Assembly (NCBI GenBank): GCA_002772995.1
Contig: PFCO01000008.1
Span: forward strand, 23,150 to 87,149
DNA: 64,000 bases
Source: Candidatus Niyogibacteria bacterium CG10_big_fil_rev_8_21_14_0_10_46_36
Lineage (GTDB): Bacteria; Patescibacteriota; Minisyncoccia; 1-14-0-10-42-19
Direction of reading: 5' to 3'
Shown one piece after another: positions 1 to 64,000 of the stretch. The translations under genes and the position numbers were made by a program. Position 1 is the stretch's first letter; every line of letters begins with the position of its first letter. Under the pieces are notes generated by a model. It was not told the origin of the DNA, did not search any database, and saw nothing but the letters and a program-made list of their open reading frames with translations.

Positions 1-2
1 CG

Positions 3-545
3 TTCATCATGCAAAATATGATAACGGAAAATAATCAGGTACGGCTTATTTTTGAAGGGCCAACTCGCGGGCTTTTGGGATACCGCGGGCAATTTGTGAT
101 TGATACAAAAGGCGAAGGTATTTTGTGTTCGCGCGTTACGGGCTTTAAGCCGTTTGCGGGGGACATAAAAAAGCGCGCAACAGGGTCTATGGTGTCTATG
201 GCGTCGGGAAAGGCGCTCGGGTTTTCGTTATGGAACTTGCAGGAGCGCGGGACCTTGTATATCGGGCACGGTGAAGAAGTATACGAAGGCATGGTCATAG
301 GCTCCACATCCAAGGGGCATGACATGGAAGTAAACCCGACAAAAGGAAAACAGCTTACCAATGTCCGCTCGTCGGGTTCGGATGAGGCAATTACACTCAC
401 GCCGCATCAGGTGCTCACAATCGAGAACGGGCTTGAAGTAATGACGGACGATGAATTTTTGGAAGTAACTCCAAAGTCCGTACGGCTCCGCAAAAGCAAA
501 CTCAAAGCAATTGACCGCGTAAAGCACCGCCGCGATGCGGAATAA
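3..545 (+). CDS. typA: Translational GTPase TypA/BipA, C-terminal fragment; gene starts upstream of the window
   Basis: Translation NQVRLIFEGPTRGLLGYRG...GTLYIGHGEEVYEGMVIG...GKQLTNVRSSGSDEAITLTPHQVL...DDEFLEVTPKSVRLRK matches the conserved C-terminal domain of BipA/TypA. Recognition is from memory of the family, not from a search. Confidence 0.8.
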   Translation, partial: FIMQNMITENNQVRLIFEGPTRGLLGYRGQFVIDTKGEGILCSRVTGFKPFAGDIKKRATGSMVSMASGKALGFSLWNLQERGTLYIGHGEEVYEGMVIGSTSKGHDMEVNPTKGKQLTNVRSSGSDEAITLTPHQVLTIENGLEVMTDDEFLEVTPKSVRLRKSKLKAIDRVKHRRDAE

Positions 546-617
546 CAATCTGCGCGCTTGACTGTAAAAAATACGTATTTATAGTAATCTCGCAGGAGAA
601 AAAAAGGAGGGTTTAAT

Positions 618-890
618 ATGTTGATGAAAAGTGTACTGAGATGGTCTGGGCTTGGTGCGTGGGGGCTTGTGCTTTTCTTGATAAGCGCTATTAGTGTTTC
701 AGTAACATTGCTTGGCATTGCAGGTTTCTTGTTCTTTATAATTGGCATGATCTTGTGGAATTCCTCCGCCACTCTAACAGGTTTAGCATGGATACTATTT
801 TTTTCTGCGGTTTTTCTTTTTGGTGGAGGGGTGATTTTAATTGCCCTGACTGACGAATGGAAATCGTTCAAAGAAGAAATTTTTGGATAA
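618..890 (+). CDS. Small membrane protein, hypothetical (90 aa, 3 predicted TM helices)
   Basis: AGGAGG-type ribosome-binding site (aaaaaggaggg) a few nt upstream of ATG 618; hydrophobic translation. Confidence 0.5.
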   Translation: MLMKSVLRWSGLGAWGLVLFLISAISVSVTLLGIAGFLFFIIGMILWNSSATLTGLAWILFFSAVFLFGGGVILIALTDEWKSFKEEIFG

Positions 891-953
891 TTCAAAAAGC
901 GGAATAGCGTATACACGCATTCCGCTTTTATTTTTTAATAGTATAATGAAAGT

Positions 954-1376
954 ATGAGCTGGGTCATCTATGCAATTTTGTCGGCATTCTTTGCGTCATT
1001 GGTCGCTATCTTTGGAAAGATAGGCGTGCGGGGGATAGATAGCAACCTTATGGTCGCGATACGCACGGTCATTATTGTTGCGTTTGCGTGGGGTATTGTC
1101 TTTGTGCAGGGAAACGCGGCTGATATTTTTAAGATACCAAAATACACTTATACCTTCATCATTCTTTCGGCGATTGCAACCGGACTTTCGTGGCTTTTTT
1201 ATTACAAGGCGCTTCAATTGGGAGAAGCGTCGCGCGTTGCTCCTATTGACAAATTAAGTGTTGCGCTTACTATTATTTTGGCATTCGTTTTTTTGAGCGA
1301 AAAGCCAACGCTCGGCAATGTTTTAGGCGGTTCGCTCGTTGCGGCAGGAGTATTGGTGACAACGCTTATTAAATAA
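954..1376 (+). CDS. Small EamA/DMT-superfamily-like 4-TM transporter
   Basis: 140 aa, four hydrophobic helices. Motif pattern (GKIGVRGIDSNLMVAIRT...LSEKPTLGNVLGGSLVAAGV) resembles a single EamA domain. Confidence 0.55.
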   Translation: MSWVIYAILSAFFASLVAIFGKIGVRGIDSNLMVAIRTVIIVAFAWGIVFVQGNAADIFKIPKYTYTFIILSAIATGLSWLFYYKALQLGEASRVAPIDKLSVALTIILAFVFLSEKPTLGNVLGGSLVAAGVLVTTLIK

Positions 1377-1404
1377 ATTATTATTAGCACTATTTTAACA
1401 GGGT

Positions 1405-1590
1405 ATGAAAATATTTAAAAAACACACATTTGAATGGTGGGAGGTGAGCTTTTTAAAGATTGGGCTTGGGTCTCTCGGTGTTCTTTTGGGTCTGTATTTC
1501 CGGGAAGCGCTCATGAGTGTTATGTGGCTCTGGTGGGCGATTCTGATTGTCACTGTCTTTTATTTTGGCGGGCGCATGCTAAAGGAATAA
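1405..1590 (+). CDS. Hypothetical small membrane protein (61 aa)
   Basis: ORF with two hydrophobic segments in an intergenic gap; no ribosome-binding site identified. Confidence 0.3.
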   Translation: MKIFKKHTFEWWEVSFLKIGLGSLGVLLGLYFREALMSVMWLWWAILIVTVFYFGGRMLKE

Positions 1591-1668
1591 CAGCTCTCGT
1601 ATACTACCCCCGGTGCATCCGGGGATTTTTTATTTGCGTTATTTGTCACATGCGGCATAATAGATTTT

Positions 1669-3141
1669 ATGAAAAAAATACTCATTATCGCGGTTATTAT
1701 TGTGGGCGCTGCCGGGCTTTTCTTTTGGAAGGGTCCGTCTCCAAAAGCGGGATACACCGCGCTTGCCCCTGACACTATTGGCGGGGAAGGCGTGCTCTAT
1801 ACCTACACTATAAAAGGAGAATCAAACGGAGGCGGGGCGCTTTCGTTGTCGTTTACTGACGACGGCAATTATTCATTAATCAATATTGCGCTTGACCTGA
1901 ATGACAGCGGTGCATACGAGGATGACGAGTGGGTAGCTGAAAACCAGATTAGTTATGTCCAGAGAGGTACGGACAACAATTTTGCGGTAGACTTGCCCGA
2001 AGGAGAGCTGCCAAGCACTATTACAGGTATTGCAGCATTTTCGGCGGAACCCATGACAGAAGGCTGGTGGGACGGCGAGAATACGCGTACGATAACTATT
2101 ACTACGGAATCATTTGAATTGAATGATATTTTGGGACTTGATGTCCCGGGCAATGGTCCGGGAGTGTACAGAGGGTATGCCGACGGTTTTTCGGCGCGCA
2201 TGCCTGTCGCGTATGCCCAAACCTTTCCCACGGTGAATGTAGACAGCCAGCTGAATATCGGCGATTTGCGCCAATCAAATATGGAATGCGCGCCGACATC
2301 CATTACGAACAACCTTACCGGGCTTGCGGGCGCGAACGGCAGGAACGATTTGCCTTCAGCAGAGACCATGGTAGACCAGCTCAAATCGGATCTCAAATTT
2401 GGCGATGAAGGCGTTGCGGGTGTTTTGGATAAAAATTACATTGCAGGCAAAAACGCGTTTATGCGAAGATATAATCTTCCTATTGTTACGACCGAAATAT
2501 CAAACCCGTCTATTGAAGATATAGCAAACGCGATACAAAGCGGCGCTGTTGTAGAAATGGATCTTGCGTTTATCGAAGTAACTCCACAAGGGAACAATCA
2601 TGTCGCAAGCCATGTCGTAACGCTTACTGGCGTATCTTCAAACGGCTCGAGTGCTACGCTTCGCGGGCGCGATTCAGCTACACCTACCGGGAACGAGTCA
2701 TGGCAGTTTTTCCCCAAGCGCGCCGGCCAACCGTCTTCTCAAATGCACTACCCCATGTGGAGGAAGGGCGCCACAGTTATAAATAAAATATACATACAGC
2801 GGTATGTATCAGTTGATGATGCGGTTGCGGCAGGTGTGTTGCCGCAGGGCGTTGTGGGGAGCACCTACCCGGTAGACATGCTTGTTATTGGCGGGAAATA
2901 TTATCCCAAAGACCAGTTTACGGTTGGCAACAACCCAGAGGACGCATGCGGAGCGCCGCACTATCACAAACACACAACCGCGTACGGCTTGCAGTCAAAA
3001 ACAAGCATTGCGATAGTGCAGGCAAATGATCCCAATCCAAACTCCTGCGGATTCGGTAAAGTATCTGATGTACCCACCGAAACCGTCCGCTTAACATGGG
3101 AGCAGCAGCAGGCGATTGCCGGCGCTCTTTTAACACCCTAG
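1669..3141 (+). CDS. Hypothetical secreted or membrane-anchored protein (490 aa)
   Basis: N-terminal hydrophobic anchor MKKILIIAVIIVGAAGLFFW. Long ORF with no overlapping alternative; no domain I recognise. Confidence 0.7.
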   Translation: MKKILIIAVIIVGAAGLFFWKGPSPKAGYTALAPDTIGGEGVLYTYTIKGESNGGGALSLSFTDDGNYSLINIALDLNDSGAYEDDEWVAENQISYVQRGTDNNFAVDLPEGELPSTITGIAAFSAEPMTEGWWDGENTRTITITTESFELNDILGLDVPGNGPGVYRGYADGFSARMPVAYAQTFPTVNVDSQLNIGDLRQSNMECAPTSITNNLTGLAGANGRNDLPSAETMVDQLKSDLKFGDEGVAGVLDKNYIAGKNAFMRRYNLPIVTTEISNPSIEDIANAIQSGAVVEMDLAFIEVTPQGNNHVASHVVTLTGVSSNGSSATLRGRDSATPTGNESWQFFPKRAGQPSSQMHYPMWRKGATVINKIYIQRYVSVDDAVAAGVLPQGVVGSTYPVDMLVIGGKYYPKDQFTVGNNPEDACGAPHYHKHTTAYGLQSKTSIAIVQANDPNPNSCGFGKVSDVPTETVRLTWEQQQAIAGALLTP

Positions 3142-3169
3142 CTGCTCACTTGTTTGAGGAAGAATACTT

Positions 3170-3502
3170 ATGTTTAATAGAAGCATGAAAAAACCTACAC
3201 TTATTGCGCACGCATTTTTGCATGCAATTGCGGGCACTCTATATATTGCTGCTGTCGCAACATTTATGAGCCGTGTCGGGCAAATTCTCGGACCGGATAA
3301 GCCGGGTGAGATTTTGGGTCCGGTGGTATTTCTTCTCATGTTTGTGATTTCGGCGGCAATCATGGGTTCTATTGTATTGCTGCGTCCTATCATCTGGTAT
3401 TTAGATGGCAAGAAAAAAGAAGCATTAGGGTTCTTATTATATACCGTTGCATTTTTGATACTTATTGCTCTTACTGCAGTTGCATTAATCGCAATATTTT
3501 AA
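3170..3502 (+). CDS. Hypothetical membrane protein (110 aa)
   Basis: Three hydrophobic helices; ORF follows the upstream gene closely. Confidence 0.5.
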   Translation: MFNRSMKKPTLIAHAFLHAIAGTLYIAAVATFMSRVGQILGPDKPGEILGPVVFLLMFVISAAIMGSIVLLRPIIWYLDGKKKEALGFLLYTVAFLILIALTAVALIAIF

Positions 3503-3570
3503 ATGTATCTTGCAGTGTAAAAAATCCGCCTACACAGAGGCGGATTTTTGCGTTATCATAGAAGGCGATC

Positions 3571-3930
3571 ATGACATCAAAAACAGTTCTTATATTGCAT
3601 AGTATTGTATTCGGCTCGTTTGTGCTGTTTTCGTTAAGTTCGCCCATTTTTGCAGTATGGTATTCGGAATTTTTTTCTTCTTATTTTTTCCCGGCAGCGA
3701 TAGTTCTGACGCCAGTCGTGTTCGGGTTGTGGTATATGTTTCGGGGATGCCCGTTTACCGTATGGGAAAATTATTTTCGTAAGCGCGAGCGCAAACTGCT
3801 CATAGCAAAGAATTCGTGTATTTATCACTATGCGCTTGAGTGGTTCAATGTCCGGATTCCGCTACGGCTCATCCAGCCCGTGCTTGTTTTGCTTTTTATC
3901 ATTCCCATATTTGTGGGGCTTGTGGTATAA
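3571..3930 (+). CDS. Small membrane protein with a G-C-P-[FL]-T motif (possibly DUF2784-like)
   Basis: 119 aa, 3-4 TM segments. The GCPFTVWENYFRKRE motif is reminiscent of the CPLT..E.LR motif of DUF2784; that assignment is from memory and uncertain. Confidence 0.5.
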   Translation: MTSKTVLILHSIVFGSFVLFSLSSPIFAVWYSEFFSSYFFPAAIVLTPVVFGLWYMFRGCPFTVWENYFRKRERKLLIAKNSCIYHYALEWFNVRIPLRLIQPVLVLLFIIPIFVGLVV

Positions 3931-3939
3931 CATAATAGT

Positions 3940-4332
3940 ATGAAAGGATTTATCACCAACATAGAAAAGTTAACGCTTGAGAACACCGATTACCGGCGTG
4001 TCTTGTATACTGCGAAAAACAGCCAGCTGGTGCTTATGAGCCTCAAGCCCGGGGAAGAGATAGGCGAAGAGATACACGAGGAGCATGACCAGTTCATTCG
4101 TTTTGAAAGCGGGACGGCAAAAGTTATTTTGAACAAGACCGAAGAGCATGAAGTGGCGGGGGACGATGCGGTCGTTGTTCCTGCGGGCATGTGGCACAAT
4201 GTCATAAACACTGGAGACGAAGATCTCAAGCTCTACACTATCTATTCACCGCCCGAGCACAAAGACGGCACGCTCCAGCCGACAAAGGCGGACGAAAAAG
4301 AGGAGCATTTTGACGGACAGACGACCGAATAA
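3940..4332 (+). CDS. Cupin-domain protein (cupin_2 conserved barrel)
   Basis: The G-(X)5-H-X-H-(X)3-E...G-(X)5-P-X-G-(X)2-H-(X)3-N pattern (PGEEIGEEIHEEHDQ...VVVPAGMWHNVINTGDEDL) is a typical cupin. Terminator immediately downstream. Confidence 0.8.
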   Translation: MKGFITNIEKLTLENTDYRRVLYTAKNSQLVLMSLKPGEEIGEEIHEEHDQFIRFESGTAKVILNKTEEHEVAGDDAVVVPAGMWHNVINTGDEDLKLYTIYSPPEHKDGTLQPTKADEKEEHFDGQTTE

Positions 4333-4365
4333 ACGGCTCATACGGGGTGTGAGCCGTTTATTTTT
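4327..4365. terminator. Rho-independent bidirectional terminator: 12-bp stem AAACGGCTCATA/TGTGAGCCGTTT, then T-run, preceded by A-run
   Basis: Seen in sequence. Hairpin at 4331-4359 followed by TTTTTGG, preceded by AATAA. A near-identical element occurs at 56080-56114. Confidence 0.8.
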
Positions 4366-4383
4366 GGTATTATAATAAGAACA

Positions 4384-4746
4384 ATGAAAATGCTTACCTG
4401 GACATCGCGGATGCTCGGATTATTTTTTATCGCTTTTGTGAGCGTATTTGCGCTTGATGTATTCGGGCAAGGATATGGCAAGGGCGAATTATTGCTCGCG
4501 CTTTTTGTGCATCTTATTCCGTCGTTCCTGCTTGTCGCGGCGCTTGTTGTTTCATGGCGCAAGCCAGATGTGGGCGGCGCATTTTTTATCGCGCTCGGGG
4601 TGGTTTCTGTTTTCTTTTTTCATACATACAGAGATTTTTTCAGTTTCGGCTTGATTACTCTCCCCGCGCTCATTATCGGTGCTTTGTTTTTATTGCAGTG
4701 CGGGCAGTCGGGGATGACGCTCTTTTTGCAGCATAAGAAAAAATGA
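4384..4746 (+). CDS. Hypothetical membrane protein (120 aa, 4 TM)
   Basis: Hydrophobic ORF. Its end overlaps the start of the TauE gene by 4 nt (ATGA), suggesting translational coupling. Confidence 0.55.
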   Translation: MKMLTWTSRMLGLFFIAFVSVFALDVFGQGYGKGELLLALFVHLIPSFLLVAALVVSWRKPDVGGAFFIALGVVSVFFFHTYRDFFSFGLITLPALIIGALFLLQCGQSGMTLFLQHKKK

Positions 4747-5462
4747 CAGAGATTTCTCTCGTTATCTTTTTAGCAAGCGCGCTTGTAGCCGAGGCCGTGG
4801 GGACAATCGCGGGATTTGGTTCGGGGCTTATGCTTACGCCGATCGCGGCATTCTTCTTTGATATTAAAACGACCATTGCCATCGTAGGCCTTTTTCATTT
4901 TATCGGACAGTTTGTGGACGGTATTATCTGGTGGCGGTATATAAATTGGCGGATAGGGTTATTGTTTTCTGTCGGAGGGATATTATTTTCCTTTGTGGGA
5001 GCCTATCTTATTGCCTATATTCCGGGGCGTGGCCTTGAGATATTGCTCGGCGTTTTTTTAATAGCGTATGCAATTCTCTCGCTTATCGGGAAGGAGGCGC
5101 GCTTACCCCGCTCGGATGGCGCTATAGTAATTACGGGGGGCGTCGTCGGGTTTGTCGCGGGAGTTATCGGTACTGCGGGCGCAATACGGACCGCGGCATT
5201 ATCATCACTTCATTTAAAAAAAGAATATTTTTTAGGGACATCTTTTGCGATAGCGTTTTTCGTGGATATCACGCGTATAGGGGTGTATTTTAAAACAGGT
5301 CTGTTGGAAGTTAATTTCTTTTTATGGGGAGCTGTGCTTGTTGTCGCGGTGCTCGGGAGTTTCGCGGGGAAAGCGCTTGTGTCGCGGATTCCCGCGCCAT
5401 TGTTCAATAAAATTATTTATAGTATTTTGCTTCTTGCCGGCATCCGGTTTTTGTTTTTGTAA
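4743..5462 (+). CDS. Sulfite exporter TauE/SafE family permease
   Basis: 239 aa, about 7-8 TM segments. The repeated G-x-G-x-G-G-L motifs (GTIAGFGSGLMLTPIAAFFF...) are typical of TauE/SafE (DUF81). Confidence 0.8.
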   Translation: MTEISLVIFLASALVAEAVGTIAGFGSGLMLTPIAAFFFDIKTTIAIVGLFHFIGQFVDGIIWWRYINWRIGLLFSVGGILFSFVGAYLIAYIPGRGLEILLGVFLIAYAILSLIGKEARLPRSDGAIVITGGVVGFVAGVIGTAGAIRTAALSSLHLKKEYFLGTSFAIAFFVDITRIGVYFKTGLLEVNFFLWGAVLVVAVLGSFAGKALVSRIPAPLFNKIIYSILLLAGIRFLFL

Positions 5463-5473
5463 AAACGAAATAG

Positions 5474-5500
5474 AAAAAACCCCGCATATGCGGGGTTTTT
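5474..5500. terminator. Rho-independent terminator (CCCCGC-atat-GCGGGG, then TTTTT), bidirectional with an upstream A-run
   Basis: Seen in sequence at 5480-5500. Confidence 0.85.
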
Positions 5501-5512
5501 ATCGTAAAATAA

Positions 5513-5752
5513 TTAGAATGCCTTTTCTGCGTATTTTCCGATGAGGGGCAGGGGGCGGTTGATGTGCTTTACCGCAGAATATGTCCACACTACAAGTTCA
5601 AATATGAGGAACGCGCGGATAGCCCACAGCAAGAGAGGCTGGAGAGAATAGAATCCCCAATACCCCACGAGCGACAATACGCCCTGGAGGGCGAGTGCCG
5701 TTACTACAAGGCCGATAAGCTGTTTTTTCGCGTGCACTGAATGATGGAACAT
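5513..5752 (-). CDS. Hypothetical small 2-TM membrane protein; the ORF could extend to 5848
   Basis: Minus-strand ORF convergent on the TauE terminator. From internal Met 5752 the product is a 79-aa two-helix peptide. Weak support. Confidence 0.3.
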   Translation of the reverse strand: MFHHSVHAKKQLIGLVVTALALQGVLSLVGYWGFYSLQPLLLWAIRAFLIFELVVWTYSAVKHINRPLPLIGKYAEKAF

Positions 5753-5874
5753 GATTGATATGCAGGCGGAATCAATAATAAACGACGGATGCCCGTCCGC
5801 CGGCGGGCATGTGTGTATAAAAACAGCATACCGTATTTTCTTTAGCATTCATAGATTTGATATACTGAACATAT

Positions 5875-6102
5875 ATGTATACATTTTTAAGTTCGGGGGC
5901 AGTTGCCGACTGCCTCAAGACGGTGGGGGACGCGGCGCTTTGCAGCACGCTCCATACCGCGTATCCGCCCTTGTGGTGGGTATCAACCACATTCGGTACT
6001 ATCGTATTTAGCCTATTCTTTCTTACCTGGGCGCTGGTACTCGTAAATCTTGGCTTACTTATGTTCTTTTTGGTGCATAAGCTCTTCGGGAAAAAGAAAT
6101 AA
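5875..6102 (+). CDS. Hypothetical small membrane protein (75 aa)
   Basis: ORF ending 46 nt before the arginine kinase gene. TTGATA box 14 nt upstream of ATG; C-terminal TM helix. Weak support. Confidence 0.3.
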   Translation: MYTFLSSGAVADCLKTVGDAALCSTLHTAYPPLWWVSTTFGTIVFSLFFLTWALVLVNLGLLMFFLVHKLFGKKK

Positions 6103-6225
6103 ACGCGACAATATATATAAATAGGAGGTTTTATAAGACCTTATTTTTTGTTTTTGTCAAGGTTACCATGTGAGCATATTTGGGTATACTGCGTTATAGA
6201 TTTAGTTCACATAAAAGGAGGCTAT

Positions 6226-7269
6226 ATGACACACCAAGACATCCTTTCCGCGTTACGCGGCAGTTCGTCTCTTCTTGCAAAGCATTTAGAGCCGGAATTA
6301 TTAGATTCACTGGAAGGCGCACGCACAAGCCGTGGTTTTGCGATTGCTGATGTTATCCGTTCCGGGGTTGAAAACACCGATAGCGGAGTGGGGGTATACA
6401 TCCCTGACGAAGAATCCCTTGAGACCTTTGGTCCATTTTTAAAAAAGATAATTACGGCATACCATGGGTTTGGCGAGGGCGATTCGCATAGACGTGATTT
6501 TGCGGTTGCCGAAGATGAACTAAAAGATTTGGATCCGACGGGCGAGTTTATTATTTCTACGCGGGTTCGTGTCGGGCGGAATCTCAAAGGGTATCCCTTT
6601 GCGCCGGGCATCACTCAGGAAGAGCGGAAAGAGGTTGAACAAAAGATAGTCTCAGCACTCGGTACATTAACGGATGATCTTGCGGGCATGTATTATCCGC
6701 TTGCGGGGATGAAAGAAGATATACGCGCGCAGTTAGTCGCCGACCACTTTTTATTCAAGCAGGGCGACCGCTTTTTGGAGAGTGCCGGTGCAAACCGCGA
6801 CTGGCCTGATGCTCGGGGTATTTTTCATTCCGCAGACAAGAAGTTCTTGGTATGGGTGAACGAAGAAGACCAGCTGCGCATCATCTCTATGGAACAGGGC
6901 GGCAATCTTCACTCGGTGTACAACCGCTTGGTGCGCGCATTCACGGCGCTCGAGAAGAAGCTGGACTTTGCCTATTCCGAGAGATACGGATTCCTTTCAA
7001 GCTGTCCTACGAATTTAGGAACCGCAATGCGTGCAAGCGTGCATATTAAGCTTGCGGGGCTTGAGAAAAGCGGAAAGCTCAAAGAAGCATGCGATGCGCT
7101 TAAGCTTTCGGTGCGCGGGATACACGGAGAACATTCCGAAAGTGCAGGCGGCGTATATGATATTTCAAACAAGCAGCGGCTCGGCATTTCGGAAGCAGAC
7201 ATCATCCGGGTGCTTGCGAACGGCGTTCGTAATCTTATAGCGCTTGAGAAAAGCCACCTGAAAAAATAG
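6226..7269 (+). CDS. Arginine kinase (ATP:guanidino phosphotransferase), eukaryote-type, with N-terminal specificity domain
   Basis: Ribosome-binding site aaaaggagg 5 nt upstream of ATG 6226. Translation carries the phosphagen-kinase signature CPTNLGT, FLVWVNEEDQLRIISME, STRVRVGRNLKGYPF, and an N-terminal SGVENTDSGVGVY substrate-specificity loop. McsB-type protein-arginine kinases lack this N-terminal domain. Confidence 0.9.
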   Translation: MTHQDILSALRGSSSLLAKHLEPELLDSLEGARTSRGFAIADVIRSGVENTDSGVGVYIPDEESLETFGPFLKKIITAYHGFGEGDSHRRDFAVAEDELKDLDPTGEFIISTRVRVGRNLKGYPFAPGITQEERKEVEQKIVSALGTLTDDLAGMYYPLAGMKEDIRAQLVADHFLFKQGDRFLESAGANRDWPDARGIFHSADKKFLVWVNEEDQLRIISMEQGGNLHSVYNRLVRAFTALEKKLDFAYSERYGFLSSCPTNLGTAMRASVHIKLAGLEKSGKLKEACDALKLSVRGIHGEHSESAGGVYDISNKQRLGISEADIIRVLANGVRNLIALEKSHLKK

Positions 7270-7346
7270 CTATTCTATCTGTGCATAAACCGGGCATCCG
7301 CCCGGTTTTGTTTTTATATGTGGTGCTGTATGATGGGTATGCTTAT

Positions 7347-7694
7347 ATGTTCAGCCAATTGATTGCACAGATACACGCGGGTATCACCCCTGATGTTATG
7401 GGATGGTTTGTTACCGCAATCACCATTACATACTCTGTTATTGGTCTTCCTGCGCAAATCTATAAAAATTGGAAGCGCAAATCACTCGAAGGATTTTCAA
7501 ACATATTGTGCGTGTTGGTGTTTTTTACATTTTGGGGGTGGTTTTTGTACGGCATTATTCAGAGTGATAACTATATTATTATTGCAAACGCTCCGGGTGC
7601 CGTTGCGGTAACCGTTTTATTGTTCCAGATGTTTTTATACCGGAAAAATCCGGTACGGATTTCTGCAGGCACGTCTGCAAAAAATACTCTATGA
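7347..7694 (+). CDS. SemiSWEET/PQ-loop family 3-TM sugar transporter-like protein
   Basis: About 115 aa with three TM helices. LPAQIYKNWKRKSLEGFS matches the PQ-loop motif of bacterial SemiSWEETs. Start chosen at in-frame ATG 7347; the upstream in-frame part of the track ORF is not hydrophobic. Confidence 0.6.
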   Translation: MFSQLIAQIHAGITPDVMGWFVTAITITYSVIGLPAQIYKNWKRKSLEGFSNILCVLVFFTFWGWFLYGIIQSDNYIIIANAPGAVAVTVLLFQMFLYRKNPVRISAGTSAKNTL

Positions 7695-7849
7695 AAAACT
7701 ACGCAAAGACCGGCGGGAAAAAAGGAATGCCCGCGTATCGCACACCTTCGGCGTTCCGGTATAAAAAACATGTGGCAATAGTTACCCTAAAAACAAACCG
7801 TACTAAGAAAAAGCCGTATAAAAAATAAAAGAGCGGCTCATCCGTTCTT

Positions 7850-8479
7850 TTATTTTTTTTCGGGTTCCTTCCATTCAGTCATTTTTATTACTTCTCGCTC
7901 CATGGAATCCGCAAGGCGCAGTGATTTTTCTATCTTTGGATGGAAGAGGGGGGTGTGAGGTATGTAATCTAATTTTTCAACGAGATCCCAGGCATCTTTA
8001 TCGGTAACGACCCAATCCGGACTGTATGTTGCGAGATTAAAAGGCCGTGAGTAACTCCTTAGTGTTTTGGTCCCGTCTTCTACATAATATTCATTGAAGT
8101 AGGAAAGCATGAGTTCGCGCAGGGACCGGTATATCGGATCGCGGTAGCGAAGTATCACATGGTTTGTTTTGCTGAGCGCTCCCCATCGGTTATGGCGCTT
8201 AAATACGGTAACGACATGATTGTCGTCTTCGTCTATGGTGTTGAGATCTACGATGAGGGGCTTTTCGCCGTGATACCAAAGAATGGCTGCGGCGAGCATT
8301 GCCCCTTCCATGCAATGGGCTTCTTTGTGGCGCAGCGTGTAGAGCGGAGAGCGATATGTTTCTCCTCCTAATTCAAAATTAATAGGAAGCGTATCTAGAA
8401 AGTCTTGTATCTTATGAGGAGAATTTAATGTCTTAAAAATTTTAAATTCTTTGTGTTGAAAATAAGGAAATGGTTTCAC
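7850..8479 (-). CDS. Hypothetical protein (209 aa); probable GTG start
   Basis: Long minus-strand ORF. The start codon at 8477-8479 is GTG on the coding strand and there is no in-frame ATG for 56 codons. Contains HCMEGAMLAA...H...D, which could be a Cys-His-Asp catalytic arrangement; this is unverified. Confidence 0.55.
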   Translation of the reverse strand: MKPFPYFQHKEFKIFKTLNSPHKIQDFLDTLPINFELGGETYRSPLYTLRHKEAHCMEGAMLAAAILWYHGEKPLIVDLNTIDEDDNHVVTVFKRHNRWGALSKTNHVILRYRDPIYRSLRELMLSYFNEYYVEDGTKTLRSYSRPFNLATYSPDWVVTDKDAWDLVEKLDYIPHTPLFHPKIEKSLRLADSMEREVIKMTEWKEPEKK

Positions 8480-8527
8480 ATATATAGTGTATCAATATTT
8501 TTTTATACAGAATAGAATATATATTGT

Positions 8528-9058
8528 ATGGGATTCGATCTTACGCTATTCAATGCGTTGCATGCATATGCCGGGCAATCCCGGATTGCTGACTGGATAA
8601 TCATTTTTTTTGCGGAATATGCCCAATATCCCGTTATAGTTGCATTTTTTATACTATTATATGTGTCGCACTATTCGCGGCAGAGAAAAATACAGCTATT
8701 GTGGGTTTCGTTCGCATCTGTTTTTCTTTCACGGGCTATTATTACTGAAATAATCCGGTTGTTCTATCATCGGGAGCGTCCACTTTTTGATATGAATGTT
8801 CATGCGCTTTTCTCTGAGTATTCCTGGTCGTTTCCCTCGGGGCACGCGGCTTTCTTTTTTGCGTTTGCGGCGGCAATATACTTTTACAACAAGGCCTGGG
8901 GCGTGTGGTTTTTCGTTGCGGCATTGCTTATCTCTATGAGCCGGGTTGTCGGGGGCGTCCACTACCCGGTGGATGTGTTAGGAGGAGCGGTTGTCGGTAT
9001 TGTGTCCGCTTCTGTTGTTTTCTTTGTTATAAAAAAGGTGTCGGGGGAGAAGCGTTGA
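8528..9058 (+). CDS. PAP2-family phosphatase (membrane phosphatidic acid phosphatase-like)
   Basis: PSGHAAFFFA ... SRVVGGVHYPVDVLGG are the canonical PAP2 motifs II and III; multiple TM helices. Confidence 0.8.
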   Translation: MGFDLTLFNALHAYAGQSRIADWIIIFFAEYAQYPVIVAFFILLYVSHYSRQRKIQLLWVSFASVFLSRAIITEIIRLFYHRERPLFDMNVHALFSEYSWSFPSGHAAFFFAFAAAIYFYNKAWGVWFFVAALLISMSRVVGGVHYPVDVLGGAVVGIVSASVVFFVIKKVSGEKR

Positions 9059-9138
9059 CCGGCATAGGGATTGACATATATATGTTTTTTATCTATAATT
9101 TTAAAAATTCAGCATGTTGAAAATAGGAGGTATTGAGC

Positions 9139-9933
9139 ATGATTCGATTACGAATAATGTTGTCTTTCATCATGGCTGTTCTTGGTGTCGGATCTTTTTG
9201 GGTGATTGATGTTAGCTGGGGTGCACTTTTTGTGTTCGGGCTCCTCGGCATCATGACCCTGCTTTTCGTATCTGCATTTATTATATTCGTGTCCTCGTTC
9301 ATGCAGGTAGGCATGTTGCCGAACGGACAACTCTGCTACAATCCGAATAATTGGTATTGGCGAGTGATGGATTCGATATGGGGCAATGGGTGGGGTGATA
9401 CCGTCTCTCTTTGCAAGGCATACTGGCGTACCGTAGAAACTATAATTTTAGGGATGCTTGTAGCGGTTATCGCGGCATTCTTAATCGGTGTTGTGCCTGC
9501 TATCGTGTACGCGTTCATAAAAGACGCAAGGAGCTCCCTCATGGTAACAGGCGGTGTTATCGGAGCCTTGTCGTTCATAATCGGCATGATATGGCTTGAT
9601 AACAAATATTCCTGGTTTGGTTACGTCTGGAAGACGGTTGTTGCGTTGATACTTTTTGGTTTGCTTGTGGTGTTCCCAAGCATGGAGATAATGCAGGAGC
9701 GCGGAATCTTATTTTGGCCCGCGTTACTTGTATATCTCAAATATGCAGGCCTGATTGTGGGCTCGGTTGTAGCAGCGATTGCAGTAATAGTTGGGTGTGT
9801 GGCGGGCGCGATATACGCGACACCGGCGCTCCGCAATTCTGTAGTGTGGCAGGGGTATTCTTTTGTAAAAGAAGAGACGTGCCCGATACTTGTTAGTTGC
9901 CCCACAGCAGGAATAAAAGAAAAAACCTCATAA
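9139..9933 (+). CDS. Hypothetical polytopic membrane protein
   Basis: Ribosome-binding site taggagg 9 nt upstream of ATG 9139. The track ORF begins at an in-frame TTG at 9133. About 7 TM helices. Confidence 0.6.
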   Translation: MIRLRIMLSFIMAVLGVGSFWVIDVSWGALFVFGLLGIMTLLFVSAFIIFVSSFMQVGMLPNGQLCYNPNNWYWRVMDSIWGNGWGDTVSLCKAYWRTVETIILGMLVAVIAAFLIGVVPAIVYAFIKDARSSLMVTGGVIGALSFIIGMIWLDNKYSWFGYVWKTVVALILFGLLVVFPSMEIMQERGILFWPALLVYLKYAGLIVGSVVAAIAVIVGCVAGAIYATPALRNSVVWQGYSFVKEETCPILVSCPTAGIKEKTS

Positions 9934-10045
9934 CAACAGTGAATAAAAAAGCGTATCCGTTGCGATGCGCTTTTTATGTTATTGAGATTGTGTTTCGTCC
10001 CCTCCCGTAGCATAATAGGGAAAAGAATTATTATTTATTTTTGAT

Positions 10046-10822
10046 TTGTATATGAAAGCGGTTATTATTTCTATTCTTGTAATAGTATTAGTGGCGGGCG
10101 CGCTGTATGTCAGGAACATGCAAAAAGACGCATACCCCGGAGGAGACGAACCCCTAAACGGGATAAGCGACGCCATGTCCGGTTATTTTGAAAAACAAAT
10201 GATTGCGCGGGGCGTTGACGCTATAGGCGGCCAGCCCATTGAAGGGTTTGACGCGCATTTGCTTATGATTGCGTTTCCCGGGCTCGTGGTGAATGATTTT
10301 GATGGTGTGGAGACATTTGAGGGGCGATATAGTGTCGTAGACGGCGCGCTTGAGTTTATGCGCGAGCAAGAGAGCCCGATATCTTCTGCGGAACTCACGA
10401 TTTCATCGGAGGGCTACAAACAATTGCTTTTGCATGTGTCGCGCCGTTTGAAAGCCGACATCTCAAGCGACAGCGCGATAGATGCGCTTATTGATTTAAT
10501 TGATGTGCAGGCATTCGTCTCGATGAGGCTTGGAGAAACCGCAGGAGACTTGGATGTTACTATTACGCCGCTTGAAGTGCTTGAGGATAGCCGTTGTCCG
10601 ACGGACGCGGTGTGTATCCAGGCGGGGACTATACGGCTTCGTGCCCGTTTAGTAAGCGGACTTGGAGAGGCTAATCAAATATTTGTTCTCGGTATGCCTA
10701 TTACTACGGAGGCTGAAGAAATAACGCTTGTATCTGCAGAGCCAGAGCCATTTGCGGGTGTACTGATAGAAGACAGCGAATATCTGTTTCGGTTTGAAAT
10801 AACAAAACGGAAGTCATTTTAG
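10046..10822 (+). CDS. Hypothetical membrane-anchored or secreted protein (258 aa)
   Basis: N-terminal TM anchor MYMKAVIISILVIVLVAGALYV, followed by a terminator hairpin. Confidence 0.6.
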   Translation: MYMKAVIISILVIVLVAGALYVRNMQKDAYPGGDEPLNGISDAMSGYFEKQMIARGVDAIGGQPIEGFDAHLLMIAFPGLVVNDFDGVETFEGRYSVVDGALEFMREQESPISSAELTISSEGYKQLLLHVSRRLKADISSDSAIDALIDLIDVQAFVSMRLGETAGDLDVTITPLEVLEDSRCPTDAVCIQAGTIRLRARLVSGLGEANQIFVLGMPITTEAEEITLVSAEPEPFAGVLIEDSEYLFRFEITKRKSF

Positions 10823-10831
10823 ACACACTAT

Positions 10832-10862
10832 AAAAAATCCGCCGCGATATGCGGCGGTTTTT
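10832..10862. terminator. Bidirectional rho-independent terminator (CCGCCGC-gatat-GCGGCGG, then TTTTT)
   Basis: Seen in sequence between convergent genes 10046..10822 (+) and 10869..11513 (-). Confidence 0.85.
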
Positions 10863-10868
10863 GTATAA

Positions 10869-11513
10869 TTATGCTTTCTCTTTCCAGTCGGCATTCATTT
10901 TGCCGGCTGAGCGTTTAAACATCTGGATGAATGTTTTGAGTGGCATATCCCAAATAGATGGATAGGTGTCGGTCCGTGCGGTATAGTCGTCACGCAAATC
11001 GCGGCGGACAGTACGCTTGCCTTTTTCTTCGTTAAGTGTTTGATAATCATCTTTCCCCGGTGTTTTTTCGTGTTCACCGAAACCGCACACGACGCATAAG
11101 CGGTATCCGCTCGTATCATCATCATAATCATGTATATACGAACCCTCGTAGCCGTCGTAGCTCAGGACACATGGGTGGGGGCACTCCCTTCCTAATGTTT
11201 CTTTCATTGCGTCAATGTCATTCAGCAGCGTGCTGTATTGGCGGACGGTGATATCGCCGTTTGATGTTTTTGCCATAGCGCAAAGAATCTTATTTCTGAG
11301 GGCTATGGCGGCTTCTGGTATCCCGGTTTCTATAAAGATACGGTCGGAGATTGTCTTGATATCCCGTTCCGCATCCCGGATATGTTCTTCAAGACTGTGT
11401 ATGTTCCCCAGCATTTTTTTTGATTCTGCCAACAGTTCTTGTTTTTGCTGCTTGAGCTTTTTGATGTATTGCTTTGTCTCCTCAAGCTTCTTTTTGAGAT
11501 TAGCGCTTCCCAT
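10869..11513 (-). CDS. Hypothetical coiled-coil protein with C-x3-C ... C-x2-C zinc-ribbon-like motif
   Basis: ATG at 11513 with ribosome-binding site AAGGAG upstream on the minus strand. The N-terminal 70 aa are heptad-rich and Lys/Glu-rich; ECPHPC...CVVCG follows. Confidence 0.6.
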   Translation of the reverse strand: MGSANLKKKLEETKQYIKKLKQQKQELLAESKKMLGNIHSLEEHIRDAERDIKTISDRIFIETGIPEAAIALRNKILCAMAKTSNGDITVRQYSTLLNDIDAMKETLGRECPHPCVLSYDGYEGSYIHDYDDDTSGYRLCVVCGFGEHEKTPGKDDYQTLNEEKGKRTVRRDLRDDYTARTDTYPSIWDMPLKTFIQMFKRSAGKMNADWKEKA

Positions 11514-11606
11514 GGGGGCGTCTCCTTTGTGAAAGAATGTATTTTTCCTACTATATCAAAAGCGAAGAGGAACAAAAAATAGGCGAGATAGGTGTAATGG
11601 AATAGG

Positions 11607-11635
11607 TTGACAAAACATAAAAAATATGATAGAAT
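11607..11635 (+). promoter_or_regulatory. Sigma70-like promoter TTGACA-17nt-TAGAAT
   Basis: Seen in sequence: TTGACA 11607-11612, 17-nt spacer, TAGAAT 11630-11635. GAGGAGG ribosome-binding site at 11644 and ATG at 11658. Confidence 0.6.
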
Positions 11636-11657
11636 CCTCCGCAGAGGAGGATTAATA

Positions 11658-12014
11658 ATGAACGAAGAACAAAAAAAGAAAAGATCGGTAGTTTTTTGGG
11701 TTGCGTATGCTGTATATTATGTAATTACCTTTTTTACGGCTCCGTGGTTCCGGGCAAAATTATATCTTGCTTGGGATGAATATCAGGAGTTCGGGCATTA
11801 TCGGGAACGGGTATCCGTTGTGGACGTTATCTGGGCTATGCAGCATTTTTTTGCGGATAAATGGGAGCGGCAGTATTATTATAGGCAACGCATTAAACGG
11901 TACCCTCGCTTACGCTGGCTTGTTCTGTTCACTCCATGGATATTTGAAAAGCCGGCAATGTTTGATTTAATAGTGCGGGAGGGGCTCACAAAAAAAGTTT
12001 TGCGGGAGGTATGA
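11658..12014 (+). CDS. Hypothetical protein (118 aa) with N-terminal TM helix
   Basis: ATG 11658 is preceded by GAGGAGG. The longer track ORF starts at the TTG inside the -35 box and is therefore unlikely. Confidence 0.55.
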   Translation: MNEEQKKKRSVVFWVAYAVYYVITFFTAPWFRAKLYLAWDEYQEFGHYRERVSVVDVIWAMQHFFADKWERQYYYRQRIKRYPRLRWLVLFTPWIFEKPAMFDLIVREGLTKKVLREV

Positions 12015-12260
12015 ATGGGGCTTACTATCATGCTGGGCGGCAAGTGTTTACGCGCTCTGGCGGAGCGCGGGGAATGCGAGATACTTATGAGAAGGTCTTA
12101 CGCTCGCATTATCGATCCAGGCAACATTATTGCTATCCCAATTGTTCTTGCTCGCGAACAAAATATAGAACACATGCCTGTTCTTGTTGAGAGCATACAA
12201 GACACGAATAAGCGGGGCATAGTATCCGTCTCGCTCAAAAGAGCAGAAGAAAAAAAATAA
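12015..12260 (+). CDS. Hypothetical small protein (81 aa)
   Basis: ORF immediately after the upstream stop, followed by a terminator at 12283-12321. Confidence 0.4.
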   Translation: MGLTIMLGGKCLRALAERGECEILMRRSYARIIDPGNIIAIPIVLAREQNIEHMPVLVESIQDTNKRGIVSVSLKRAEEKK

Positions 12261-12282
12261 ATCCCAAGACGCTGTTTTAGCT

Positions 12283-12321
12283 GCGGCCGAACGAAATATG
12301 TTCGGCCGTTTTTATTTTTTT
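12283..12321 (+). terminator. Rho-independent terminator (CGGCCGAAC-gaaatat-GTTCGGCCG, then TTTTTATTTTTTT)
   Basis: Seen in sequence. Confidence 0.85.
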
Positions 12322-12347
12322 AATATTTGGTATAGTATGACTGCATC

Positions 12348-12557
12348 ATGAGAGAATATGTTTCAAATAGTGTATATGATTTGCGGAGCAAGCGGGGCAT
12401 CACACAGCAGGAGCTCGCAGACAGCCTAGGCGTTACCCGTCAGACCGTTATTGCGATAGAAAAAGGAAATTATATCCCTTCGGTGCTTTTAGCATTAAAG
12501 ATATCACGGTTTTTTAGGGAACCGGTTGAAAAAATTTTTATTTTTAGTAAGAAATGA
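12348..12557 (+). CDS. XRE-family helix-turn-helix transcriptional regulator (small Cro/C1-type)
   Basis: RGITQQELADSLGVTRQTVIAIEKGNYIPSVLLALKISRFF is a canonical HTH_3 domain (69 aa). Confidence 0.8.
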   Translation: MREYVSNSVYDLRSKRGITQQELADSLGVTRQTVIAIEKGNYIPSVLLALKISRFFREPVEKIFIFSKK

Positions 12558-12561
12558 TAGT

Positions 12562-12930
12562 ATGCACACTGTGTTTGCAAAGGAAATCATAATATCGGTC
12601 ATTCTTATAGCGCTTGGTATTCTGTTTTTGAATCCTTTTATGATATGGATGCCCGCACCCCTGCTCTATATGGTTAGCGCGGTATTCGTCATATTGTTCG
12701 CTGTGTTTTTGGTGTTTGTGTGGCGCGAGCGCGTGCGCGATGAACGCGAGGACTTGCATCGGATGATTGCGGCGCGCATCGGGTACTTGTTAGGCATGGC
12801 AACGCTTGCGAGCGTGCTTTTGGTGCAGGCGGTTATGACGCATCATACTGACCCCTGGATTATTGCGGCGCTTCTTATTATGGTCATGGGGAAGACCGTA
12901 GGCATGATCTATAGCAGGATGCGATATTGA
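12562..12930 (+). CDS. Hypothetical membrane protein (3 TM) paired with the XRE regulator
   Basis: In-frame ATG at 12562 just after the regulator's stop. The small-HTH plus membrane-protein pairing is a common two-gene module. Confidence 0.5.
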   Translation: MHTVFAKEIIISVILIALGILFLNPFMIWMPAPLLYMVSAVFVILFAVFLVFVWRERVRDEREDLHRMIAARIGYLLGMATLASVLLVQAVMTHHTDPWIIAALLIMVMGKTVGMIYSRMRY

Positions 12931-12943
12931 TCTATCCACAGGA

Positions 12944-12971
12944 GATGTAAAGCATGCTTTACATCTTTTTT
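12944..12971 (+). terminator. Rho-independent terminator, perfect 11-bp palindrome GATGTAAAGCAT/ATGCTTTACATC, then TTTTTT
   Basis: Seen in sequence. Confidence 0.85.
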
Positions 12972-13096
12972 AAAAGCGCTATACTGGTGAGTATACCCGA
13001 GGAGAAGCTTGCTCTCGGCATAAGAACTTTTGCCAGTTGCTTCTAACGGGACAGGGTCTTTTTATTTTTTATTAGCACTTATAGATTTTTTTAATC

Positions 13097-13678
13097 ATGA
13101 AATCAAAAGGATTTATTATGCCGCTTATTATTGTGATAATCGCGGCGGGTATTATTGGCGCTGTAGTGTACATGCAGCGATCATCCGATACATACAAGGG
13201 CGATGACGCCATGATGGAAGATGACATGACGAAGGATGATGCCATGATGGAAGGAGATGAAATGATGGAAGGAGACGCAACCATGGAAGTACCCGCGCCG
13301 GGCAATGAAGGGGTTGATGAAATGATGGAAGGCGGTGATGTGATGATGGAGGGTGAATCTCCAAAAACAGTTACTGTCACCTATACGCAGAATGGCTTTT
13401 CTCCGTCTCCCGTGAATGTGAGTGTCGGTGACACGGTCCGTTTTATGAATGAAAGCGGGCGCTCATTTTGGCCTGCATCCGCGTTTCATCCGACACACAC
13501 CGTATATCCCGGTTCGGACATAAAAAAATGCGGCACAGCAGAAGCAGCAACTATTTTTGACGCGTGCCGAGAAATTGTTTCCGGGCAGTCGTACTCTTTT
13601 ACGTTCACTGAAGCGGGGACATGGAATTATCATGACCATCTGAACGCATCGGAGTTTGGTTCTATTATAGTGAAATAG
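13097..13678 (+). CDS. Exported Met-rich protein with C-terminal cupredoxin-like domain
   Basis: N-terminal anchor or signal MKSKGFIMPLIIVIIAAGIIGAVV. Residues 36-87 contain 12 Met in D-x-MMEG-[DG] repeats. The C-terminal roughly 100 aa resembles a cupredoxin-like beta-sandwich (VTVTYTQNGFSPSPVNVSVGDTVRFMN...GTWNYHDHLNASEFGSIIVK), but the canonical type-1 copper Cys ligand is not obvious. Confidence 0.7.
   Translation: MKSKGFIMPLIIVIIAAGIIGAVVYMQRSSDTYKGDDAMMEDDMTKDDAMMEGDEMMEGDATMEVPAPGNEGVDEMMEGGDVMMEGESPKTVTVTYTQNGFSPSPVNVSVGDTVRFMNESGRSFWPASAFHPTHTVYPGSDIKKCGTAEAATIFDACREIVSGQSYSFTFTEAGTWNYHDHLNASEFGSIIVK
13202..13357 (+). repeat. In-frame tandem-like coding repeats encoding a Met-rich low-complexity region (four MMEG units)
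   Basis: Nucleotide repeats gatgccatgatggaaggagat / gaaatgatggaaggagac / gatgaaatgatggaaggcggt / gtgatgatggagggtgaa. Confidence 0.7.
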
Positions 13679-13680
13679 CC

Positions 13681-14295
13681 ATGCGCGAAACCCGCACAGG
13701 ATTTGGAACGGTCATTCTGATAGTTTTTGCGGCGATTATTCTTTTGGGTGGCGGCGCATACATTGTTTTAGAGAAGAACACCGCTACTGATCGCGGCAGC
13801 GAGGAGCGTATGGATACCGAAAAAGATACGGGCATGACGGAGGAAGAAGCACCGAAAAAAGATGATAAAGATAATACCGCGAGCAAGGATTCAATGGATG
13901 GCGCAGACACAGAGACATCTTTTAGCAGCGTGGTGCTTGCGGGGTCGGAGTCACTGCTCCTTGATTTTTCAAAAATGGATTACGAAAAAGCTCTTTCCTC
14001 AAAAAAGATAGTAGTGCTTTACTTTTATGCGAACTGGTGCCCGATATGTAAGGCGGAATTTCCGAAGATGCAATCGGCGTTCAACGGGTTTTCAGATGCA
14101 GATATTATCGGTTTCCGTGTGAACTTTAACGATAACGAAACCGACCAATACGAAAAAGACCTTGCGCGCCAGTTCGGTGTTGCCTATCAGCATACGAAAG
14201 TCATCTTGAAAAATGGAGAGCGGGTACTCAAATCTCCTGAGTCATGGGAAGAGAACCGCTACATATCCGAAATTAATGCCATAGCAGTGAATTAA
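13681..14295 (+). CDS. Membrane-anchored thioredoxin-fold thiol:disulfide oxidoreductase (TlpA/ResA-like)
   Basis: N-terminal TM helix; VVLYFYANWCPICKAEFPK carries a CxxC (CPIC) motif in a thioredoxin-like context. Confidence 0.8.
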   Translation: MRETRTGFGTVILIVFAAIILLGGGAYIVLEKNTATDRGSEERMDTEKDTGMTEEEAPKKDDKDNTASKDSMDGADTETSFSSVVLAGSESLLLDFSKMDYEKALSSKKIVVLYFYANWCPICKAEFPKMQSAFNGFSDADIIGFRVNFNDNETDQYEKDLARQFGVAYQHTKVILKNGERVLKSPESWEENRYISEINAIAVN

Positions 14296-14297
14296 TT

Positions 14298-15002
14298 ATG
14301 CTTGATGTGTCGTTCATCGTCGCTTTTTTAGCAGGGTTGGTATCGTTTTTATCTCCCTGTGTGCTCCCGATAGTCCCGGGCTTTTTGGCGTATCTTTCAG
14401 GAACATCTACTTCGGAATCCGCAAGCCGGCTCCGTATCTTTTTGAACAGCTTTGTGTTTGTTCTCGGATTTTCGGTCGTATTTGCCCTGTTGGGTGTGCT
14501 CCTGAACACGCTTTTAGAATCGGTTGCGTATGATGTTCAGATATGGCTCGCGAGGATTGGCGGTGCGATCATTATCTTTTTTGGGTTGTATCTTGCTGGG
14601 CTCTTTCATATCCCGTTCTTAGAACAGCAGCATAAATTCGCCGTAAAAAAGAAATTCGCAAATTCATACATCACCTCATTTTTATTCGGCGCTGCGTTTG
14701 CTGCCGGGTGGACTCCATGCGTGGGTGCAGCGCTTGGCGCTATTCTTGGACTGGCGGCCACCGCTCCCGGGAAAGCATTTTATCTCTTGTTTATGTATTC
14801 ATTAGGGCTTGGCGTTCCGTTTCTGATCGTGGGGCTTTTTGTTTCCCGCGCAGAGGCTTATATCAACCGGTATGCAGGAGCACTTTCGTATGTAAGCAAG
14901 GCATTCGGCATCATTCTGATCGTTCTCGGAGTGCTTGTTTTTACCCAGAGCTTGAATTTGATAGCAAATTTCGGTTTTCTTAATAACTTGTTGCTGCAGT
15001 GA
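14298..15002 (+). CDS. ccdA: Cytochrome c-type biogenesis / thiol-reductant transfer membrane protein CcdA (DsbD transmembrane-core family)
   Basis: LSPCVLPIVPGF and GWTPCVGAALGA are the two conserved Cys motifs of CcdA/DsbD-beta. Six TM helices. Confidence 0.85.
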   Translation: MLDVSFIVAFLAGLVSFLSPCVLPIVPGFLAYLSGTSTSESASRLRIFLNSFVFVLGFSVVFALLGVLLNTLLESVAYDVQIWLARIGGAIIIFFGLYLAGLFHIPFLEQQHKFAVKKKFANSYITSFLFGAAFAAGWTPCVGAALGAILGLAATAPGKAFYLLFMYSLGLGVPFLIVGLFVSRAEAYINRYAGALSYVSKAFGIILIVLGVLVFTQSLNLIANFGFLNNLLLQ

Positions 15003-16132
15003 TGACTGTATCAAAACAAACAATCTTTTCTGTTGTAGTACTGGTGCTTGTTGTGGGTGCGATAGTGTATCTTGAATCACGGAAAGCGGACATCCCGTCA
15101 TTATTGGGGAACCAAGATGTAACTATCTTGAACGAAGGAGAGCGCGTTGCCGAAAAAGAAAAAAAATTTGAACCGGCAAAAGAAATATCAACGCCGGACG
15201 GATTTATCAATACCGATGGTGTTACGATAAGCGAGCTTATCGGTAAAAAAATCATCTTGGTTGATTTTTGGACATATTCCTGTATCAATTGCCAGCGCAC
15301 TACCCCGTATTTAAATTCATGGTATGAAAAATATGCGGACGACGGGCTGGTTATTTTGGGTCTTCACACGCCCGAGTTTGAATTTGAGAAAGATTATGAC
15401 AACGTGGCTCGTGCGGTGGAGAAATTTGGCATTGAATATCCGGTTGTATTAGATAACGACTATTCTACATGGCGATCGTATGAGAACCGGTATTGGCCAC
15501 GCAAATACTTGATAGATATAGATGGCTTTATTGTGTATGACCACATTGGTGAAGGAGCGTACGAAGAAACGGAACAGAAGATAGTAGAATTGTTAAATGA
15601 ACGGAGCGCCGTATTAGGAGAAGATGCGGTTACGCTGGACGAAAAAAACCCGGAGTATATCCAGGATGTTGAGTTTGATAAGGTGCAGTCTCCCGAAATG
15701 TATTTTGGGTACGACCGTTTGCAATATATTGGAAATACATTTTTACGCTCATGTTTGGATTCGGTTTGCGATTTTGATGCAAAAACAGATATTCAGCGAA
15801 ATACATTTAATTTAGATGGCTCGTGGCAGATAGGGCCGGAGGATACGGTGCTCAAGAACGGCGAGGGTGCAATCATACTCGGGTTTTCTGCGTCAAAAGT
15901 AAATCTTGTTGCCGGGACTGACGGTGGCGAGATAGAAGCAGAGATATATCTTGATGGAGAGCGGGTTGATGCGGCATACAAGGGCGCGGATGTTGATGAA
16001 AATGGTGTTGTGCGGTTCGGCGCACATGACCTGTATAATCTGATAGATTTGCATGGAGACTACGGCGAGCATGTCCTCTGGATAATGATAAAGCAGCCCG
16101 GACTCCAGGCATTTGCGTTTACGTTCGGGTAA
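14999..16132 (+). CDS. Membrane-anchored thioredoxin-like protein (CINC active site) with an extra C-terminal beta-rich domain; DipZ C-terminal-like
   Basis: N-terminal TM helix; WTYSCINCQRTTPYL CxxC motif; YWPRKYLIDIDGFIV is redoxin-like. A C-terminal domain of about 150 aa resembles the carbohydrate-binding-like domain found after the thioredoxin domain in mycobacterial DipZ (recognition from memory). Overlaps the ccdA stop by 4 nt. Confidence 0.75.
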   Translation: MMTVSKQTIFSVVVLVLVVGAIVYLESRKADIPSLLGNQDVTILNEGERVAEKEKKFEPAKEISTPDGFINTDGVTISELIGKKIILVDFWTYSCINCQRTTPYLNSWYEKYADDGLVILGLHTPEFEFEKDYDNVARAVEKFGIEYPVVLDNDYSTWRSYENRYWPRKYLIDIDGFIVYDHIGEGAYEETEQKIVELLNERSAVLGEDAVTLDEKNPEYIQDVEFDKVQSPEMYFGYDRLQYIGNTFLRSCLDSVCDFDAKTDIQRNTFNLDGSWQIGPEDTVLKNGEGAIILGFSASKVNLVAGTDGGEIEAEIYLDGERVDAAYKGADVDENGVVRFGAHDLYNLIDLHGDYGEHVLWIMIKQPGLQAFAFTFG

Positions 16133-16153
16133 TATGCAAAATGTATAAATAAC

Positions 16154-16179
16154 AAAAATACCGCCTATGCGGTATTTTT
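16154..16179 (+). terminator. Rho-independent terminator (ATACCGC-ctat-GCGGTAT, then TTTTT)
   Basis: Seen in sequence between the thioredoxin-like gene and msrA. Confidence 0.8.
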
Positions 16180-16193
16180 GTTATGATGACGAT

Positions 16194-16736
16194 ATGAATA
16201 AAAAAGTAATTGTTTTTGGCGGAGGCTGTTTTTGGTGCACCGAAGCCGTGTTCAAAATGCTTAAGGGTGTTCTTTCTGTAACCCCGGGTTATGCGGGCGG
16301 TACGACAAAAGACCCTTCCTATGAAGACGTATCAGCGCATAAAACAGGACATGCCGAAGTCGTGCGCATTGAATATGATGCTGATATCATGCCGCTCCAT
16401 GATTTGTTAACGGTATTTTTTGCAACGCATGACCCGACAACGCCCAACCGCCAGGGAAATGATGTCGGTGAACAGTATCGCTCCATTATTTTGTACACGG
16501 ACGAAGAGCAAAAAAAAGAAGCGGAAGCGTTTATCGAAAAATTAAACGGATCAATGGAGGAAGGCGAGCCAATAATAACCGCAATACAGCCGCTTGATGC
16601 GTTTTATGAAGCAGAAGATTATCACAAAGATTATTTTGAGAAAAATCCGCAAAATCCCTATTGTCAAATAGTTATCAACCCCAAGCTCGACAAGGTCCAA
16701 AAGGAATTTGCAGAGCTGGTAAAAGAAAATGAATAG
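16194..16736 (+). CDS. msrA: Peptide methionine sulfoxide reductase MsrA
   Basis: GGGCFWCTEAVF active-site motif, GYAGG, HAEVVRIEYD. ATG 16194 is chosen because the longer track ORF overlaps the terminator hairpin. No signal peptide. Confidence 0.9.
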   Translation: MNKKVIVFGGGCFWCTEAVFKMLKGVLSVTPGYAGGTTKDPSYEDVSAHKTGHAEVVRIEYDADIMPLHDLLTVFFATHDPTTPNRQGNDVGEQYRSIILYTDEEQKKEAEAFIEKLNGSMEEGEPIITAIQPLDAFYEAEDYHKDYFEKNPQNPYCQIVINPKLDKVQKEFAELVKENE

Positions 16737-17274
16737 TATGCACGAACACACTCATGGGCAGGAACACGCGGGACATGTGGATACGTCAGCGATTCGCCGT
16801 TCATTCCGCGATTTTATTCCCCTTGTGGTTATTTTTGGGGTTATTGCTCTTTTCACGATTATGCAAAGCATGCGAGCGGGTGCGTGGGAGACCGCGTATC
16901 TTATGCGCAATTTTATGGGAGCATTTTTTATCGTATTCGGAGGATTTAAAATCATACGATGGAAGGGCTTTGTGGATGCATACCAGATATACGACATTGT
17001 CGCAAAACGAAGTAGGGTGTATGGGTATACATACCCCATAATAGAGTTAGGGCTTGGGTTTTCGTATCTTTTTTCGTTCCAACTTGCTCTTGTTCAAGTA
17101 ATAACAATAGCAATCATGTGCATCGGGGCTATTGGAGTAGGGCAGGAGCTAGTGAAAAAGAACACCATCCCATGTGCTTGTCTTGGTGTGGTGTTTAAAA
17201 TACCTATGACCAAAGTAACGTTTTTTGAAGACATTCTCATGGCGGCAATGGCTGCGGGGATGTTTTTTGTGTAA
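16729..17274 (+). CDS. MauE/DoxX-like redox-associated membrane protein with His-rich N-terminus
   Basis: Four TM helices and a conserved-looking PCACLG Cys pair near the C-terminus. The N-terminal MHEHTHGQEHAGH is His-rich. Family assignment is by resemblance only. Confidence 0.55.
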   Translation: MNSMHEHTHGQEHAGHVDTSAIRRSFRDFIPLVVIFGVIALFTIMQSMRAGAWETAYLMRNFMGAFFIVFGGFKIIRWKGFVDAYQIYDIVAKRSRVYGYTYPIIELGLGFSYLFSFQLALVQVITIAIMCIGAIGVGQELVKKNTIPCACLGVVFKIPMTKVTFFEDILMAAMAAGMFFV

Positions 17275-17287
17275 TACTGAATTGTGT

Positions 17288-18049
17288 ATGTTTGAATTAA
17301 CTAACAGGGTGGCGTTAGTGACAGGAGCGCGTCGAGGTATGGGGCGTACGCATGCGCTTGCGTTGGCGCATCAAGGCGCTTCCGTTGCGGTAACTGACAT
17401 TGATGCGAATGAGTGCATGCCGGTTGTGGAAGAAATAACAAAAGCGGGAGGCAAGGCGGCATGTTTCAAAATGGATGTTTCCAATAAAGCAGAAGTGGAA
17501 GCAGTGTTTGATGATGTTATCAAACAGTTTGGGAGGCTCGATATTTTGGTGAACAATGCGGGTATTTATAAATCGCGCCCCGCGCTAGATATAACGGAAA
17601 AAGAATGGGACCAAATGATAGATATAGATCTCAAGGGGCAATTTTTGTGCGCTCAGCGCGCAGCACGCGAGATGGCAAAAAATTCTTGGGGTAGGATTAT
17701 TAACATTGCCTCAATTGCTTCGGGGCAGACGGGTGTGGGTATTTTGGGTGGCACCCACTATACAGCGGCAAAGGGCGGAGTTATCGGGATGACGGAATCG
17801 CTTGCTATAGAATTTGCGCCATTGGGTATTTTGGTAAACGCTATAGCCCCGGGCGCTATTGATACGCCGATGGTAAATGCAGCAGAGATGCCAAAGGAGG
17901 CAATGGAGGGGCTCATTGCTTCTTTGCCGCTGAAACGGATAGGAAAGTCCGAAGAAGTGTCTGCCGCTGTAGTGTTTTTGGCTTCGGATGAGGCAAGCTA
18001 TATTACCGGTTCTACGATATATGTAGATGGCGGGTGGCTTGCGGCGTAG
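17288..18049 (+). CDS. SDR-family oxidoreductase (FabG-like 3-oxoacyl-ACP reductase family)
   Basis: TGARRGMG Rossmann motif, NNAG, catalytic Y-x3-K (YTAAKGG), PGAIDTPM. Start at ATG 17288 after the upstream stop. Confidence 0.85.
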   Translation: MFELTNRVALVTGARRGMGRTHALALAHQGASVAVTDIDANECMPVVEEITKAGGKAACFKMDVSNKAEVEAVFDDVIKQFGRLDILVNNAGIYKSRPALDITEKEWDQMIDIDLKGQFLCAQRAAREMAKNSWGRIINIASIASGQTGVGILGGTHYTAAKGGVIGMTESLAIEFAPLGILVNAIAPGAIDTPMVNAAEMPKEAMEGLIASLPLKRIGKSEEVSAAVVFLASDEASYITGSTIYVDGGWLAA

Positions 18050-18232
18050 TGTTCAGTTATCCACTTGTAATTTTTGCGGGAAAGAGTACTATGAAGATAG
18101 CAGTACTCTTATATAGGGCGGTTCCGATCAAATAATTTTTTATATGCGTCCAAATCGCGAAAATCCGAGGATTTTATGCCGAGGGCGCACACTATATAAG
18201 AGCGGACTAACTGCCAAAAAGGAGTACTGCAA

Positions 18233-18263
18233 CAAAAAAATCCCACATGCTGGGGATTTTTTT
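18233..18263. terminator. Bidirectional rho-independent terminator (ATCCC-acatgctg-GGGAT, flanked by A-run and T-run)
   Basis: Seen in sequence, downstream of the minus-strand ZIP gene. Confidence 0.75.
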
Positions 18264-18288
18264 GTTTTTAAGATACTGTTTTTAGGAG

Positions 18289-19053
18289 CTACTCAAAGAA
18301 AAGCAAGGAGAACATTGCGGCAATTCCTACGAGGATAAAGAGTATTTCAAGGAGCGATTGTTTTGTGCCGTGCTGCTTATGAAGCTCGGGGATAAGATCT
18401 GCGGTTGCAATATAGATAAAGTTTCCCGCTGCAAGCGCAATGATAAAGGGGAGCAGCGGCTCTATGGTACCCCCAAAGATAACTACAAGAAGAACGCCCG
18501 TTATAGCAACTAGTGCAGAGAGGAAATTAAACCAGAGCGCTTTTGCTTTTGAATATCCTGCGTGAATCAGTATGCCAAAATCCCCGATTTCTTGAGGAAT
18601 TTCATGAAGGATTATCGCAAGTGTTGTCGCAATGCCCACCTCAACACTTATAAGATAGCTTGCGCCGATAATAATGCCGTCTACGAGGTTGTGGAGGCCG
18701 TCCGAAAGCAGAATGAGCCTGCCCACAGGAAGAATGTCTTGGCAGTCTTCGCAATCTGTAGGTTTTTCGTGGTGGTGATGGTGCCAGCCGAGTATTTTTT
18801 CAAATATAAAAAAGAATACAATGCCCGCGATAACGAGAAGCGGAATAAGCGGCGAGCCGCCGCCCGTCTCGAGTGCCTCGGGAATCAGGTGCAAAAAAGC
18901 GTCGCCGAGAAGCGCACCTATCGCAAGCGCGACAAGAAAAAATACCGCTTTGCGTATCTTTTTTTCATCTATTGAGATGATGATAAGTCCGATAAGCGCG
19001 ATAAGGCTTACCGCAAAAACACTTATGAGAGCATAGAATGTGTGTGTTTCCAT
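18289..19053 (-). CDS. ZIP-family divalent metal (zinc) transporter, ZupT-like
   Basis: HHHHHE His-rich loop and HEIPQEIGDFGILI signature of ZIP transporters. Ribosome-binding site AAGAGGA upstream on the minus strand. Confidence 0.85.
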   Translation of the reverse strand: METHTFYALISVFAVSLIALIGLIIISIDEKKIRKAVFFLVALAIGALLGDAFLHLIPEALETGGGSPLIPLLVIAGIVFFFIFEKILGWHHHHHEKPTDCEDCQDILPVGRLILLSDGLHNLVDGIIIGASYLISVEVGIATTLAIILHEIPQEIGDFGILIHAGYSKAKALWFNFLSALVAITGVLLVVIFGGTIEPLLPFIIALAAGNFIYIATADLIPELHKQHGTKQSLLEILFILVGIAAMFSLLFFE

Positions 19054-19133
19054 ATATCCTCTTTTTATATTAAAATGGACCTTTGCATTTGACTATAGCG
19101 CATACGCACACCATGTCAAGTAGATGCGAATTA

Positions 19134-19163
19134 TTTGCATTTATTTTGTGTGTGCGCTATTAT
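19134..19163 (+). promoter_or_regulatory. Candidate promoter TTTGCA-18nt-TATTAT for the small Cys-rich ORF, within the Zur/ZIP divergent region
   Basis: Seen in sequence; weak -35 box. Confidence 0.3.
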
Positions 19164-19192
19164 ATTGAAAATCCCAAACCAAGGAGGTATAT

Positions 19193-19381
19193 ATGAGCAA
19201 GACCACTGATGGCCTGAGTGTTTTTTTGTGCCATACGGGGAGTTGTTGTGCGAGCATCAGTTCCACAGAAGACGGAGGTATGCGTATTGAGGATGCTGAT
19301 AAGCCAGAACGCGGCGGTATCACTCTTACCCGGGATGAGGTTGCGGAGCTTAAGCGAGCAATACAGAACGGCAATATATAG
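19193..19381 (+). CDS. Small Cys/His-containing protein (62 aa), stand-alone unit in the Zur/ZIP locus
   Basis: Strong ribosome-binding site AAGGAGG 5 nt before ATG and its own terminator hairpin at 19394-19417. N-terminal motif FLCHTGSCC resembles the second small ORF at 21654. Confidence 0.55.
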   Translation: MSKTTDGLSVFLCHTGSCCASISSTEDGGMRIEDADKPERGGITLTRDEVAELKRAIQNGNI

Positions 19382-19390
19382 TTCTTTTAT

Positions 19391-19417
19391 AAGGCCGCGC
19401 ACGAACGCGGCTTTATT
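19391..19417 (+). terminator. Rho-independent terminator (GCCGCG-cacgaa-CGCGGC, then TTTATT)
   Basis: Seen in sequence. Confidence 0.7.
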
Positions 19418-19433
19418 GTGACATTGTGTGGGA

Positions 19434-19439
19434 TATAAT
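19434..19439 (+). promoter_or_regulatory. TATAAT -10 hexamer 6 nt upstream of the Fur-family ATG, implying a leaderless mRNA
   Basis: Seen in sequence: ggaTATAATggtcgtATG. Confidence 0.4.
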
Positions 19440-19445
19440 GGTCGT

Positions 19446-19865
19446 ATGAAGCAAAAAAAAGAAAAATTTAAAACAATACTTCATGATGCGGGTTATAGAG
19501 TTACGGCAGAGAGAATGGCGACGCTCCTGCTTCTTTCTCGTTCAAAAAAGCCCCTTTCCGTGCATGATATCGCGCGCGTATTGCGAAGCGTGCTTGACCA
19601 AGCGACAGCATACCGCATACTTCGATTATTTGAGCGATCAGGAATTGTCCGGCGTGTTGAATTTGGTAAAGGACGCGTGTATTACGAAATAGCTGATGCG
19701 AAAGACCATCACCATATCGTATGCACTGAATGCGGTGCTATAGAGGATTTTGAAGGATGTACCGCAGAACGCATAGAAAAAGAGGCGCTTAAACAATCAA
19801 GGCGCTTTTCTTCCGTGCGGAAACACTCGTTAGAATTATTCGGCGTTTGCAAATCATGCGCATAA
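19446..19865 (+). CDS. zur: Fur-family metalloregulator, probably Zur
   Basis: Fur-family winged-helix N-terminus with a C-terminal HHHIVCTECG...C metal site. Divergent from a ZIP zinc transporter, which suggests Zur. Confidence 0.8.
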   Translation: MKQKKEKFKTILHDAGYRVTAERMATLLLLSRSKKPLSVHDIARVLRSVLDQATAYRILRLFERSGIVRRVEFGKGRVYYEIADAKDHHHIVCTECGAIEDFEGCTAERIEKEALKQSRRFSSVRKHSLELFGVCKSCA

Positions 19866-20977
19866 ATGCACGCATTATATTGCATATGTGGTGTGCCGGT
19901 CTTTTTATTCTAGGGCCTGTATTTGTTTTGGCTCAAGAACAAGCAATTCCCGAAATGTTTCGATTGAAAGTGCTGGATATTACTCAGGAAGGAGAACGCC
20001 CCATTATCGGGACGGACGCCAAAGCGTTTTTTCAAAATATACGAGGCGAAGTTCTTTCGGGCGAGAAAAAAGGCGATACTATAGAACTTGAAAACGATAG
20101 GATGCGTCTTCGTGTGGGAGATACTATATTTGTGCGCGCGTTGGAAGCGCCCACCGGGGAAACATTTTATACTGTGGATGACGTCGATAGGCGCAATTCT
20201 TTGTTCTTTTTTGTAGGATTATTTATGTTGCTTGTGATCGTATTCGGGGGGAAGCAAGGCATCCGCGCGCTTATGAGTCTTGCCGGCAGTTTTTTTGTTA
20301 TTTTTTATTTTTTGCTTCCGTCTATTCTTTCGGGCGTATCGCCACTCTTGGTGAGCGCAGGTGTTTCTATTGTTATTCTGGTGATCGCTATTTATTTTAC
20401 TCATGGCTTGACGCGCACATCAACAGCGGCACTCCTCGGTACCATTGTTACTATTTGTGTTACCGTGCTTTTAGCGCTCATTTCGGTACGGGCAACCCGT
20501 TTATCCGGTTTTACCGATGACACAAGTGTTTTTTTGAATTTTAATACCGCGGGCGCTTTGGATTTTCAGGGATTATTACTGGGAGCCATTATTATTGGTG
20601 TTTTGGGACTTCTTGATGATATAGCAATAACGCAAGCGGCTGCGGTAAAAGAGATTTTTCATGTGGACGCCTCGCTTTCGCGGAAAGATGTGTATGCTCG
20701 CGCGCTTCGTATAGGCAAGGAGCATGTAGGAGCGTTAGTGAATACGCTTGCACTTGCGTATACGGGCGCGGCACTTCCGTTATTGCTTCTCTTTTATGGA
20801 TCTGAAGCATCTGTTTTTTTGATAATAAATAGAGAAATATTTGCATCAGAAATTATCCGCACTATGGTAGGAAGTATTGGCATTATTCTTGCGGTGCCCA
20901 TTACTACGGGTCTTGCGGTATTATTTTTGGTGCAGAAAAAAAGAAGGGATCCGGAAAAAGGAAACATCTGTGCTTGA
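19856..20977 (+). CDS. YibE/F-like polytopic membrane protein
   Basis: N-terminal TM helix, extracytoplasmic segment of about 100 aa, then 6 TM helices. Resemblance to the YibE/F family is from memory only. Start is ambiguous (19847 or 19856) and overlaps the zur stop. Confidence 0.55.
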   Translation: MRINARIILHMWCAGLFILGPVFVLAQEQAIPEMFRLKVLDITQEGERPIIGTDAKAFFQNIRGEVLSGEKKGDTIELENDRMRLRVGDTIFVRALEAPTGETFYTVDDVDRRNSLFFFVGLFMLLVIVFGGKQGIRALMSLAGSFFVIFYFLLPSILSGVSPLLVSAGVSIVILVIAIYFTHGLTRTSTAALLGTIVTICVTVLLALISVRATRLSGFTDDTSVFLNFNTAGALDFQGLLLGAIIIGVLGLLDDIAITQAAAVKEIFHVDASLSRKDVYARALRIGKEHVGALVNTLALAYTGAALPLLLLFYGSEASVFLIINREIFASEIIRTMVGSIGIILAVPITTGLAVLFLVQKKRRDPEKGNICA

Positions 20978-21071
20978 AGAGAAAAAGAATATGTTTTTCA
21001 AGTAACTATTTTTTAAGTCCTCCATGGGGGACTTTTTTATTTTCTCCAACATTTGATTCTTAGGGAGATAA

Positions 21072-21551
21072 ATGCTATATTTTCCAAAGTTCTTCCACAG
21101 GAGGTTTTTGATGCAGAAAACAAACAAGGCGTTTTTGTTCTTTGTTCTGTTAATTGGATTTCTTTTCGTGGGATTTTCTAGCGGAGCCGATGAAACGCCG
21201 ATATTGCCTGATTATACTGACGCGCCATTTCAGTTTGTGGCGGACAATGTGACAGGAAGCTCTGTTTTTCATCCGGAACAAGCGTTAACGAGGATCGAAT
21301 GGTATGACACCGGAAATATTCAGCGGCCTGATATGGTAGCAGAGCCGAGCATGAACCATTTTGTCAGAGAAACCGTGTTCATATATACGCGAGAGAACGG
21401 CGTGCGTTATGCGGAATGGATACATCGCAGTACCGCTGTGTATAGGTATGCTTTTGTCCGGCGGACCAGAATCTACGGCTTCGTATGGGATAGCGCGAGA
21501 AATATGTTTATTTTTGACAAAAAGAAGGAGTTCAACTCATCCACGTATTAG
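21072..21551 (+). CDS. Hypothetical secreted protein (159 aa)
   Basis: Signal-like N-terminus; terminator at 21568-21600. Confidence 0.6.
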   Translation: MLYFPKFFHRRFLMQKTNKAFLFFVLLIGFLFVGFSSGADETPILPDYTDAPFQFVADNVTGSSVFHPEQALTRIEWYDTGNIQRPDMVAEPSMNHFVRETVFIYTRENGVRYAEWIHRSTAVYRYAFVRRTRIYGFVWDSARNMFIFDKKKEFNSSTY

Positions 21552-21567
21552 AAAAAAACTAAAATTC

Positions 21568-21600
21568 AAAAGCTCCCGCCAAGGAGCTTTTATTATTTTT
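21568..21600 (+). terminator. Rho-independent terminator (AAGCTCC-cgccaa-GGAGCTT, then TTTTATTATTTTT)
   Basis: Seen in sequence. Confidence 0.8.
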
Positions 21601-21653
21601 GTTATGGTACACTATAAAAATACGATCCGATTATTATTTGTTATAAGAATACT

Positions 21654-21857
21654 ATGGAACATTTTGTTTGTACTGGTGGCTGTGGGGGTATATCGGGCAC
21701 TCCAGGCGTCTGTCAGACAGAAAGCTGCCCGCATCACAAACATTCTCTTGAATCCTGTTCGTGCACCGATGGGAGCCATGACGATGTCAAAAGAAAGGCA
21801 GAATTGGAAGAGCTGAAACAAACGGAAGAGGGGTACAGGAATGCTGACGGCGTATGA
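21654..21857 (+). CDS. Small Cys-rich putative metal-binding protein (67 aa; 7 Cys, 4 His)
   Basis: MEHFVCTGGCGGISGTPGVCQTESCPHHKHSLESCSC...; the stop overlaps the uppP start (ATGA). No clear ribosome-binding site. Shares the F-[LV]-C-x-T-G-[SG]-C motif with ORF 19193. Confidence 0.4.
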   Translation: MEHFVCTGGCGGISGTPGVCQTESCPHHKHSLESCSCTDGSHDDVKRKAELEELKQTEEGYRNADGV

Positions 21858-22654
21858 TTGAATCAGTTGTTCTGGGACTGCTGCAAGGCTTTGCAGAATG
21901 GCTTCCGATAAGCTCGGAAGGACTTTTGGTACTTGCGCAAGTAAATCTATTTGGCGAAACATCGATTATCCATGCCGTTGAGCTTTCACTTTTTTTACAC
22001 TTAGGGACATTTTTTGCAGCTCTCATATATTTCCGGAAAGATGTTAGGCGTATTATACTGAATTTATTTTCTTACTCGCGTATTGATAATGTATCCCGCA
22101 GAGAGATCCGGTTTTATGCTGTTGCAACATTGGTGAGTGGCGTGTTGGGCTTTTCTCTCTTGTTTATTGTTTCTCGCGCGCTCGGTGAAGTAAGCTCTTT
22201 TGAGTTTGTGGGGAAGATAATCACTGGCGGTATTGCGGCATTGCTTTTTATTACCGCAGGATTAGGATTTTTACGCAAGGTAAAAGGAACGCGCACTAAG
22301 GAATTTCTTTCGCTGGGGGATGGTATTATTCTCGGGATTGTCCAAGGGTGTTCAGCGCTCCCCGGACTTTCCCGTTCAGGAACAACTGTTGCAGCATTTT
22401 TGCTCCGTGCATTCGATGATGCGTCTGCGCTGCGGTTGAGCTTTATTATGAGTTTGCCCATAGTGCTTGGAGGAAACATTGTTTTGCAGGTGAGTTCTTT
22501 CTCGGTAAGCGCTGAATTGTTTATGGGTCTTATTGCTGCGTTTGTGTCGGGATTTGTTACGATACATATCTTATTGCGTATTGCCCGAAGGGTGCAATTT
22601 TCTTGGTTTGTGCTTTTCTTTGCCGTGCTTACTGTGGCATCGCTCTTTCTTTGA
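21854..22654 (+). CDS. uppP: Undecaprenyl-diphosphatase UppP (BacA)
   Basis: GLLQGFAEWLPISSEGLLVLA and PGLSRSGTTVAAFL are conserved BacA motifs. Confidence 0.9.
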   Translation: MIESVVLGLLQGFAEWLPISSEGLLVLAQVNLFGETSIIHAVELSLFLHLGTFFAALIYFRKDVRRIILNLFSYSRIDNVSRREIRFYAVATLVSGVLGFSLLFIVSRALGEVSSFEFVGKIITGGIAALLFITAGLGFLRKVKGTRTKEFLSLGDGIILGIVQGCSALPGLSRSGTTVAAFLLRAFDDASALRLSFIMSLPIVLGGNIVLQVSSFSVSAELFMGLIAAFVSGFVTIHILLRIARRVQFSWFVLFFAVLTVASLFL

Positions 22655-22705
22655 AACGTACATTTCCTACTTGTATGATTTTTAGGAACATACTATTATA
22701 CAAGT

Positions 22706-22960
22706 ATGATGCGTAAACACGGAAAGGGGAATCATTTTTTCTTCGGTACTACCACCATGGGTGAAAAGGGCCAGGTTGTTGTTCCTGCGAAAGCCCGCAA
22801 AGCGATGGAGCTTAAAAAGGGAGAAAAACTTCTTGTGTTCGGCACGGGGCATGACATGCTCGCGTTCACTAAGCTTTCTCATATTGAAGAGTTTGCGGCA
22901 CACCTCTCAAAGCGTTTGGGCGCTATCCGCTCGATCGTAAGAAAAACAAGATCAAAGTAA
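22706..22960 (+). CDS. AbrB/MazE/SpoVT-family small DNA-binding protein
   Basis: GQVVVPAKARKAMELKKGEKLLV matches the swapped-hairpin AbrB-type domain. The stop overlaps the HlyD start (TAATG). Confidence 0.7.
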   Translation: MMRKHGKGNHFFFGTTTMGEKGQVVVPAKARKAMELKKGEKLLVFGTGHDMLAFTKLSHIEEFAAHLSKRLGAIRSIVRKTRSK

Positions 22961-24537
22961 TGCATTATCCTTCTATGTTGATTTTTTCTTTTGTACGAAG
23001 ACATATAATAGTGAGCATCATTATTGCCGTAGTTGTTATCGGCGGCGGTTTTTTGATATTTGGTGGCGGAGACAAATCTACAATCGATTTTGCTGAGGTT
23101 CTTCGCCGCGATCTCGTGCAAGAAGTAAGCGTTACCGGCAACGCGGAACCCGCGCATGCAGTTGATCTTGCGTTTGAGCGCACGGGAAGGGTGGCGCGTA
23201 TTTATGTTAGTGTCGGAGAAGAGGTATCCGCGGGCGCATCGTTGGTTGCGCTTGAAAATAGCGATATAGTTGCGCAATTACGGGATGCGGAGGCTCGGGT
23301 GAGCATTGAACAAGCGGTGCTCGATGAACTTTTGCGCGGGACTCGTCAGGAAGAGGTCCGGGCGCAGGAGATCAAGGTAGAAAACGCACAAACAACGCTT
23401 AATGACGCAAAGAAAAACCTGGTTGATGTTATTCTCGATGCATTTACAAAGGGGGATGATGCGATACGCAATAAGCTTGATCAAATTTTCGTAAATCCTC
23501 AGGGAGGAAATTATAATATTCATTTTACGGTTAACAATCCTCAGCTTGAAAGCGACATTGAAACAGGGCGTGCCTCCATAGAAACAACTCTTGATGCATG
23601 GCAGGTCTCGCTTGCCGGATTGTCAGCGCAAAACGATCCATCCTCTTTTTACGCGATAGCAAAAACAAATATTACCGACATCCGTTCTTTGTTGGACAAA
23701 GCGGCGCTTGTCGTAAATCAGACACAGGCAGGACCCACTATCTCGCAAGCAACGCTTGACGGGTATAAAACGGACATAGCTGCGGCGCGTACTGTGGTCA
23801 ATACTGCCTCGTCAAACCTTTCTTCGGCTCAGGAAAAATTACAAAATGCGATATCCTCTCTTTCATATGAAGAACAGCAGCTTATAGTCAAAACAGCAGG
23901 GGCTACGTCGGAAGCTATTCGCGTACAAGAAGCAAAATTAGACCAGGCAGAAGCAGCGGTAATCGCGCGGCAAGCAGATCTCGCAAAAACCATATTGCGC
24001 TCGCCGCTTCACGGCATTATCACCAAGCAAGACACAGAGGTAGGCCAGATTGTTACCGCGGGGCCCCACGTTGTTTCGCTGATATCCGAATCGGAATTCG
24101 AAATAAAAGTGAATATTCCGGAAACTGATATTACAAACGTGAAGATAGGGAATAGCGCGCGGGTGACTCTTGATGCCTATGGAAAAGAAGAAGAATTTGG
24201 CGCACATGTTGTTATGATAGACCCGGCGGAAACGGTCATCGAAGGAGTGGTGACATACAAAACAACGCTTCAATTTGATGAACGGGATGAACGCATAAAA
24301 CCGGGCATGACCGCGAATGTTGATATTTTAACTGCGGAACGGAAAAACGTGCTTGTTATCCCCACACGATCCGTTTCTACGAAGAACGGGACTCAATTTG
24401 TACGCGTCCTCCACGAGGACGGTTCTATAGAGGAGCGCGCCATAGAAACGGGTCTTCGCGGATCATTTGGCGATATAGAAGTGACAAGTGGGCTTAAGGA
24501 AGAGGAGAAGATCGTCACTTTCTTTGACGAAGAGTAG
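22960..24537 (+). CDS. HlyD-family periplasmic adaptor (membrane fusion protein, MacA-like)
   Basis: N-terminal TM helix, long coiled-coil region and C-terminal beta-barrel motifs; immediately followed by ABC ATPase and FtsX permease genes. Confidence 0.85.
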   Translation: MHYPSMLIFSFVRRHIIVSIIIAVVVIGGGFLIFGGGDKSTIDFAEVLRRDLVQEVSVTGNAEPAHAVDLAFERTGRVARIYVSVGEEVSAGASLVALENSDIVAQLRDAEARVSIEQAVLDELLRGTRQEEVRAQEIKVENAQTTLNDAKKNLVDVILDAFTKGDDAIRNKLDQIFVNPQGGNYNIHFTVNNPQLESDIETGRASIETTLDAWQVSLAGLSAQNDPSSFYAIAKTNITDIRSLLDKAALVVNQTQAGPTISQATLDGYKTDIAAARTVVNTASSNLSSAQEKLQNAISSLSYEEQQLIVKTAGATSEAIRVQEAKLDQAEAAVIARQADLAKTILRSPLHGIITKQDTEVGQIVTAGPHVVSLISESEFEIKVNIPETDITNVKIGNSARVTLDAYGKEEEFGAHVVMIDPAETVIEGVVTYKTTLQFDERDERIKPGMTANVDILTAERKNVLVIPTRSVSTKNGTQFVRVLHEDGSIEERAIETGLRGSFGDIEVTSGLKEEEKIVTFFDEE

Positions 24538-24538
24538 T

Positions 24539-25249
24539 ATGGCTTTTATTGAGCTTAAAAATATAGCAAAAGAATATTCGGACGGAACCCGGGCTTTGCG
24601 CGGGGTTTCTTTTGATGTGGATGAAGGCGAATTTGTGGGGATTATGGGGCCTTCCGGATCGGGGAAATCTACGCTTTTACACATCCTCGGATTTTTGGAT
24701 ACGCAATCAAAAGGGACTTACACATTTGAACGCAAGACGTTTGATGATTACGGCCCGGAGGGCATTGCGCGGCTGCGTAATGAAAAAATGGGATTCGTGT
24801 TCCAGATGTTTAATTTGCTTTCCCGCGCGAGCGTATTGGAGAACGTAAAACTTCCCCTCACATATTCTTCGGTGCCGTCATCAGAGTGGGACAAGCGGGC
24901 GCTTGAAGCGATTGAATCAGTAGGGCTCGCGCATCGCGTGGAACATGAGCCATCAGAACTTTCTGGGGGGGAAAAACAACGCGTTGCTATAGCCCGCGCG
25001 CTGGTTAATAATCCCGAGATTATTTTTGCCGATGAACCGACTGGTAACCTGGATTCGAAATCAGGGAAGGCGGTCATGGAGATTTTGCAGGAGCTGAATG
25101 AAAAAAGGGGCCATACGGTATTTTTAATAACGCACGAAACATATACCGCGGAACACGCAAAACGGATCATTACCATTCGCGATGGCGAGATAGCAAGTGA
25201 CTTTGAAGTGAAAAAACGCAGATGGGCCCGCGATCATTTTGCAAAGTAA
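24539..25249 (+). CDS. ABC transporter ATP-binding protein (MacB/LolD-type)
   Basis: Walker A GPSGSGKST, ABC signature LSGGEKQRVAIARA, Walker B IIFADEPTG. ATG 24539 is 2 nt after the HlyD stop. Confidence 0.9.
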   Translation: MAFIELKNIAKEYSDGTRALRGVSFDVDEGEFVGIMGPSGSGKSTLLHILGFLDTQSKGTYTFERKTFDDYGPEGIARLRNEKMGFVFQMFNLLSRASVLENVKLPLTYSSVPSSEWDKRALEAIESVGLAHRVEHEPSELSGGEKQRVAIARALVNNPEIIFADEPTGNLDSKSGKAVMEILQELNEKRGHTVFLITHETYTAEHAKRIITIRDGEIASDFEVKKRRWARDHFAK

Positions 25250-25253
25250 TAGT

Positions 25254-26498
25254 ATGCAACTGAGCCAAACAATAAAAACAGCATTTGCAGCACTCCGCGC
25301 GCATCGTTCGCGCTCGTTTTTGACGATTCTCGGTATCGTTATCGGCATTACTGCGATTATTATGGTCATGTCTATCGGTGAAGCAGCCCAGGGAATCATT
25401 GTAGGAGAGCTCGGAGGATTGGGAGCCGAAACCGTTGTAGTGCGTCCCGGGAAAGAACCATCGGGTCCCACTGATATTGCGGAATCATTATTTTCCGACT
25501 CGCTCAAAGAGCGTGAACTGCAAGCGCTTCAGCGCAAACAAAATGTACCCAACGCGATTGATGTAGCGCCTGAAATTCTTGTGCCGGGGAGCGTATCGTT
25601 TGAAGGAGAAACATTTCGTCCCACTATTCTTGGTTTTTCTGCTGAATTCATGCGCGATGCTTTGGGGCTAAATATCACTGAGGGCGCGATTTTCGATGAC
25701 ATTGATATACGCAATAAAGCGCGGGTTGCGCTTATCGGAAACCGGGTAAAGAAGGAATTGTTCGGGGATGGTAATGCGCTCGGAGAAAATATCACTATCA
25801 AGGGGACAAAATTCCGTGTGGTCGGCGTATTTGAACAACGCGGCCAGGTTGTGTTTTTCAATGTTGATGAGCTTGTGCTCGTTCCATATACCGCAGCACA
25901 GACATTCTTAACGGGAAATAATTATTATAATCAGATAGTCATACGCGCGGATTCTCCTGAGTCGGTTGATAGGGTTGTATACGATATCAAGGCGACGCTA
26001 CGCGCGCTCCATAATATTGAAGACCCCACAAAAGATGATTTTTATGTTCAGACTCAGCAGGGGCTTGTGGAGCAAGTAAGTACTATCATTGGTATTTTCA
26101 CCATGTTTCTTACATTTGTGGTGGCAATCGCTTTGGTTGTGGGAGGGATCGGTGTTATGAATATTATGCTTGTATCGGTAACCGAGCGTACGCGTGAGAT
26201 AGGCCTTCGGAAGGCGGTTGGCGCCACTAATAACGATATCTTAAAGCAGTTTTTAATTGAAGCTATATTTTTAACAGGATTCGGAGGCATTATCGGCATT
26301 CTTTTGGGTACATCTCTTTCATTTGGTGTGGGGTTGCTCGTAACCCAATTTGCGGGACTTTCTTGGGAATTTGTTTTTCCGGTTACCGGCGCTATTCTTG
26401 GGTTGCTTGCCTCAAGCGGAGTGGGGGTAGTGTTCGGGTTATATCCCGCTAAAAAAGCGGCTGAGAAAAGCCCCATAGAGGCGCTTCGTTACGAGTAG
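25254..26498 (+). CDS. ABC transporter permease (FtsX/MacB-like)
   Basis: N-terminal TM helix, large periplasmic domain and three C-terminal TM helices, the typical FtsX-fold permease architecture. Confidence 0.85.
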   Translation: MQLSQTIKTAFAALRAHRSRSFLTILGIVIGITAIIMVMSIGEAAQGIIVGELGGLGAETVVVRPGKEPSGPTDIAESLFSDSLKERELQALQRKQNVPNAIDVAPEILVPGSVSFEGETFRPTILGFSAEFMRDALGLNITEGAIFDDIDIRNKARVALIGNRVKKELFGDGNALGENITIKGTKFRVVGVFEQRGQVVFFNVDELVLVPYTAAQTFLTGNNYYNQIVIRADSPESVDRVVYDIKATLRALHNIEDPTKDDFYVQTQQGLVEQVSTIIGIFTMFLTFVVAIALVVGGIGVMNIMLVSVTERTREIGLRKAVGATNNDILKQFLIEAIFLTGFGGIIGILLGTSLSFGVGLLVTQFAGLSWEFVFPVTGAILGLLASSGVGVVFGLYPAKKAAEKSPIEALRYE

Positions 26499-26562
26499 CA
26501 AAACATACCATTGTGCATAACTACACTCGCCGATTGGCGGATGCTGTTTTATAATAAAACAT

Positions 26563-27363
26563 ATGAAAACATATCGAATGCTCGCAATTTTTCTTGCGTT
26601 TATCGGGCTCGGTATTATGATTTACCTGTCTTATTTGCATTACGCCAACACGCAGTCGTTTTGTGATTTTTCTGAAGAGGTATCGTGCGATGTGGTAACT
26701 ACAAGTTTGTATTCCGAGGTATTTGGCGTTCCCATATCCCTTTTGGGGGCAGGATTTTTTGGCGTATTGTTGCTTTTGCTCTTTTTGAACAAGAAAGATG
26801 ATGTATTCCAGGCGGTATTTTTCCTAACGCTTTTAATGCTTGTTCCCTCTTTGTACTTTACACTTCTTGAAGCTACTGTGATTGGAGCATTTTGCGTGTT
26901 ATGCGAATCGTCAAAGGCGGTTATGGGTGCAATTCTTGTAGTTTCATTTTTGGCAGTACGAAAGGTTGCCCCCTTTCCATATAAGCAAATTATCCCAATT
27001 GTTATCGGCGGTCTTCTTGTTATTGGGGTCATATTTTTTGCGCAAGCAGGAGGCGGCACTAAGGAGGATTATTCCGAATTATTTTTATGTGCGAATGATA
27101 ATGGAATAACATACTATAAGTCAGTTAGGTGCAGTAGCTGCAGACAACAGGAAAAAGTATTTGGACCCGCATACACAACATTGCGTGCGATTGAGTGTCA
27201 TCCGGAAGGAGATAATCCGCAACCCGAGCTTTGTCTAGAGAAAGAAATATCAAAAACCCCGACATTTATTCTTGAGAGGGACGGGCAAGAAGTAAAACGA
27301 GTTATCGGCATCCAGCAAATTGATGCATTTGCCGAGTTCGCGGAGTGTTCTATTGATAAGTAA
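26563..27363 (+). CDS. Vitamin K epoxide reductase (VKOR) homologue fused to a C-terminal thioredoxin-like domain
   Basis: VKOR loop Cys pair SFCDFSEEVSCD and TM CxxC (FCVLCES). The C-terminal soluble domain carries CSSC in a thioredoxin-like context (YYKSVRCSSCRQQEKVFGPAY...TPTFILE). Confidence 0.8.
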   Translation: MKTYRMLAIFLAFIGLGIMIYLSYLHYANTQSFCDFSEEVSCDVVTTSLYSEVFGVPISLLGAGFFGVLLLLLFLNKKDDVFQAVFFLTLLMLVPSLYFTLLEATVIGAFCVLCESSKAVMGAILVVSFLAVRKVAPFPYKQIIPIVIGGLLVIGVIFFAQAGGGTKEDYSELFLCANDNGITYYKSVRCSSCRQQEKVFGPAYTTLRAIECHPEGDNPQPELCLEKEISKTPTFILERDGQEVKRVIGIQQIDAFAEFAECSIDK

Positions 27364-27380
27364 TTTATATTTTTAATTTT

Positions 27381-28103
27381 ATGTTAGAAGGAAATCTCAC
27401 ACTAGGTATTATTATTGGAGCAGCGCTTCTGGATAGCATCAATCCTTGTGTCATTGGTGTTTTGGTATTTTTGATAGCGTTTATGACACGGGTGTTTAAG
27501 AGCAGGAATCGTATGCTTGTAGGGGGTCTTGTGTATACGCTTGTTGTGTACCTTACCTATTTGCTCTTAGGATTTGGTATTCTCCGGCTTACATTTTTGA
27601 GCCCTGATGTCGCAACTACATTTTATTGGATTGTAGCAATCATCGCCATTTTTGCAGGTTTTTTGGAGATAAAGGATTACTTTTGGTACGGGAAAGGATT
27701 TTCGTTGCAGATGATACCCGGCGCATCAGCCCGCATTAAGGCATACACGGATTGGATTGAGCGCATACAATCTCGTCACTTCAGCTTACTCCTACTAACT
27801 ATGGTAGTGTTGGGTGTTTTTGTCGTTCTTGTTGAGCTCCCGTGCACAGGTGCTCCGTATTTGGCAGTGCTCGGCCTTTTGTCTCAGGGGCATTATGCAT
27901 CTGCGGTGCCGTTATTGCTACTGTATAACTTCATATTTGTTCTTCCGCTTCTCTTTATCATTGGGTTTGCGTATTTCGGGACCTCCTCAGAACGATTAGA
28001 GGCATGGCGGCGTCAGCATCGCGGACTTATGCGTCTTTTGGTGGGCATCTTCCTTATCGTGCTTGGATTCTACATGATCTATTCGTTGAATCCGGTGTTT
28101 TAA
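27381..28103 (+). CDS. DsbD/CcdA-like transmembrane thiol-reductant transporter (DsbD_2-like)
   Basis: Two conserved TM cysteines (DSINPCVIGVLVF and VELPCTGAPYLAV); 6 TM helices. Confidence 0.7.
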   Translation: MLEGNLTLGIIIGAALLDSINPCVIGVLVFLIAFMTRVFKSRNRMLVGGLVYTLVVYLTYLLLGFGILRLTFLSPDVATTFYWIVAIIAIFAGFLEIKDYFWYGKGFSLQMIPGASARIKAYTDWIERIQSRHFSLLLLTMVVLGVFVVLVELPCTGAPYLAVLGLLSQGHYASAVPLLLLYNFIFVLPLLFIIGFAYFGTSSERLEAWRRQHRGLMRLLVGIFLIVLGFYMIYSLNPVF

Positions 28104-28119
28104 ATTTCCATTGCGCCAC

Positions 28120-28154
28120 AAAAGAGAAACCCCTGAATTATTCAGGGGTTTTTT
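28120..28154. terminator. Bidirectional terminator (CCCCTGAA-tta-TTCAGGGG, flanked by A-run and T-run)
   Basis: Seen in sequence between convergent genes. Confidence 0.85.
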
Positions 28155-28155
28155 G

Positions 28156-28968
28156 TTACCTTCGTGAGGGTGTGTATGGAAAAAGGGGCGTATGTTCCGG
28201 AGCTCTTGGCGCTTTTTCAGGAATGGTTTGGGCACACGCGTTAAATCCGTTTTCTTTATCTGTATCGCAGAAGCGCTTTATGGGAATGGCAAAGCTAATG
28301 CCGGAACCCGGCCAAAGAGCGGTAGGCACGCCTATAAGATCGCCTTGGCTATCAAATAAGCCGCCACCGCTGTTCCCCGGATTGACATGCAGGTAGAGCT
28401 CCATAAATGGATACAGAGTGCCAGGCATCTTTCGTGCGGGGTGTGTGATGTAGCCCCATGAGACATCCCACTGGAGAATTCCAAACGGATGGCCAATCGT
28501 GATAACCTCTTCCCCGATAGCATCATCGCGGTTCATGTTATCAAAATCTCGAGCGTCAATCTTTGCATATGACCCGAAGGTCGTATCTATTTTCAGCCGA
28601 GCCATGTCTTTTTCGTTGTCTACCCATTCTATCTTTTTTAGGGGAAAACGCTCTCCGTTCCAGAGCTCGATAGTGATCTCTTTTATTTCGAACGAAGGCG
28701 GCGCAGTAACTACATGCGCGTTCGTAAAAATTATCCCGTCAGGGTGTACGATAACTCCCGAGCCTATGCCACGGAAGGTGGCGCCTGCAGGATTTTGCGT
28801 TGAGATGAAATCCACGGTAATCGCAACAACGACTCGTTTCGTTATTCGGAAATTTTGCCGTATGATGGGCGCATACGAGCTAAGCTCTTGCCGTGGGGGC
28901 GCAGATGATGCCGCTGTTACAAACGGAAGCATGCAGCATAACAGAAATACGGTTACTACTTTGGGCAT
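28156..28968 (-). CDS. Secreted trypsin-like serine protease (S1 family, no PDZ domain)
   Basis: Signal peptide, then His motif TNAHVV and Ser motif GNSGGGLFD. Confidence 0.8.
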   Translation of the reverse strand: MPKVVTVFLLCCMLPFVTAASSAPPRQELSSYAPIIRQNFRITKRVVVAITVDFISTQNPAGATFRGIGSGVIVHPDGIIFTNAHVVTAPPSFEIKEITIELWNGERFPLKKIEWVDNEKDMARLKIDTTFGSYAKIDARDFDNMNRDDAIGEEVITIGHPFGILQWDVSWGYITHPARKMPGTLYPFMELYLHVNPGNSGGGLFDSQGDLIGVPTALWPGSGISFAIPIKRFCDTDKENGFNACAQTIPEKAPRAPEHTPLFPYTPSRR

Positions 28969-29071
28969 ATAATAACCCTCCCTTGTTAAAGAATACTCTT
29001 TTAGTATAGCATTTATTGTTTTGCCCCCGAAAAAGCGCTATAATAAAGGCATATCATTAATGTTTTTATAT

Positions 29072-29878
29072 ATGGAAACACCTATGGGAAAAAAATATCT
29101 ATATATTGTGATTATCGTAGCCCTGCTTGCATTTTCTTATGCTGCAGTCGGACTTATTGGCGTATTAAAAAATTCTGTTGATCCGTCCTTTGCGCGGAGC
29201 TTTTCCGTATCGGGGGAGGGCAAGATTGTTGCCGTTCCTGATATCGCGCAATTTTCTTTTACCGTCATATCTGAAGGAGGAACTGACATCGCTACATTGC
29301 AGAAAAAAAATACAGAGAACGTAAATGCAATCATTGATTTTATGAAGTCAGAGGGCGTTGACGAAAAGGACATCAAGACCGAAAGCTATAATCTTTCTCC
29401 CCGGTACCAATACTATAATTGTTCGCGGCCAATTCCGCTTGATGGCGGTGCTGCAATAGAGCCGTGTCCTCCGCCGGAAATAGTCGGATATTCCGTTACG
29501 CAAATAGTTTTGGTGAAAGCTCGCGAAGGCAACTTCGAAAATATCGGCACACTTCTTTCCGGGGCAGTAGAGCATGGTGCAAATTCAGTGTCACAGTTAT
29601 GGTTTACCATTGATGACCCTGCGTTTCTGGAACAGCAGGCACGGGAGGAGGCAATCACTAAAGCAAAGGAAAAAGCAAAAGCAGTTGCGCGTGCGGGAGG
29701 ATTTCGTTTGGGGAGGCTTCTTTCACTGAACGAAGGAGGATACAGTCCGATATATAAGATTGAGACTGCGCGTGACAGTGCACTTGGCATAGGAGGAGCT
29801 TCGGTCCCCACGCCTGCTATTGAGCCGGGGTCTCAAGAAGTCATGATAACTGTAAATCTTACCTACGAAATACGATAA
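29072..29878 (+). CDS. SIMPL-domain (DUF541) periplasmic protein
   Basis: FSVSGEGKIVAVPDIAQFSFTVISEG... is typical of SIMPL/26-kDa periplasmic immunogenic protein family members. Start is ambiguous (29060, 29072 or 29084). Confidence 0.75.
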   Translation: METPMGKKYLYIVIIVALLAFSYAAVGLIGVLKNSVDPSFARSFSVSGEGKIVAVPDIAQFSFTVISEGGTDIATLQKKNTENVNAIIDFMKSEGVDEKDIKTESYNLSPRYQYYNCSRPIPLDGGAAIEPCPPPEIVGYSVTQIVLVKAREGNFENIGTLLSGAVEHGANSVSQLWFTIDDPAFLEQQAREEAITKAKEKAKAVARAGGFRLGRLLSLNEGGYSPIYKIETARDSALGIGGASVPTPAIEPGSQEVMITVNLTYEIR

Positions 29879-30058
29879 GCGGTATGCTTGCGATTATTTC
29901 GTTCCTGATTCTTGCGATATTGCTCGGCATTCTCTATTTTGCGGGGGTGCATTGGTTCTAAAATATTTTTTACAAAACACCTCTTTTAAAAAGGGGTGTT
30001 TTGTGGTATACTGTTCTGGCTGTTGGTTCTTTATAAATATACAAGGAGGATGTACTGT

Positions 30059-31315
30059 ATGCATGAAACCTACATCATTGATGCAGGGCGGACTTGGACT
30101 GGTAAATATCTTGGTGCATATAAAGATATTCCGATATCTGATCTTGCCGGGTCGTTCTTGCAGCAATTTCTTAACAAGGCAGGGCTCGATGTTTTCCGCA
30201 TAGATGGATGCTATATGGGCATTGTCTATAGTGCGGGCGCAGAACAGCATCCGGCACGGCAAGCCGCCATAAAAGCAGGACTAGGGTATGCCGTAGATGC
30301 AGTAAGTTTGTGTAAGGTATGCGCATCAGGTCTTGCTGCGGTAGAGTATGGCGAATTCAAAATATTACGCGGGAAGGATTTGGTCATTGCGGGCGGCATG
30401 GAATCCATGTCGAGAACCCCGTATCTTCTTTCACGAGAGAGACATATCGGCATAGATATTCTTAGCAAGGAAAAATCTAACTTCGCAGTTACCCTAAAAG
30501 ATTATTTTGAGCTGCATGAGGATATGGATGCCGAGGCATTTCTATCCAAAACAAAGATATATGACAGCATGAATCTTGATGGTTTGTGCGATGCGTATGC
30601 TGAAGATAATGCTTTGATGGGGCACATAGCGGAGGAATATGTAAAACGCGAAGATATATCGCGCGAAGATATGGATGAGTATGCATACGAAAGTTTTGTC
30701 CGCGCAAAAGAGTATCAGAAAAAGATTGAGCGGCAAATCGTTTCCATCGATGGCATAGACATTGATTTTGACCAAGGATGGAGAACGCCTGACCGGGGAA
30801 AGATGAGGTCGTTACGGCCTGCCTTTGCTCCGGATGGAAAAATAACATCAGCGAACGCTTCGCAGGTTTCTGACGGAGTCAGCGCTGTGCTACTTGGGTC
30901 TAAGAAAGCGCATGCCTATTTTAAGAACAGAGGAAAAGAGGCTCTCGGACGGATACGCGCGTGCGCCACATTTTCCGGACATCCGAATGAGTATCTCTCC
31001 GCTCCTATATATGCAATAGCTGAAGCATGCAGACAGGCGGGCGTACTCGTTTCTGATATTGACCTCTTTGAAGTGAATGAGGCATTCGCGATAGTTCCCA
31101 TGGAAGTCATGAAGGCATTTTGTGTGTCGCGTGACAGGATGAATATCTGGGGCGGGGCAATTGCCAACGGGCATCCGCTTGGCGCTTCGGGAACAAAAAT
31201 ACTTTCGAATCTTGCATATCAGTTGCAAGATACCGGCGCGCGGTATGGTATCGCGGCTGCATGCAACGGCGGCGGCGAAGCAATGGCCATAGTAGTAGAG
31301 AATCCTCCGAAGTAA
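30059..31315 (+). CDS. Acetyl-CoA C-acetyltransferase (thiolase)
   Basis: Ribosome-binding site AAGGAGG 9 nt upstream of ATG 30059. Active-site Cys context CKVCASGLAAV; C-terminal NEAFA...GHPLGASG and CNGGGEA thiolase signatures. Confidence 0.85.
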   Translation: MHETYIIDAGRTWTGKYLGAYKDIPISDLAGSFLQQFLNKAGLDVFRIDGCYMGIVYSAGAEQHPARQAAIKAGLGYAVDAVSLCKVCASGLAAVEYGEFKILRGKDLVIAGGMESMSRTPYLLSRERHIGIDILSKEKSNFAVTLKDYFELHEDMDAEAFLSKTKIYDSMNLDGLCDAYAEDNALMGHIAEEYVKREDISREDMDEYAYESFVRAKEYQKKIERQIVSIDGIDIDFDQGWRTPDRGKMRSLRPAFAPDGKITSANASQVSDGVSAVLLGSKKAHAYFKNRGKEALGRIRACATFSGHPNEYLSAPIYAIAEACRQAGVLVSDIDLFEVNEAFAIVPMEVMKAFCVSRDRMNIWGGAIANGHPLGASGTKILSNLAYQLQDTGARYGIAAACNGGGEAMAIVVENPPK

Positions 31316-31469
31316 CAAACGCATATCCCGTTATCATGTTTTGGTACCGGGATTTTTTATTTACAGGAAATGCCATATACTGGATGATATATCGTTTACG
31401 CAATGGGTGTTTTGTGATATTGTTCTGCAGAAATATGATATTTACAAAATAATATATAGAGGAGGCAAC

Positions 31470-33287
31470 ATGACCCCAAAAAAAGAAAATAATCAGCAGA
31501 TTCCCGCATGGGACCTTTCGGACCTATATACGGGACTTGATGACCCGCACATAGAAGCGGATATCAACAATACATATGAACGGGCAAAGGCATTCGAAAA
31601 GGCATACCGCAATAAGATTAACACTGACTCGCTTACATCGCCCTTTTTGCAAAAGGTGATGAAGGAGCTCGAAATCATATCCGAGCAATCGGCAAAATTA
31701 TCTACATACGCGTATCTATTGTATGCGAGCGACACAAGCAACCCTGCATACGGCGCGTTCCACGAAAAGATCAAAGAAAAGAATACGGATATCCGAAAAC
31801 ATATCTTATTTTTTGAACTGGAGTGGGTGCAGGTTTCCGATGCGGATGCCGAAGCGCTTCTTCAGGAAGAAGCATTGTCGCGCTACAAGCACTCGCTTGA
31901 GAATGAACGAATATTCAAGCCGCACAAATTGAGCGAGCCCGAAGAGAAGATCATGGATGAAAAAAATAATGTCGGACCCTTAGCATTCCAGCGTCTTTTC
32001 GATGAGATTATAAACAACATCGTTTTCCGTATGGAAGTCGACGGAGAGAAGAAAGAACTTAGTGAGTCCGAGCTTCTTAAGTTTTTATACGATGAAAGCA
32101 GAGACATCCGGAAAGCGGCGGCGCGGTCGCTCACAGAGGGACTTGTTGCGAACGGGAAGACCATTACATTTATATTCAATACGCTTCTTAAGAACAGCGC
32201 TGTTGAAGACAGCATTCGTTCGTATCCGAGCGTCATGGCTGCGCAGAATCTCTCAAACGAGATAGATCAGAGCACGGTAGACGCATTTTTGAATGCGGTA
32301 GAGGCAGGGTATGACATTTCGCATGATTATTACCGTCTCAAAAAGAAGGTGCTCAAAGTAAAGGAGCTCTACGACTACGACCGCTACGCTCCGATTGTGT
32401 TAGAGGAAGAGGTTTCTTTCCCGGAGGCGCAGGATATGGCGCTTCAGGCGTACGGCGCATTTTCTCCGCGCGTGTCTTCTATCGTAGAAAAATTTTTTGC
32501 TCATAAATGGATTGATGCAAAGATGCAGCCGGGCAAGCGGGGGGGCGCATTTAGCCATGGGGCAGTGCCGAGTGTGCATCCGTATATTCTTATGAACTAT
32601 GCGGGGACGCTTCGGGATGTTTCTACGCTTGTGCACGAGCTTGGACATGGCGTGCATCAATACCTTTCGCGCAAGCAGGGGATGTTCCATTCAAATACTC
32701 CGCTTACCACCGCAGAAACCGCAAGCGTATTCGGAGAGATACTCCTGTTTGATTATTTGAAGAAGCGAGAGTCAGACCCAAGGAAACGGCTTGCACTCAT
32801 TATGGGAAAATGCGAAGAAATGTACGCAACGGTATTCCGCCAGGTCATTTTCACCCGGTTTGAGGAAGCGATACACACTGAACGGAGAGAAAAAGGCGAA
32901 CTGGAACAGAAACGGTATGACGAGATATGGATGGAGCAGAACAAGAAAATGTTTGGCGATACGTTAACCCTTACTGATGATTATGCGCATTGGTGGCTCT
33001 ATATCCCGCATTTTGTTCATGTTCCGTTTTACTGCTACGCATACGCGTTCGGACAGCTTCTTGTGCTTGCGCTCTACCAAAAGTATCTGGAAGACGGAAA
33101 ATCATTCGTCCCGGGGTATATCGACCTACTTTCAGCCGGTGGGAGTGATGCACCGCATGTGCTTCTGCATAAGCATGTTGGAGTGGATATTACAGACCCT
33201 GCGTTTTGGCAGAAGGGTATGAATATCCTTCGGGATATGCTTGCCGAAGCGGTAGACATAGAAGCTTCCTTAGATAAAAATAAATAA
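31470..33287 (+). CDS. pepF: Oligoendopeptidase F (M3B peptidase)
   Basis: Ribosome-binding site GAGGAGG 7 nt before ATG 31470. Zinc motif HELGHGVH; overall M3 architecture. Confidence 0.9.
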   Translation: MTPKKENNQQIPAWDLSDLYTGLDDPHIEADINNTYERAKAFEKAYRNKINTDSLTSPFLQKVMKELEIISEQSAKLSTYAYLLYASDTSNPAYGAFHEKIKEKNTDIRKHILFFELEWVQVSDADAEALLQEEALSRYKHSLENERIFKPHKLSEPEEKIMDEKNNVGPLAFQRLFDEIINNIVFRMEVDGEKKELSESELLKFLYDESRDIRKAAARSLTEGLVANGKTITFIFNTLLKNSAVEDSIRSYPSVMAAQNLSNEIDQSTVDAFLNAVEAGYDISHDYYRLKKKVLKVKELYDYDRYAPIVLEEEVSFPEAQDMALQAYGAFSPRVSSIVEKFFAHKWIDAKMQPGKRGGAFSHGAVPSVHPYILMNYAGTLRDVSTLVHELGHGVHQYLSRKQGMFHSNTPLTTAETASVFGEILLFDYLKKRESDPRKRLALIMGKCEEMYATVFRQVIFTRFEEAIHTERREKGELEQKRYDEIWMEQNKKMFGDTLTLTDDYAHWWLYIPHFVHVPFYCYAYAFGQLLVLALYQKYLEDGKSFVPGYIDLLSAGGSDAPHVLLHKHVGVDITDPAFWQKGMNILRDMLAEAVDIEASLDKNK

Positions 33288-33294
33288 CGCACAC

Positions 33295-33327
33295 GGCGCC
33301 TTGTCAAGAAACAAGGCGCCTTTTTTT
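33295..33327 (+). terminator. Rho-independent terminator (GGCGCCTTGT-caagaa-ACAAGGCGCC, then TTTTTTT)
   Basis: Seen in sequence. Confidence 0.9.
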
Positions 33328-33363
33328 GTCTCCAGGAATGATTTATAATTGTAGGGATTACAT

Positions 33364-33885
33364 ATGGAAACGGACATCAAAAAACGACCATTGCTTATAC
33401 CTGTTATTCTTCCGCTGCTCACCTTTGTGCTGGGATTTGGATTCGCGTGGCTTGTATTTTCTGGGGGTGGTGCTGACGATACAACCAATAACGAATCCAA
33501 TACTGCGTCGGATGCGTTTTCCATTCCATTGGGGCATAGCTCTGTTTCTGTTGATGACCAGCGTGCGGGTGAGAGCGTATTTATAGCACTTGCGACACTT
33601 TCCCGAGGCGCGTGGGTTGCCATACACGAAGACCAGGATGGCATGCCAGCGAATATATTAGGAGCACGGTATTTCCCCGGAGGAAAAACCGCAGGGACCG
33701 TAGAATTGCTTCGCGGCACTGTTCCCGAGCGTGCGTATTACGCAGTTATTCACGCGGATGACGGAGATAGGGAATTCGATTTCCGGAGAGACGAAGCGCT
33801 GCAAGATCCGTTTGGTAATCTTATCATGAGTGCTTTCCGGACATTTTCTGAGGAGGCGCCTAATGGGAGCGGCACCGGACAATAG
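33364..33885 (+). CDS. Hypothetical secreted or anchored protein (173 aa)
   Basis: N-terminal TM or signal sequence LLIPVILPLLTFVLGFGFAWLVF. Confidence 0.55.
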   Translation: METDIKKRPLLIPVILPLLTFVLGFGFAWLVFSGGGADDTTNNESNTASDAFSIPLGHSSVSVDDQRAGESVFIALATLSRGAWVAIHEDQDGMPANILGARYFPGGKTAGTVELLRGTVPERAYYAVIHADDGDREFDFRRDEALQDPFGNLIMSAFRTFSEEAPNGSGTGQ

Positions 33886-33898
33886 TGTGTTATAATAA

Positions 33899-34144
33899 TT
33901 GTGTACGATGATAGGCGGAATATCACAACCTCTTTTTATCTTCACCATTCTTCTTGCGCTCTGGACATTGCCATGGAAAGGGTTTGCGTTGTGGCGTGCG
34001 GCGCACCGGAACGACAAGTGGTGGTTTGTCGTATTTTTGATAGTAAATACGGCAGGCATTCTTGAGATTGTCTATCTTATTGTGACGCGCAAAAAAAATG
34101 ACGTGCATGCAGATGCATCCTCCATGCCGTCTTCTCGTATATGA
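33899..34144 (+). CDS. Small 2-TM membrane protein (81 aa)
   Basis: Hydrophobic; the stop overlaps the next ATG. Confidence 0.45.
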   Translation: MCTMIGGISQPLFIFTILLALWTLPWKGFALWRAAHRNDKWWFVVFLIVNTAGILEIVYLIVTRKKNDVHADASSMPSSRI

Positions 34145-35331
34145 AAAAAGGGATTTTTATAGGAATTGGTATCGGTATTATTGTGTGCGGCAGCGTATGG
34201 GCCGCATTTTTTTATTGGAATAATTTGCGTGGGGCGGGCCCTGCAATAAAGCCGCCAGTAGATGATGTCGCGGAAGTTCTTGAGCGTGGCGGTATGCCGT
34301 TTATGGTGCCGGATGGCTTTTCACTTTCTTTGTTTGCGGATAATATGTCCGGCGCGCGCGTTATTGCGTTTGATGCCCTCGGTAACATGTGGGTATCCCG
34401 CACCTCGGAAGGAGTAATATCACTCATTGAGCTTGATGAATCGGGGGATGTTTTGCATATAAGTAATATTTTCAGAAATCTGAACCATCCTCACGGGATT
34501 GCGTTTGACCCGGATGACCCGCAGGTGCTTTATTTTGCGGAAGAAAACAGTATATCGCGGGTCCGCGTATATTCTGACGGGCAGCCGGAGAAAATAGCAG
34601 ATCTCCCATCCGGGGGCGGGCATAGCACGCGGACAATAGCATTCGGTCCCGATGGGCGGCTGTATGTGTCTATCGGGTCATCGTGTAATGTGTGCAGGGA
34701 AGAAGACCCGATGCGCGCAAAAATATTTTCATTGCATAAAGACGGAAGCGATATGAGAGAATACGCCTCCGGATTACGAAATGCCGTATTTTTTGGCTGG
34801 AGTCCGTTTGATGGACGGATGTGGGCGACGGAAATGGGACGAGATGAATTAGGGGATAACACGCCACCAGACGAAATTAATATCATTGTTGAGGGGGGAA
34901 ACTATGGCTGGCCCGTCTGTTACGGGGGAAACACTCATGATACGGAATTTGATAAAAATACATATGTGCGAAATCCGTGCATGGAGCCGTTTGAGCTCCC
35001 GTCATATATTGATCTGCAGGCGCATTCAGCGCCTTTGGGATTTGCATTCATACCCCAGAACTCTTCATGGCCAGAAGAGTATTGGCATGATTTGATAGTT
35101 GCGTATCATGGATCCTGGAACCGGAGCGTACCGACCGGGTACAAGCTTGTTCGTCTAGAACTTGATACATTTGGAAATGTATTAGGTATGGGTGATTTTG
35201 CTACCGGATGGCTTCAAGACAACGGAGCGCTCGGCAGGCCGGTTGATGTTGTGTTTGGTCCTGACAGCTCCTTGTATGTATCAGATGATAAGGCGGGGGT
35301 GGTGTATAGAATTACATACAAAGATATATAA
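34141..35331 (+). CDS. PQQ-dependent sugar (glucose/sorbosone) dehydrogenase-like beta-propeller protein
   Basis: N-terminal TM helix. Motifs NHPHGIAFDPDD, GDNTPPDEINIIVEGGNYGWP and GRPVDVVFGPDSSLYVSDD are typical of YliI/SGDH family propellers. Confidence 0.75.
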   Translation: MKKGIFIGIGIGIIVCGSVWAAFFYWNNLRGAGPAIKPPVDDVAEVLERGGMPFMVPDGFSLSLFADNMSGARVIAFDALGNMWVSRTSEGVISLIELDESGDVLHISNIFRNLNHPHGIAFDPDDPQVLYFAEENSISRVRVYSDGQPEKIADLPSGGGHSTRTIAFGPDGRLYVSIGSSCNVCREEDPMRAKIFSLHKDGSDMREYASGLRNAVFFGWSPFDGRMWATEMGRDELGDNTPPDEINIIVEGGNYGWPVCYGGNTHDTEFDKNTYVRNPCMEPFELPSYIDLQAHSAPLGFAFIPQNSSWPEEYWHDLIVAYHGSWNRSVPTGYKLVRLELDTFGNVLGMGDFATGWLQDNGALGRPVDVVFGPDSSLYVSDDKAGVVYRITYKDI

Positions 35332-35366
35332 AAAAGAAGGCAGACGGTAAACCGTCTGCCTTTTTA
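35331..35366. terminator. Bidirectional terminator (AAGGCAGACGG-taaa-CCGTCTGCCTT, then TTT)
   Basis: Seen in sequence. Confidence 0.9.
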
Positions 35367-35831
35367 TTAGGGAGTAATTATGTCTTGGAACGTCATATCT
35401 TCGGAAGGAAATTTTCCTGTATACATAAAATAAAAAATTTTCTCCAGAAGATTGAGCGTGTGTTCGGGGTGTTCTAAGGCGCTCGTTCCGTTTGTAATGT
35501 TCGTAATAATGTAGGGTGTTTTGAATCTTTTTTTCTCTTCCCTGATTTTTCTTAAAAGGGACGGATGAACGGCGCGTCCGTACTCTTTCATTTTTATGGC
35601 CAACATATCCTCCCTGATGTATATGTCAGGGATGACTGTAATCAGGGAGAGATGACAGCCGTCGATTTTTATGGGCATCCCTTTTAATTTCGACGAAAGT
35701 CTGGTGTTGAATTTGTGTGAGTTTTTGTCCTCACGGAATACTCCATAATAATGTTCCCGGAGTATTTTTAGCTGTTCGCGATACACATCCAACAGTGTTT
35801 CCATAAAGACTCCTCCTTGCTTTTCTCGCAT
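35367..35831 (-). CDS. Hypothetical protein (about 145-154 aa)
   Basis: Minus-strand ORF between two terminators; no recognised domain. Confidence 0.5.
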   Translation of the reverse strand: MREKQGGVFMETLLDVYREQLKILREHYYGVFREDKNSHKFNTRLSSKLKGMPIKIDGCHLSLITVIPDIYIREDMLAIKMKEYGRAVHPSLLRKIREEKKRFKTPYIITNITNGTSALEHPEHTLNLLEKIFYFMYTGKFPSEDMTFQDIITP

Positions 35832-35900
35832 GATAGCATATTTATTTTATTATGTCAAGGATTATGCTGCCTTACCACTTTCTTCTATAATGAGGGTACG

Positions 35901-36734
35901 ATGATGGGAGCATATTGTTTTTTGAACGGACGCATAGTTCTTTGTAAACGCGCAGGAATGCCGCTGAACGACCTGGGAGTGCTTCGCGGGTATGGCGTAT
36001 TTGATTTTTTGCGGACCTATAATAAAAAGCCCTTTTTGATGAAAGAGCATCTTGATAGGCTCGAGCAGTCTGCACGGCGCTTGCACCTTGCTATTCCGGT
36101 GCCGCGTGAAGACATAGAAAAAGCAGTCTATACGCTTATTCGCAAGAATGCTTTTCCGGAAACGAGCCTTCGTTTTGTGCTTACCGGAGGCATAAGTGCT
36201 ACCGGATTTTTCCCCGAAGAAAAGCCGACATTTTTTATTCTCGCCGAAAAGTCAGAAGCAATGCCCGAATATATGTATCAGAGAGGCATTTCGGTTGTGA
36301 CGCACGAATATCTCCGAGATATCCCCGAAGCAAAGACCAACAATTATATGATCGCGGTAAAGATGCGGAATTTGAAAAAGAACAAACGGTTCGTAGAAAT
36401 GCTCTATATGTATCAAGGTAATATTCTTGAAGCAACCACGAGCAACATATTTTTTGTAAAAGGGAATACGCTTATTACGCCGAAAAAAAACATACTTGTG
36501 GGTACGACGCGGAATTTTGTTATCCGGCTCGCAAGAAAGGATTTTCGCATTGAGGAGCGGGATGTCCATATAGACGAGATTAAACAAGTATCCGAAGCAT
36601 TCCTTACCGCAACGAATAAAGAAATTCTCCCCGTGGTACGCATAAACAAATATGTGATCGGGGATGGAAAAGTGGGGCTGCATACAAAAGAGCTCATGAG
36701 CAGATTCCGAGCACACACCGCCTCACTGAAATAA
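35901..36734 (+). CDS. Class-IV aminotransferase (branched-chain / D-amino-acid aminotransferase family)
   Basis: GLLRGYGVFD-type motif (GVLRGYGVFDFLRTY) and overall fold-type IV pattern. ATG 35901 chosen downstream of the convergent gene. Confidence 0.75.
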   Translation: MMGAYCFLNGRIVLCKRAGMPLNDLGVLRGYGVFDFLRTYNKKPFLMKEHLDRLEQSARRLHLAIPVPREDIEKAVYTLIRKNAFPETSLRFVLTGGISATGFFPEEKPTFFILAEKSEAMPEYMYQRGISVVTHEYLRDIPEAKTNNYMIAVKMRNLKKNKRFVEMLYMYQGNILEATTSNIFFVKGNTLITPKKNILVGTTRNFVIRLARKDFRIEERDVHIDEIKQVSEAFLTATNKEILPVVRINKYVIGDGKVGLHTKELMSRFRAHTASLK

Positions 36735-36975
36735 AAAACCGAGGATATTCTCGGTTTTTTTGATTTAATTGCTTGCTTGTTCGGGGTAGAACCCTTCCGG
36801 AATTGGCAGTGTTGCCGTATGCGCGGAAATATACGGACGTTTTTGGATTGGACGCGTATACTCCTCCAATCTCAATAATTTCGTGCCATGGCGATAGCAT
36901 ATTATTGACCAGCATCAGTGGCTGATGTTCCGTTGTTTCAATATCAAGGAATAAAAACGGAAATGATGAAGACAT
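36694..36975 (-). pseudogene. Probable remnant of a DEDD-family 3-prime to 5-prime exonuclease (DnaQ-like), N-terminal ExoI motif only
   Basis: Ribosome-binding site plus ATG 36975. The first roughly 40 aa (FLFLDIETTEHQPL...HEIIEIGGVY) match the ExoI motif D-x-E-T-T-G...IIEIGAV. The downstream motifs are absent, and the reading frame runs through the terminator hairpin and into the neighbouring gene. Confidence 0.35.
36733..36761 (+). terminator. Rho-independent terminator (CCGAG-gatatt-CTCGG, then TTTTTTT)
   Basis: Seen in sequence. Confidence 0.85.
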
Positions 36976-37128
36976 TGACAGCCCCCCTGTTTGCGTGTTT
37001 TTGTTTTTAAAAGTGCGCTTGAGATTATAGTATCATATTTCTTCATGCGTCCACGGTTGCACACATCTTTTTTTTGTCTTCTAATGAGGATTTTGTGGAA
37101 AAAGATTTTCTTTTCCGTATTTGCGTCG

Positions 37129-37137
37129 TGATATAAT
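37129..37137 (+). promoter_or_regulatory. Extended -10 promoter element TGaTATAAT upstream of the orphan gene
   Basis: Seen in sequence, 47 nt upstream of ATG 37184, with GAGGAGG ribosome-binding site at 37171. Confidence 0.4.
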
Positions 37138-37183
37138 TGTATAAAGTGTCTGTTTTTTGACATAAAAAAAGAGGAGGTTCACT

Positions 37184-40100
37184 ATGACCGAGTGGAGTTC
37201 AATAATTCCTCGTTTATTGAAGGTAATAATGTCGATATCGTACCGGGATGATTTGTTGGACGCGATACGGAACGATGCGGCGCTCAATTCCGCATTACAG
37301 GCAACTCCGTATGTAGCGTTTTTAAGCAAGCTGAATGCAGAGGAAAGAAAAGGATCTGACATAGGCAAGCAGTGGGCGAGCCTACCCAAGCGGGAGCCAA
37401 AAAAGGCAAAAAAGAAAGCAAGGCTATCGTCCGAAGCAGCAGCACTTGAAAAACGCATCAAATTAGAACTCGCTCAGTTTGTCCATAGTGGAAATATAAA
37501 AAGCGAGGACGATGTAGATGCGTTATACGAACAGATTCGGTCTTCCTTTGGGAAAGACATCAAGATAACGCAGTATCGTTTCGGAAAAAGGAAGTATAAA
37601 TCGCTCATCGATGATCTTTTATGGACGGGCGGGAAAGACGGAACATTTACGGCGCTGAAAGAGATAGTCCGCAAGGATCTCCCTATTGAAAAGTTTTCCG
37701 AATATCATCCGCATATTCCTGTTTCATTGGTAGAAAAAAAGAAGCAGGAAATCTCTGGAGTGACGCAGACATCGCTTCCGGTGAAGCTATTGCCAGGAGT
37801 GGGGAGACTGACTGACGACATCCGCCATGCAGATGCCAATTTCAGCTTTCCCGGTAATTCGTATCATGAGCCGTTTGTGATATCGGGAGGAAAATCAGAT
37901 TTTTCCTTTATCGTTATCAATGGCCCTCAGGTCGGCATGCAGTATAGCAAGGTTATTGCAGAGAATCCTGTTCGCTGTGCGCTTGCGCAGGCGGAACGGG
38001 ACAAGTGCGATGCGGTGCTTCTTACGGGAACTATCGATGTGGATACGAAAAAGGCTGCGGGCCCCACAAAAGCGCTTCGCGCGCTCTTTTCGGGGAGAAA
38101 TACGAATGTAGACATGTTAAATCCCATCTACCAGAAAGAGGCAAAGAGCATTTTAAGTGAGGCGATGGGGCGAGATATCGTCTATGAAACGACTGCGGAA
38201 ATCTTCTCCAACCTGTTAAGCGGATGGAGAAAGATAACTATTCAGCCCGATGAGCAGCCAGAATTTAACGGTGATGTGTTTATCGTATTCGGTCCGAAAG
38301 AAGAAGAGATTATCTTGGCAGGTGCGTATTGGGAACTGCATTACAATACCATGCGCAAGATTGATCTTATCTTGGCGGAGATTAGCGTTGCCCGCAGCGG
38401 TCTTGCACGTGCGAAAAAAAACGGCAATACCCGGGAAGAACGTAAGTTGGAAAACAAACTTCTCGAACTTCAGGATCTGCGTACGCGTACGCGTATGACA
38501 AATGTGAGCGTTGAAGACTGGAAAAAGATGTACCGTAAGATGCTTGCGTTTGTTGTCCGCAGCTTTGAACAGACAATTCCGAACGCAAAAGTTATCAATA
38601 AAGGGACGACCTATCTGAAGGTAAATGGGTCAGTGTTTGAGATGCATATCCCGAGCACGCTCCAGGTAACTGACGCACTGCTTTCAAAATTCGTAGGGTC
38701 GTATGCACATGCGACATTGCGAAAGAGCTTTGCTGACACTGTTGTGATATGCCATCCGTATGCGATAAACCACCGGGTAACAGCGCGCGAAATAGATGCT
38801 GAGGGCAAACGCCGTTCGGCAGAGATTCATGTAGCGCCTATCTGTGTTGACGGTGTGATATTGCGCGACCGGATAAAGACCATAACAAAGAGTGTTCACG
38901 CAATACAGCGGGCAGTGTTCCATCCGTTGTTCAACCCCGGGGTGCTGAAGTTCCGTTGCGCCAAGGGGCTCATCACGACAAGCATGTTCGGTATTGATGC
39001 GCTTCGCAAGCATCTTCGTATTCTTTCCGGCGCGGAAAGCAAAACCAAAATAGCAGATAAATATATTTATCTGTTTGTGGGGACTGATCCGCACTGGGGG
39101 AGCAGAAGCAAAGAATTTATCTGGTGCGACGAAAGGCGCGAGTATCTCGGCATGACCGAATGCGCGTTTCATCTGCTCCGGAAATACCGCAATATGAAAT
39201 CTTTGGGTGTTCACATGTTCGTTTCTAATGACGACATTACCCAGGGACATCATTTCCCTTCGCAAAAACAGCCGCACCAAAACCAGATGCCGTATGACTT
39301 CTTTGAAAAGAAATGGGGTGAGGCGATTGCTGAGGCTGAAAAAGTAGCGGAGAATAACGATCCGAAAGCGTTGTTCAAATTGCTTCGGGATATGAGAGAT
39401 CTTTCGCTAGACCAGATTCGCGTGCGCGGTATTGATTGGGTGCGTGACCAGCTTGAAGAGGTCCTATACCGCCACCTAAAACCGAATGTCGATATATTTG
39501 ACGGCATTCTTTCATCGGGAACGCGCGCAGGGCTTATAGTGAAAGGCGCGTCTCATTATCTGCAGACGCAGTTTGACCGGAGGGATATTGGTCTCATTAA
39601 TTTCGGCGACGGAAACCATTTTTCAAAGACGACAGACAGGAATCTTATGGAAAATACCATCGTTGCGCAGTACCTGCGGCTCCTGCTGGGTCAGATGAAA
39701 AAATGGGAAAAAGAAAAAGATCTTCTCGATGCCCTTGTCCGCGATCCGATACACGGCAATCAGTTTATCGGCTGGGGAACGGTAGAAGCGCCTGGCGGAT
39801 ATGTATGGGCGTTCGATCTCCGGAGCTCTCCTACGGGACTGGGAATTGATTGGAATGATCCGTTCCTGAAAATGTCACGCAATGACATGAAGCGCGGAAA
39901 CTTTACGCGGTTTTTTGAGAACAAGTATACGGTCAAGGTGGTAGGTGATAAGCATTTCTACACGACACAATGCACCGCTCAGGCACTGTATCTCATGGGA
40001 CCGCCGGGGACATCTACGGATGTATACGGTGAGCTTGGTTTTCCGCCGAATAATACGGGAATTCTTTTTGTAGGACTTCCGGCGGAAGGTCCTGATGCCG

Positions 40101-40201
40101 GGCCAATTCTTTTCCGGCCGCTCCTGTATGATCGTCTGCGCGAATATATAGAAGAGAAAAAACCATTTGATTGGGATTCATTCCTCCCCAATCCGTTATA
40201 A
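37184..40201 (+). CDS. Large orphan cytoplasmic protein (1005 aa); Lys-rich N-terminal region; C-terminal half carries degenerate metallophosphoesterase-like motifs
   Basis: Uninterrupted 3018-nt ORF with a strong ribosome-binding site, its own promoter and a terminator at 40233-40261. No TM or signal sequence. Candidate motifs are LFVGTDPHWG (D-x-H), SNDDITQGHH (GD-x-x-D-x-G-like) and FGDGNHF (GNH). Confidence 0.85.
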   Translation: MTEWSSIIPRLLKVIMSISYRDDLLDAIRNDAALNSALQATPYVAFLSKLNAEERKGSDIGKQWASLPKREPKKAKKKARLSSEAAALEKRIKLELAQFVHSGNIKSEDDVDALYEQIRSSFGKDIKITQYRFGKRKYKSLIDDLLWTGGKDGTFTALKEIVRKDLPIEKFSEYHPHIPVSLVEKKKQEISGVTQTSLPVKLLPGVGRLTDDIRHADANFSFPGNSYHEPFVISGGKSDFSFIVINGPQVGMQYSKVIAENPVRCALAQAERDKCDAVLLTGTIDVDTKKAAGPTKALRALFSGRNTNVDMLNPIYQKEAKSILSEAMGRDIVYETTAEIFSNLLSGWRKITIQPDEQPEFNGDVFIVFGPKEEEIILAGAYWELHYNTMRKIDLILAEISVARSGLARAKKNGNTREERKLENKLLELQDLRTRTRMTNVSVEDWKKMYRKMLAFVVRSFEQTIPNAKVINKGTTYLKVNGSVFEMHIPSTLQVTDALLSKFVGSYAHATLRKSFADTVVICHPYAINHRVTAREIDAEGKRRSAEIHVAPICVDGVILRDRIKTITKSVHAIQRAVFHPLFNPGVLKFRCAKGLITTSMFGIDALRKHLRILSGAESKTKIADKYIYLFVGTDPHWGSRSKEFIWCDERREYLGMTECAFHLLRKYRNMKSLGVHMFVSNDDITQGHHFPSQKQPHQNQMPYDFFEKKWGEAIAEAEKVAENNDPKALFKLLRDMRDLSLDQIRVRGIDWVRDQLEEVLYRHLKPNVDIFDGILSSGTRAGLIVKGASHYLQTQFDRRDIGLINFGDGNHFSKTTDRNLMENTIVAQYLRLLLGQMKKWEKEKDLLDALVRDPIHGNQFIGWGTVEAPGGYVWAFDLRSSPTGLGIDWNDPFLKMSRNDMKRGNFTRFFENKYTVKVVGDKHFYTTQCTAQALYLMGPPGTSTDVYGELGFPPNNTGILFVGLPAEGPDAGPILFRPLLYDRLREYIEEKKPFDWDSFLPNPL

Positions 40202-40232
40202 AACTGTAAAGCAGGATTTCCTGTGATATAGT

Positions 40233-40261
40233 AAAGAGAGTCCCACCGGACTCTCTTTTTA
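40233..40261 (+). terminator. Rho-independent terminator (AAGAGAGTCC-cacc-GGACTCTCTT, then TTT)
   Basis: Seen in sequence. Confidence 0.9.
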
Positions 40262-40272
40262 TATATGCGTCT

Positions 40273-41373
40273 ATGGATATCGTAGCGAAGATGAAACGAG
40301 AATACCGCATTTATGAACGGTTGCGCCACAAGCGTACGCTGTGGATTGCCGGTAGCGCGCTATTTGTTCTCTGGTTTGTGATTACATCAATCACGCTTTT
40401 TTTGCCTCCGTATGATTTTCCGAGCGATAAGATATTTGATGTGGAAGACGGAAAGGGGTTGCAGCAGATCTCAAAAGAATTAAAAGAAAACGACGTTATC
40501 CGTTCTGCGTCGCTTTTTTCTTTTTTAATAAAACTATTCGGGCATGAGCGGAGTATTAAAGCGGGTCTCTACTATTTTGAACAGCCGCTTTCTTTGGTAG
40601 ACATTATGTACCGTCTTACGGACGGCAATTATGAAGTCACGCCGTTTCGGGCAACGATTAAAGAGGGGGCGACTATTTATGGGATGGGTCTTTTTTTTGA
40701 AGAGCGCGGTTTTTTTTCTGCTAACGCATTCTGGCATGCGGCAGGCCTGCATCCCGATCATTACGGTAATGACGGCGAATATCTACCGCTAGAAAATGAT
40801 TATAGTATGAAATCAGATCTCGTAAGCAAGCGGCCCACAGGAGAGGGGCTTGAGGGATTTTTGTTTCCGGACACATATTTTTTCCCGCCCGGCGTAACGC
40901 CGGAAGGGGTTGTGCATGCCATGCTTGAAAATTTTGATAGAAAGATAGTGCCCGATATTCGTGCAGAAATAGATCAACAGGGGAAGTCATTTTATGATGT
41001 TCTGATTATGGCGTCTATTATTGAGCGGGAAGCGCTGAACGGGGACGACGGGAAGATTATCTCAGGTATTCTATGGAAACGTCTTGCGAGCGACTACCCG
41101 TTGCAGGTGGATGCAGTTCTTTCGTATATTACGGGGCGCGGTTCGTTTGCTTTGAGTGCGGATGATCTTGATATTGATTCTCCATATAATGTATATAGGC
41201 GGATTGGTTTGCCGCCCACTCCCATATCAAATCCCGGGATAGAGGCAATAGAAGCGGCGCTCTACCCGGAAGAAACGGATTACTGGTATTATTTGCATGA
41301 TGCGGAGGGGCGTGCGCATTACGCGCGTACATTTGATGAACATAAAGAAAATAAAATAAAATATTTGAGATAA
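40273..41373 (+). CDS. mltG: Endolytic murein transglycosylase MltG (YceG family)
   Basis: N-terminal TM helix; YceG-domain motifs including ASIIEREA, PDTYFF and GLPPTPISNPG. Confidence 0.85.
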   Translation: MDIVAKMKREYRIYERLRHKRTLWIAGSALFVLWFVITSITLFLPPYDFPSDKIFDVEDGKGLQQISKELKENDVIRSASLFSFLIKLFGHERSIKAGLYYFEQPLSLVDIMYRLTDGNYEVTPFRATIKEGATIYGMGLFFEERGFFSANAFWHAAGLHPDHYGNDGEYLPLENDYSMKSDLVSKRPTGEGLEGFLFPDTYFFPPGVTPEGVVHAMLENFDRKIVPDIRAEIDQQGKSFYDVLIMASIIEREALNGDDGKIISGILWKRLASDYPLQVDAVLSYITGRGSFALSADDLDIDSPYNVYRRIGLPPTPISNPGIEAIEAALYPEETDYWYYLHDAEGRAHYARTFDEHKENKIKYLR

Positions 41374-41375
41374 AT

Positions 41376-42284
41376 ATGAGTGTATTCAAGCAGCACGGCG
41401 TTACCATAGGACTTGTGTGCGTTACTCTTCTAGCGCTTTTGTTTGCGTATCAAGGCAGAACAGGAGCAAAAAACGCATTATTGGAGTTAGAACACATTTC
41501 ACTTGCGCTTACCGGGCGCATAGCAGACCTGGACGCACTGATTGAAATGCAGGGCTATCAAATCCGTTCACTAAGAGAAGAGGGTTTTATAGAAGGGGAT
41601 AGCTTCCCTGCGCATGCTGAAACAGTTTCTAGAGCAACTGTCATTATCATTGATGAAGGGAGTGATATCGGTTCAGGATTTTTTATTGATTCAGGGGGCG
41701 TTATTGTAACCGCAGCGCATGTTATTGACGCTGCAGGAGATGGTTTTCAGGTACAAACATATGATGGCAGGACATTCGCAGGGAAAACGATAGCAAAAGA
41801 TAGTAGCGTAGACATTGCGCTTGTGCGTATTGCAGGAGAAGATTTTCCTTCGGTGGCATTGGGCTATTTTCAAAATATTGAAATTGGAGAAGAAATAGGT
41901 ATCGCGGGGTTTAATCGCGGGCTTTCGCGCATCCTCGTCCACAGAGGCGTTGTGTCTTCAAAGGATGAAGAGGGAGGCACAAAGCAGATAAGTATCAATG
42001 CATTTGTGAATAAGGGAAACAGCGGAGGTCCAATTTTTTCTGCGCTCACCGGGCGCGTGATAGGCATGGTGCAGGCGCGCCAAATTGATATTCCCAGCGA
42101 GAAACTTATCATACTTCCCCCGAACTATTCCTCGGGATTTGCGATTGGGGGGCTTGATCCGGTAAAGTTCAATGTAGAGCTCTATAATGAAACAGTGGCG
42201 CTTGTAGGCGATGTCTCGCAGGTAGGCATAGGATTTGGAGTAGCAAGCGAGCATATACGCGCCCTCGAGCAAAAAATAAAATAG
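41376..42284 (+). CDS. Membrane-anchored trypsin-like serine protease (S1C-like, no PDZ domain)
   Basis: Catalytic triad motifs TAAHVI, DIALVRI and GNSGGPIF; N-terminal TM helix. Confidence 0.8.
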   Translation: MSVFKQHGVTIGLVCVTLLALLFAYQGRTGAKNALLELEHISLALTGRIADLDALIEMQGYQIRSLREEGFIEGDSFPAHAETVSRATVIIIDEGSDIGSGFFIDSGGVIVTAAHVIDAAGDGFQVQTYDGRTFAGKTIAKDSSVDIALVRIAGEDFPSVALGYFQNIEIGEEIGIAGFNRGLSRILVHRGVVSSKDEEGGTKQISINAFVNKGNSGGPIFSALTGRVIGMVQARQIDIPSEKLIILPPNYSSGFAIGGLDPVKFNVELYNETVALVGDVSQVGIGFGVASEHIRALEQKIK

Positions 42285-42310
42285 GACGCACGTGTGTGTC
42301 CTATTTTTTC
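42275..42310. terminator. Bidirectional terminator (ATAGGAC-gcacgtgtgt-GTCCTAT, then TTTTTT)
   Basis: Seen in sequence. Confidence 0.8.
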
Positions 42311-42314
42311 TTAT

Positions 42315-42533
42315 TTATCTTGGGAATCTCCCGAGTTGTCCGCATTGGTTGAAAAAATGGAAGAGCAGTATTGGGAGCCATCCCAAAAACCATTTTCTTA
42401 AAAGTTTTCTTTGCTCTTCAACGGGTGTCGTTTTGCGTTTTTTTCTTTTTGCGATAGCGATGCCTGTAGTAATAATGATTCCTACAAAGAGGTAAAGGAC
42501 GATGCCTATAAGTATTTTATCCGCGAAGCTCAT
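42315..42533 (-). CDS. Small membrane protein (72 aa)
   Basis: Ribosome-binding site AAGGAG upstream on the minus strand; one TM helix followed by a Lys/Arg-rich segment. Confidence 0.5.
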   Translation of the reverse strand: MSFADKILIGIVLYLFVGIIITTGIAIAKRKKRKTTPVEEQRKLLRKWFLGWLPILLFHFFNQCGQLGRFPR

Positions 42534-42586
42534 TATGCTATCTCCTTGAATTTATTTGGTTTTTACCGTATCATGAGTGCACTAAT

Positions 42587-43669
42587 ATGTCAATGAATGC
42601 AGTAAAGAAAAAGGTGTTTGTGGCGCTTTCCGGCGGAGTAGATTCGTCGGTCGCGGCTTTGCTGCTTGCGCAAAGCGGGAAATATGAAGTGATTGGTGCG
42701 CATATGAAATGTTGGAGTGAGGGCGCGTATTGTACATCGGAGCAGGATGCTGAAGATGCGCGGCGTGTCGCCGAAATATTGAATATCCCGTTTTACGCAT
42801 TTGATCTTGAGAAAGAATACCGTGCATCAGTATACGAATATATGGTGCGTGAATACAAGGCGGGGCGCACACCAAACCCTGATGTTATGTGCAATAAAGA
42901 GATTAAATTCGGCATATTTTTACAAAAAGCGCTGTCTTTGGGGGCGGATTATATTGCTACCGGACACTATGTACGGGGAGACGAACATAATGGCGTGCAT
43001 ACGCTTTCTATCGCCGGAGACCAACACAAGGACCAAAGTTATTTTTTATGGACATTAACGCAAGAACAATTACGTCACGCACTTTTTCCACTGGGGGAGC
43101 ACACAAAAGACAAAGTGCGGGAGAAGGCGCGTGAATTCGGATTGCCGACTCATGCAAAGAAAGATTCGCAAGGGCTTTGTTTCGTGGGCGATATTGATTT
43201 TCGTTCATTTATGCAGGAAATTTTGCCGAAGCGCGAGGGGCAGGTTCTTACTGCCGCAGGAAAAGAGATTGGGACGCATGAAGGAGCGGAATTTTATACG
43301 ATAGGACAGCGGCATGGCATAGGTATCGGCGGAGGTATCCCATACTATGTTATTTCTACGGATGTACGGACAAATACGATAACAGTGGCGGAGGGTCCGT
43401 ATGAAGAAGCGTTATTTGCATCAGAGACATATGTAGCCGATATTCATTGGATTGCCGGACGCGCCCCCGTGTTGCCTTTGAAGTGTGATGTGCGCATACG
43501 ATACAGGCAACCGCTTCAAAAAGCGACAATAGTCCATGATGGAGATCGTATCAAAGTAGAATTTGAGAGTCCGCAGAGAGCTGTAACACCCGGCCAGTCC
43601 GTTGTTTTATATGCAACGGAAGAATCGTCTGTCGGCAGACAGATGCTCGGAGGAGGAGTTATTTCTTAA
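42587..43669 (+). CDS. mnmA: tRNA-specific 2-thiouridylase MnmA
   Basis: PP-loop SGGVDSSV, catalytic Cys context and a C-terminal beta-barrel; full-length match to the MnmA architecture. Confidence 0.95.
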   Translation: MSMNAVKKKVFVALSGGVDSSVAALLLAQSGKYEVIGAHMKCWSEGAYCTSEQDAEDARRVAEILNIPFYAFDLEKEYRASVYEYMVREYKAGRTPNPDVMCNKEIKFGIFLQKALSLGADYIATGHYVRGDEHNGVHTLSIAGDQHKDQSYFLWTLTQEQLRHALFPLGEHTKDKVREKAREFGLPTHAKKDSQGLCFVGDIDFRSFMQEILPKREGQVLTAAGKEIGTHEGAEFYTIGQRHGIGIGGGIPYYVISTDVRTNTITVAEGPYEEALFASETYVADIHWIAGRAPVLPLKCDVRIRYRQPLQKATIVHDGDRIKVEFESPQRAVTPGQSVVLYATEESSVGRQMLGGGVIS

Positions 43670-44621
43670 TGGCGAGACGCACAATATGATCTAGGAGAGC
43701 GGGGAATGAAAGCCCTATTGCTTCTGCAGATTTTGGCAATAGTGACTCTGATGTTAGTCCCGGAAGAGTGTTTATTTCTAATACCCACACGGTGTCGTTT
43801 GCGAGCATCATGTCGGTCCGCGAATAATGCCTGCACCCAAGCGCTTTGTGCGCACGGATAGCCGCATCTTGTATGTGTGTTTTTTCGCGCGGGGAAAATC
43901 TCCCCGGGCATATTTCCTGCGTTGAGCCGTCGTATTTGCATTGATAATCAAAAAATTTTCCTTTTGGAGGGATTATTTCTATGACGGGAAGCGCATAATA
44001 TGTTTCTTCCCGGAAGTTTTCAAGCACACCGCATGTTGCCTCTCTCCCGTTAATGTATTTTTCTACCAGTGCTGCTGAATCAATGCGGAGTGCTTCGGTG
44101 AGGGCGTCCGCAAGATTTGGGAGCGTGCGCACGATACTGACTCCTACTGATGAGCCTTTCCCTGCGGGCTTAACTACCCAGGGAGGAGCCATTGCCCTAT
44201 GCACTACGCGGCAGGTGTCTTCAACATCGTCTTCTGGTTTTACTAGGATTGACGGCAGTACTTTGAGTCCCGCACGCGAGAGCAGTTCTTTTGCCACGTT
44301 TTTTTTCATGGCAAATCGGGACGCGATAGCGTCCGAACCGGTATACGGAATGGCGTGCCGTTCAAGAATTTTTTGCACTGTTCCGTCTTCCCCATATTCG
44401 CCGTGCATCGCATTGAATGCGACATCAACATGCCGGAGAATTGTTTCAGGGGAGCGGACAATCCCTTTGTGGTGCCATTCTCCGTCGCGGGAAATGAATA
44501 TATCTATGCCTTTATACATCCCTTCAGGGAGGCTTCTCAAAACATTTTCGCCGGTTTTCAGCGAAACATCATATTCGGAAGACGGCCCTCCCCGTAGTAT
44601 GCCGACGGTTATTTTTGCCAT
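43659..44621 (-). CDS. ddl: D-alanine--D-alanine ligase
   Basis: N-terminal GGPSSEYDVSL and an ATP-grasp domain; typical Ddl. Confidence 0.95.
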   Translation of the reverse strand: MAKITVGILRGGPSSEYDVSLKTGENVLRSLPEGMYKGIDIFISRDGEWHHKGIVRSPETILRHVDVAFNAMHGEYGEDGTVQKILERHAIPYTGSDAIASRFAMKKNVAKELLSRAGLKVLPSILVKPEDDVEDTCRVVHRAMAPPWVVKPAGKGSSVGVSIVRTLPNLADALTEALRIDSAALVEKYINGREATCGVLENFREETYYALPVIEIIPPKGKFFDYQCKYDGSTQEICPGRFSPREKTHIQDAAIRAHKALGCRHYSRTDMMLANDTVWVLEINTLPGLTSESLLPKSAEAIGLSFPALLDHIVRLAIKK

Positions 44622-44623
44622 GG

Positions 44624-46474
44624 TTAGTTATCAAGATTATAAATGAATATCGATTTTCCTGCACGAGCGATGGGGGTTTTACCGCGAAGCCAATCATAGC
44701 GGTCTTGTTTCGGGATATCGAATCCCTTTACTGTGGTGCCCCATGCGGTTTGCCGGAGCGTTATTGAAATTGCAAACCACCCTCCGTCCGGTTCTCCTTT
44801 TGCCGAATACCATTCCTCGTACGCATCGCCTAGGTAATACCGCGGCGAGCCGCCCCCGAAGTAATTTAGGCGTATATGACTAATTTCTTGTTCGTCCACA
44901 AATGCTTTGAGCCGTTTTAAGTCCTGCCCCCAGTCATAGTTGGAATCGACAATATAGGAGTATCCATTGTCAGTACCTCCTGCAAGCGCGTTGTAATAAG
45001 AAAGATAATTCGGGAAGGCAAAAAGAACAGTGCCCGCCATCCATAGTAATAAGATGGAAACACACAGGAACTTAGGAATGCGCTTCATCATCATTTCATA
45101 TAATGATATGAGCCACTCTCTTATCGTCTGCGGGTCGGTAAAGGTGACATGATGGGTCCAGCGGACAATTTCACGCGCTACGATAAGAAAGATAAATGGA
45201 AATGTCGGCAAAACATGGCGTACGCCGATATTCAGGGGGCTTGCAATAGAACTTATCCAATAGATAACAACGAATAGTCCGCTTCCGGTAAGTACAAAGT
45301 TGTCGCGCATCCATTCAAGAGTAGAGGAAACTGCTTTTTCATGGCTCCGCGCAACCATAACCAAGAATAATATAAGCGCAAGTACTGTCAGGAGATGGAA
45401 CGCAAGCTGTTCTTTTAGAAGATATGCGACCGGAAAATAATCAAGCCAGCCGTTATTGGTAACTTCGCCCAAAAAGTATGTGGTATTCCCGTGCGTGCCG
45501 CGATTAACAACCATAAGGAGACCATGAGCGTATTGCGTGAGCGGGCGCAGCAGCGGGACTTCGCTTAATTGTATGAGCGTTTGTGCAACCGGCTGGAAGC
45601 GGACATCTTTTAAGTTAGACTGCATATCCCGTATCTGTATGTCTGGGGGGTAGTGCCAAACATGGAACGCGTATACCGCGTATATAAGCACAAGGCCAAT
45701 CAGCCCTATCAGAATGAGATTGCCAAGCAGCCGGGCTTCGTGTTTCAAAAAATGCACAAGCCGTTTTGGGAAAGAAGATAAGGAGCGCATATGGTCAAGG
45801 TGTGCTAGCAATATCCAGAGCGTCCCTAGAACCACAAATAACGGGATGAGGAGCACGAGGGAGAATTTAAGCAATTGAGCTACCCCAAAAGCAACACCGG
45901 CAATGCAGAGGTTTTTTTTGGTGGAGGATGAGAGATATCTAAAAAATGATGCGAGCCCTATAAAAAATGCAAAGGCCGCTGCAAGATCAGTAGTGACATA
46001 TCGGGCATGCGCGATAATGGTTGGCGAAGTGACGAAAAAGAATAGTGAGAGCAAACCCACCTTCTCGCCATACAAGCTTGAAGCCCAGCGATAGAACAGC
46101 CATCCAAACAGCATGGCTAGAAGCATGAGTGGGAGACGGGCCCAAAAAAGAATTTGATCGGGGTTATTTCCTGATTCGTACAAGAACACGGATCCCATTA
46201 TCCATTGGCCGTTTACATCTGTTTCCCAGGCGGGAATATCAGTGGGGAAGTTTAAATGCAAAAATAAAAGCGGGATTCCTGCGAGGTCTTTTGCAAGCGG
46301 AGGATGTTCGGGATTGAGCCGGTAGTCTTGCTCGGCTATATACGAATATGACGCAGGAATATGCGCCAACTCATCCATGATTGCTGATTCCGGGAGTGCA
46401 GAAAAGAGCGTCACGACAAAAAGTGCCGCAAGCATGAAAAGAGCTATTGAGTGTGATATGCGATGATTAATCAT
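44624..46474 (-). CDS. Family-39-like (PMT/ArnT-type) polyprenyl-phosphate-dependent membrane glycosyltransferase
   Basis: More than 10 TM helices. The N-terminal loop motif DELAHIPASYSY...EHPPLAK is typical of GT39/GT83-like enzymes. Confidence 0.75.
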   Translation of the reverse strand: MINHRISHSIALFMLAALFVVTLFSALPESAIMDELAHIPASYSYIAEQDYRLNPEHPPLAKDLAGIPLLFLHLNFPTDIPAWETDVNGQWIMGSVFLYESGNNPDQILFWARLPLMLLAMLFGWLFYRWASSLYGEKVGLLSLFFFVTSPTIIAHARYVTTDLAAAFAFFIGLASFFRYLSSSTKKNLCIAGVAFGVAQLLKFSLVLLIPLFVVLGTLWILLAHLDHMRSLSSFPKRLVHFLKHEARLLGNLILIGLIGLVLIYAVYAFHVWHYPPDIQIRDMQSNLKDVRFQPVAQTLIQLSEVPLLRPLTQYAHGLLMVVNRGTHGNTTYFLGEVTNNGWLDYFPVAYLLKEQLAFHLLTVLALILFLVMVARSHEKAVSSTLEWMRDNFVLTGSGLFVVIYWISSIASPLNIGVRHVLPTFPFIFLIVAREIVRWTHHVTFTDPQTIREWLISLYEMMMKRIPKFLCVSILLLWMAGTVLFAFPNYLSYYNALAGGTDNGYSYIVDSNYDWGQDLKRLKAFVDEQEISHIRLNYFGGGSPRYYLGDAYEEWYSAKGEPDGGWFAISITLRQTAWGTTVKGFDIPKQDRYDWLRGKTPIARAGKSIFIYNLDN

Positions 46475-46475
46475 A

Positions 46476-48116
46476 TTATTTTCTCATGATGAGGTATCCA
46501 GTTTCCGGAGAAATGCTAAGTCCCGGGATCTGCTCTCGCAAGCGGAGACGTAGCATTTCATCTTTCTCAAGCATGGCGACAATACAGCTATCGGCGCACG
46601 CGATATCCCCGATATCTTCCGGATATAGATAGGTAATGTGTTTTTCAGTTTGTTTTTCTTTACTCCAGCTGTCAGTAACGAACATGATTGACTGAGAAGG
46701 CATCGGGAGACTGCGGGTGTCGCCGGGGACGGGTATGCGTACTCCGTCTGCGTTTATTATAATATATTTTTCTATTTCTTGAGGCTGAGCATTCAGCCAT
46801 CGTCCAATCTCAGTATAGTTAGTGCTAAATGCGTCATATACCTCAACATTCGAGCCCCATCGAAGGACATATTGATTGAATGCCTGCAACGCGCCTGCCA
46901 GAAAAAACACAATAAGGAGAAACACCAATTCTTTGCGAATTCTGTGAAGCTGGCGTGCCGCGTGCGGGACCGCGCGTTCTTTTTGGGCAAGCCATCCGCC
47001 GATATTATGCATGACTGATGAGAGTGCGTGCGCAGAAATCATCATAACAGGCGGGATGACAAGCAGGGCGCGGAGCGCATGTGGGATGCCCTCGTTAGAA
47101 AATATAACCGGAAGCAGCCCCAATATAATCCACCCAAAAAGAAAAAGAGATATCTGCCAGTGTTTTTTTCTGCGCAAGGAAGATGCGTGCATCACAATGC
47201 CTAATGCAAATAATATTCCCACAGGGAACCATAGCTCCGGAGCGCCCGAAACATTATGTCTCCAATTGCCGTCACCCTGAAACCAAAACATGCCAAATGT
47301 CTGTAATGTATTTTCGATGATGGTGCTGATGGGGGAGGGCGTGTCAAAAACGGAAATTTGTGCCGTGCGTCCCAAAAAGTCCGTTGGGTGGTTTAAGAAA
47401 TATACGCCGAGCGGAAGCGCTGCGATAACAGCGAAGAACAAAAAAAGAGCAAACGAACACCACATGCATCCTTGTTTCCCAAAACCCCGGAGCCCTTGTT
47501 CTTTCCATATCTTGATAAATGGGATAGCTAATAAGAGCGGCATGACACGGTAAGCGATGTATGAATGAAATCCTCCTCCGAAAAAGATGCCGCCTGCGGC
47601 AGCAGCGAGTGTCTTTTTTGTGTCAGAAAGGTCTTTTCTAAATGTGAGCCACAAGAAATAAAACCCGAATGTCAGAAAGAACGGAGCCATAATTGCACGA
47701 AATCCGATGCGCGAAAAATTAATATGCCAGAATGATGTTGCAAGGAAGAATGCGGCGATGAGCGCTATGAGTTCCGCCCGTTCTTTATGCGTTTCGCGGA
47801 ACAGCTCTTTTGTAAGGAGATATGTGCCAAGAACGGTAAGAATGCCAAAGAGCGCTGATAGCAGGTGAAGCACCCATATATTGTTTCCGAACAACGAAAA
47901 TATTCCTGCGGCAAGTATAATGTAAAGCCCTTCTCTTCCGTTGTTCTCGCTATAGAACATTTGAGGGGATCCGGTGTCTAATGTCTGGATTGCATTATTG
48001 CCGTTCATCGCTTCGTCCGGGTATATGCCGGGCGGTATGTCGGCCAGATCAAATGTCCGTAAAAAAACAGCAACCAGGAGGACGCAGAGGAGCAATATAA
48101 TGTGTAACTTTTGCAT
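46476..48116 (-). CDS. Second family-39-like membrane glycosyltransferase (tandem paralogue)
   Basis: Polytopic, with the loop motif PGIYPDEAMNGNNA. Start chosen at ATG 48116 (MQKLHIILLL), where hydrophobicity begins; the longer track ORF has a Cys/Ser-rich non-membrane extension. Confidence 0.7.
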   Translation of the reverse strand: MQKLHIILLLCVLLVAVFLRTFDLADIPPGIYPDEAMNGNNAIQTLDTGSPQMFYSENNGREGLYIILAAGIFSLFGNNIWVLHLLSALFGILTVLGTYLLTKELFRETHKERAELIALIAAFFLATSFWHINFSRIGFRAIMAPFFLTFGFYFLWLTFRKDLSDTKKTLAAAAGGIFFGGGFHSYIAYRVMPLLLAIPFIKIWKEQGLRGFGKQGCMWCSFALFLFFAVIAALPLGVYFLNHPTDFLGRTAQISVFDTPSPISTIIENTLQTFGMFWFQGDGNWRHNVSGAPELWFPVGILFALGIVMHASSLRRKKHWQISLFLFGWIILGLLPVIFSNEGIPHALRALLVIPPVMMISAHALSSVMHNIGGWLAQKERAVPHAARQLHRIRKELVFLLIVFFLAGALQAFNQYVLRWGSNVEVYDAFSTNYTEIGRWLNAQPQEIEKYIIINADGVRIPVPGDTRSLPMPSQSIMFVTDSWSKEKQTEKHITYLYPEDIGDIACADSCIVAMLEKDEMLRLRLREQIPGLSISPETGYLIMRK

Positions 48117-48138
48117 ATATCTATTATAATAGAGAAAT

Positions 48139-48537
48139 ATGAATACTACACCGGAACGGCCCTTCTCTTCTCCGCAGGAAGAAATCCAGTGGCTGAGAGG
48201 CCAGCTTGAATCAAAAACCAGCCCTGAACAGAATGAACCCACCCTCTCCAAGGAAGCGGCTAAGGAAATATTGCATGAAGTGGTAGAAAAAGCATCACAG
48301 CCGTCGGAGTCATACGCATTGCCCGATAGCGATATTAAAAAAAAGGCAGAAAGCATGGAGCAAGAGGAGCACCATGAACAAATAGATGAACTTATGGCCA
48401 TTGCTCAAGAAAAAGGCATTATATCTGCCTTGAAGGTTGCCCGCAGCATTGGCAATCCTCATATTCTTGATGATTTTCATGATCATTTGATAGAGATTCT
48501 GTTGTTTCAGGATGATTCACAGTCATCTTCATCATAA
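48139..48537 (+). CDS. Hypothetical acidic protein (132 aa)
   Basis: TATTATAAT box 7 nt upstream, possibly leaderless; low-complexity acidic sequence. Confidence 0.45.
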   Translation: MNTTPERPFSSPQEEIQWLRGQLESKTSPEQNEPTLSKEAAKEILHEVVEKASQPSESYALPDSDIKKKAESMEQEEHHEQIDELMAIAQEKGIISALKVARSIGNPHILDDFHDHLIEILLFQDDSQSSSS

Positions 48538-48543
48538 AAACAT

Positions 48544-50967
48544 ATGATGCTTATATATGGCATTGTTGCATATCTTCCATTCCTCATAGTAGGCGTTATC
48601 GCCATCGGAGTTGTGCTTTATTTTGTAAATCATATGCGCACTCGGCGCCAGCTGGAGCGTTCGTTACAGTTTGTGTTGTATGAGGTCACATTCTCGGAAG
48701 AGGAATCTCCCGTAGGGGAGGGGGGCTTTAAGAATTTCATTTCTGTGATGGAGCAGTTTTATAGCGGCATGAGCGCGATCAGCGAAGCAAAAGTCCCATG
48801 GGGCATTGGAAAAAATTTTTATGTGCTGGAACTTGCGTTACCCGACATAGGGGAGGAGACCACATTTTATGTCGGCATGCAGCATGCCCATCGGCGTATT
48901 TTCGAAAAGCAGCTCGAAAGTCTTTTCCCGCATGCTCGGGCGGAAGTCGTCCAGCATGATTACAATATTTTTAACGCGGAAGGCGCAAGCAAGGGCGCGG
49001 TCATAACGCTGTCGAAAAATTTTGCGCTTCCGGTGCGCACCTACGACAAACTGGAAGCCGACCCGCTGGAGGTGCTTGCAAATGCTTTTTCTAAATTGAA
49101 GAAAAAGGGAGAAGGAGCGGCTCTTCAAATTATTGTAGAGCCCGCAGAAAAAGAAGTGGTCCGGAAAATACACAAAGCGCGCGAAATGCTTTTAGAGGGC
49201 AATTCTCTTTCGCAAAGCGAGGCGAGCGGATGGATGGGAGAGCTTTCAAGAACATTTCGTATATTTTCCAGCTCATCATCTTCAGTAAAGAAAAAAGAAG
49301 ACCCAAAACAGCGGGTGTATGAGGAGGCGGTAAAATTGGTGGAAGAAAAAATGAATTCCCCCCTCTTTAAAGTAAACATACGCATCATCACTTCTGCCCC
49401 CACCGAAGAAGAAGCAGGCGGCATTTTAAAAGAGATATCGTCAGCGTTTCTTCAGTTTTCGGAACCCCAAGGAAATCAATTTATGGTACAAGACATAAAA
49501 CGATCGAAATTGCAGGAATTCTTTTATCTGTTTTCGTTTCGTATGTTTTCGGGGGCGTCGGCTTCATATATAAACGCTCGTGAGCTTACGAGCGTTTATC
49601 ACTTTCCGTACGGCGCGGTTTCTGCACCAAGGTTAAAAACTCTTAAGTCAAAAGATGCGCCCGCTCCGGCAAATCTTCCCCAGGAAGGGATTCTTTTGGG
49701 CACAAATTCATTCCGTGGAGAGTATCTCCCGGTGCGCATGAAGCTTGATGACCGCAGGCGGCATCAGTATATCATCGGGCAGACAGGAACCGGAAAGTCC
49801 GAATTTATGAAAAACATGATCCGCCAGGATATCGAGATCGGGCAGGGGATTTGCGTTATCGATCCGCACGGAGATATGGTGAGCGATATTTTAGGGCAGA
49901 TTCCTGAAGAGCGTGTTCAGGATGTGATTTATTTTGATCCGGGGAATGTAGATATGCCTATGGGACTTAATTTTCTTGAATATGACGAGCGTTATCCCGA
50001 ACAAAAAACATTTGTTGTTGATGAACTTCTGGCTATATTTAATAAACTCTACAATATGGAGCTTGCGGGTGGGCCAATGTTTGAGCAATATTTCAGGAAT
50101 GCCGCACACTTGGTTCTTGAAGACCCGTCATCCGGCAATACCTTATTAGAAATTATCCGTGTGCTTTCTGATAAAGCATTCCGGGATTACAAACTCTCCC
50201 GGTCAAAAAATCCTTTGGTGAATGCGTTTTGGAAAGAGATTGCTGAAAAGGCAGGAGGGGAGCACGCGCTTCAGAATATGATCCCGTATATCACTTCAAA
50301 ATTTGATACATTCCTTTCAAACGAGATTATGCGCCCTATTATTGCGCAACAGCACTCCGCGTTCCAGATGCGCGATGTAATGGATAACGGCAAGATACTA
50401 CTAGTAAATCTTTCCAAGGGCCGTGTGGGTGAGACAAACTCTGCCTTATTGGGGTTGGTTATCGTCGGCAAAATTCTTATGGCGGCATTTTCCCGGGCAA
50501 GCGAAACGCATCAGGAACAGCGGCGGGATTTTTTCTTGTACTTGGATGAGTTTCAAAGCATTACTACGCCCTCTATCGCAACCATTCTTTCGGAAGCACG
50601 CAAATATAAGCTCAATCTCATTATGGCGCATCAATTTATCGGCCAGCTATCCGAAGATATACGGAAATCCGTCTTCGGCAATGTCGGGACAATGGTCTCA
50701 TTCCGCATCGGAAGAGAAGACGCCGAAATCATTGAGAAGCAGTTTGAGCCGGTATTTTCGGCGCACGATCTCACAAACATAGAGAATTTTCAGGCATATA
50801 TTAAAATGCTTATAGGCGGGCAAACAGCAAAGCCGTTCAATATTCGGACATTCCCTCCGAAAGAAAGCAATGCGGTTGAGGCTGAAGCAATCAAAGAATT
50901 GTCCTCCCAGAAATATGGTCGTCCCCGGAAAGAGATAGAGGAGGAAGTTATGAGGCGATACCAATAA
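48544..50967 (+). CDS. TraG/VirD4/TraD-like (type IV coupling protein family) membrane ATPase with a roughly 400-aa N-terminal extension
   Basis: N-terminal TM helix. Walker A GQTGTGKS, followed by VIDPHGD, Walker B-like FLYLDEFQS and AHQFIGQL...FGNVGTMVSFRIG, which resembles the C-terminal motif of TraG/VirD4/DUF87 ATPases. Confidence 0.7.
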   Translation: MMLIYGIVAYLPFLIVGVIAIGVVLYFVNHMRTRRQLERSLQFVLYEVTFSEEESPVGEGGFKNFISVMEQFYSGMSAISEAKVPWGIGKNFYVLELALPDIGEETTFYVGMQHAHRRIFEKQLESLFPHARAEVVQHDYNIFNAEGASKGAVITLSKNFALPVRTYDKLEADPLEVLANAFSKLKKKGEGAALQIIVEPAEKEVVRKIHKAREMLLEGNSLSQSEASGWMGELSRTFRIFSSSSSSVKKKEDPKQRVYEEAVKLVEEKMNSPLFKVNIRIITSAPTEEEAGGILKEISSAFLQFSEPQGNQFMVQDIKRSKLQEFFYLFSFRMFSGASASYINARELTSVYHFPYGAVSAPRLKTLKSKDAPAPANLPQEGILLGTNSFRGEYLPVRMKLDDRRRHQYIIGQTGTGKSEFMKNMIRQDIEIGQGICVIDPHGDMVSDILGQIPEERVQDVIYFDPGNVDMPMGLNFLEYDERYPEQKTFVVDELLAIFNKLYNMELAGGPMFEQYFRNAAHLVLEDPSSGNTLLEIIRVLSDKAFRDYKLSRSKNPLVNAFWKEIAEKAGGEHALQNMIPYITSKFDTFLSNEIMRPIIAQQHSAFQMRDVMDNGKILLVNLSKGRVGETNSALLGLVIVGKILMAAFSRASETHQEQRRDFFLYLDEFQSITTPSIATILSEARKYKLNLIMAHQFIGQLSEDIRKSVFGNVGTMVSFRIGREDAEIIEKQFEPVFSAHDLTNIENFQAYIKMLIGGQTAKPFNIRTFPPKESNAVEAEAIKELSSQKYGRPRKEIEEEVMRRYQ

Positions 50968-50975
50968 TCAGCACT

Positions 50976-51533
50976 ATGTTTGTTCCATCATTATTGCAGG
51001 CGTTTTCTAATATTAGGGGCGTTTTGACTGCGGATGTCTCAATCTGGCTTTTGCTTACACCGCTTGTTGTGCTGTGGGTTGCTACCGAATTTTACTATGG
51101 AGAATACAAGCGTGAGCAGTTTGGATTTTCATCCGCGTTAACATCAGGCATGTCTCTGGTGTGGGTGAGCCTTGTTGCTGTGCGGGTGCTTTTTCTCTTT
51201 GATAGAGAAGGAGGCATATTTGCTTTGTTTGAGACATGGATACTTCTGGCATTCGTGCTGTACGGATTATTTATTGTGTATGCATCCTTCACGCATATTG
51301 TTACGCTTCGGGCGATGGGGAAGGTTGCGGCACCCTCCCTTTTGTATTTTCTTTCCATTGTTGCGGTTATCTTGGGGGAAGGAACGCTTGCGCTTAACTA
51401 TTATATCCTTCTCGCGTTTAGCATTGTTTTTATTGTATTAGTTGCATTCTTTTTTATTATTAAACGATATTTTTTGGGACTGCGCGGCGATATTGAGCGG
51501 GTCAAAGAAGCCGGCAGCAAACCAAAGATGTAA
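50976..51533 (+). CDS. Hypothetical 5-TM membrane protein
   Basis: Hydrophobic ORF directly downstream of the ATPase. Confidence 0.5.
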   Translation: MFVPSLLQAFSNIRGVLTADVSIWLLLTPLVVLWVATEFYYGEYKREQFGFSSALTSGMSLVWVSLVAVRVLFLFDREGGIFALFETWILLAFVLYGLFIVYASFTHIVTLRAMGKVAAPSLLYFLSIVAVILGEGTLALNYYILLAFSIVFIVLVAFFFIIKRYFLGLRGDIERVKEAGSKPKM

Positions 51534-51539
51534 ATATTT

Positions 51540-52187
51540 ATGGAGCAGCGATTTTTAGCGAAGGATTACATATTAGCATTTTTTTCTGGGCTTTTAACCG
51601 GACTTTTACTCTTGCCGGTGCTCCGGAATCTTGATGCCGGTATCCCATACCAGTCATGGGTTCTTCTTGTCGGGTTCCCGTTTTTGATGATATTCGGCCT
51701 TTTTGTGGGAGGGGTGCTGTCGCGGTGGGTGCGTATCTTTTTTCAGGCAAGCAAGTTTGCGGTAACTGGGTTTTTGAATATGGCGGTTGATTTTGGGGTG
51801 TTGAACCTTCTTATATCGTTTACCGGCATAAGTATGGGGGCATATTTTTCAGTATTCAAAGGCGCATCGTTTATCGTTGCAAATATCAATAGTTATTTCT
51901 GGAACAAATTTTGGACATTCCGGAAAAAGATTCCGGCGCATTTGGAATCTCTCGAATCGGTTCCCGGCGCGCAGAAGCAGGCGCCAAAAGAATATGCCCA
52001 GTTCTTCATCGTGAGCGTTATCGGTCTTTTGATAAATGTCGGTGCGGCAACACTGGTGGTCAATGTTGTCGGTGCGCAATTTGACTTGGGCGCAAACGCA
52101 TGGGCAAATGTCGGTGCGGTTGCCGGTTCTGCTGCAGGACTTTTGTGGAACTTTATCGGCTACAAACTCATCGTATTTAAATCATAA
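51540..52187 (+). CDS. GtrA-family membrane protein
   Basis: FAVTGFLNMAVDFGVLNLL...NSYFWNKFWTFR matches the GtrA domain pattern. Confidence 0.7.
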   Translation: MEQRFLAKDYILAFFSGLLTGLLLLPVLRNLDAGIPYQSWVLLVGFPFLMIFGLFVGGVLSRWVRIFFQASKFAVTGFLNMAVDFGVLNLLISFTGISMGAYFSVFKGASFIVANINSYFWNKFWTFRKKIPAHLESLESVPGAQKQAPKEYAQFFIVSVIGLLINVGAATLVVNVVGAQFDLGANAWANVGAVAGSAAGLLWNFIGYKLIVFKS

Positions 52188-52203
52188 TGTTTCTTTTTGG
52201 TGT

Positions 52204-52890
52204 GTGATTGAGGCGCATCCTATAACTACAAAATCCTGTGTTCGCTGCGAGGATGAGTTTTTGGGTGAGGCGTGGAGAAACGCGTGCTGGGACTGTTACG
52301 AATATGTTGTAGAGGGGCAGGAATTTTTTACGGAACGCATTATCTCTGACGACGCTCCCCGCCATTACGAGAACGGATTTTTCCTTTGGGAGAAAGAAGA
52401 CAAGGGCTATTACTGGTTCTCTCCCGATGAGCGCTGCGTATTGGTGCCTGAAAAATTTCACGAGTCAAAAACGCTTAAGCAGGTGATGCGTAAGCGCGCG
52501 TTACGATACACCGAAAACGAGCACTTTGATAAGGTTATGCTTTTGTGCAGAAACGCGCACATAAAAGACGGCGTGTGGCTTACGAATGAATTTATCCATC
52601 TGTTCTCCGATTTGTTCGGGAAGGGGTGCGCGTATTCAATTGAGGTGTGGGACGGTGACGATATTATCGGGGGGCTATTCGGGCTTCGCATGCCGTCATA
52701 TCGTTCCGTAGAATCTATGTTCAGCATACAAAATGATATGTCAAAACTCGCCTTACGCCATGTATGTAGCCTTGAGCGGGGGCATAGGAGCATTATTGAT
52801 CTTCAGATGGCCTCCAGGCACCTATTATCACTTGGTGCTGATGTTATTTCTCGTGATGAGTTTTTGTATCACATCAAAAAAACACCATAA
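52204..52890 (+). CDS. aat: Leucyl/phenylalanyl-tRNA--protein transferase (Aat) with N-terminal Cys4 zinc-ribbon-like extension; non-ATG (GTG) start likely
   Basis: ENGFFLWEKEDKGYYWFSPDERCVLVPEKFHESKTLKQ, IEVWDGDDIIGGLFGL and ESMFS...SKLAL...GHRSIIDLQ align with the Aat core. No in-frame ATG follows the upstream stop; GTG at 52204. N-terminal C-x2-C...C-x2-C. Confidence 0.7.
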   Translation: MIEAHPITTKSCVRCEDEFLGEAWRNACWDCYEYVVEGQEFFTERIISDDAPRHYENGFFLWEKEDKGYYWFSPDERCVLVPEKFHESKTLKQVMRKRALRYTENEHFDKVMLLCRNAHIKDGVWLTNEFIHLFSDLFGKGCAYSIEVWDGDDIIGGLFGLRMPSYRSVESMFSIQNDMSKLALRHVCSLERGHRSIIDLQMASRHLLSLGADVISRDEFLYHIKKTP

Positions 52891-52934
52891 ACGGCTTTAT
52901 TGAGTATGGGTACAAAATACGATATTCTAAGGAC

Positions 52935-55409
52935 ATGCAACGGTATAATCCGAAAAAAATAGAAAAGAAATGGGCAGAAAAGTGGGAGCAGGAAGCGGTG
53001 TACGAGCCAGACATGAAAAAGGCAAAAAGGCCTTTTTATAATTTAATGATGTTCCCGTACCCGTCGGCAGAAGGTCTGCATGTGGGCAATATGTACGCAT
53101 TCGTGGGTGCTGACATTTATGGGCGTAAAAAACGGATGGAGGGCAATGATGTGTTTGAGCCCATTGGCCTTGATGGATTTGGGATACACTCAGAAAATTA
53201 TGCACTCAAGATCGGTGCGCATCCGATGAAGCTTGCCGAAAAAAGTGAAAAGAATTTTTATAAGCAATTACAGATGATCGGAAACGGGTTTGCGTGGAAC
53301 GAGCGGCTCGAAACATACAATCCCGAATATTACCGCTGGACGCAGTGGGTTTTCGTGCAGATGTTCAAGCAGGGGCTTGCGTATCGTAAAAAAGCAAAGG
53401 TAAACTGGTGCCCGGGATGCAAGACCGTGCTTTCGGATGAGCAGGTGATTGCGGGTGCGTGCGAACGGTGCGATAGCATTGTTATTAAAAAAGAACTTGA
53501 GCAATGGTTTTTTAAGATTACGGATTACGCAAAGCGCTTGCTCGGTGATCTTGAAAAGATAGATTGGTCTGAAAAAGTAAAAATTGCGCAAAAAAACTGG
53601 ATAGGCGAGAGTGAGGGTGCGCGCATCACATTTGCGCTCCGAGGCGTTCCAGGCCATGCAGACAACAAACACAGTGTAGAGGTTTTTACGACGCGTCCCG
53701 ATACGCTTTTTGGTGTAACATTTATAGCGATTTCGGCGGAGCTTGCAAAAAGATGGATAGATGCTGGCTGGCAAGCAAGCCCTGAAGTTGGTAAGTATAT
53801 TGAAAAGACTCTTGCTGGGCAGGCAATGCCGCATGGCGTTACCGAAAAAGAAGACAAGACAGGGATAGACGCCGGTTTTAAGGCGATCCACCCTATTACT
53901 GGTGAAGCAATTCCCGTCTGGGTTGTAAATTATGTATTGGGCGATGTGGGGACAGGCGCTATTATGGCGGTTCCCGCACACGACCAGCGCGACTTTGAGT
54001 TTGCAAAGAAGTTTAATCTTCCTGCAATCATGGTGGTGTGCCCTCATTATCCTGCCAAGACTTGTCCGGTGCTGGACGAAGCATACACGGGGGAAGGGCA
54101 TATGATTGCCTCTGGCGAGTTCAACGGGCAACAAAACGAACAAGTAAAATGGGGTATTACAAAAAAAGTCGGAGGCGAACGGATAACGACATATCGTCTC
54201 CGAGATTGGCTTATATCGCGCCAGCGCTACTGGGGTCCGCCGATTCCCATGGTTTTTTGCGAGGCATGCAAAGAGCAGGGAAGGGGCGAACGGGACGACA
54301 TGCCGGGGTGGTATACAGTTCCTGTGGGTGAATTGCCGGTAGAGCTTCCATATGTAAAAAACTTTAAACCGACGGGGGAGGCAACATCTCCGCTTGCGGC
54401 GGTGTCATCATTTTACGAAGTGGATTGCCCAGCGTGTGGCACAAAGGCACAACGCGAAACGGATGTATCCGACACTTTTTTGGATTCAGCATGGTATTAT
54501 CTGCGCTACCCTTCAGTAACCGAAAAAAATGCTCCATGGAACGCGGATATTACAAAGAATTGGCTTCCGGTAGATATGTATATCGGGGGTGCGGAACACG
54601 CAGTGCTCCATCTTTTGTATACCCGGTTTTTAGCGAAAGCATTTTTTGACTGGAAACTCATTGATTTTGATGAACCGTTTGTGCGGTTTCGTGCGCATGG
54701 TCTTTTGATAAAGGACGGTGCGAAGATGTCGAAATCGCGCGGGAATGTTATCAATCCCGATGTATACATAAAAGCGTACGGCGCGGATGCGTTCCGGATG
54801 TATCTTATGTTTTTGGGCCCCTTTGAGCAGGGGGGGGATTTTCGCGATGAGGGGATTAAGGGTGTTACGCGTTTTTTGGAACGCATGTGGAATCTTGCCC
54901 ATACCGTAGCAGGAAATGACGAAGTGGGCACAGTTCCGGAGCGCGGCGCTGTGGAAAAAATACTTCACCAGACTATTAAAAAGGTTACTGAAGACATTGA
55001 GTTGCTCAACTATAATACGGCAATATCGCAGCTCATGATACTGCTCCGTGAGTACGAGAATAATACATCAGCAGTCGCCAAAGAAGACATGAGGGTGTGC
55101 GCACAGCTCCTGGCGCCCTTTGCGCCGTTTCTTGCGGAAGAGCTATGGTATATGTTCGGCGGAGACGGACCTGTGCATGTTTCTTCGTGGCCGTTGTTTG
55201 AGGAATCAAAGATACAAGAGGACGCCTTTGAGCTTGTGGTCCAGATAAACGGAAAAATGCGCGACAAGTTTCAGGCGCCAAGCACAATCTCAAAAGAGGA
55301 CATGGAAAAAGAAGCGCTTTCCCGTCCGCGCGTGCAAGAATTGCTCGCAGGAAAACAGCCGAAAAAAGTTATCATCATTCCAAAGCGGCTCGTAAATATT
55401 GTACTATAA
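52935..55409 (+). CDS. leuS: Leucine--tRNA ligase
   Basis: HMGH-like (HVGNMYAF) and KMSKS motifs, CP1 editing domain; length 824 aa. Confidence 0.95.
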   Translation: MQRYNPKKIEKKWAEKWEQEAVYEPDMKKAKRPFYNLMMFPYPSAEGLHVGNMYAFVGADIYGRKKRMEGNDVFEPIGLDGFGIHSENYALKIGAHPMKLAEKSEKNFYKQLQMIGNGFAWNERLETYNPEYYRWTQWVFVQMFKQGLAYRKKAKVNWCPGCKTVLSDEQVIAGACERCDSIVIKKELEQWFFKITDYAKRLLGDLEKIDWSEKVKIAQKNWIGESEGARITFALRGVPGHADNKHSVEVFTTRPDTLFGVTFIAISAELAKRWIDAGWQASPEVGKYIEKTLAGQAMPHGVTEKEDKTGIDAGFKAIHPITGEAIPVWVVNYVLGDVGTGAIMAVPAHDQRDFEFAKKFNLPAIMVVCPHYPAKTCPVLDEAYTGEGHMIASGEFNGQQNEQVKWGITKKVGGERITTYRLRDWLISRQRYWGPPIPMVFCEACKEQGRGERDDMPGWYTVPVGELPVELPYVKNFKPTGEATSPLAAVSSFYEVDCPACGTKAQRETDVSDTFLDSAWYYLRYPSVTEKNAPWNADITKNWLPVDMYIGGAEHAVLHLLYTRFLAKAFFDWKLIDFDEPFVRFRAHGLLIKDGAKMSKSRGNVINPDVYIKAYGADAFRMYLMFLGPFEQGGDFRDEGIKGVTRFLERMWNLAHTVAGNDEVGTVPERGAVEKILHQTIKKVTEDIELLNYNTAISQLMILLREYENNTSAVAKEDMRVCAQLLAPFAPFLAEELWYMFGGDGPVHVSSWPLFEESKIQEDAFELVVQINGKMRDKFQAPSTISKEDMEKEALSRPRVQELLAGKQPKKVIIIPKRLVNIVL

Positions 55410-55439
55410 AATAAACAGTTGCTTTGATAGGGGTGAGGA

Positions 55440-56042
55440 ATGAAAAAAATCGTCATCGTTTTGTACATGGGCTGCCTGTATGCCGTGTTCGCGTTTTCTC
55501 TATTTTGTGCGAATACATCATTTCGGGGAGATGCAAAAACTGCCGTTATCTTTATTGATAAAGAGCTGACATTTCAAGGATATGTGCCTGCGTTTCTGCG
55601 CGCGCAATATGAACTGTATTATTTTTATGCACAAGGATACCGTGCGCGCATCGTATTTCGTGCCGATGAGACGATCATCAAAGAATTTTTGTTGGATAAC
55701 AAAATACACGCACTTTCTTATTTCGGGCATGCAAGTTTTCCGGCAATAGCAGGACTGGGAGCGGGAGACTGGCAAGCGGCACTATATAATGGGTATGTCG
55801 AAAAGTACGAACATCTCGGTCTTGCGTCTGATGATGCAGAACGCCTGGCAGATGTGCAGAGTAGGAATTTCGGTTTAGACATAGTGAGGAACAACTCATG
55901 CTATTCGCTTGCGGGGACGGCTCTCGCCCGGTTATTTGTACAGTCTGGCGGCGTCTATTATGGCTCAAAAGGGTACTATTTCCCTACGCCCACATACCGC
56001 TCGGACACGAGCATGTTTTTGGAACAATACAATGTTCCATAA
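55440..56042 (+). CDS. Hypothetical secreted protein (200 aa)
   Basis: Signal-like N-terminus; followed by two tandem terminators. Confidence 0.55.
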   Translation: MKKIVIVLYMGCLYAVFAFSLFCANTSFRGDAKTAVIFIDKELTFQGYVPAFLRAQYELYYFYAQGYRARIVFRADETIIKEFLLDNKIHALSYFGHASFPAIAGLGAGDWQAALYNGYVEKYEHLGLASDDAERLADVQSRNFGLDIVRNNSCYSLAGTALARLFVQSGGVYYGSKGYYFPTPTYRSDTSMFLEQYNVP

Positions 56043-56071
56043 ATAAAAAGCCCTGTGAAAGGGGCTTTTTT
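56043..56071 (+). terminator. Rho-independent terminator (AGCCC-tgtgaaag-GGGCT, then TTTTTT)
   Basis: Seen in sequence. Confidence 0.8.
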
Positions 56072-56075
56072 ATGG

Positions 56076-56114
56076 AAATAAACGGCTCACACCCCCGTGT
56101 GAGCCGTTTATTTG
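56076..56114. terminator. Second terminator, palindromic element AAACGGCTCACA-cccccg-TGTGAGCCGTTT, flanked by A-run and T-run; a copy of the element at 4331
   Basis: Seen in sequence; near-identical stem to 4331-4359 in inverted orientation. Confidence 0.8.
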
Positions 56115-56270
56115 GAAGCTTCGGCGCCTTATTTTATAGGGCGTAAAGGTATTGAATCAATGATTCTCTAATTATTAAAAAATAAGTCTATATTTTGTCA
56201 AAAATATATGCTTTTTTTATTTAAAAATAAGGCATTTTTATACTTATCCACAGTTTATGCAGAGAATTTA

Positions 56271-56310
56271 TTGACAAAAATACTGGTACATATACCATAA
56301 AGTTATGGTT
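56271..56310 (+). promoter_or_regulatory. TTGACA -35 box plus palindrome ACCATAA-ag-TTATGGT overlapping the ATG of the TrmB regulator; candidate autoregulatory operator
   Basis: Seen in sequence: TTGACA 56271-56276; inverted repeat 56294-56309; ATG at 56305 lies inside the right arm. Confidence 0.4.
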
Positions 56311-57060
56311 CCAGAGCTCCAAACAGTCCTTAAGAGCATAGGATTGAACGATAAAGAAATATCAGTGTATGACGCCCTCCTGCCTCTCGGACGAGGCACG
56401 GTGCGTGAGCTGTCTACTCGGACCGGTATAAACAGGGGGACTGTTCACGACATTCTGGAGATTCTTCTCGAAAAAGGTCTTTTAGTATCTGAGCGCCAGG
56501 GTTCGCGGCGGCGTTTTCTACTCGCACCTCCCGAAAATATTATTTCGGTGTTGGAAGAAAAAAAACGATCCCTTCATGATCAGGCAAAGAAATTTGAAGA
56601 AGCAATGCCGCAACTCAAATCATTGTATGCCAAGCAAGGCGGGCGGCCCCGGGTAGAGTATTTTGATTCTGATGAGGGTATTAAAAAGATCCTTGAAGAT
56701 GTGCTGGAAACACTGCATACCCATGCAGACAAAAAAGAATATGTGCTCTATTCGTCAAAGTCCGTACGCAATTATTTGTACAAACTCTTCCCGAATTTTA
56801 CAAAAGAAAAAGTGAAGCGGAACATTTTCACAAAAGTTATCGGGCTGGGGGAGGGAGCAGATCCGAAACACATAACTATGGCTGAACGAAAAACTATCAA
56901 TCATGATGCTCCTGCCTATATGATCGTATACGGACCGAAGATAGCCTTGATATCAGTAGCGGAGGACGATATGCCGTTTGGTGTTCTTATTGATGATGAA
57001 AAAATATCAGGAACGCAACGATTACTATTTGATGAACTCTGGGAGAGGCTTGAACAGTAA
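56305..57060 (+). CDS. TrmB-family transcriptional regulator
   Basis: N-terminal winged HTH (KEISVYDALLPLGRGTVRELSTRTGINRGTVHDILEILLEKGL) typical of TrmB, plus a C-terminal effector domain. Confidence 0.8.
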   Translation: MVPELQTVLKSIGLNDKEISVYDALLPLGRGTVRELSTRTGINRGTVHDILEILLEKGLLVSERQGSRRRFLLAPPENIISVLEEKKRSLHDQAKKFEEAMPQLKSLYAKQGGRPRVEYFDSDEGIKKILEDVLETLHTHADKKEYVLYSSKSVRNYLYKLFPNFTKEKVKRNIFTKVIGLGEGADPKHITMAERKTINHDAPAYMIVYGPKIALISVAEDDMPFGVLIDDEKISGTQRLLFDELWERLEQ

Positions 57061-57063
57061 TAT

Positions 57064-58914
57064 ATGTGTGGCATCGTTGGATACATAGGAAAGAAAGATG
57101 GACTAGCAGTCGTTACTAAAGGCCTTGAGCGCCTTGAGTATCGCGGATATGATTCTGCGGGTGTAGCATTCTTAGGAAAGCGAAGTCCTCATTTGCGCGT
57201 GGTAAAAACAGTAGGCCGTCTTCAGGCGCTTACCAGGGCGCTTTCAGGAAATGCATCGAAAGAACAGACGGCAGTCATCGGGCATACCCGTTGGGCAACA
57301 CATGGCGTTCCTACGAAACAAAATGCGCATCCGCACATAGGATGCAAAAAGGAGATAGCAGTCGTGCATAACGGCATCATAGAGAATCATGATGTGTTGC
57401 GCGAAGCGCTTGTTCGCGAAGGTCATACATTCCGCTCCCATACTGATTCAGAAGTATTGGTGCACCTCATTGAGCGGATGCTCTTATTCGGCGCCCCGTC
57501 TCTCGAAGATGCTCTGCGCCAAGCGCTGCATCATGTGCGCGGCACATTTGGGATAGCGGCATTCTCTTCGCGTTGGCCGGATACGATTGTTGCTGCGCGC
57601 CGGGGTTCTCCGCTTCTTGTTGGAATAGGGAAAGATGGAGAATACGTGGTGGCGTCAGACGCAAGCGCTATTGCGGAGCACACAAAACAGGTGTTGTATC
57701 TTAATGACAACGAAATGGTATCTTTGTCGCCGGCGGGGCATCGGGTGTTTGACATCGCAAATAATACACTTACAAAATCCGCGACTGTTGTTGATTGGAC
57801 TATAGAGGAATCTCAAAAAGGAGGCTTCCCGCATTTTATGCTGAAAGAAATACATGAAATACCCGAAGTGATACAGAATGCGCTGCGGGGGCGCGTGCTT
57901 GCTAAAGAAAATAGCGTAAAGCTCGGGGGACTTGAGCCAATCCAAAAAAAATTAGCGTCAATACAGCGCGTTATCATCGTTGCATGCGGGACTTCGTATT
58001 ATGCGGGCTTGATAGGCAAGTATCTCATAGAACGCATGGCGAAATTGCCGGTTGAAGTAGTCTATGCATCTGAGTTCCGATATGCGCCGCATGTGATAGA
58101 TAGGCATGTGTTAGTGATTGCTATTTCGCAGTCGGGAGAAACAGCCGATACGCTTGAAGCGGTGAAAGAAGCAAAGCGGGAGCGTGCGCTTACTCTTGGT
58201 ATTGTGAATGTCGTCGGGTCTTCTATCGCGCGCGAGGTGCATGCGGGGATATATAATCACGCGGGCCCCGAGATAGCGGTGGCCTCAACAAAGGCGTTTG
58301 TCTCGCAGCTTGCGGTGCTTGCGCTTTTTTCAGCGTACATAGGAGAGATGAGAAATACATTTTCAGAGGAAGAGCGTAAAGCATTCTTAAAAGATTTGCT
58401 GTCCCTTCCTCACAAATGCAAGCTTGTGCTGAAAGAAAGTAATACGGTAAAAAAAATAGCAAAAAAATTCCATACTGTGGGCGATGTTATGTTCTTGGGA
58501 AGGAAATATAATTGGCCGACAGCGCTTGAAGGTTCTTTGAAGCTGAAAGAAATATCCTATATCCACGCGGAAGGATATCCGGCGGGAGAAATAAAGCACG
58601 GCCCTATTGCATTGATTGATGCGAATATTCCTACGATTGTAATAGCGCTCAAGGATAGCGTGTATGAAAAGACAGTCTCCGCTATTCAGGAGATACGCGC
58701 CCGCAAGGGGCCGGTTATTGCCGTTGCTTCGGTAGGCGATGACGCAATTTTGAAATATACACAGTATGTTATGTTTATTCCGCAGATACGGGAGTCGCTT
58801 AGTCCTATGCTTGCGGTTATTCCGTTGCAGCTTTTTGCATATTATGTTTCTGTATTCCGGGGGACTGATGTCGACAAACCTAGGAATCTTGCGAAGAGCG
58901 TTACGGTGGAATAG
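57064..58914 (+). CDS. glmS: Glutamine--fructose-6-phosphate aminotransferase
   Basis: N-terminal MCGIVGY glutaminase nucleophile, two SIS domains, C-terminal ...VTVE. Confidence 0.95.
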   Translation: MCGIVGYIGKKDGLAVVTKGLERLEYRGYDSAGVAFLGKRSPHLRVVKTVGRLQALTRALSGNASKEQTAVIGHTRWATHGVPTKQNAHPHIGCKKEIAVVHNGIIENHDVLREALVREGHTFRSHTDSEVLVHLIERMLLFGAPSLEDALRQALHHVRGTFGIAAFSSRWPDTIVAARRGSPLLVGIGKDGEYVVASDASAIAEHTKQVLYLNDNEMVSLSPAGHRVFDIANNTLTKSATVVDWTIEESQKGGFPHFMLKEIHEIPEVIQNALRGRVLAKENSVKLGGLEPIQKKLASIQRVIIVACGTSYYAGLIGKYLIERMAKLPVEVVYASEFRYAPHVIDRHVLVIAISQSGETADTLEAVKEAKRERALTLGIVNVVGSSIAREVHAGIYNHAGPEIAVASTKAFVSQLAVLALFSAYIGEMRNTFSEEERKAFLKDLLSLPHKCKLVLKESNTVKKIAKKFHTVGDVMFLGRKYNWPTALEGSLKLKEISYIHAEGYPAGEIKHGPIALIDANIPTIVIALKDSVYEKTVSAIQEIRARKGPVIAVASVGDDAILKYTQYVMFIPQIRESLSPMLAVIPLQLFAYYVSVFRGTDVDKPRNLAKSVTVE

Positions 58915-58940
58915 ATTTTTATTACCCTAACCCAGTTTTT

Positions 58941-59933
58941 ATGAAAAAAGACCCATCAAAGAAGAAGAACATTGTTGTCATCGGTGGAGGAACAGGCACC
59001 TATACTGTTCTTTCGGGGCTTAAAAAATATCCGGTCACGCTTTCGGCTATTATCTCTATGGCTGATGACGGCGGCTCTACGGGGCTCCTGCGCGAGGAAT
59101 TCGGTATGCTTCCTGCAGGGGATGTGCGCCGTGCGCTTGTCGCTCTCTCTCCTCAAGAGAATGAATTTTTGGCACGTCTCTTTACCTATCGCTTTAAAGA
59201 AGGAGGCATGAATGGTCATAGTTTTGGTAATCTTATTTTGACTGCGCTTGAGCGTACCACTGGCAGTTTTGAAAGTGCGGTTGAAAAGGCGGCAGAGCTA
59301 TTAGATGTGCACGATAATTATGTTATTCCGGTAACACTTTCCAATGTCCGGCTGTTTGCCGAACTTGAAGATGGGTCAGTCATACAGGGAGAGACAAATA
59401 TAGACATTCCGAAGCATGACGGAACGCTCAAAATAACGCGCGTGTGGCTTGAGCCGAAAGCGCGGGCGAATATCAAGGCTGTACGTGCCATTAAACGCGC
59501 GGACCTTATTGTGATAGGCCCGGGCGATCTTTATACAAGCATCATTCCGAATCTCCTTGTGTCGGGGGTGCAAAAAGCACTCTTGGAGTCAAAGGCACGC
59601 AAGATCTATGTCATGAATTTGATGACAAAATTCGGGGAGACGCATGGATTTGTAGCACAGGACTTTATACACACTATTGAGTCGTATCTTGAACCGGGAT
59701 TTTTTGATGCGATCCTTGTAAATACAGGAAAGCCTCAGGAAAAAGTTTTGAAAAAATACCGCACAGAGCAGGCATACATGGTAGATAATTATTTTGAGCG
59801 CACAAAGCCCGGTTACCGCGGAAAATCTAAATTGATAAAAGCGCCATTTATCCGCGGGAGCGATCTCGTGCGGCATGATACAAAAAAACTTGCTGAGACC
59901 ATCTATAAATTATCCGAAAAGGCGAGGTGGTAA
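58941..59933 (+). CDS. YvcK/CofD-like gluconeogenesis factor family protein (UPF0052)
   Basis: IVVIGGGTG...ISMADDGGSTG signature. Confidence 0.9.
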   Translation: MKKDPSKKKNIVVIGGGTGTYTVLSGLKKYPVTLSAIISMADDGGSTGLLREEFGMLPAGDVRRALVALSPQENEFLARLFTYRFKEGGMNGHSFGNLILTALERTTGSFESAVEKAAELLDVHDNYVIPVTLSNVRLFAELEDGSVIQGETNIDIPKHDGTLKITRVWLEPKARANIKAVRAIKRADLIVIGPGDLYTSIIPNLLVSGVQKALLESKARKIYVMNLMTKFGETHGFVAQDFIHTIESYLEPGFFDAILVNTGKPQEKVLKKYRTEQAYMVDNYFERTKPGYRGKSKLIKAPFIRGSDLVRHDTKKLAETIYKLSEKARW

Positions 59934-59969
59934 AATAAATTGCCACACTATAATAGTGTGGCAATTGTT

Positions 59970-60428
59970 TTATGTTCTTTGTGTTGCAATCCACCGTTTA
60001 CATGCGGTGAATGCCGCTTCGTAGGTCTCGTTTTCAAAAAAGAATGTGTACTGCTCTGCGCTCGCGGGAATTTTTATCTCTATTTTTTCATTTTCCCAGA
60101 GCACTACCAGGGATGATTCTTTGTTTGCGATAAGAGACACCGGAATCTCTTTCCATGGTTTGAATGTTGGGCTGTTTTTTGCGATGATCATTTTTTTATC
60201 TGTGCAGACAACCCATGCGAGGAAAAAAGTATTGCCGTCTACCCAGCGGGATGCGTCGTACTTCACCCGTGAGAGCTGCCAGACATTCTGAGCGCGATCA
60301 GAGCCTTCGAGTGTGTTTTTTTTAAGATATGTTTCTGCGGCCGTGCGCATCTCTTCTTTGGATGGATTCGGGAACGGGTTTATTTTTTTTATAAAACGAA
60401 CGAATACTACAGCGAATTTTTTTATCAT
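59970..60428 (-). CDS. Hypothetical protein (152 aa)
   Basis: ORF overlapping the upstream gene's stop by 4 nt; no recognised domain. Confidence 0.5.
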   Translation of the reverse strand: MIKKFAVVFVRFIKKINPFPNPSKEEMRTAAETYLKKNTLEGSDRAQNVWQLSRVKYDASRWVDGNTFFLAWVVCTDKKMIIAKNSPTFKPWKEIPVSLIANKESSLVVLWENEKIEIKIPASAEQYTFFFENETYEAAFTACKRWIATQRT

Positions 60429-61135
60429 TCGTATACCTCCCGGATTTGTATTATATTGTTGAGTCCAACCACTACTGCTCCTGCGGGTACATCTTGCGTG
60501 ATAATCGCGTTAGCTCCGATAATGGCACCGTCCCCGATACGCAATGCACCTTTGTTATTTTTTTGCGTTGAGACGAGGTTGGAGTGTATGCCCGTTTTAA
60601 CATGTTCGCCGATAACAGTTTTATTTTTTTGAATGCCGTCGTAATTCGCGGTAATAGTACTTGCGCCGATATTGGTATGTCTGCCAATCTTCGTATCCCC
60701 GAGATAACAGAAATGCTTTGCGGTGACATGCTCCATGATGGTACTCCGTGTTATTTCTGTATTGGGTCCCGTGGCAACATCACTACCGATGCATGCATCA
60801 ATAATATGTCCTCCTATGTTGCATCGGGAGCCTATCGTGCTTCGGGTGAGCCGGGTGCCCGGCTGTATCATGGTGTGTTCGCCGATATGCGTTTCTCCAA
60901 AAAAATACACATGCGGTCCGATAACACTGCCTGCACCGATATGAAGGCTATCGAGTCCGCTCGGGAGCCACACATAGACGGTCTCCCAGTCGACAAAAAC
61001 GACATTTTTGAATCTTTTATTGATGAAATCTATATCAACCAGGTCATATAACTTTTTGCCTTCTCTGTATAAAGAGAGGGATTGCTCATGATCCATTATA
61101 CGCTCCTTTTTCAAATAATATGCTGCAGATACCAT
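60425..61135 (-). CDS. Left-handed beta-helix acetyltransferase resembling the C-terminal (GlcN-1-P acetyltransferase) domain of GlmU, without a uridyltransferase domain
   Basis: The hexapeptide repeats and the ...GASTITANYDGIQKNKTVIGEHVKTG...IGDGAIIGANAIITQDVPAGAVV segment closely mirror the GlmU C-terminal domain. Only about 80 aa precede the repeats. Confidence 0.7.
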   Translation of the reverse strand: MVSAAYYLKKERIMDHEQSLSLYREGKKLYDLVDIDFINKRFKNVVFVDWETVYVWLPSGLDSLHIGAGSVIGPHVYFFGETHIGEHTMIQPGTRLTRSTIGSRCNIGGHIIDACIGSDVATGPNTEITRSTIMEHVTAKHFCYLGDTKIGRHTNIGASTITANYDGIQKNKTVIGEHVKTGIHSNLVSTQKNNKGALRIGDGAIIGANAIITQDVPAGAVVVGLNNIIQIREVYE

Positions 61136-61161
61136 ACTTGAAAAATTTGATTTTGTCTAGA

Positions 61162-61192
61162 TAAAAACCCCGGGGATGCCGGGGTTGTTTTT
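61162..61192. terminator. Bidirectional terminator (CCCCGG-ggatg-CCGGGG, flanked by A-run and T-run)
   Basis: Seen in sequence. Confidence 0.8.
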
Positions 61193-61193
61193 T

Positions 61194-61802
61194 TTATGTC
61201 ATATGATTGATAAGGAACGGGAGTGATGTCAGGGGCGCTATAATGAGGAGTGCTTCTCCTGTCTGGTATAACATGATCTCTATCTGCGTGCTTCGAAGGG
61301 ACTTTTTTTCATAGTCTTTTTCGCGCTCTTGTACTAACCCCGCGTATTGTTCTGCCACCACATACATAGCCGTGACAATGATAGCTACAGGACCAATAAA
61401 TATAACCCATGGCAATATTGTCACCGACGGATGTATTATGTTGTCGATAATACCGAATCCTGTTGCTATAGAAACAGCAGGGAGAATCATCTGCATGCCG
61501 CGCATGAGCTGTACGCGCTTATCTTTGTCGCGCAGAGCAAATCCGGACGAGAAGCCCACAATAATGGCCGATAAAAACATAGGATCCATAGCGGTCTTTT
61601 TTGTTGTCATAAGTATTGCTATCGCCGGACTTGCATATAATGTAAGCGTTTTTTCGGGGACGGGCATGATATCAAATGCTACAAGGGCTACCGTAACTGC
61701 AAAGATGAACCAGAGCGTCGCTATGCTGAAGAGCATGTTTATTTTTAAATTTCCCATTTCGCACACCTCGTGCTTTGTTTTTTTCCGTTCCAACCATATC
61801 AT
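61194..61802 (-). CDS. Hypothetical polytopic membrane protein
   Basis: 5-6 TM helices; no recognised family. Confidence 0.5.
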   Translation of the reverse strand: MIWLERKKTKHEVCEMGNLKINMLFSIATLWFIFAVTVALVAFDIMPVPEKTLTLYASPAIAILMTTKKTAMDPMFLSAIIVGFSSGFALRDKDKRVQLMRGMQMILPAVSIATGFGIIDNIIHPSVTILPWVIFIGPVAIIVTAMYVVAEQYAGLVQEREKDYEKKSLRSTQIEIMLYQTGEALLIIAPLTSLPFLINHMT

Positions 61803-61824
61803 ATATGTGATGGCTGTTCAAGTA

Positions 61825-61856
61825 TAAAAAAATCCGCCCTCTATACGGGGGCGGAT
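61825..61856 (-). terminator. Terminator downstream of ftsH (minus strand): hairpin CCGCCC...GGGCGG followed by a T-run on the minus strand
   Basis: Seen in sequence. Confidence 0.7.
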
Positions 61857-61868
61857 ACTATGTATGTG

Positions 61869-63770
61869 CTATTCTGCGCCTTTTTGCCTTCGTTTATTTT
61901 TTTCTATGATAGTGAGAAATGTTCCACGGTCTATCTGCTCTTCGCGAAGAAGTGTTTCCTTTAGATCAAGCAGTGTGTCCTCATTGTCGCTGATAATTTT
62001 CTCCGCTTGCGTCCGCAGATCTTGCAGTATGGCATCTATCTCTAAATCTATTTTTTGCAGCAGTGCCTCAGAATTTGCCTGTTGGCCTTCGGGCATGCCG
62101 TACTGTGCCTGGTGCGGTGCGGTAATGCAGCGGGGGCCGATTGCTTTGGACATACCCCATTTAGTGACCATGTTATAAGCAAGCCCAGTGACTTGTTCCA
62201 GGTCCGCAGAAACGCCTCTGCAGTTATCCCCGTAAACTTTATGTTCCGCTACATAGCTTCCCAGCCCCATCGCGATATCTGCTTCTATTTGTTCTCGGGA
62301 AAAAAGCTGAATATCTTCCTCGGCTATGGTCCTGACATACCCTCCCGCAGTGCGGCGTGGAACAATGGAGACTATTTCTACCCGTTTGCCGCCTCGTCCC
62401 TCAAAGTGGTAGCCGACAAGGGCGTGGCCTGCTTCGTGTGTCGCTATGCGGTCTCTTTGTTTGTGGGAAACAGTGATGCTTTTTCTTCTTGCTCCGAGAT
62501 GCACTTTATCGATTGCTTCATCAAAGTGCTTTTGCTGTACTGAATTCGCTTTTTCCCGTATAGCAAGGAGCGTTGCATCGTTGACTATATTTTCGAGTTC
62601 TGCGCCTGAGTGTTGGAATGTTTTTTCCGCTATCGTTTTCAGGTCGAGATCATCGCCCCGTTTGATCTTCTGCGCGTATAGTTCAAGTATTGCGAGCCGG
62701 TCTTTTTTCAGAGGAAGCTCGAAATATACTTTTCTGTCGAATCGCCCGGGCCGGACAAGCGCTGGGTCAAGGACATCGTCCCGGTTTGTAGCACCGATAA
62801 CGATTATGCTTTCGTTATTTTCGAACCCGTCCATTTCGGTGAGAAGCTGCCCCAGGGTTTGTTCGTATTCATCATGCCCGCCGATTTTGACATTGCTTCG
62901 GGCTTTTCCTACTGCGTCAAGCTCATCGATAAAAAGTATAACCTTCCCGCCCTTTTCTACGATTTTTCGTGCACGCCCGAATAGATCTCGTATCTTGCTT
63001 GCGCCCGCACCAACGAACAACTCAACATTTTCGGATGCCGAGCCGTGAATGAACGAAACGCCCGCTTCGCCGGCTATCGCTTTTGCAAGAAGTGTTTTTC
63101 CTGTTCCCGGGGGCCCGATAAAAAGAGCACCGTTTGGCATGCGCCCCCCCATATCCTTAAACCGTTCGGGTTCTTTTAAGGAGTCGATAAGTTCTTGTGC
63201 TTCGATCTTTGCGTCTTCAAGCCCCGCGACATCCTTGAATGTGAGCTTTCCTTTTTCGGGGTCGTAGAGTTTCGCTTTGCTTTTCATAAAGCTAAATAGC
63301 GTAGCACCTCCTCCGGCATTCCGCTTCACCATATAGAGGAATAACAGGATGAGCATGCCCCAGAAAATGAATTGGCTATACTTTTGTACCATGTAGCCTA
63401 TTCCTGTTGAGCGAAGATCGGTAAAATCAACCTTTGTCAGGTCGCCTCCTTTTTGAGCCAGGAGCGTGCTTATGGTATCCAGTGCGGCACCTTCCTGGAT
63501 GGGCATTGAATATATTTTAGAGGTATCGTCGGCGGTCGTTTTTATGACGATCTCAAGATATGTTTCTCGGACATTAATAGTTGCTTCTGCTGTCTCGGCG
63601 TCATTTATCATAAGCACAAGATCGTTGTAGCTGATATTGCTCTGGGATTTGCGGGCGTCTATGGTGTTTACCAAAAGAAAAACGCCGGCAACAACCACGA
63701 CAAGCAGTACCGGAGCTAGTCGTTTCAGCCACTTCATAAGCGGAGTCGGATTCTTGTTATTCTTGAACAT
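61869..63770 (-). CDS. ftsH: ATP-dependent zinc metalloprotease FtsH
   Basis: Two N-terminal TM helices; AAA+ Walker A GPPGTGKT, Walker B DELD and second region of homology; zinc motif HEAGHAL. Confidence 0.95.
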
Positions 63771-63906
63771 GATATCTCCTTTCCGTAAGAATCATTTTTT
63801 TTCAATGAAATATCCCTGAAATTATACGGAATTTTTTTTTATAAATCAATACCTTATCAATGTAGGTATAATATGGTATAGTAGCCTCATATTTTTTACT
63901 GTGCAT

Positions 63907-64000
63907 ATGGAAATCGTTCAACTCACACAAGAAACGGAACAGGCCTGTTTATTCCAGGCGGTGAAGATATTAAAAAGCGGAGGTGTTGTCGTCTTCCCGA
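63907..64000 (+). CDS. L-threonylcarbamoyladenylate synthase (TsaC/Sua5/YrdC family), N-terminal fragment running off the window
   Basis: MEIVQLTQETEQACLFQAVKILKSGGVVVFP matches the start of the YrdC domain (...GG.V.FPTDT...). Confidence 0.5.
   Translation, partial: MEIVQLTQETEQACLFQAVKILKSGGVVVFP

Follow-up and report, generated by a model that had tools for sequence, protein, structure and literature searches.

A predicted Limulus-type arginine kinase of Candidatus Niyogibacteria in a clade dominated by CPR bacteria

A 64-kb stretch of DNA from a Candidatus Niyogibacteria genome (hereafter, the window) carries an intact gene for a two-domain phosphagen kinase of the arginine type, and the protein belongs to a bacterial arginine kinase (AK) clade dominated by CPR sequences. 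We put the probability at roughly 85% that the product is a cytoplasmic, single-chain AK of the Limulus type (EC 2.7.3.3) that acts as an ATP buffer, and that its gene came from other bacteria and has long been resident in this genome. Phosphagen systems are a textbook feature of animal muscle and of some protists; to our knowledge, those of bacteria have been described only in a handful of Proteobacteria/Campylobacterota and in Oceanithermus. A complete, selectively maintained AK gene is also present in Patescibacteria, which are organisms of minimal energy metabolism. With the Niyogibacteria AK, the established, sparse group of bacterial AKs reaches a bacterial lineage new to it; no new type of system or of enzyme is involved.

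The gene and its product

The features of the gene and its protein are collected in Table 1. The longest open reading frame call begins at a TTG codon (position 6148); we took the ATG at 6226 as the start because AAAAGGAGG lies just upstream and because the N termini of homologs begin at the equivalent position. An earlier, sequence-only reading of this DNA had quoted the Shine-Dalgarno sequence as aaaaggagg, and we confirmed it. In a consensus scan, promoter-like sites around the AK gene were no more numerous than in shuffled sequence, so the site upstream of the gene is listed as a candidate only. The terminator-like hairpin and T-run downstream of the stop codon suggest a separate transcription unit for the gene. 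Scans of the window for tRNAs and Rfam families gave no match; neither an RNA element nor a tRNA that might mark an integration site lies near the gene. A pseudogene reading was ruled out by the intact frame, the full set of catalytic residues, and purifying selection.

Domain searches confirmed that the product is a genuine two-domain phosphagen kinase of the arginine type, with an N-terminal PF02807 domain and a C-terminal PF00217 domain. The PF02807 match scored 70.2 bits against a cut-off of 25.7 bits and covered profile positions 3 to 66 of 67 (Pfam); both Pfam matches lie far beyond chance. The AlphaFold2 (AF2) model places helices in the small-domain region at residues 16 to 20, 23 to 28, 40 to 49, 63 to 67, and 69 to 80. 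The N-terminal small domain with its guanidino-specificity loop, which the sequence-only reading had proposed, is therefore present and aligns with the family profile, and the three motifs quoted in that reading (SGVENTDSGVGVY, FLVWVNEEDQLRIISME, and CPTNLGT) all occur exactly as given.

All 21 of the functional positions of Limulus AK that we compared are identical in the Niyogibacteria protein. In the numbering of Limulus AK 1m15, the residue map gives 20 identical positions: D62, S63, G64, V65, Y68, R126, G128, R129, R193, E225, D226, R229, C271, T273, R280, H284, R309, E314, H315, and D324. Relative to Limulus AK, the specificity loop shows no indel and keeps the short length of AKs; the Limulus residues D62, S63, G64, V65, and Y68 are matched there by D52, S53, G54, V55, and Y58. 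Alignment pairs Limulus Y89 with Y79, which is invariant among 22 relatives, and Limulus R330 with R318, which is invariant in the alignment of relatives. Going by Limulus AK structures, we take D62, S63, G64, V65, Y68, and Y89 to be the arginine-specificity residues. Shortly downstream of CPTNLGT, which fits the family motif CP(S/T)N(L/I)GT, lie R269 (Limulus R280) and H273 (H284), and the nucleotide-binding arginines (R115, R218, R269, R297, and R318) and catalytic glutamates (E214 and E302) are all kept.

The best sequence matches in the PDB were arginine kinases (E values of 1e-101 to 1e-114), among them the Anthopleura two-domain AK and Limulus AK 1m15 (2.5e-113), whereas creatine, glycocyamine, and lombricine kinases were weaker (about 1e-70 to 1e-76). 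The AF2 model, built with 22 relatives, has a pLDDT of 89.3 and a pTM of 0.86. Only two stretches have low pLDDT, about residues 171 to 190 and 301 to 310 (mean of 63 for the latter block), and these would be the two mobile loops expected to close over the substrates. A Foldseek search of the PDB with this model returned arginine kinases as all 30 of the best matches; the top match (TMq 0.92, rmsd 2.0 Å) was 1bg0, the transition-state complex of Limulus AK. Over 333 residues, Limulus polyphemus AK (1bg0/1m15) is 54% identical to the query. The Limulus protein is a eukaryotic, chelicerate muscle enzyme. The query has an N terminus that is 10 residues shorter and lacks two single-residue insertions of Limulus AK.

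Table 1. Positions in the window of the predicted AK gene, its protein features, and flanking signals
Feature	Position	Strand	Details
Promoter-like candidate TTACCA-16-TATACT	6163..6190	+	Consensus scan; weak
Shine-Dalgarno sequence AAAAGGAGG	6213..6221	+	Read from sequence; 4-nt spacer to ATG
Arginine kinase coding sequence	6226..7269	+	ORF and translation; 347 aa plus stop; ATG 6226, stop 7267-7269
N-terminal alpha-helical small domain, PF02807	6262..6453	+	aa 13-76; E 2.1e-19
Guanidino-specificity loop SGVENTDSGVGVY	6361..6399	+	aa 46-58
C-terminal catalytic domain, PF00217	6631..7254	+	aa 136-343; E 4.6e-75; profile positions 1-202 of 203
FLVWVNEEDQLRIISME segment	6844..6894	+	aa 207-223; E214 (Limulus E225), R218 (R229)
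CPTNLGT active-site motif	7003..7023	+	aa 260-266; reactive Cys260 = Limulus C271
Flexible substrate-closing loop	7114..7143	+	aa 297-306; R297 (Limulus R309), E302 (E314)
Intrinsic-terminator-like hairpin, then T-run	7287..7318	+	9-bp stem, 6 G-C pairs; 18 nt past stop

Distribution and phylogeny

We scanned 185,579 species-representative genomes, one per bacterial or archaeal species, by pattern and tblastn, and detected relative loci in at least 401 of them (about 0.2%); this is a minimum, since a locus had to carry one of the peptides DHFLFK[QKE]G and SCPTNLGTA to be picked up. Such enzymes had been called rare in bacteria, and these counts agree. Taxonomic inspection covered the best 80 of the 401 loci. 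The closest of these 80 were in CPR MAGs (55 to 63% identity), from Paceibacterota, Saccharibacteria, and Brennerbacteria, plus a Kaiserbacteria MAG of the same CG10 sample. Many Campylobacterota (Sulfurovum, Sulfurimonas, Nitratifractor, Hydrogenimonas, and Arcobacter) came next among the best 80, the rest of which include Moritella PE36, Thermaceae, Nannocystis, Desulfuromusa/Geobacteraceae, Bacteriovoracaceae, Moraxellaceae, and Saprospiraceae. Phyla with relatives are Patescibacteria, Campylobacterota, Pseudomonadota, Myxococcota, Desulfobacterota, Deinococcota, Bacteroidota, and Bdellovibrionota. Given that the best 80 loci include only about a dozen CPR species genomes with an AK, the enzyme is rare among CPR bacteria too and does not characterize the group as a whole. 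Among metagenome proteins, identity to the query goes up to 72%, and the contigs that encode them carry bacterial housekeeping genes (prfB, ftsEX, and pyrG).

We built an NJ tree of 191 sequences and 339 columns with 100 bootstraps, rooted on human CKB (100% identical to 3b6r). Its eukaryotic references came from PDB alignments, with named ciliate and sponge AKs left out, and it was built without the exact published AK sequences of Sulfurovum lithotrophicum, Desulfotalea, and Myxococcus. The query paired with one relative, P0003 (bootstrap 99), and was held in a seven-member subclade (97) and in a 71-member clade (81) that contains every CPR locus together with Bacteriovoracaceae, Moraxellaceae, and one gammaproteobacterial MAG locus. 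The sister clade, of 68 members (72), contains Campylobacterota, Moritella, Thermaceae, and others, including the Nannocystis and Desulfuromusa loci. The two clades joined with a bootstrap of 57 into a cluster of 139 members, which grouped with Anthopleura AK at 48 and with Anthopleura plus the Limulus, mollusc, annelid, and flatworm kinases at 66. Mean identity to the query was 0.61 in its own clade, 0.52 in the sister clade, 0.49 for metazoan arginine and taurocyamine kinases, and 0.43 for CKB. Within the CPR clade, the mean identity of 0.62 indicates high internal divergence. The 68-member clade also takes in four JGI/ENA metagenome proteins, each about 500 aa long; P0083, one of the four, belongs to a tandem array of multi-domain kinases that looks eukaryotic. 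Given this array, we dropped a description of the 139-member cluster as purely prokaryotic.

Bacterial AKs have been characterized since 2008 (PMC11492440). Cluster A of Suzuki 2013, as outlined in PMC11492440, comprises Sulfurovum lithotrophicum, Sulfurovum sp. NBC37-1, Nitratifractor, Moritella sp. PE36, and Oceanithermus, and is reported there to include ciliates and a sponge; the four proteins of about 500 aa in our sister clade, one of them eukaryotic looking, are consistent with that report. Like the query, cluster A AKs are single-chain, two-domain proteins of about 340 aa with the same catalytic and specificity residues, and they occur sporadically in bacterial hosts. MAG loci of Sulfurovum and other Campylobacterota, which stand in here for the characterized enzymes, are about 51 to 57% identical to the query. 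The cluster A genera fall in the 68-member clade, whereas the query falls in the separate, mainly CPR/Patescibacteria clade of 71 members, the two being sisters joined at 57 in an NJ tree that lacks the published references and named ciliates. The AKs of Desulfotalea psychrophila and Myxococcus xanthus (cluster B/B') are, like the query, true phosphagen-type AKs in bacteria, but the account in PMC11492440 places them alongside invertebrate AKs, apart from cluster A.

Origin of the gene

The immediate source of the AK gene was other bacteria rather than a eukaryote directly, because the query lies in a CPR-holding clade that is sister to the Campylobacterota/Moritella/Thermaceae AKs. The sequence-only reading had noted that bacterial phosphagen kinases are generally interpreted as horizontal acquisitions from eukaryotes. 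As direct transfer, this is not supported for the Niyogibacteria gene, whose nearest relatives are bacterial (55 to 72% identity, clade bootstrap 81); as an ancient eukaryote-to-bacteria transfer, it is compatible with the creatine kinase-rooted NJ tree, in which the relevant nodes are weakly supported (48 to 66). The phylogeny that was proposed as a check makes bacterial AKs the nearest relatives of the protein, with metazoan AKs more distant (43 to 55% identical to the query).

The origin of bacterial AKs is still debated, with horizontal gene transfer (HGT) from eukaryotes as one option (PMC6429109, PMC11492440). The bacterial AKs, including the CPR-dominated clade, might instead be an ancient bacterial lineage, from which eukaryotes may even have received the enzyme. 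The relatives in at least 401 species genomes of several phyla, the two deep and well-supported bacterial clades (bootstraps of 81 and 72), the internal divergence of the CPR clade, and the description of the question as still debated (PMC6429109) all speak for this alternative. We nevertheless consider it unlikely, given that the distribution is very patchy, at about 0.2% of species, that the rooted tree puts the bacterial cluster within eukaryotic AKs, if with weak support (48 to 66), and that the probable eukaryotic multi-domain sequences inside the sister clade imply exchange between domains of life. The CPR copies of AK form their own clade, and the evidence on how phosphagen kinases originated thereby gains one more bacterial lineage.

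Substrate and relation to McsB

McsB phosphorylates proteins and works with McsA, ClpC, and CtsR. The McsB proteins of Bacillus and Staphylococcus share with the query a homologous PF00217 domain, with about 30% identity over residues 100 to 343, but they lack PF02807 and have a C-terminal domain of their own. All five of the NCBIfam McsB/protein-arginine-kinase models scored the query far below their cut-offs; the best, NF002194, gave 161 bits against 385, and NF053707 gave 146 against 500. Matches to the McsB models were confined to residues 100 to 343. PDB chains of McsB matched the C domain only, at about 1e-25, compared to about 1e-113 for Limulus AK. Among about 60 ORFs scanned in the window, we detected no member of the Clp, McsA, or CtsR families. 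An identity as McsB was thus ruled out by the scores below cut-off and the PF02807 N domain. The view that this is a true AK and not McsB was upheld on the same grounds, and neither of the results named beforehand as telling against it, a placement with McsB or an N domain that fails to align, was seen.

It is also very unlikely that, in place of free L-arginine, the enzyme uses some other guanidino compound, such as a different phosphagen precursor, or the arginine of proteins as McsB does. Substrate switches have recurred among phosphagen kinases, and the taurocyamine kinase of Schistosoma is 43 to 47% identical to the query. That kinase, however, departs from AK in exactly the specificity loop, whereas in the query the arginine-contacting residues are all identical to those of Limulus AK and the loop has AK length. 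Protein phosphorylation, in turn, is opposed by the McsB scores, by the N domain that McsB lacks, and by the lack of mcsA, clpC, and ctsR in the 64-kb window. The conserved residues point to L-arginine as the probable substrate.

Residence in a bacterial genome

The host is placed in Patescibacteria, within the Parcubacteria group, as Ca. Niyogiibacteriota. The near neighbors of the AK gene are of bacterial type (cupin, DUF7670, TauE, SemiSWEET/PQ-loop, and PAP2). Farther away, the window encodes Ddl, UppP, MltG, LeuRS, MnmA, FtsH, GlmS, and Aat, as well as a MacB-type exporter, DsbD/VKOR/MsrA, Fur, and a VirD4-like ATPase. The GC content of the gene (0.49) is at the 89th percentile of 64 window ORFs, inside their range, and by synonymous codon usage the gene ranks with the most typical of the window genes of at least 200 aa (17th percentile of distance). 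Five independent assemblies (JGI 3300004210, JGI 3300004209, ENA ERZ27293400, ENA ERZ27293414, and Logan SRR6240789) contain the same DNA with both junctions, with 0 to 1 mismatch over 2.6 to 9 kb. Against each of eight homologs, pS was 0.76 to 0.95 and pN was 0.19 to 0.34; because dS is saturated, we report these proportions in place of dN/dS. Saturated pS together with low pN shows that purifying selection has been strong and that even the closest relative has long been separate. Considering these data together, the AK gene is native to the CPR genome and most likely long resident and vertically maintained.

A direct and recent acquisition from a eukaryote is very unlikely. What favors it is that the identities to Limulus AK (54%) and Anthopleura AK (52%) are near the mean of 52% for non-CPR bacterial AKs, that the bacterial cluster nests among eukaryotic AKs in the rooted tree, and that reviews list HGT from eukaryotes as a debated origin of bacterial AKs (PMC6429109, PMC11492440). 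The nearest relatives, however, are bacterial and mostly CPR, the 71-member clade that holds the query (bootstrap 81) contains no eukaryotic sequence, codon usage fully matches that of the host, and saturation of synonymous sites extends to the comparison with the closest homolog. Neither tblastn searches of phage records nor an IMG/VR scan turned up an AK-type relative, and plasmid matches were McsB, with one Bandiella plasmid as the exception; across the phage, IMG/VR, and plasmid searches, no transfer vector for AK was identified.

High similarity to metazoan AKs raises an initial suspicion of contamination, or of eukaryotic DNA joined chimerically to bacterial sequence within the contig, but this is effectively excluded by the recovery of both flanks with the gene in five assemblies, the match of codon usage and GC content to the window, the presence of a Shine-Dalgarno sequence and a terminator, the absence of introns, and the bacterial contexts of homologs in other CPR MAGs. 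The sequence-only reading had reached the same view from the Shine-Dalgarno sequence and the bacterial neighbors, and the bacterial genes on both sides, the concordant assemblies, and the window-like codon usage sustain it.

Proposed function

In the chemistry of this family, the gamma-phosphate of ATP is transferred to a guanidino nitrogen of L-arginine, and the phosphoarginine regenerates ATP from ADP on demand. The predicted AK would catalyze this reaction reversibly (ATP + L-arginine <-> ADP + N-phospho-L-arginine). Arginine would be held by the specificity loop (D52-S53-G54-V55 and Y58) and Y79, and the phosphates of the nucleotide by R115, R218, R269, R297, and R318. E214 and E302 would position the guanidinium, with C260 of CPTNLGT also in the predicted active site, while the loops at about residues 171 to 190 and 297 to 306 would close over the substrates. 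Most likely, the resulting pool of phosphoarginine would buffer ATP/ADP under an intermittent energy supply.

CPR bacteria are generally reported to rely on substrate-level phosphorylation, and arginine is expected to be imported. In this setting, ATP buffering would be plausible for an ultra-small CPR bacterium. In the 64-kb window, we found no arginine transporter, arginine deiminase pathway, arginine catabolism, or ATP-generating module, and no neighbor of the AK gene was consistent across 16 related loci, where the only genes to recur were a P-type ATPase, present within 6 kb at 5 loci, and an ABC ATPase, at 4 loci. Because no gene is conserved beside AK across these loci, genomic context gives no functional support; because, in addition, the window holds no such metabolic genes, the physiological setting of the AK is one that we infer. 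Indirect support for the buffering role comes from bacterial relatives: the Desulfotalea and Sulfurovum AKs are active enzymes (Andrews 2008, Suzuki 2013, as reported in PMC11492440), and the Myxococcus AK is needed for fruiting bodies and spores to form (Bragg 2012, as reported in PMC11492440).

Our searches of the literature found neither an AK in CPR/Patescibacteria nor a distinct CPR-dominated AK clade. We regard the AK as a sound and somewhat notable metabolic feature, neither mechanistically new nor unexpected to a specialist on phosphagen kinases, and as a concrete candidate for the means by which ATP might be buffered in some ultra-small bacteria. A more far-reaching proposal, which we hold to be doubtful, is that the CPR-dominated clade is an old, separately evolving lineage that gives a minority of the ultra-small, host-dependent Patescibacteria a phosphoarginine energy store. 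If this were true, the store could serve survival through host-free or energy-starved phases, and the depth and breadth of the clade (at least 401 species genomes in about eight phyla) could shift the debate over a bacterial or eukaryotic origin.

The host itself is an ultra-small CPR bacterium of groundwater. Its AK is already deposited and correctly named in NCBI: [quoted passage not shown] matches the query at 100% identity.

Related arginine kinases of the CPR-dominated clade

The arginine kinase (AK) examined here, referred to as the query, shares its CPR-dominated clade with other proteins. Two of the relatives, encoded at 5989-6999 of L001 (from a MAG labeled Saccharibacteria) and at 851-1861 of L002 (from a MAG labeled Paceibacterota), fall into a single 90%-identity cluster (P0046/P0121). 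Either one of the MAGs bears the wrong taxonomic label or the gene moved from one CPR lineage to another very recently. Further AKs of the query's clade are present alongside the query organism. One, with 58% identity, is in the Kaiserbacteria MAG CG10_..._49_17 (locus L052), recovered from the Crystal Geyser CG10 sample that also yielded the query organism, and another, with 66% identity to the query (P0022, locus L087), is in the ENA assembly ERZ27293414, which also holds the query contig.

A plasmid-borne homolog and a multi-domain array

We also found a homolog on plasmid NZ_CP110821.1 of Candidatus Bandiella woodruffii, a member of the Rickettsiales that lives as an endosymbiont in the ciliate Euplotes. 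The gene (55290-56192, + strand) is annotated as encoding a "hypothetical protein," and its product aligns with aa 34-337 of the query at 41% identity (E 2e-67). Because this alignment begins inside the N-domain region, the plasmid protein looks like a phosphagen-kinase-type homolog rather than McsB; its source was possibly the ciliate host.

On a 6.4-kb JGI metagenome contig (L083), four or five phosphagen-kinase domain units are arranged head-to-tail at positions 818-6187. The array is broken into several gene calls: one of 335 aa, one with the N-domain only, one with the C-domain only, one of 375 aa, and one of 495 aa with the order C-N-C. It looks like a multi-domain eukaryotic AK and probably contains introns. 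The last unit nests inside the Campylobacterota-type bacterial clade.

Genes near the arginine kinase

Immediately 3' of AK in the window is a gene for a SemiSWEET/PQ-loop membrane protein (see table). Its longest open reading frame begins with a GTG at 7281, in a stretch that overlaps the terminator-like hairpin following AK, while the alternative starts at 7323 or 7347 correspond to gene calls in other assemblies. A functional link between the two proteins is conceivable, because some eukaryotic PQ-loop proteins carry cationic amino acids, including arginine. This adjacency is not conserved among the 16 related loci that we compared.

A P-type (E1-E2) ATPase is encoded within 6 kb of AK in 5 of 16 CPR-clade loci (L004, L006, L008, L016, and L081), with a position and orientation relative to AK that vary among the five. 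The proximity is probably due to chance. Such a pairing would place an ATP-consuming pump near a proposed ATP buffer.

Other features of the window

Features of the window other than AK
Feature	Position	Strand	Remarks
SemiSWEET/PQ-loop membrane protein	7281-7694	+	PF03083 (4e-11), PF04193
Thiol-disulfide and oxidative-repair cluster; VKOR homolog farther along	13681-17274 and 26563-27363		Thioredoxin-like, DsbD_TM, Thioredoxin_10/AhpC-TSA, MsrA, MauE-like
1005-aa ORF	37184-40201	+	Typical codon usage
490-aa ORF	1669-3141	+	Typical codon usage
VirD4/TrwB-like type IV secretion coupling ATPase (807 aa)	48544-50967	+

The extracytoplasmic redox toolkit seemed large for a small genome. The 1005-aa and 490-aa ORFs had no Pfam matches, nor did a Pfam search match the 185-aa ORF adjoining the coupling ATPase gene. 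Reports of type IV secretion systems in Patescibacteria exist.

Most of the ORFs in the window (50 of 64) lie on the + strand. Over approximately the first 60 kb, GC skew stays above zero (+0.03 to +0.19), after which it falls to approximately 0 and then to -0.04; alongside this drop, the genes at 59970-63770 switch to the - strand. The joint change near position 60000 could mark a replication-related strand switch or a simple coding-strand effect.

Follow-up and report, generated by a model that had tools for sequence, protein, structure and literature searches.

A putatively operator-controlled operon for a probable extracytoplasmic thiol relay with a Met-rich tether in Candidatus Niyogibacteria

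Genes and features of the locus

The locus lies in a 64,000-nucleotide stretch of DNA (the window) from Candidatus Niyogibacteria, an uncultivated groundwater bacterium, and carries a Parcubacteria-type system. All six genes that the first-pass annotation had placed in a thiol-redox cluster are real, and the domains assigned to them stand in Pfam and profile matches. Gene content, gene order and conservation, the operator and promoter, the membrane anchors and the loss of type-1 copper ligands described below were computed directly. With the genes on either side, the features are as follows.

12348..12557, plus strand: XRE-family (HTH_3) regulator, 69 aa, candidate operon repressor (Pfam HTH_3, 50.7 bits)
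12562..12930, plus strand: 4-TM membrane protein, 122 aa, candidate sensor or co-regulator (four hydrophobic segments)
12945..12964, no strand assigned: conserved 20-bp perfect palindrome ATGTAAAGCATGCTTTACAT, operator-like, overlapping the -35 box
12958..12985, plus strand: promoter of the sigma-70 type, TTTACA-16-TATACT, serving genes 1-4 (10 of 12 positions match the consensus)
13097..13678, plus strand: gene 1, anchored Met-rich-tethered non-blue cupredoxin-like protein
13112-13168, plus strand: N-terminal anchor of gene 1
13187-13360, plus strand: Met-rich acidic tether of gene 1
13361-13675, plus strand: non-blue cupredoxin-like domain of gene 1
13487-13498, 13529-13531, 13565-13567 and 13631-13639, plus strand: HPTH, Cys145, Cys157 and HDH in the gene 1 domain
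13681..14295, plus strand: gene 2, membrane-anchored thioredoxin with a WCPIC active site at 14035-14049 (Thioredoxin, 41 bits)
14298..15002, plus strand: gene 3, CcdA (DsbD transmembrane core) with Cys21 and Cys141 (DsbD_TM, 66.6 bits)
15002..16132, plus strand: gene 4, anchored DipZ-C-type thioredoxin plus Thioredoxin_10, with CINC at 15281-15292 (profile and structure matches)
16149..16184, plus strand: terminator-like hairpin with A-rich and U-rich arms and a 16-bp stem (-20.7 kcal/mol, z = -7.5)
16194..16736, plus strand: gene 5, cytoplasmic MsrA of the GCFWC type (PMSR, 212 bits)
16738..17274, plus strand: gene 6, membrane protein of the MauE family, His-rich at its N-terminus and bearing an invariant CAC at 17173-17181 (MauE, 52.2 bits; cut-off 27)
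17288..18049, plus strand: SDR oxidoreductase, probable final gene in the msrA unit (adh_short_C2, 236 bits)
26563-27363, same window: VKOR-Trx fusion, opposing oxidising branch

Genes 1-4 are tightly packed, with gaps of 2 nt and 2 nt followed by a 1-nt overlap between the ccdA stop codon and the probable ATG start of gene 4 at 15002 (TGATG, 15000-15004). Upstream, their unit reaches to the HTH gene, the membrane-protein gene and the operator and promoter, which together span 12945-12985. The palindrome is unique within the window, where 0.24 matches are expected at three or fewer mismatches. The XRE-type HTH_3 gene adjoins this conserved inverted repeat, which overlaps the target promoter, and its stop codon lies 4 nt from the gene for the 4-TM membrane protein, with which it is always paired. 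The membrane protein matches no Pfam or NCBIfam family; a WRE..DEREQLH.M loop and an H.D.W motif are kept in five orthologues. The regulator and its obligatory membrane partner would most likely repress the promoter and release it upon an envelope signal.

The division into two expression units at the hairpin after gene 4, proposed in the earlier annotation, is borne out by the z score of this element and by a hairpin at the equivalent position in genome locus L002 that has a different G+C core (z = -6.5). The consensus terminator scan made no call at 16149-16184. The msrA gene probably starts at 16194 (MNKKVIVFGGGCFWC) and not at 16167 within the hairpin. MsrA has no TM segment and, as had been noted from the start, no signal sequence, and because its first codon is only 11 residues before the GCFWC active site and no hydrophobic segment is present, the enzyme is assigned to the cytoplasm. 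The SDR gene begins 13 nt past the gene 6 stop codon and is followed by another hairpin at about 18232-18265. The msrA and MauE-like genes, probably with the SDR gene, form a separate adjoining unit.

The Met-rich segment of gene 1 is exceptional, with 13 Met in a 64-residue linker as against at most 5 Met per 30 aa in the other ORFs of the window. Its protein belongs to a large, uncharacterised family found only in CPR bacteria and DPANN archaea. Four His, an Asp/Asn and two Cys are invariant in this family, the Cys pair across 103 aligned members, and the four-His/Asp site could bind Zn. A Met-rich tether is found in only 16 of 102 family members overall.

The two anchored thioredoxins each have a single N-terminal TM helix and no lipobox according to hydrophobicity and charge heuristics. 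Since K/R residues precede the helix and an acidic stretch follows it, these heuristics place the anchors N-in/C-out, and the products of genes 1, 2 and 4 all share this charge bias under the positive-inside rule. Gene 2 had been described as TlpA-like; the anchored thioredoxin fold is upheld, but the domain is closer to classical thioredoxins and PDI a-domains (E = 5e-10 against a PDI a-domain) than to TlpA. Its WCPxC sequence resembles DsbA/glutaredoxin-type motifs, and gene 2 could therefore be an oxidase or isomerase instead of a reductase. The proposal that CcdA and gene 4 constitute a split DipZ agrees with the DsbD_TM core of the former and with the match of the latter to 2HYX (E = 5e-51), in which YSCINCQR is kept. 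Gene 4 has at least 7,669 homologues, mostly in CPR bacteria, that are annotated as thiol-disulfide isomerase or redoxin.

Conservation of the operon and its operator

The palindrome recurs at the equivalent site in four other genome loci (L002, L079, L088 and L089) with TATCCACAG just before it. Its overlap with the -35 box is kept across all five of these divergent loci, whose proteins are 50-66% identical, and orthologues of the XRE regulator (60-81% identity) occupy the equivalent position in the other four. The genes of L002 and L079 are colinear with the window, and in these three genomes the operator is followed first by the cupredoxin gene, which carries the Met-rich tether, and then by the thioredoxin gene. 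Tethers of this kind are present in all five operator-bearing loci; the first gene of L088 consists of an anchor and a Met-rich tail only (76 aa).

Metagenomes were probed with the operator sequence only, and the 94 matching stretches represent 69 unique contexts. As the operator sequence is set by the probe itself, independent observations come only from the genes on either side and from the -10 box. The HTH and membrane genes lie upstream of the operator in 42 of 51 evaluable contexts, with four more having the operator before the HTH gene; an extra operator copy upstream of the HTH gene is found in L088, L089 and L079 and in six of the 69 metagenome contexts. Downstream, Trx/CcdA/DipZ-C genes follow in 37 of 40 contexts (93%), and DipZ-C is present in 24 of the 26 that extend at least 2.6 kb in this direction. 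The promoter layout is common to 79 operator contexts, with a -35 box of TT(T/G)ACA, a spacer of 16-17 nt and, outside the probe, a -10 box that is mostly TATACT. Thioredoxins of the operator-controlled operons always have a WCPxC motif, and a Met-rich acidic tether occurs on 31 of 39 of them (79%) and on none of 26 DipZ-C proteins.

From the gene content of these 69 contexts, the core system consists of the regulator, the operator, a Met-rich-tethered WCPxC thioredoxin, CcdA and DipZ-C. What marks the Parcubacteria system is an acidic, Met-rich tether that links the membrane anchor to the first exported domain; it is usually borne by the thioredoxin but here by an added cupredoxin-like protein. 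The coupling of the relay to an exported Met-rich segment that was originally suggested is thus strongly supported by the tethers at five of five operator genome loci and on most metagenome operon thioredoxins. Conservation of the Met-rich protein itself beside ccdA and tlpA holds for the tether but not for the cupredoxin family, which adjoins ccdA in only 3 of 80 genomes, has a DoxX gene as its usual partner and is absent from all 69 metagenome operator contexts.

Gene 6 had also been counted as part of the system, and this assignment is not sustained. MauE genes occur in 0 of the 69 operator contexts, and none of the six sampled contexts of the MauE subfamily to which gene 6 belongs contains msrA. 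The relatives of gene 6 include HMBD, HMA or YHS fusions and make up a metal-associated subfamily with an invariant IPCACLGVVFKIPMT motif and invariant Met residues. Their contexts include a CusBA-like RND operon and YHS/Csp, Trx and DsbA-like genes.

A proposed reducing relay and the alternatives to it

On balance, we favor a reading of genes 1-4 as an operator-controlled operon for an extracytoplasmic reducing relay, with envelope defence against copper or oxidant damage to thiols as its likely role. A relay of extracytoplasmic thiols was already proposed in the first-pass annotation, and it fits the presence of CcdA beside two N-terminally anchored thioredoxin-fold proteins that are N-in/C-out by charge bias. 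We infer that electrons would pass from cytoplasmic thioredoxin to the two CcdA cysteines and then to the anchored CINC DipZ-C protein, the anchored WCPIC thioredoxin or both. The reduced anchored thioredoxins would in turn reduce or reshuffle wrongly oxidised cysteines of exported proteins. The cupredoxin-like protein would act as an accessory that handles metal, and its Cys pair makes it a plausible client of the relay. In our reading the tether would serve as an arm that binds Cu(I) or buffers oxidants; it could also be a mere flexible spacer of lineage-specific composition.

Several neighbors point to metals, as do the domain fusions and gene contexts of the gene 6 subfamily. The gene 1 family adjoins a P1B-1-type CopA at 7 of 80 loci and, in archaea, ZIP, a CopM-like DUF305 protein is encoded in L002, and a CopA gene lies 4 kb from ccdA-dipZC in L091. 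In E. coli CusF, the Met ligands become oxidised under copper stress (PMC9302797). None of CopA, CopZ or CsoR is encoded in the window. ZIP and Fur-family genes occur nearby, and zinc or iron would fit as well as copper.

TlpA maintains ScoI and the CuA site of CoxB in the reduced state needed to insert copper, and by analogy the anchored thioredoxins might be dedicated to maturing the cupredoxin-like protein, managing Cys145/Cys157 while its metal site is loaded. The family-wide invariance of this Cys pair and the place of the cupredoxin gene, first in the operon and 2 nt from the thioredoxin gene, are compatible with this role, as is the thiol-redox gene (VKOR, small WCPHC Trx, CcdA or DipZ-C) found within 4 kb in 19 of 80 family loci. 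We nevertheless consider it unlikely. Since 69 of the 69 sampled operons lack a cupredoxin, the relay is not dedicated to it, and the DipZ-C protein is CPR-wide whereas the family is so seldom beside ccdA. In addition, the Cys pair flanks a short helix within a loop insertion and has the look of a structural disulfide, for which oxidation, not reduction, would be needed.

A mere juxtaposition in a compact genome, with no functional tie among the cupredoxin-like gene, the thiol relay and the msrA unit, is quite improbable. The preference of the cupredoxin family for DoxX and the place of the MauE subfamily and msrA outside the core neighborhood would suit such a juxtaposition. However, three genomes keep the cupredoxin gene between operator and thioredoxin gene with the operon's own Met-rich tether, which is uncommon in the family as a whole, and L016 clusters dipZC, ccdA, msrA, cupredoxin, DoxX and VKOR in a different order.

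We give similarly low odds to surface repair of Met sulfoxide in the S. pneumoniae style, in which CcdA and the anchored thioredoxins would drive an Msr that repairs the Met-rich protein outside the cell. The gene set does resemble ccdA1-etrx1-msrAB2 (PMC3914529), exported Met-rich segments are obvious oxidation targets, and msrA is found within about 2 kb of ccdA-dipZC in five of eight genome loci and immediately before the cupredoxin gene in the rearranged L016. Yet msrA accompanies only 4 of the 69 operator-controlled operons, a strong hairpin stands between it and gene 4, and no other Msr or MsrPQ-type genes were seen in the annotated stretch. Pfam and NCBIfam searches for an MsrA-MsrB fusion detected only PMSR (MsrA). 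The analogy to CcdA-Etrx-Msr systems drawn earlier fails on its defining feature because MsrA has no export signal; MsrA is outside the CcdA-fed chain and is a neighbor only.

Cytochrome c maturation by System II, with CcdA and a ResA-like thioredoxin keeping apocytochrome CxxCH cysteines reduced, can be practically dismissed: gene 4 matches NCBIfam ResA (60 bits) and a PDB ResA (E = 4e-13), but its score is far under the family cut-off of 170, ResB/CcsA families are absent among the Pfam-annotated genes over about 20 kb, and CxxCH occurs in only two ORFs of the 64 kb, both of which seem to be non-coding frames overlapping larger ORFs.

Comparison with known systems

The gene 1 domain has a cupredoxin beta-sandwich fold, and it was considered as a type-1 blue copper protein and rejected. 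In a profile alignment to amicyanin, Cys92 is replaced by D180 (Asp/Asn in the family), the second His (His95) by N, and the position of Met98 is not conserved, so that only the first His (H131) of the ligand set shared with plastocyanin is kept. In their place are new invariant residues (H134, H179 and H181), in an HPxH ... YHDH pattern that resembles multicopper-oxidase motifs, and the invariant Cys145/Cys157 pair in an inserted loop. Assignment as a multicopper oxidase was also rejected; these enzymes have at least two cupredoxin domains, whose four His-rich motifs build a trinuclear cluster in addition to a type-1 site. Among the closest known systems are non-blue binders with the cupredoxin fold, such as nitrosocyanin, CupA, the EfeO/FtrB domain and B. 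anthracis Cupredoxin_1 (4HCF).

As in mau clusters (MauE/MauD), the locus combines a MauE-type membrane protein with a thioredoxin-like protein and an amicyanin-like cupredoxin. Methylamine dehydrogenase genes are found neither in the window nor in the six sampled contexts of the gene 6 subfamily, and this subfamily differs from MauE by its N-terminal metal-binding domains and invariant CAC. Gene 6 has no detectable kinship with the DoxX protein that usually accompanies the gene 1 family (hhalign probability 1.5%).

In the Scs systems of Salmonella, Proteus and Caulobacter and in DsbC-dependent copper tolerance of E. coli, a DsbD-type reductase feeds envelope thioredoxin-fold proteins, and a link to thiol damage caused by copper has been proposed. 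The locus shares the reductase and the thioredoxin-fold proteins, which are predicted to lie in the envelope; its copper link is circumstantial. It differs in its Met-rich tether and regulator; no ScsA, DsbA/DsbG-fold ScsC or other DSBA-type domain is present in the cluster and its annotated flanks.

Met-rich periplasmic copper/silver binders are repaired by MsrPQ under copper stress (PMC9302797, PMC4335983). The present system resembles Met-rich CusF, PcoE/SilE and CopM (PMC9302797, PMC4335983) in its exported Met-rich sequence, in a context of metal or oxidation stress and in the tendency of msr genes to be nearby. In contrast to these folded chaperones, its Met-rich part is a low-complexity, acidic tether carried by an anchored thioredoxin or cupredoxin, and it has no periplasmic Msr.

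The S. pneumoniae CcdA1-Etrx1-MsrAB2 and CcdA2-Etrx2 systems (PMC3914529) place a CcdA conduit beside two surface-tethered thioredoxin-fold proteins, as is predicted for the locus, with an msr gene near and a role in envelope oxidative-stress defence like the one proposed here. MsrAB2 is surface-displayed and encoded in the CcdA-Etrx operon (PMC3914529), whereas the Msr here is cytoplasmic, is MsrA only, lies behind a hairpin and is not conserved with the operon. The thioredoxins here are also anchored by TM helices without a lipobox, one is of the DipZ-C type with Thioredoxin_10, and the system adds Met-rich tethers, a palindromic operator and an XRE/membrane-protein regulator.

With M. tuberculosis DipZ (Rv2874) and DsbD, the locus shares a two-Cys CcdA-like core, a TlpA-like thioredoxin with an identical YSCINCQR and a C-terminal Thioredoxin_10 domain. 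Here these parts are divided between two genes that overlap by 1 nt, fused forms being found in the sister operons L149 and L170, and the operon also encodes an extra WCPxC thioredoxin and a protein with a Met-rich tether.

Operon architecture and a shared candidate operator

The window is part of a Candidatus Niyogibacteria (CPR/Patescibacteria) genome. All six consecutive plus-strand ORFs listed in the first-pass annotation exist in the window, and domain scans of the window proteins bear out its domain calls for genes 2 to 6. Gene 1 encodes the cupredoxin-like protein, whose sequence is 100% identical to COU47_03325. Gene 2 encodes a thioredoxin (41 bits) with the active site WCPIC, and gene 3 encodes CcdA (DsbD_TM, 67 bits), with its cysteines at Cys21 and Cys141. 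The product of gene 4, with a start that we correct to 15002, matches AhpC-TSA/Redoxin together with Thioredoxin_10 (105 bits). It also resembles the soluble portion of DipZ from M. tuberculosis (E 5e-51), including a conserved active site YSCINCQR. The products of genes 1, 2 and 4 each have a single N-terminal hydrophobic helix with K/R before it and an acidic stretch after it, a charge pattern which suggests that all three may be anchored N-in/C-out. At the site of the terminator proposed after gene 4 there is a hairpin at 16149-16184 (-20.7 kcal/mol, z -7.5), and the closest relative, L002, has a hairpin with a different G+C core at the equivalent position.

The following features precede gene 1:

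12348-12557, XRE-type HTH regulator gene (69 aa), directly 5' of the four-TM protein gene
12562-12930, gene for a four-TM protein (122 aa), between the HTH gene and the operator
12945-12964, perfect 20-bp palindrome ATGTAAAGCATGCTTTACAT, the putative operator, between the four-TM protein gene and gene 1

The promoter (TTTACA-16-TATACT) has its -35 box inside the right half of the palindrome. The order of HTH gene, membrane gene and palindrome is kept in the loci L002, L079, L088 and L089, all of which encode proteins only 50-66% identical to those of the window. Three of these four loci carry a second copy of the palindrome 5' of the HTH gene, which suggests that this gene may be autoregulated. 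The leader of gene 1 (111 nt, 12986-13096) has a possible hairpin fold (-21.5 kcal/mol). Some 70 nt of it are missing in L002 and L079, and this extra segment has no repeat elsewhere in the window. A riboswitch or other known RNA in the leader or around the gene 4 hairpin was considered and rejected (no Rfam match, either at the gathering threshold or at E <= 1).

As an independent test of the unit, a metagenome collection was scanned with the probe CCACAG-N3-5-ATGTAAAG-N4-CTTKACAT, which returned 94 stretches from 80 loci and 69 unique contexts. Where at least 800 nt of upstream sequence was available, both the HTH gene and the membrane gene were present in 42 of 51 contexts, and in another four the operator stood in front of the HTH gene. 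Downstream, a thioredoxin, CcdA or DipZ-C was encoded in 37 of the 40 contexts with at least 900 nt, and DipZ-C in 24 of the 26 with at least 2.6 kb, some of these being fused, full-length DipZ proteins. The -10 box, which lies outside the probe, reads TATACT at a spacing of 16-17 nt in most contexts. These thioredoxins have a WCPxC active site without exception. Most (31/39) also carry a Met-rich tether, defined by a threshold of at least six Met per 30 aa, with a median of seven Met; none of the 26 DipZ-C proteins does. Neither the gene 1 family nor the subfamily of gene 6, the MauE-family gene of the window, occurs in any of the 69 contexts.

Within the window the tether is found on gene 1 alone, where it has 13 Met in 64 residues. 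It is present on both the cupredoxin and the thioredoxin in L002 and L079, and on the thioredoxin in L089. In L088 the first operon gene, in the place of the cupredoxin, encodes a 76-aa protein (4064-4294) that is no more than an acidic, Met-rich tail on a membrane anchor. What recurs in the operon is the Met-rich tether and not the cupredoxin, since the tether is seen across loci and the cupredoxin family mostly lacks it (Met-rich linker in only 16 of 102 members). The earlier suggestion of a Met-rich exported partner for the relay was thus right in substance, but it was pinned on the wrong conserved element. Co-occurrence of cupredoxin and ccdA fails as a general rule (3/80 genomes, 0/69 operons) and is kept as a lineage variant. 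In extracytoplasmic thioredoxins, Met-rich tethers may be a functional element that has so far been overlooked.

A family of non-blue cupredoxins

The C-terminal domain of gene 1 belongs to a family with 494 matches in a word-indexed search, which is found in 343 species-level genomes and comprises 985 clusters at 50% identity (E <= 1e-30). The family spans Parcubacteria, other CPR bacteria and DPANN archaea. The residues that never vary are H131, P132, H134, Y137, P138, C145, D155, C157, W176, H179 and H181, which include the HPTH and HDH motifs and a Cys pair. In a profile alignment, the first amicyanin ligand His53 corresponds to H131 of gene 1. The type-1 copper site is lost, because the position of the ligand Cys92 is taken by D180 (D or N across the family) and His95 and Met98 are not conserved. 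The literature searched holds no prior description of Patescibacteria cupredoxins.

The pattern HPxH ... W-x-Y-H-D-H recalls multicopper-oxidase motifs. In weak local matches, HDH falls on positions 156/158 of two-domain laccases, which are ligands of the trinuclear cluster. This motif likeness is real, but the overall fold is closer to plastocyanin and amicyanin than to multicopper-oxidase domains, and an origin as a multicopper-oxidase relic is a low-probability idea. A redox-active metal site in the family is favored by P0323, a 266-aa member in which a canonical type-1 blue-copper domain (YYCSVGNHRAQGM) is attached by a Met-rich linker to a domain of the gene 1 type. Two other members are also fusions: P0241 pairs the domain with a degenerate copy of itself, and P0284 pairs it with another cupredoxin-like domain that contains LHLHG.

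The main partner of the family is a DoxX-family protein of about 120 aa, encoded on the same strand in 33 of 78 evaluable loci. Its gene starts -10 to +16 nt from the end of the cupredoxin gene in 25 of 34 cases, and the two look like a conserved two-gene module. The order of cupredoxin and then DoxX occurs at L007 (1224-1973), L054, L050 and 31 other loci from both CPR and DPANN genomes. Among 80 family loci, VKOR is present at 11, a P1B-1-type CopA near 7, and a small WCPHC thioredoxin near 6. In a Taylorbacteria locus (L016, 7334-11127), the minus strand carries dipZC and ccdA, after which msrA, cupredoxin, DoxX and VKOR genes lie on the plus strand. In two archaeal loci (L026 and L065), a ZIP gene adjoins the cupredoxin gene and a TlpA-like thioredoxin gene follows. 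DUF192 lies between the DoxX and cupredoxin genes in a second Niyogibacteria genome (L003, 2565-3931), and P0204 is a fusion of DUF192 with a protein of the MauE subfamily to which gene 6 belongs. DUF192 hints at a tie between the cupredoxin-DoxX module and that subfamily.

The cluster count, the invariant motifs, the DoxX coupling, the VKOR neighbors and the P0323 fusion together prompt a reading that we consider speculative and rather unlikely. Gene 1 would represent an undescribed large class of single-domain cupredoxins, restricted to CPR and DPANN, in which a His-ligated, type-2 or multicopper-oxidase-like redox metal site has replaced the blue-copper site. Such a cupredoxin and the DoxX membrane protein to which it is translationally coupled would make up a minimal oxidoreductase of the cell surface in organisms without respiratory chains. 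It might be a cuprous oxidase, or a sink that passes the electrons of thiol oxidation to oxygen or another oxidant. In this genome the cupredoxin would have been wired into a CcdA/thioredoxin stress operon. A non-blue cupredoxin family of about 1,000 clusters with a fixed DoxX partner across two domains of life is a candidate new metal centre.

The second unit, msrA and gene 6

Gene 5 encodes MsrA (212 bits; start probably at 16194) with no hydrophobic segment, and the protein is predicted to be cytoplasmic. The coupling of msrA to the relay, drawn in the first-pass annotation by analogy with CcdA-Etrx-Msr surface methionine-sulfoxide repair, is not supported, because of this predicted location and because proximity to ccdA-dipZC is loose. 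Its appearance as a core member came from a small sample (5/8 genome loci) and fell to 4/69 in the operator-based sample. The loose but recurrent closeness fits a shared stress theme rather than an electron relay.

Gene 6 (MauE family, 52 bits; start corrected to 16738) belongs to a tightly conserved subfamily with an invariant IPCACLGVVFKIPMT motif, several invariant Met residues, and N-termini that are His-rich or carry HMBD, HMA or YHS domains. Sampled contexts of this subfamily include a CusBA-like RND operon, YHS with Csp, YHYH, a thioredoxin, and DoxX with a DsbA-like protein; msrA is absent from all of them. Gene 6 is not the DoxX partner of the cupredoxin in another position: an HMM of that partner family has no match in the window, and the two groups have no detectable relation (hhalign probability 1.5%). 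No prior description joining MauE, copper and DoxX was found in the literature searched. An SDR gene starts 13 nt after gene 6, and a hairpin then ends the unit.

The proposed relay and its relation to known systems

In CcdA/DsbD systems, cytoplasmic thioredoxin reduces CcdA, which in turn reduces extracytoplasmic thioredoxin-fold proteins. Electrons in the present operon would likewise pass from cytoplasmic thioredoxin through CcdA to its extracytoplasmic thioredoxin-fold proteins. About 9 kb from the operon is a further thiol-redox gene:

26563-27363, plus strand, VKOR (81 bits) with a thioredoxin-like domain fused at its C-terminus

From this fusion, the envelope is predicted to have an oxidizing, disulfide-forming branch as well, with both thiol pathways encoded in the genome. 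The operon of genes 1 to 4 could then serve as the opposing reducing or isomerizing branch. Cytochrome c maturation is rejected as its role (no ResB/CcsA among the Pfam-annotated genes over about 20 kb, and no credible CxxCH protein in the window).

The most likely trigger would be copper- or oxidant-induced thiol damage, given that the tethers are acidic and Met-rich, that gene 6 has metal-binding relatives, that related loci have CopA, ZIP and DUF305 neighbors, and that, as a precedent, methionine ligands are oxidized under copper stress in E. coli (PMC9302797). Confidence in the architectural and regulatory description of the operon is high; for the copper/oxidant role the chances are about even. 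If that role is correct, it offers a handle on survival at oxic or metal-rich interfaces and against host-derived oxidants. Otherwise, the regulon and its operator still count among the few defined CPR transcriptional circuits.

Several other features were observed. At 12560-13186, near a ZIP gene, L002 encodes a CopM-like protein of the DUF305 family whose sequence includes a Met/His-rich stretch, MGHGMGMMMHSGMM. Directly downstream of the cluster in the window (18289-20977) are genes for a ZIP transporter (minus strand), a Fur-family regulator and a YibE/F membrane protein, and a MacAB-like efflux set (HlyD/CusB-type membrane-fusion protein, ABC ATPase and MacB/FtsX permease) occupies 22960-26498 on the plus strand. 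A full-length ATP:guanido phosphotransferase of the arginine/creatine-kinase family (6148-7269, plus strand, 252 bits) is encoded in this CPR genome, adjoined by a SWEET/MtN3-type transporter gene (7281-7694). GC skew is positive over the first 60 kb and about zero or negative beyond, and the main gene orientation flips from plus to minus at about 59.9 kb; a replication terminus or origin could lie here (about 60000-64000).

No earlier description of this operon variant was found in the literature searched. These results define a conserved, regulated Parcubacteria envelope module that consists of an XRE regulator, a membrane partner, an operator, a Met-rich-tethered WCPxC thioredoxin, CcdA and DipZ-C, and its signatures in the DNA operator and the proteins are open to test. 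Its parts are of known kinds, namely CcdA, DipZ, anchored thioredoxins, MsrA and an XRE regulator. What is new is the conserved regulon architecture with its operator, the Met-rich tether as the hallmark of the first exported protein of the operon, and the recruitment, specific to the window, of a non-blue cupredoxin out of a large uncharacterized CPR/DPANN family.

Follow-up and report, generated by a model that had tools for sequence, protein, structure and literature searches.

A methionine-rich acidic tether on a membrane-anchored, cysteine-ligand-less cupredoxin-like protein of a Candidatus Niyogibacteria genome: a candidate Cu(I)-capture arm

The gene at 13097-13678 (+ strand) in a stretch of 64,000 nucleotides from the very small groundwater bacterium Candidatus Niyogibacteria bacterium CG10_big_fil_rev_8_21_14_0_10_46_36, hereafter the window, encodes a membrane-anchored cupredoxin-like protein of 193 aa, in which a tether rich in methionine and acidic residues precedes the cupredoxin-type domain. 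We propose with moderate confidence that this tether is an arm which captures Cu(I) or relays it, by putative metal binding, within an envelope operon for copper and redox stress (Trx-CcdA-TlpA-MsrA-MauE). According to the proposed mechanism, the disordered, acidic tether would link the membrane anchor to the extracytoplasmic domain. At the cell surface, Cu(I) would be bound for short times by the grouped thioethers of the tether (MM, M-x2-3-M), as would Ag(I) on chemical grounds, and the arm may buffer the metal or hand it on to the tethered domain and to neighboring proteins of the thioredoxin type. The gene string might then serve the envelope as a module for copper and oxidative stress, comparable with Scs plus CueP of Salmonella, and the repeats within the tether may have arisen from slippage of an 18-21-nt unit, whose number would drift between lineages. 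The domain itself is assigned, as judged from its sequence, to a cysteine-ligand-less His4 branch of the cupredoxin superfamily, and the tether is of a lineage-variable type often found on CPR cupredoxins.

The Protein and Its Methionine-Rich Tether

The protein is identical to the NCBI entry PIR69375.1 ('hypothetical protein', Candidatus Niyogibacteria bacterium CG10_big_fil_rev_8_21), which is called from Met8 with a length of 186 aa and bears the automatic UniRef name 'Blue (type 1) copper domain-containing protein'. Conservation of KSxGFI(I/M)PLII in orthologues (P0002, P0004) speaks for the longer reading frame that begins at 13097. A transmembrane signal-anchor helix is predicted at the N-terminus for residues 7-28 (13115-13180, + strand), where the AF2 model has a helix preceded by Lys2 and Lys4 and followed by acidic sequence, while several homologues feature a lipobox-like SGC/AGC end instead of the end of the TM helix. 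That the protein is exported or anchored is highly probable, and the two lysines, the helix, its acidic flank and the lipobox-like homologues make it likely that the N-terminus is located inside and the C-terminus outside, with a membrane-tethered ectodomain.

Read in the frame of this ORF, 13202-13357 (+ strand) corresponds to DDAMMEDDMTKDDAMMEGDEMMEGDATMEVPAPGNEGVDEMMEGGDVMMEGE, i.e., residues 36-87. Within these 52 aa, 12 Met, 20 Asp/Glu (38%) and 7 Gly are found, with His and Cys both absent. Four D-x-MMEG units (residues 48-53, 54-59, 74-79, and 81-86) and a DAMMED unit at residues 37-42 make up five MME units in all. Met makes up 2.17% of the remaining 61 proteins derived from ORFs of the window; with this background, a binomial model gives a P of about 1e-9 for 12 or more Met among 52 residues, and the next richest stretch of 52 aa in these proteins contains 6 Met. 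On the DNA level, Tandem Repeats Finder reported two imperfect arrays, the first with a period of 18 and 5.1 copies (13202-13289, 72% matches) and the second with a period of 21 and 2.1 copies (13307-13350, 82% matches). Thereby, the original prediction of a methionine-rich region with four D-x-MMEG units and imperfect tandem repeats proved to be sound and non-random. The tether has a pLDDT of only 52-58, i.e., low confidence, in the AF2 model built with 115 homologues, and is predicted to be disordered; it thus combines clusters of the MM, MxM, or MxxM type with a flexible segment on the presumed outer side of the membrane. A modest metal affinity is to be expected, because neither His nor Cys is available within it.

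The acidic residues and a short motif allow for a further explanation, to which we assign a very small probability: the Asp/Glu-rich tether might bind hard cations (Ca2+, Mg2+, Fe, or Zn) or dock to DoxX/MauE, to Trx or to a host surface, with Met being of secondary importance. The share of Asp plus Glu fits to this. Moreover, the sequence M-E-VPAPG-NEGVD-EMME within the tether (13283-13330, + strand) has a counterpart 'M(K/P)VP(A/V)PG-x5-EMIV' in many Met-poor homologues, and this VPAPG...EMIV motif looks like a short linear docking motif, although no known partner is tied to it. Met-free acidic linkers are common in the family, so acidity alone is not distinguishing. Likewise, a ZIP transporter and a Fur-family regulator 5 kb downstream would suit the binding of hard cations, but their genes are located in separate transcription units.

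A Cupredoxin Fold Without the Type-1 Copper Site

The tether is followed by a domain of residues 91-193 (13367-13675, + strand), for which the same AF2 model shows a confident beta-sandwich at residues 91-192 with the Greek-key arrangement of cupredoxins and a pLDDT of more than 90 for most positions. The Pfam scores were below threshold for both Copper-bind (PF00127; 19.2 bits, gathering threshold 21.2) and Cupredoxin_1 (17.6, cut-off 27). The family profile matches amicyanin with an E of 1.5e-7, Foldseek retrieved plastocyanin and amicyanin (E about 2e-7), and hhalign against 42 canonical type-1 cupredoxins of CPR bacteria resulted in a Prob of 98.2% and an E of 4e-14. The homology to type-1 cupredoxins is secure despite the sub-threshold Pfam scores, in agreement with the cupredoxin-like fold that had been suspected for the C-terminal part.

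The His...Cys...His...Met(/Gln) ligand set of type-1 sites, as in amicyanin and plastocyanin (PF00127), is not conserved in this domain. In the hhalign alignment, Ser123, a variable position, stands opposite the N-terminal His ligand, the segment that includes the Cys ligand ('CSVG') is deleted, and the Met ligand is replaced by Glu186, leaving the C-terminal His, aligned with His181, as the sole ligand with a counterpart. The phmmer alignment differs from this deletion by placing Asp180 opposite Cys92 of amicyanin; whichever alignment is used, no thiolate ligand is predicted. In the AF2 model, the loop connecting the last two strands, which carries the ligands in amicyanin and plastocyanin, is cut to two residues. 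The absence of an identifiable type-1 Cys, with Y-H-D-H in its place, had been pointed out before, and it extends to the homologues: among 253 of their H-x-H motifs, the central position is occupied by D in 191, by N in 59, by E in 3, and by Cys in none. With the type-1 Cys, Met, and N-terminal His ligands lost from the alignments, the domain is predicted not to be a blue-copper electron carrier.

Other residues are strictly retained. Invariant in 115 sequences are P103, A127, H131, P132, H134, Y137, P138, and C145 as well as D155, C157, F168, G174, W176, H179, H181, and G188. The first invariant His pair, H131-P-T-H134 (13487-13498, + strand), is located on a family-specific insertion of 24 residues (A129-T152) relative to type-1 cupredoxins, which follows strand 4 and also bears Y137 and C145; a phmmer search of residues 113-163 against PDB sequences gave no match, i.e., the insertion is without a solved relative. 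The second pair belongs to Y178-H179-D180-H181 (13628-13639, + strand) and flanks the position of the type-1 Cys, with H179 aligned to the Tyr that precedes this ligand and both His residues on one face of the strand. Judged from the alignments and the strand register, H131, H134, H179, and H181 would come together in a single site at the barrel's side, in a position presumably analogous to the type-2 and type-3 sites of nitrite reductase and multicopper oxidases. The invariant pair of C145 and C157 (13529-13567, + strand), the latter within D155-A-C157, is probably a disulfide or a redox-active pair; the loop carrying it is absent from the repeats of P0122 and P0145.

A likeness to part of this His cluster is found in domain 1 of two-domain laccases (SLAC-type), likewise a cupredoxin domain without a type-1 site and with His-x-His motifs. 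The C-terminal peptide AGTWNYHDHLNASEFG aligns with AGYWHYHDHVVGTEHG of this laccase domain, including a match of YHDH. In the laccase, the His pair of domain 1 binds the trinuclear copper cluster. Given the invariant His4 cluster and the match of its HDH half with this trinuclear motif, the best candidate for the cofactor of the window protein is a type-2-like copper site with His ligands. Multicopper oxidases and two-domain laccases are defined by at least two cupredoxin domains, an interdomain trinuclear cluster, eight His in four HxH motifs, and an HCH motif with the type-1 Cys, whereas the window protein offers a single domain with one HxH (HDH) plus HPTH and no HCH. Additionally, no match to the Cu-oxidase (multicopper-oxidase) families of Pfam was obtained.

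Distribution of the His4 Family and Its Gene Neighbors

The family is large. A word-indexed search yielded 494 homologues, and an exhaustive profile search 948 clusters at 50% identity with E<=1e-30. The signature WPASAxHPTHTxYPGS...C...FDAC...W.YH(D/N)H is fully present in the window protein, which is among the top profile matches. Members are carried by 350 species genomes, and the best 80 loci belong without exception to CPR/Patescibacteria or DPANN archaea. The mean identity of the domain amounts to 54% between bacterial and archaeal members, 56% within bacteria, and 59% within archaea. Searches of the literature for cupredoxins together with CPR or DPANN, or together with DoxX, revealed no description of the His4 family.

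A membrane protein of about 120 aa adjoins the family gene in 26 of 82 loci, with a distance of at most 500 bp in 25 of these 26 and a median gap of 11 bp. Pfam assigned DoxX to 20 and MauE to 17 of the 26 neighbors, and a VKOR gene then follows in 12 loci. Since neither DoxX nor VKOR was found 2-6 kb away from the family gene in any of the 82 loci, this linkage is tight. DoxX/MauE and VKOR are the most frequent neighbors, and in 38 of the 82 loci at least one gene of the DoxX, VKOR, Trx, or CcdA type is no further than 2 kb away. A CPC-type P1B ATPase (copA) is located beside the family gene in five of the 82 loci (L025, L033, L043, L056, and L062, the last with a copZ-like gene). The idea of the family as a dedicated CcdA substrate was dropped, with Trx/CcdA context in only 3/82 loci. 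The genomic context of P0010 and that of the fusion protein P0204 were uninformative.

These neighbors invite a broader interpretation of the domain, speculative and in our estimate rather improbable: the His4/Cys2 domain might be a new single-domain, type-2-like copper redox protein of CPR and DPANN that takes up or supplies electrons outside the cytoplasm for the thiol-disulfide machinery of DoxX/MauE-VKOR and Trx/CcdA, with the tethers as Cu(I) loading arms. Its role could then be that of a copper-dependent thiol oxidase, a cupric reductase, or a superoxide-scavenging partner, the latter comparable to the DoxX-SodA complex of mycobacteria. If true, this would explain the DoxX(-VKOR) genes directly downstream in a third of the loci, the fusions of cupredoxins with Trx, the identity of about 54% between bacterial and archaeal members, and the loss of the type-1 site used by electron carriers. 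Quinones and respiratory chains are generally missing from CPR bacteria and DPANN archaea. If the family indeed links copper redox chemistry to the thiols of the envelope as a partner, this would bear on disulfide formation and repair as well as on the survival of copper and oxidants without quinones in symbionts with reduced genomes.

Methionine-Rich Tethers in Relatives and Other Proteins

The close relatives of the window protein (P0002-P0005 and P0007, 60-78% identity) all possess a Met-rich tether. The comparison of repeat numbers among orthologues that had been proposed as a check showed that both the number and the position of the units differ between these relatives: around VPAPG, the window protein has three or four units before and two after, and P0003 one before and five after. 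Members of the 90% identity cluster differ solely in the called start codon. In the wider family, at least 4 Met were counted in the linkers of 10 of 82 loci and in the 60 residues before the domain for 15 of 137 profile-ranked representatives. Hence, the presence of the segment in orthologues holds for the close relatives, and does not hold for about 90% of the family, whose linkers are short (mostly 15-45 aa), vary widely in length, and contain many Q, N, S, T, E, and P residues but no Met. The Met-rich tether is a lineage-specific add-on and not a feature of the family, of which only about 10% carry it; the domain works without it, since the remaining 90% do so. It recurs in separate bacterial and archaeal lineages (L004, L006, L022, L027, L031, and L059).

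Such variability would also be compatible with a neutral spacer. In this case, a slippage-prone repeat of the ATGATGGAAG type would have grown in a linker that needs only flexibility and hydrophilicity, and Met would be incidental. The Met-free, length-variable linkers of most orthologues, the disorder of the region, its tandem repeats in the DNA, and the shift of units across the VPAPG motif among close relatives all point in this direction. We nevertheless regard a neutral origin as unlikely. The repeats are only 72-82% identical, which argues against a recent expansion that has yet to decay. Furthermore, at least 7 Met in 50 aa occur in merely five of 744 neighboring genes, compared to five of 75 family genes (Fisher p=0.001); the Met-rich tether is not a general style of CPR linkers, yet it recurs independently in bacterial and archaeal members of the family. 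Two of the five Met-rich neighbors are anchored Trx proteins whose genes come immediately after the family gene in the orthologous operons L003 and L082, and the recurrence on type-1 cupredoxins and on cupredoxin-Trx fusions is likewise not anticipated for an incidental spacer.

Tethers of the same kind are usual on CPR cupredoxins with a full H...C...H...M site. The D-x-MME(G/D) tether is typical of them: among 91 of these proteins, 62 have at least 4 Met and 31 at least two MM in the linker, with 8.2% Met overall, where the fraction of 62/91 may be somewhat inflated as the proteins were retrieved by a query that has a short Met-rich linker itself. The tether of P0269, DAMMEGDQMMEDDSDSMMEEDSMME..., may serve as an example. 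P0269, P0259, and P0307 ('plastocyanin' or 'cupredoxin domain-containing protein') resemble the window protein in the sequence of TM or lipobox anchor, acidic D-x-MME(G/D) repeat tether, and cupredoxin domain; these type-1 cupredoxins keep H...C...H...M, while the window protein has lost it and gained the 24-residue insertion with H131, H134, Y137, and C145. In P0343 and P0369, a type-1 cupredoxin is joined to Trx by a Met-rich linker, and the Trx half of P0369 shares 50% identity (E 3e-56) with the window Trx encoded at 13681-14295. P0204 combines a His4 domain with a type-1 cupredoxin via a Met-rich linker; as a singleton, it provides weak Rosetta-stone evidence. By these comparisons, together with the copA neighbors and the co-occurrence of Met-rich tethers with Trx/redoxin neighbors within the family (4/8 vs. 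3/72), the tether behaves as a module that travels with the ectodomains of copper proteins and thiol oxidoreductases. The frequency of the D-x-MME tether on type-1 cupredoxins and the copA genes in 5/82 loci lend indirect support to a link between tether and copper.

The Gene String of the Window

The cupredoxin-like gene is the first in a tightly packed string of genes on the same (+) strand. Three nucleotides past its stop codon, the gene of a TM-anchored thioredoxin-like protein with WCPIC begins (13681-14295; Pfam Thioredoxin, E 1.7e-10). It is followed by a CcdA/DsbD-type membrane electron transporter (14298-15002; Pfam DsbD_TM, E 2.6e-18), a TM-anchored TlpA/ResA-like redoxin with a C-terminal Thioredoxin_10 domain (14999-16132; Thioredoxin_10 E 8e-30, AhpC-TSA and Redoxin E about 1e-10), an MsrA without signal peptide or TM segment (16167-16736; Pfam PMSR, E 6e-63), and a membrane protein of the MauE/DoxX clan with a His-rich N-terminus (MHEHTHGQEHAGH; 16729-17274; Pfam MauE, E 1e-13). 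This MauE shares a Pfam clan with the DoxX-like neighbor family described above and shows no BLASTP similarity to it. The full gene arrangement recurs only in L003 and L082. We infer co-expression of these genes as an operon, and likewise the direction in which metal or electrons would be transferred. A copper ATPase, a copper chaperone, or a copper sensor is not encoded in the window; candidates for regulation are an XRE-type HTH protein and, further off, the Fur-family protein beside the ZIP transporter.

The string also bears on the idea, part of the original prediction, that the tether acts as a sink for reactive oxygen species which is recycled by Msr enzymes. Elaborated for the present locus, Met would be sacrificed to scavenge H2O2, HOCl, and Cu-generated radicals, thus shielding the copper site and the CxxC proteins, and CcdA-Trx/TlpA together with MsrA would restore the residues. 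Several observations speak for such an antioxidant function: msrA belongs to the packed string in the window and in L003 and is located 24 bp away from the family gene in L017, an msrB-like gene lies at 127 bp in L048, and an msrA or msrB gene is also found near the family gene in L028. CcdA and the two extracytoplasmic proteins with a Trx fold could carry reducing power outward. Besides, within the family, Met-rich tethers co-occur with Trx/redoxin neighbors (4/8 vs. 3/72, p=0.0014), and the adjacent Trx has a Met-rich tether of its own in L003 and L082. The recycling part of the idea, however, does not fit to the enzymes. The MsrA proteins of the window, L003, and L017 lack a signal peptide and a TM segment and therefore cannot reach a tether outside the cell, so that in all three loci Msr and its Met-rich substrate would reside in different compartments. 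Thioredoxins alone are not known to reduce Met sulfoxide. Moreover, a generic antioxidant role does not predict the specific tie of the tether to cupredoxin domains. On balance, the sacrificial function is doubtful, and the capture or relay of Cu(I) is retained as the preferred explanation.

Comparison With Known Systems and Implications

In CueO, PcoA/CopA, and PcoC/CopC, MxM, MM, and MxxM motifs occur in flexible extracytoplasmic segments beside cupredoxin-type folds. The likeness of the window protein to CopC/PcoC/CueO, which had been drawn before, stands for the type of motif and fails on the level of sequence relationship: CopC/PcoC (PF04234) gave no match at E<=0.1 in Pfam or NCBIfam. 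Unlike the segments of CueO, PcoA/CopA, and PcoC/CopC, the window tether consists purely of Met/Asp/Glu/Gly repeats and lies beyond the domain, and is not a loop or helix over a substrate site. CupA of the CupA-CopA system of Streptococcus pneumoniae binds Cu(I) via Cys and Met and differs by facing the cytoplasm, and the window is without copA.

CopI of Rubrivivax gelatinosus keeps a Cys-containing copper center. It is a periplasmic, cupredoxin-like copper-tolerance protein with disordered, copper-binding His-rich and His/Met-rich modules, one of them internal, for which the function of a modular copper buffer has been proposed (PMC13308877). Compared by description only, CopI and the window protein have in common a cupredoxin-type fold and a disordered, Met-containing module; the window tether differs in being devoid of His, N-terminal to the domain, and membrane-anchored, and the window domain in lacking the Cys ligand. 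With regard to thiol chemistry, the Scs thiol reductases cooperate with the copper protein CueP (PMC10907172), to which the window protein has no sequence relation. DoxX genes, in turn, were found in copper- and gold-induced operons and in envelope oxidative-stress regulons (PMC5413113, PMC7907618).

Neither cupredoxins nor Met-rich segments that bind copper are new, and the repeat itself establishes no new principle. A reusable Met-rich tether module, placed specifically on cupredoxin and thioredoxin ectodomains in cells without a periplasm, suggests a route by which copper may be captured and loaded onto surface proteins. More value than in the repeat lies in the family: a large, uncharacterized group of proteins, restricted to CPR and DPANN among the loci examined, is named 'blue (type 1) copper domain' in UniProt, yet a type-1 site is impossible in it. 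This His4 family is syntenic with DoxX/MauE, VKOR, and Trx/CcdA and sometimes with CopA.

Upstream Region

A search of 12000-19500 against Rfam revealed no RNA element, and a single sub-threshold snoRNA match within the repeat is attributed to chance. The gap of 166 bp upstream of the cupredoxin-like gene includes a promoter-like site, TTTACA-16-TATACT (12958-12985, + strand, 10/12 match); this call is weak, since promoter-like sites are no more numerous than in the shuffled expectation. As read from the sequence, the upstream gene is closed off by an AT-rich hairpin with a T-run behind it (about 12943-12972).

Conservation and domain architecture of the family

Across the 82 loci compared, the domain region of the cupredoxin-like family was 54% similar between CPR and DPANN copies vs. 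56-59% inside each group. This near-equal similarity of bacterial and archaeal sequences suggests either a very strong constraint on the domain or inter-domain gene transfer. In the linker that joins the membrane anchor to the domain, many homologues further share a short conserved motif, (M)-P/K-V-P-x-P-G-x5-E-M-I-V, e.g., the homologous proteins P0008, P0011, P0028, P0075, and P0080 and those at the loci L005, L011, L015, and L024. In the window, its version (13283-13330) is altered to VPAPGNEGVDEMME. No occurrence of the motif was found among the remaining proteins of the window and of the loci, and it may serve for docking or processing. The automatic public name of the window protein (13097-13678; UniRef100_A0A2H0TEY3), "Blue (type 1) copper domain-containing protein," misleads, as a type-1 site cannot form in it.

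Some family members (P0006, P0048, P0252, and the gene at L082:5470-6372) possess an extra N-terminal domain with the sequence PAHIHxGxCP, which is located after the anchor and before a Met-rich linker and weakly matches the Pfam family CHRD (E 0.004). The same domain is also borne by the type-1 cupredoxins P0285 and P0363. Furthermore, in the giant proteins P0122 (1082 aa) and P0145 (959 aa), the His4 domain, the cupredoxin-fold domain of the family, is present in two copies alongside Cys/His-rich repeat modules (CHSG...HGxGHG). These copies are devoid of the C145-C157 loop, and the Cys pair is thus dispensable for the His4 core. In three proteins of CPR bacteria (P0298, P0343, and P0369), a canonical type-1 cupredoxin and a WCPxC thioredoxin domain occur in one polypeptide, connected by Met-rich linkers; the thioredoxin part of P0369 and the thioredoxin encoded in the window (13681-14295) share 50% identity.

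Genomic neighborhood

The order cupredoxin-like, DoxX-like, VKOR is conserved in CPR and DPANN genomes alike (L013, L025, L039, L050, L052, L053, L062, L068, and L076; e.g., L062:3517-7084), organisms which are presumed to lack quinones. At L062, a copZ-like gene and copA lie ahead of this set, and a Gly/Met-rich membrane protein is encoded upstream of copZ-copA (L062:318-998). Another Met-rich protein, secreted and featuring an MMNMMWGGW-type sequence, is encoded near the family gene of L074 (2325-2951).

Immediately upstream of the cupredoxin-like gene in the window, an XRE-type HTH gene overlaps a gene for a small four-TM membrane protein (12348-12930). This pair is kept in both orthologous operons, L003 and L082, and may therefore represent the local regulator. 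At the other end of the gene string, the last 8 nt of msrA are shared with the gene of the MauE-family membrane protein (16729-17274). The His-rich N-terminus of this membrane protein, MNSMHEHTHGQEHAGH, looks like a metal-binding tail. Just downstream of the string, there is a metal-homeostasis cluster (18289-20977). Its ZIP transporter, encoded on the minus strand (18289-19053), contains an HHHHH loop; the cluster also includes genes for a Fur-family regulator (19428-19865) and for a YibE/F-like membrane protein (19847-20977).
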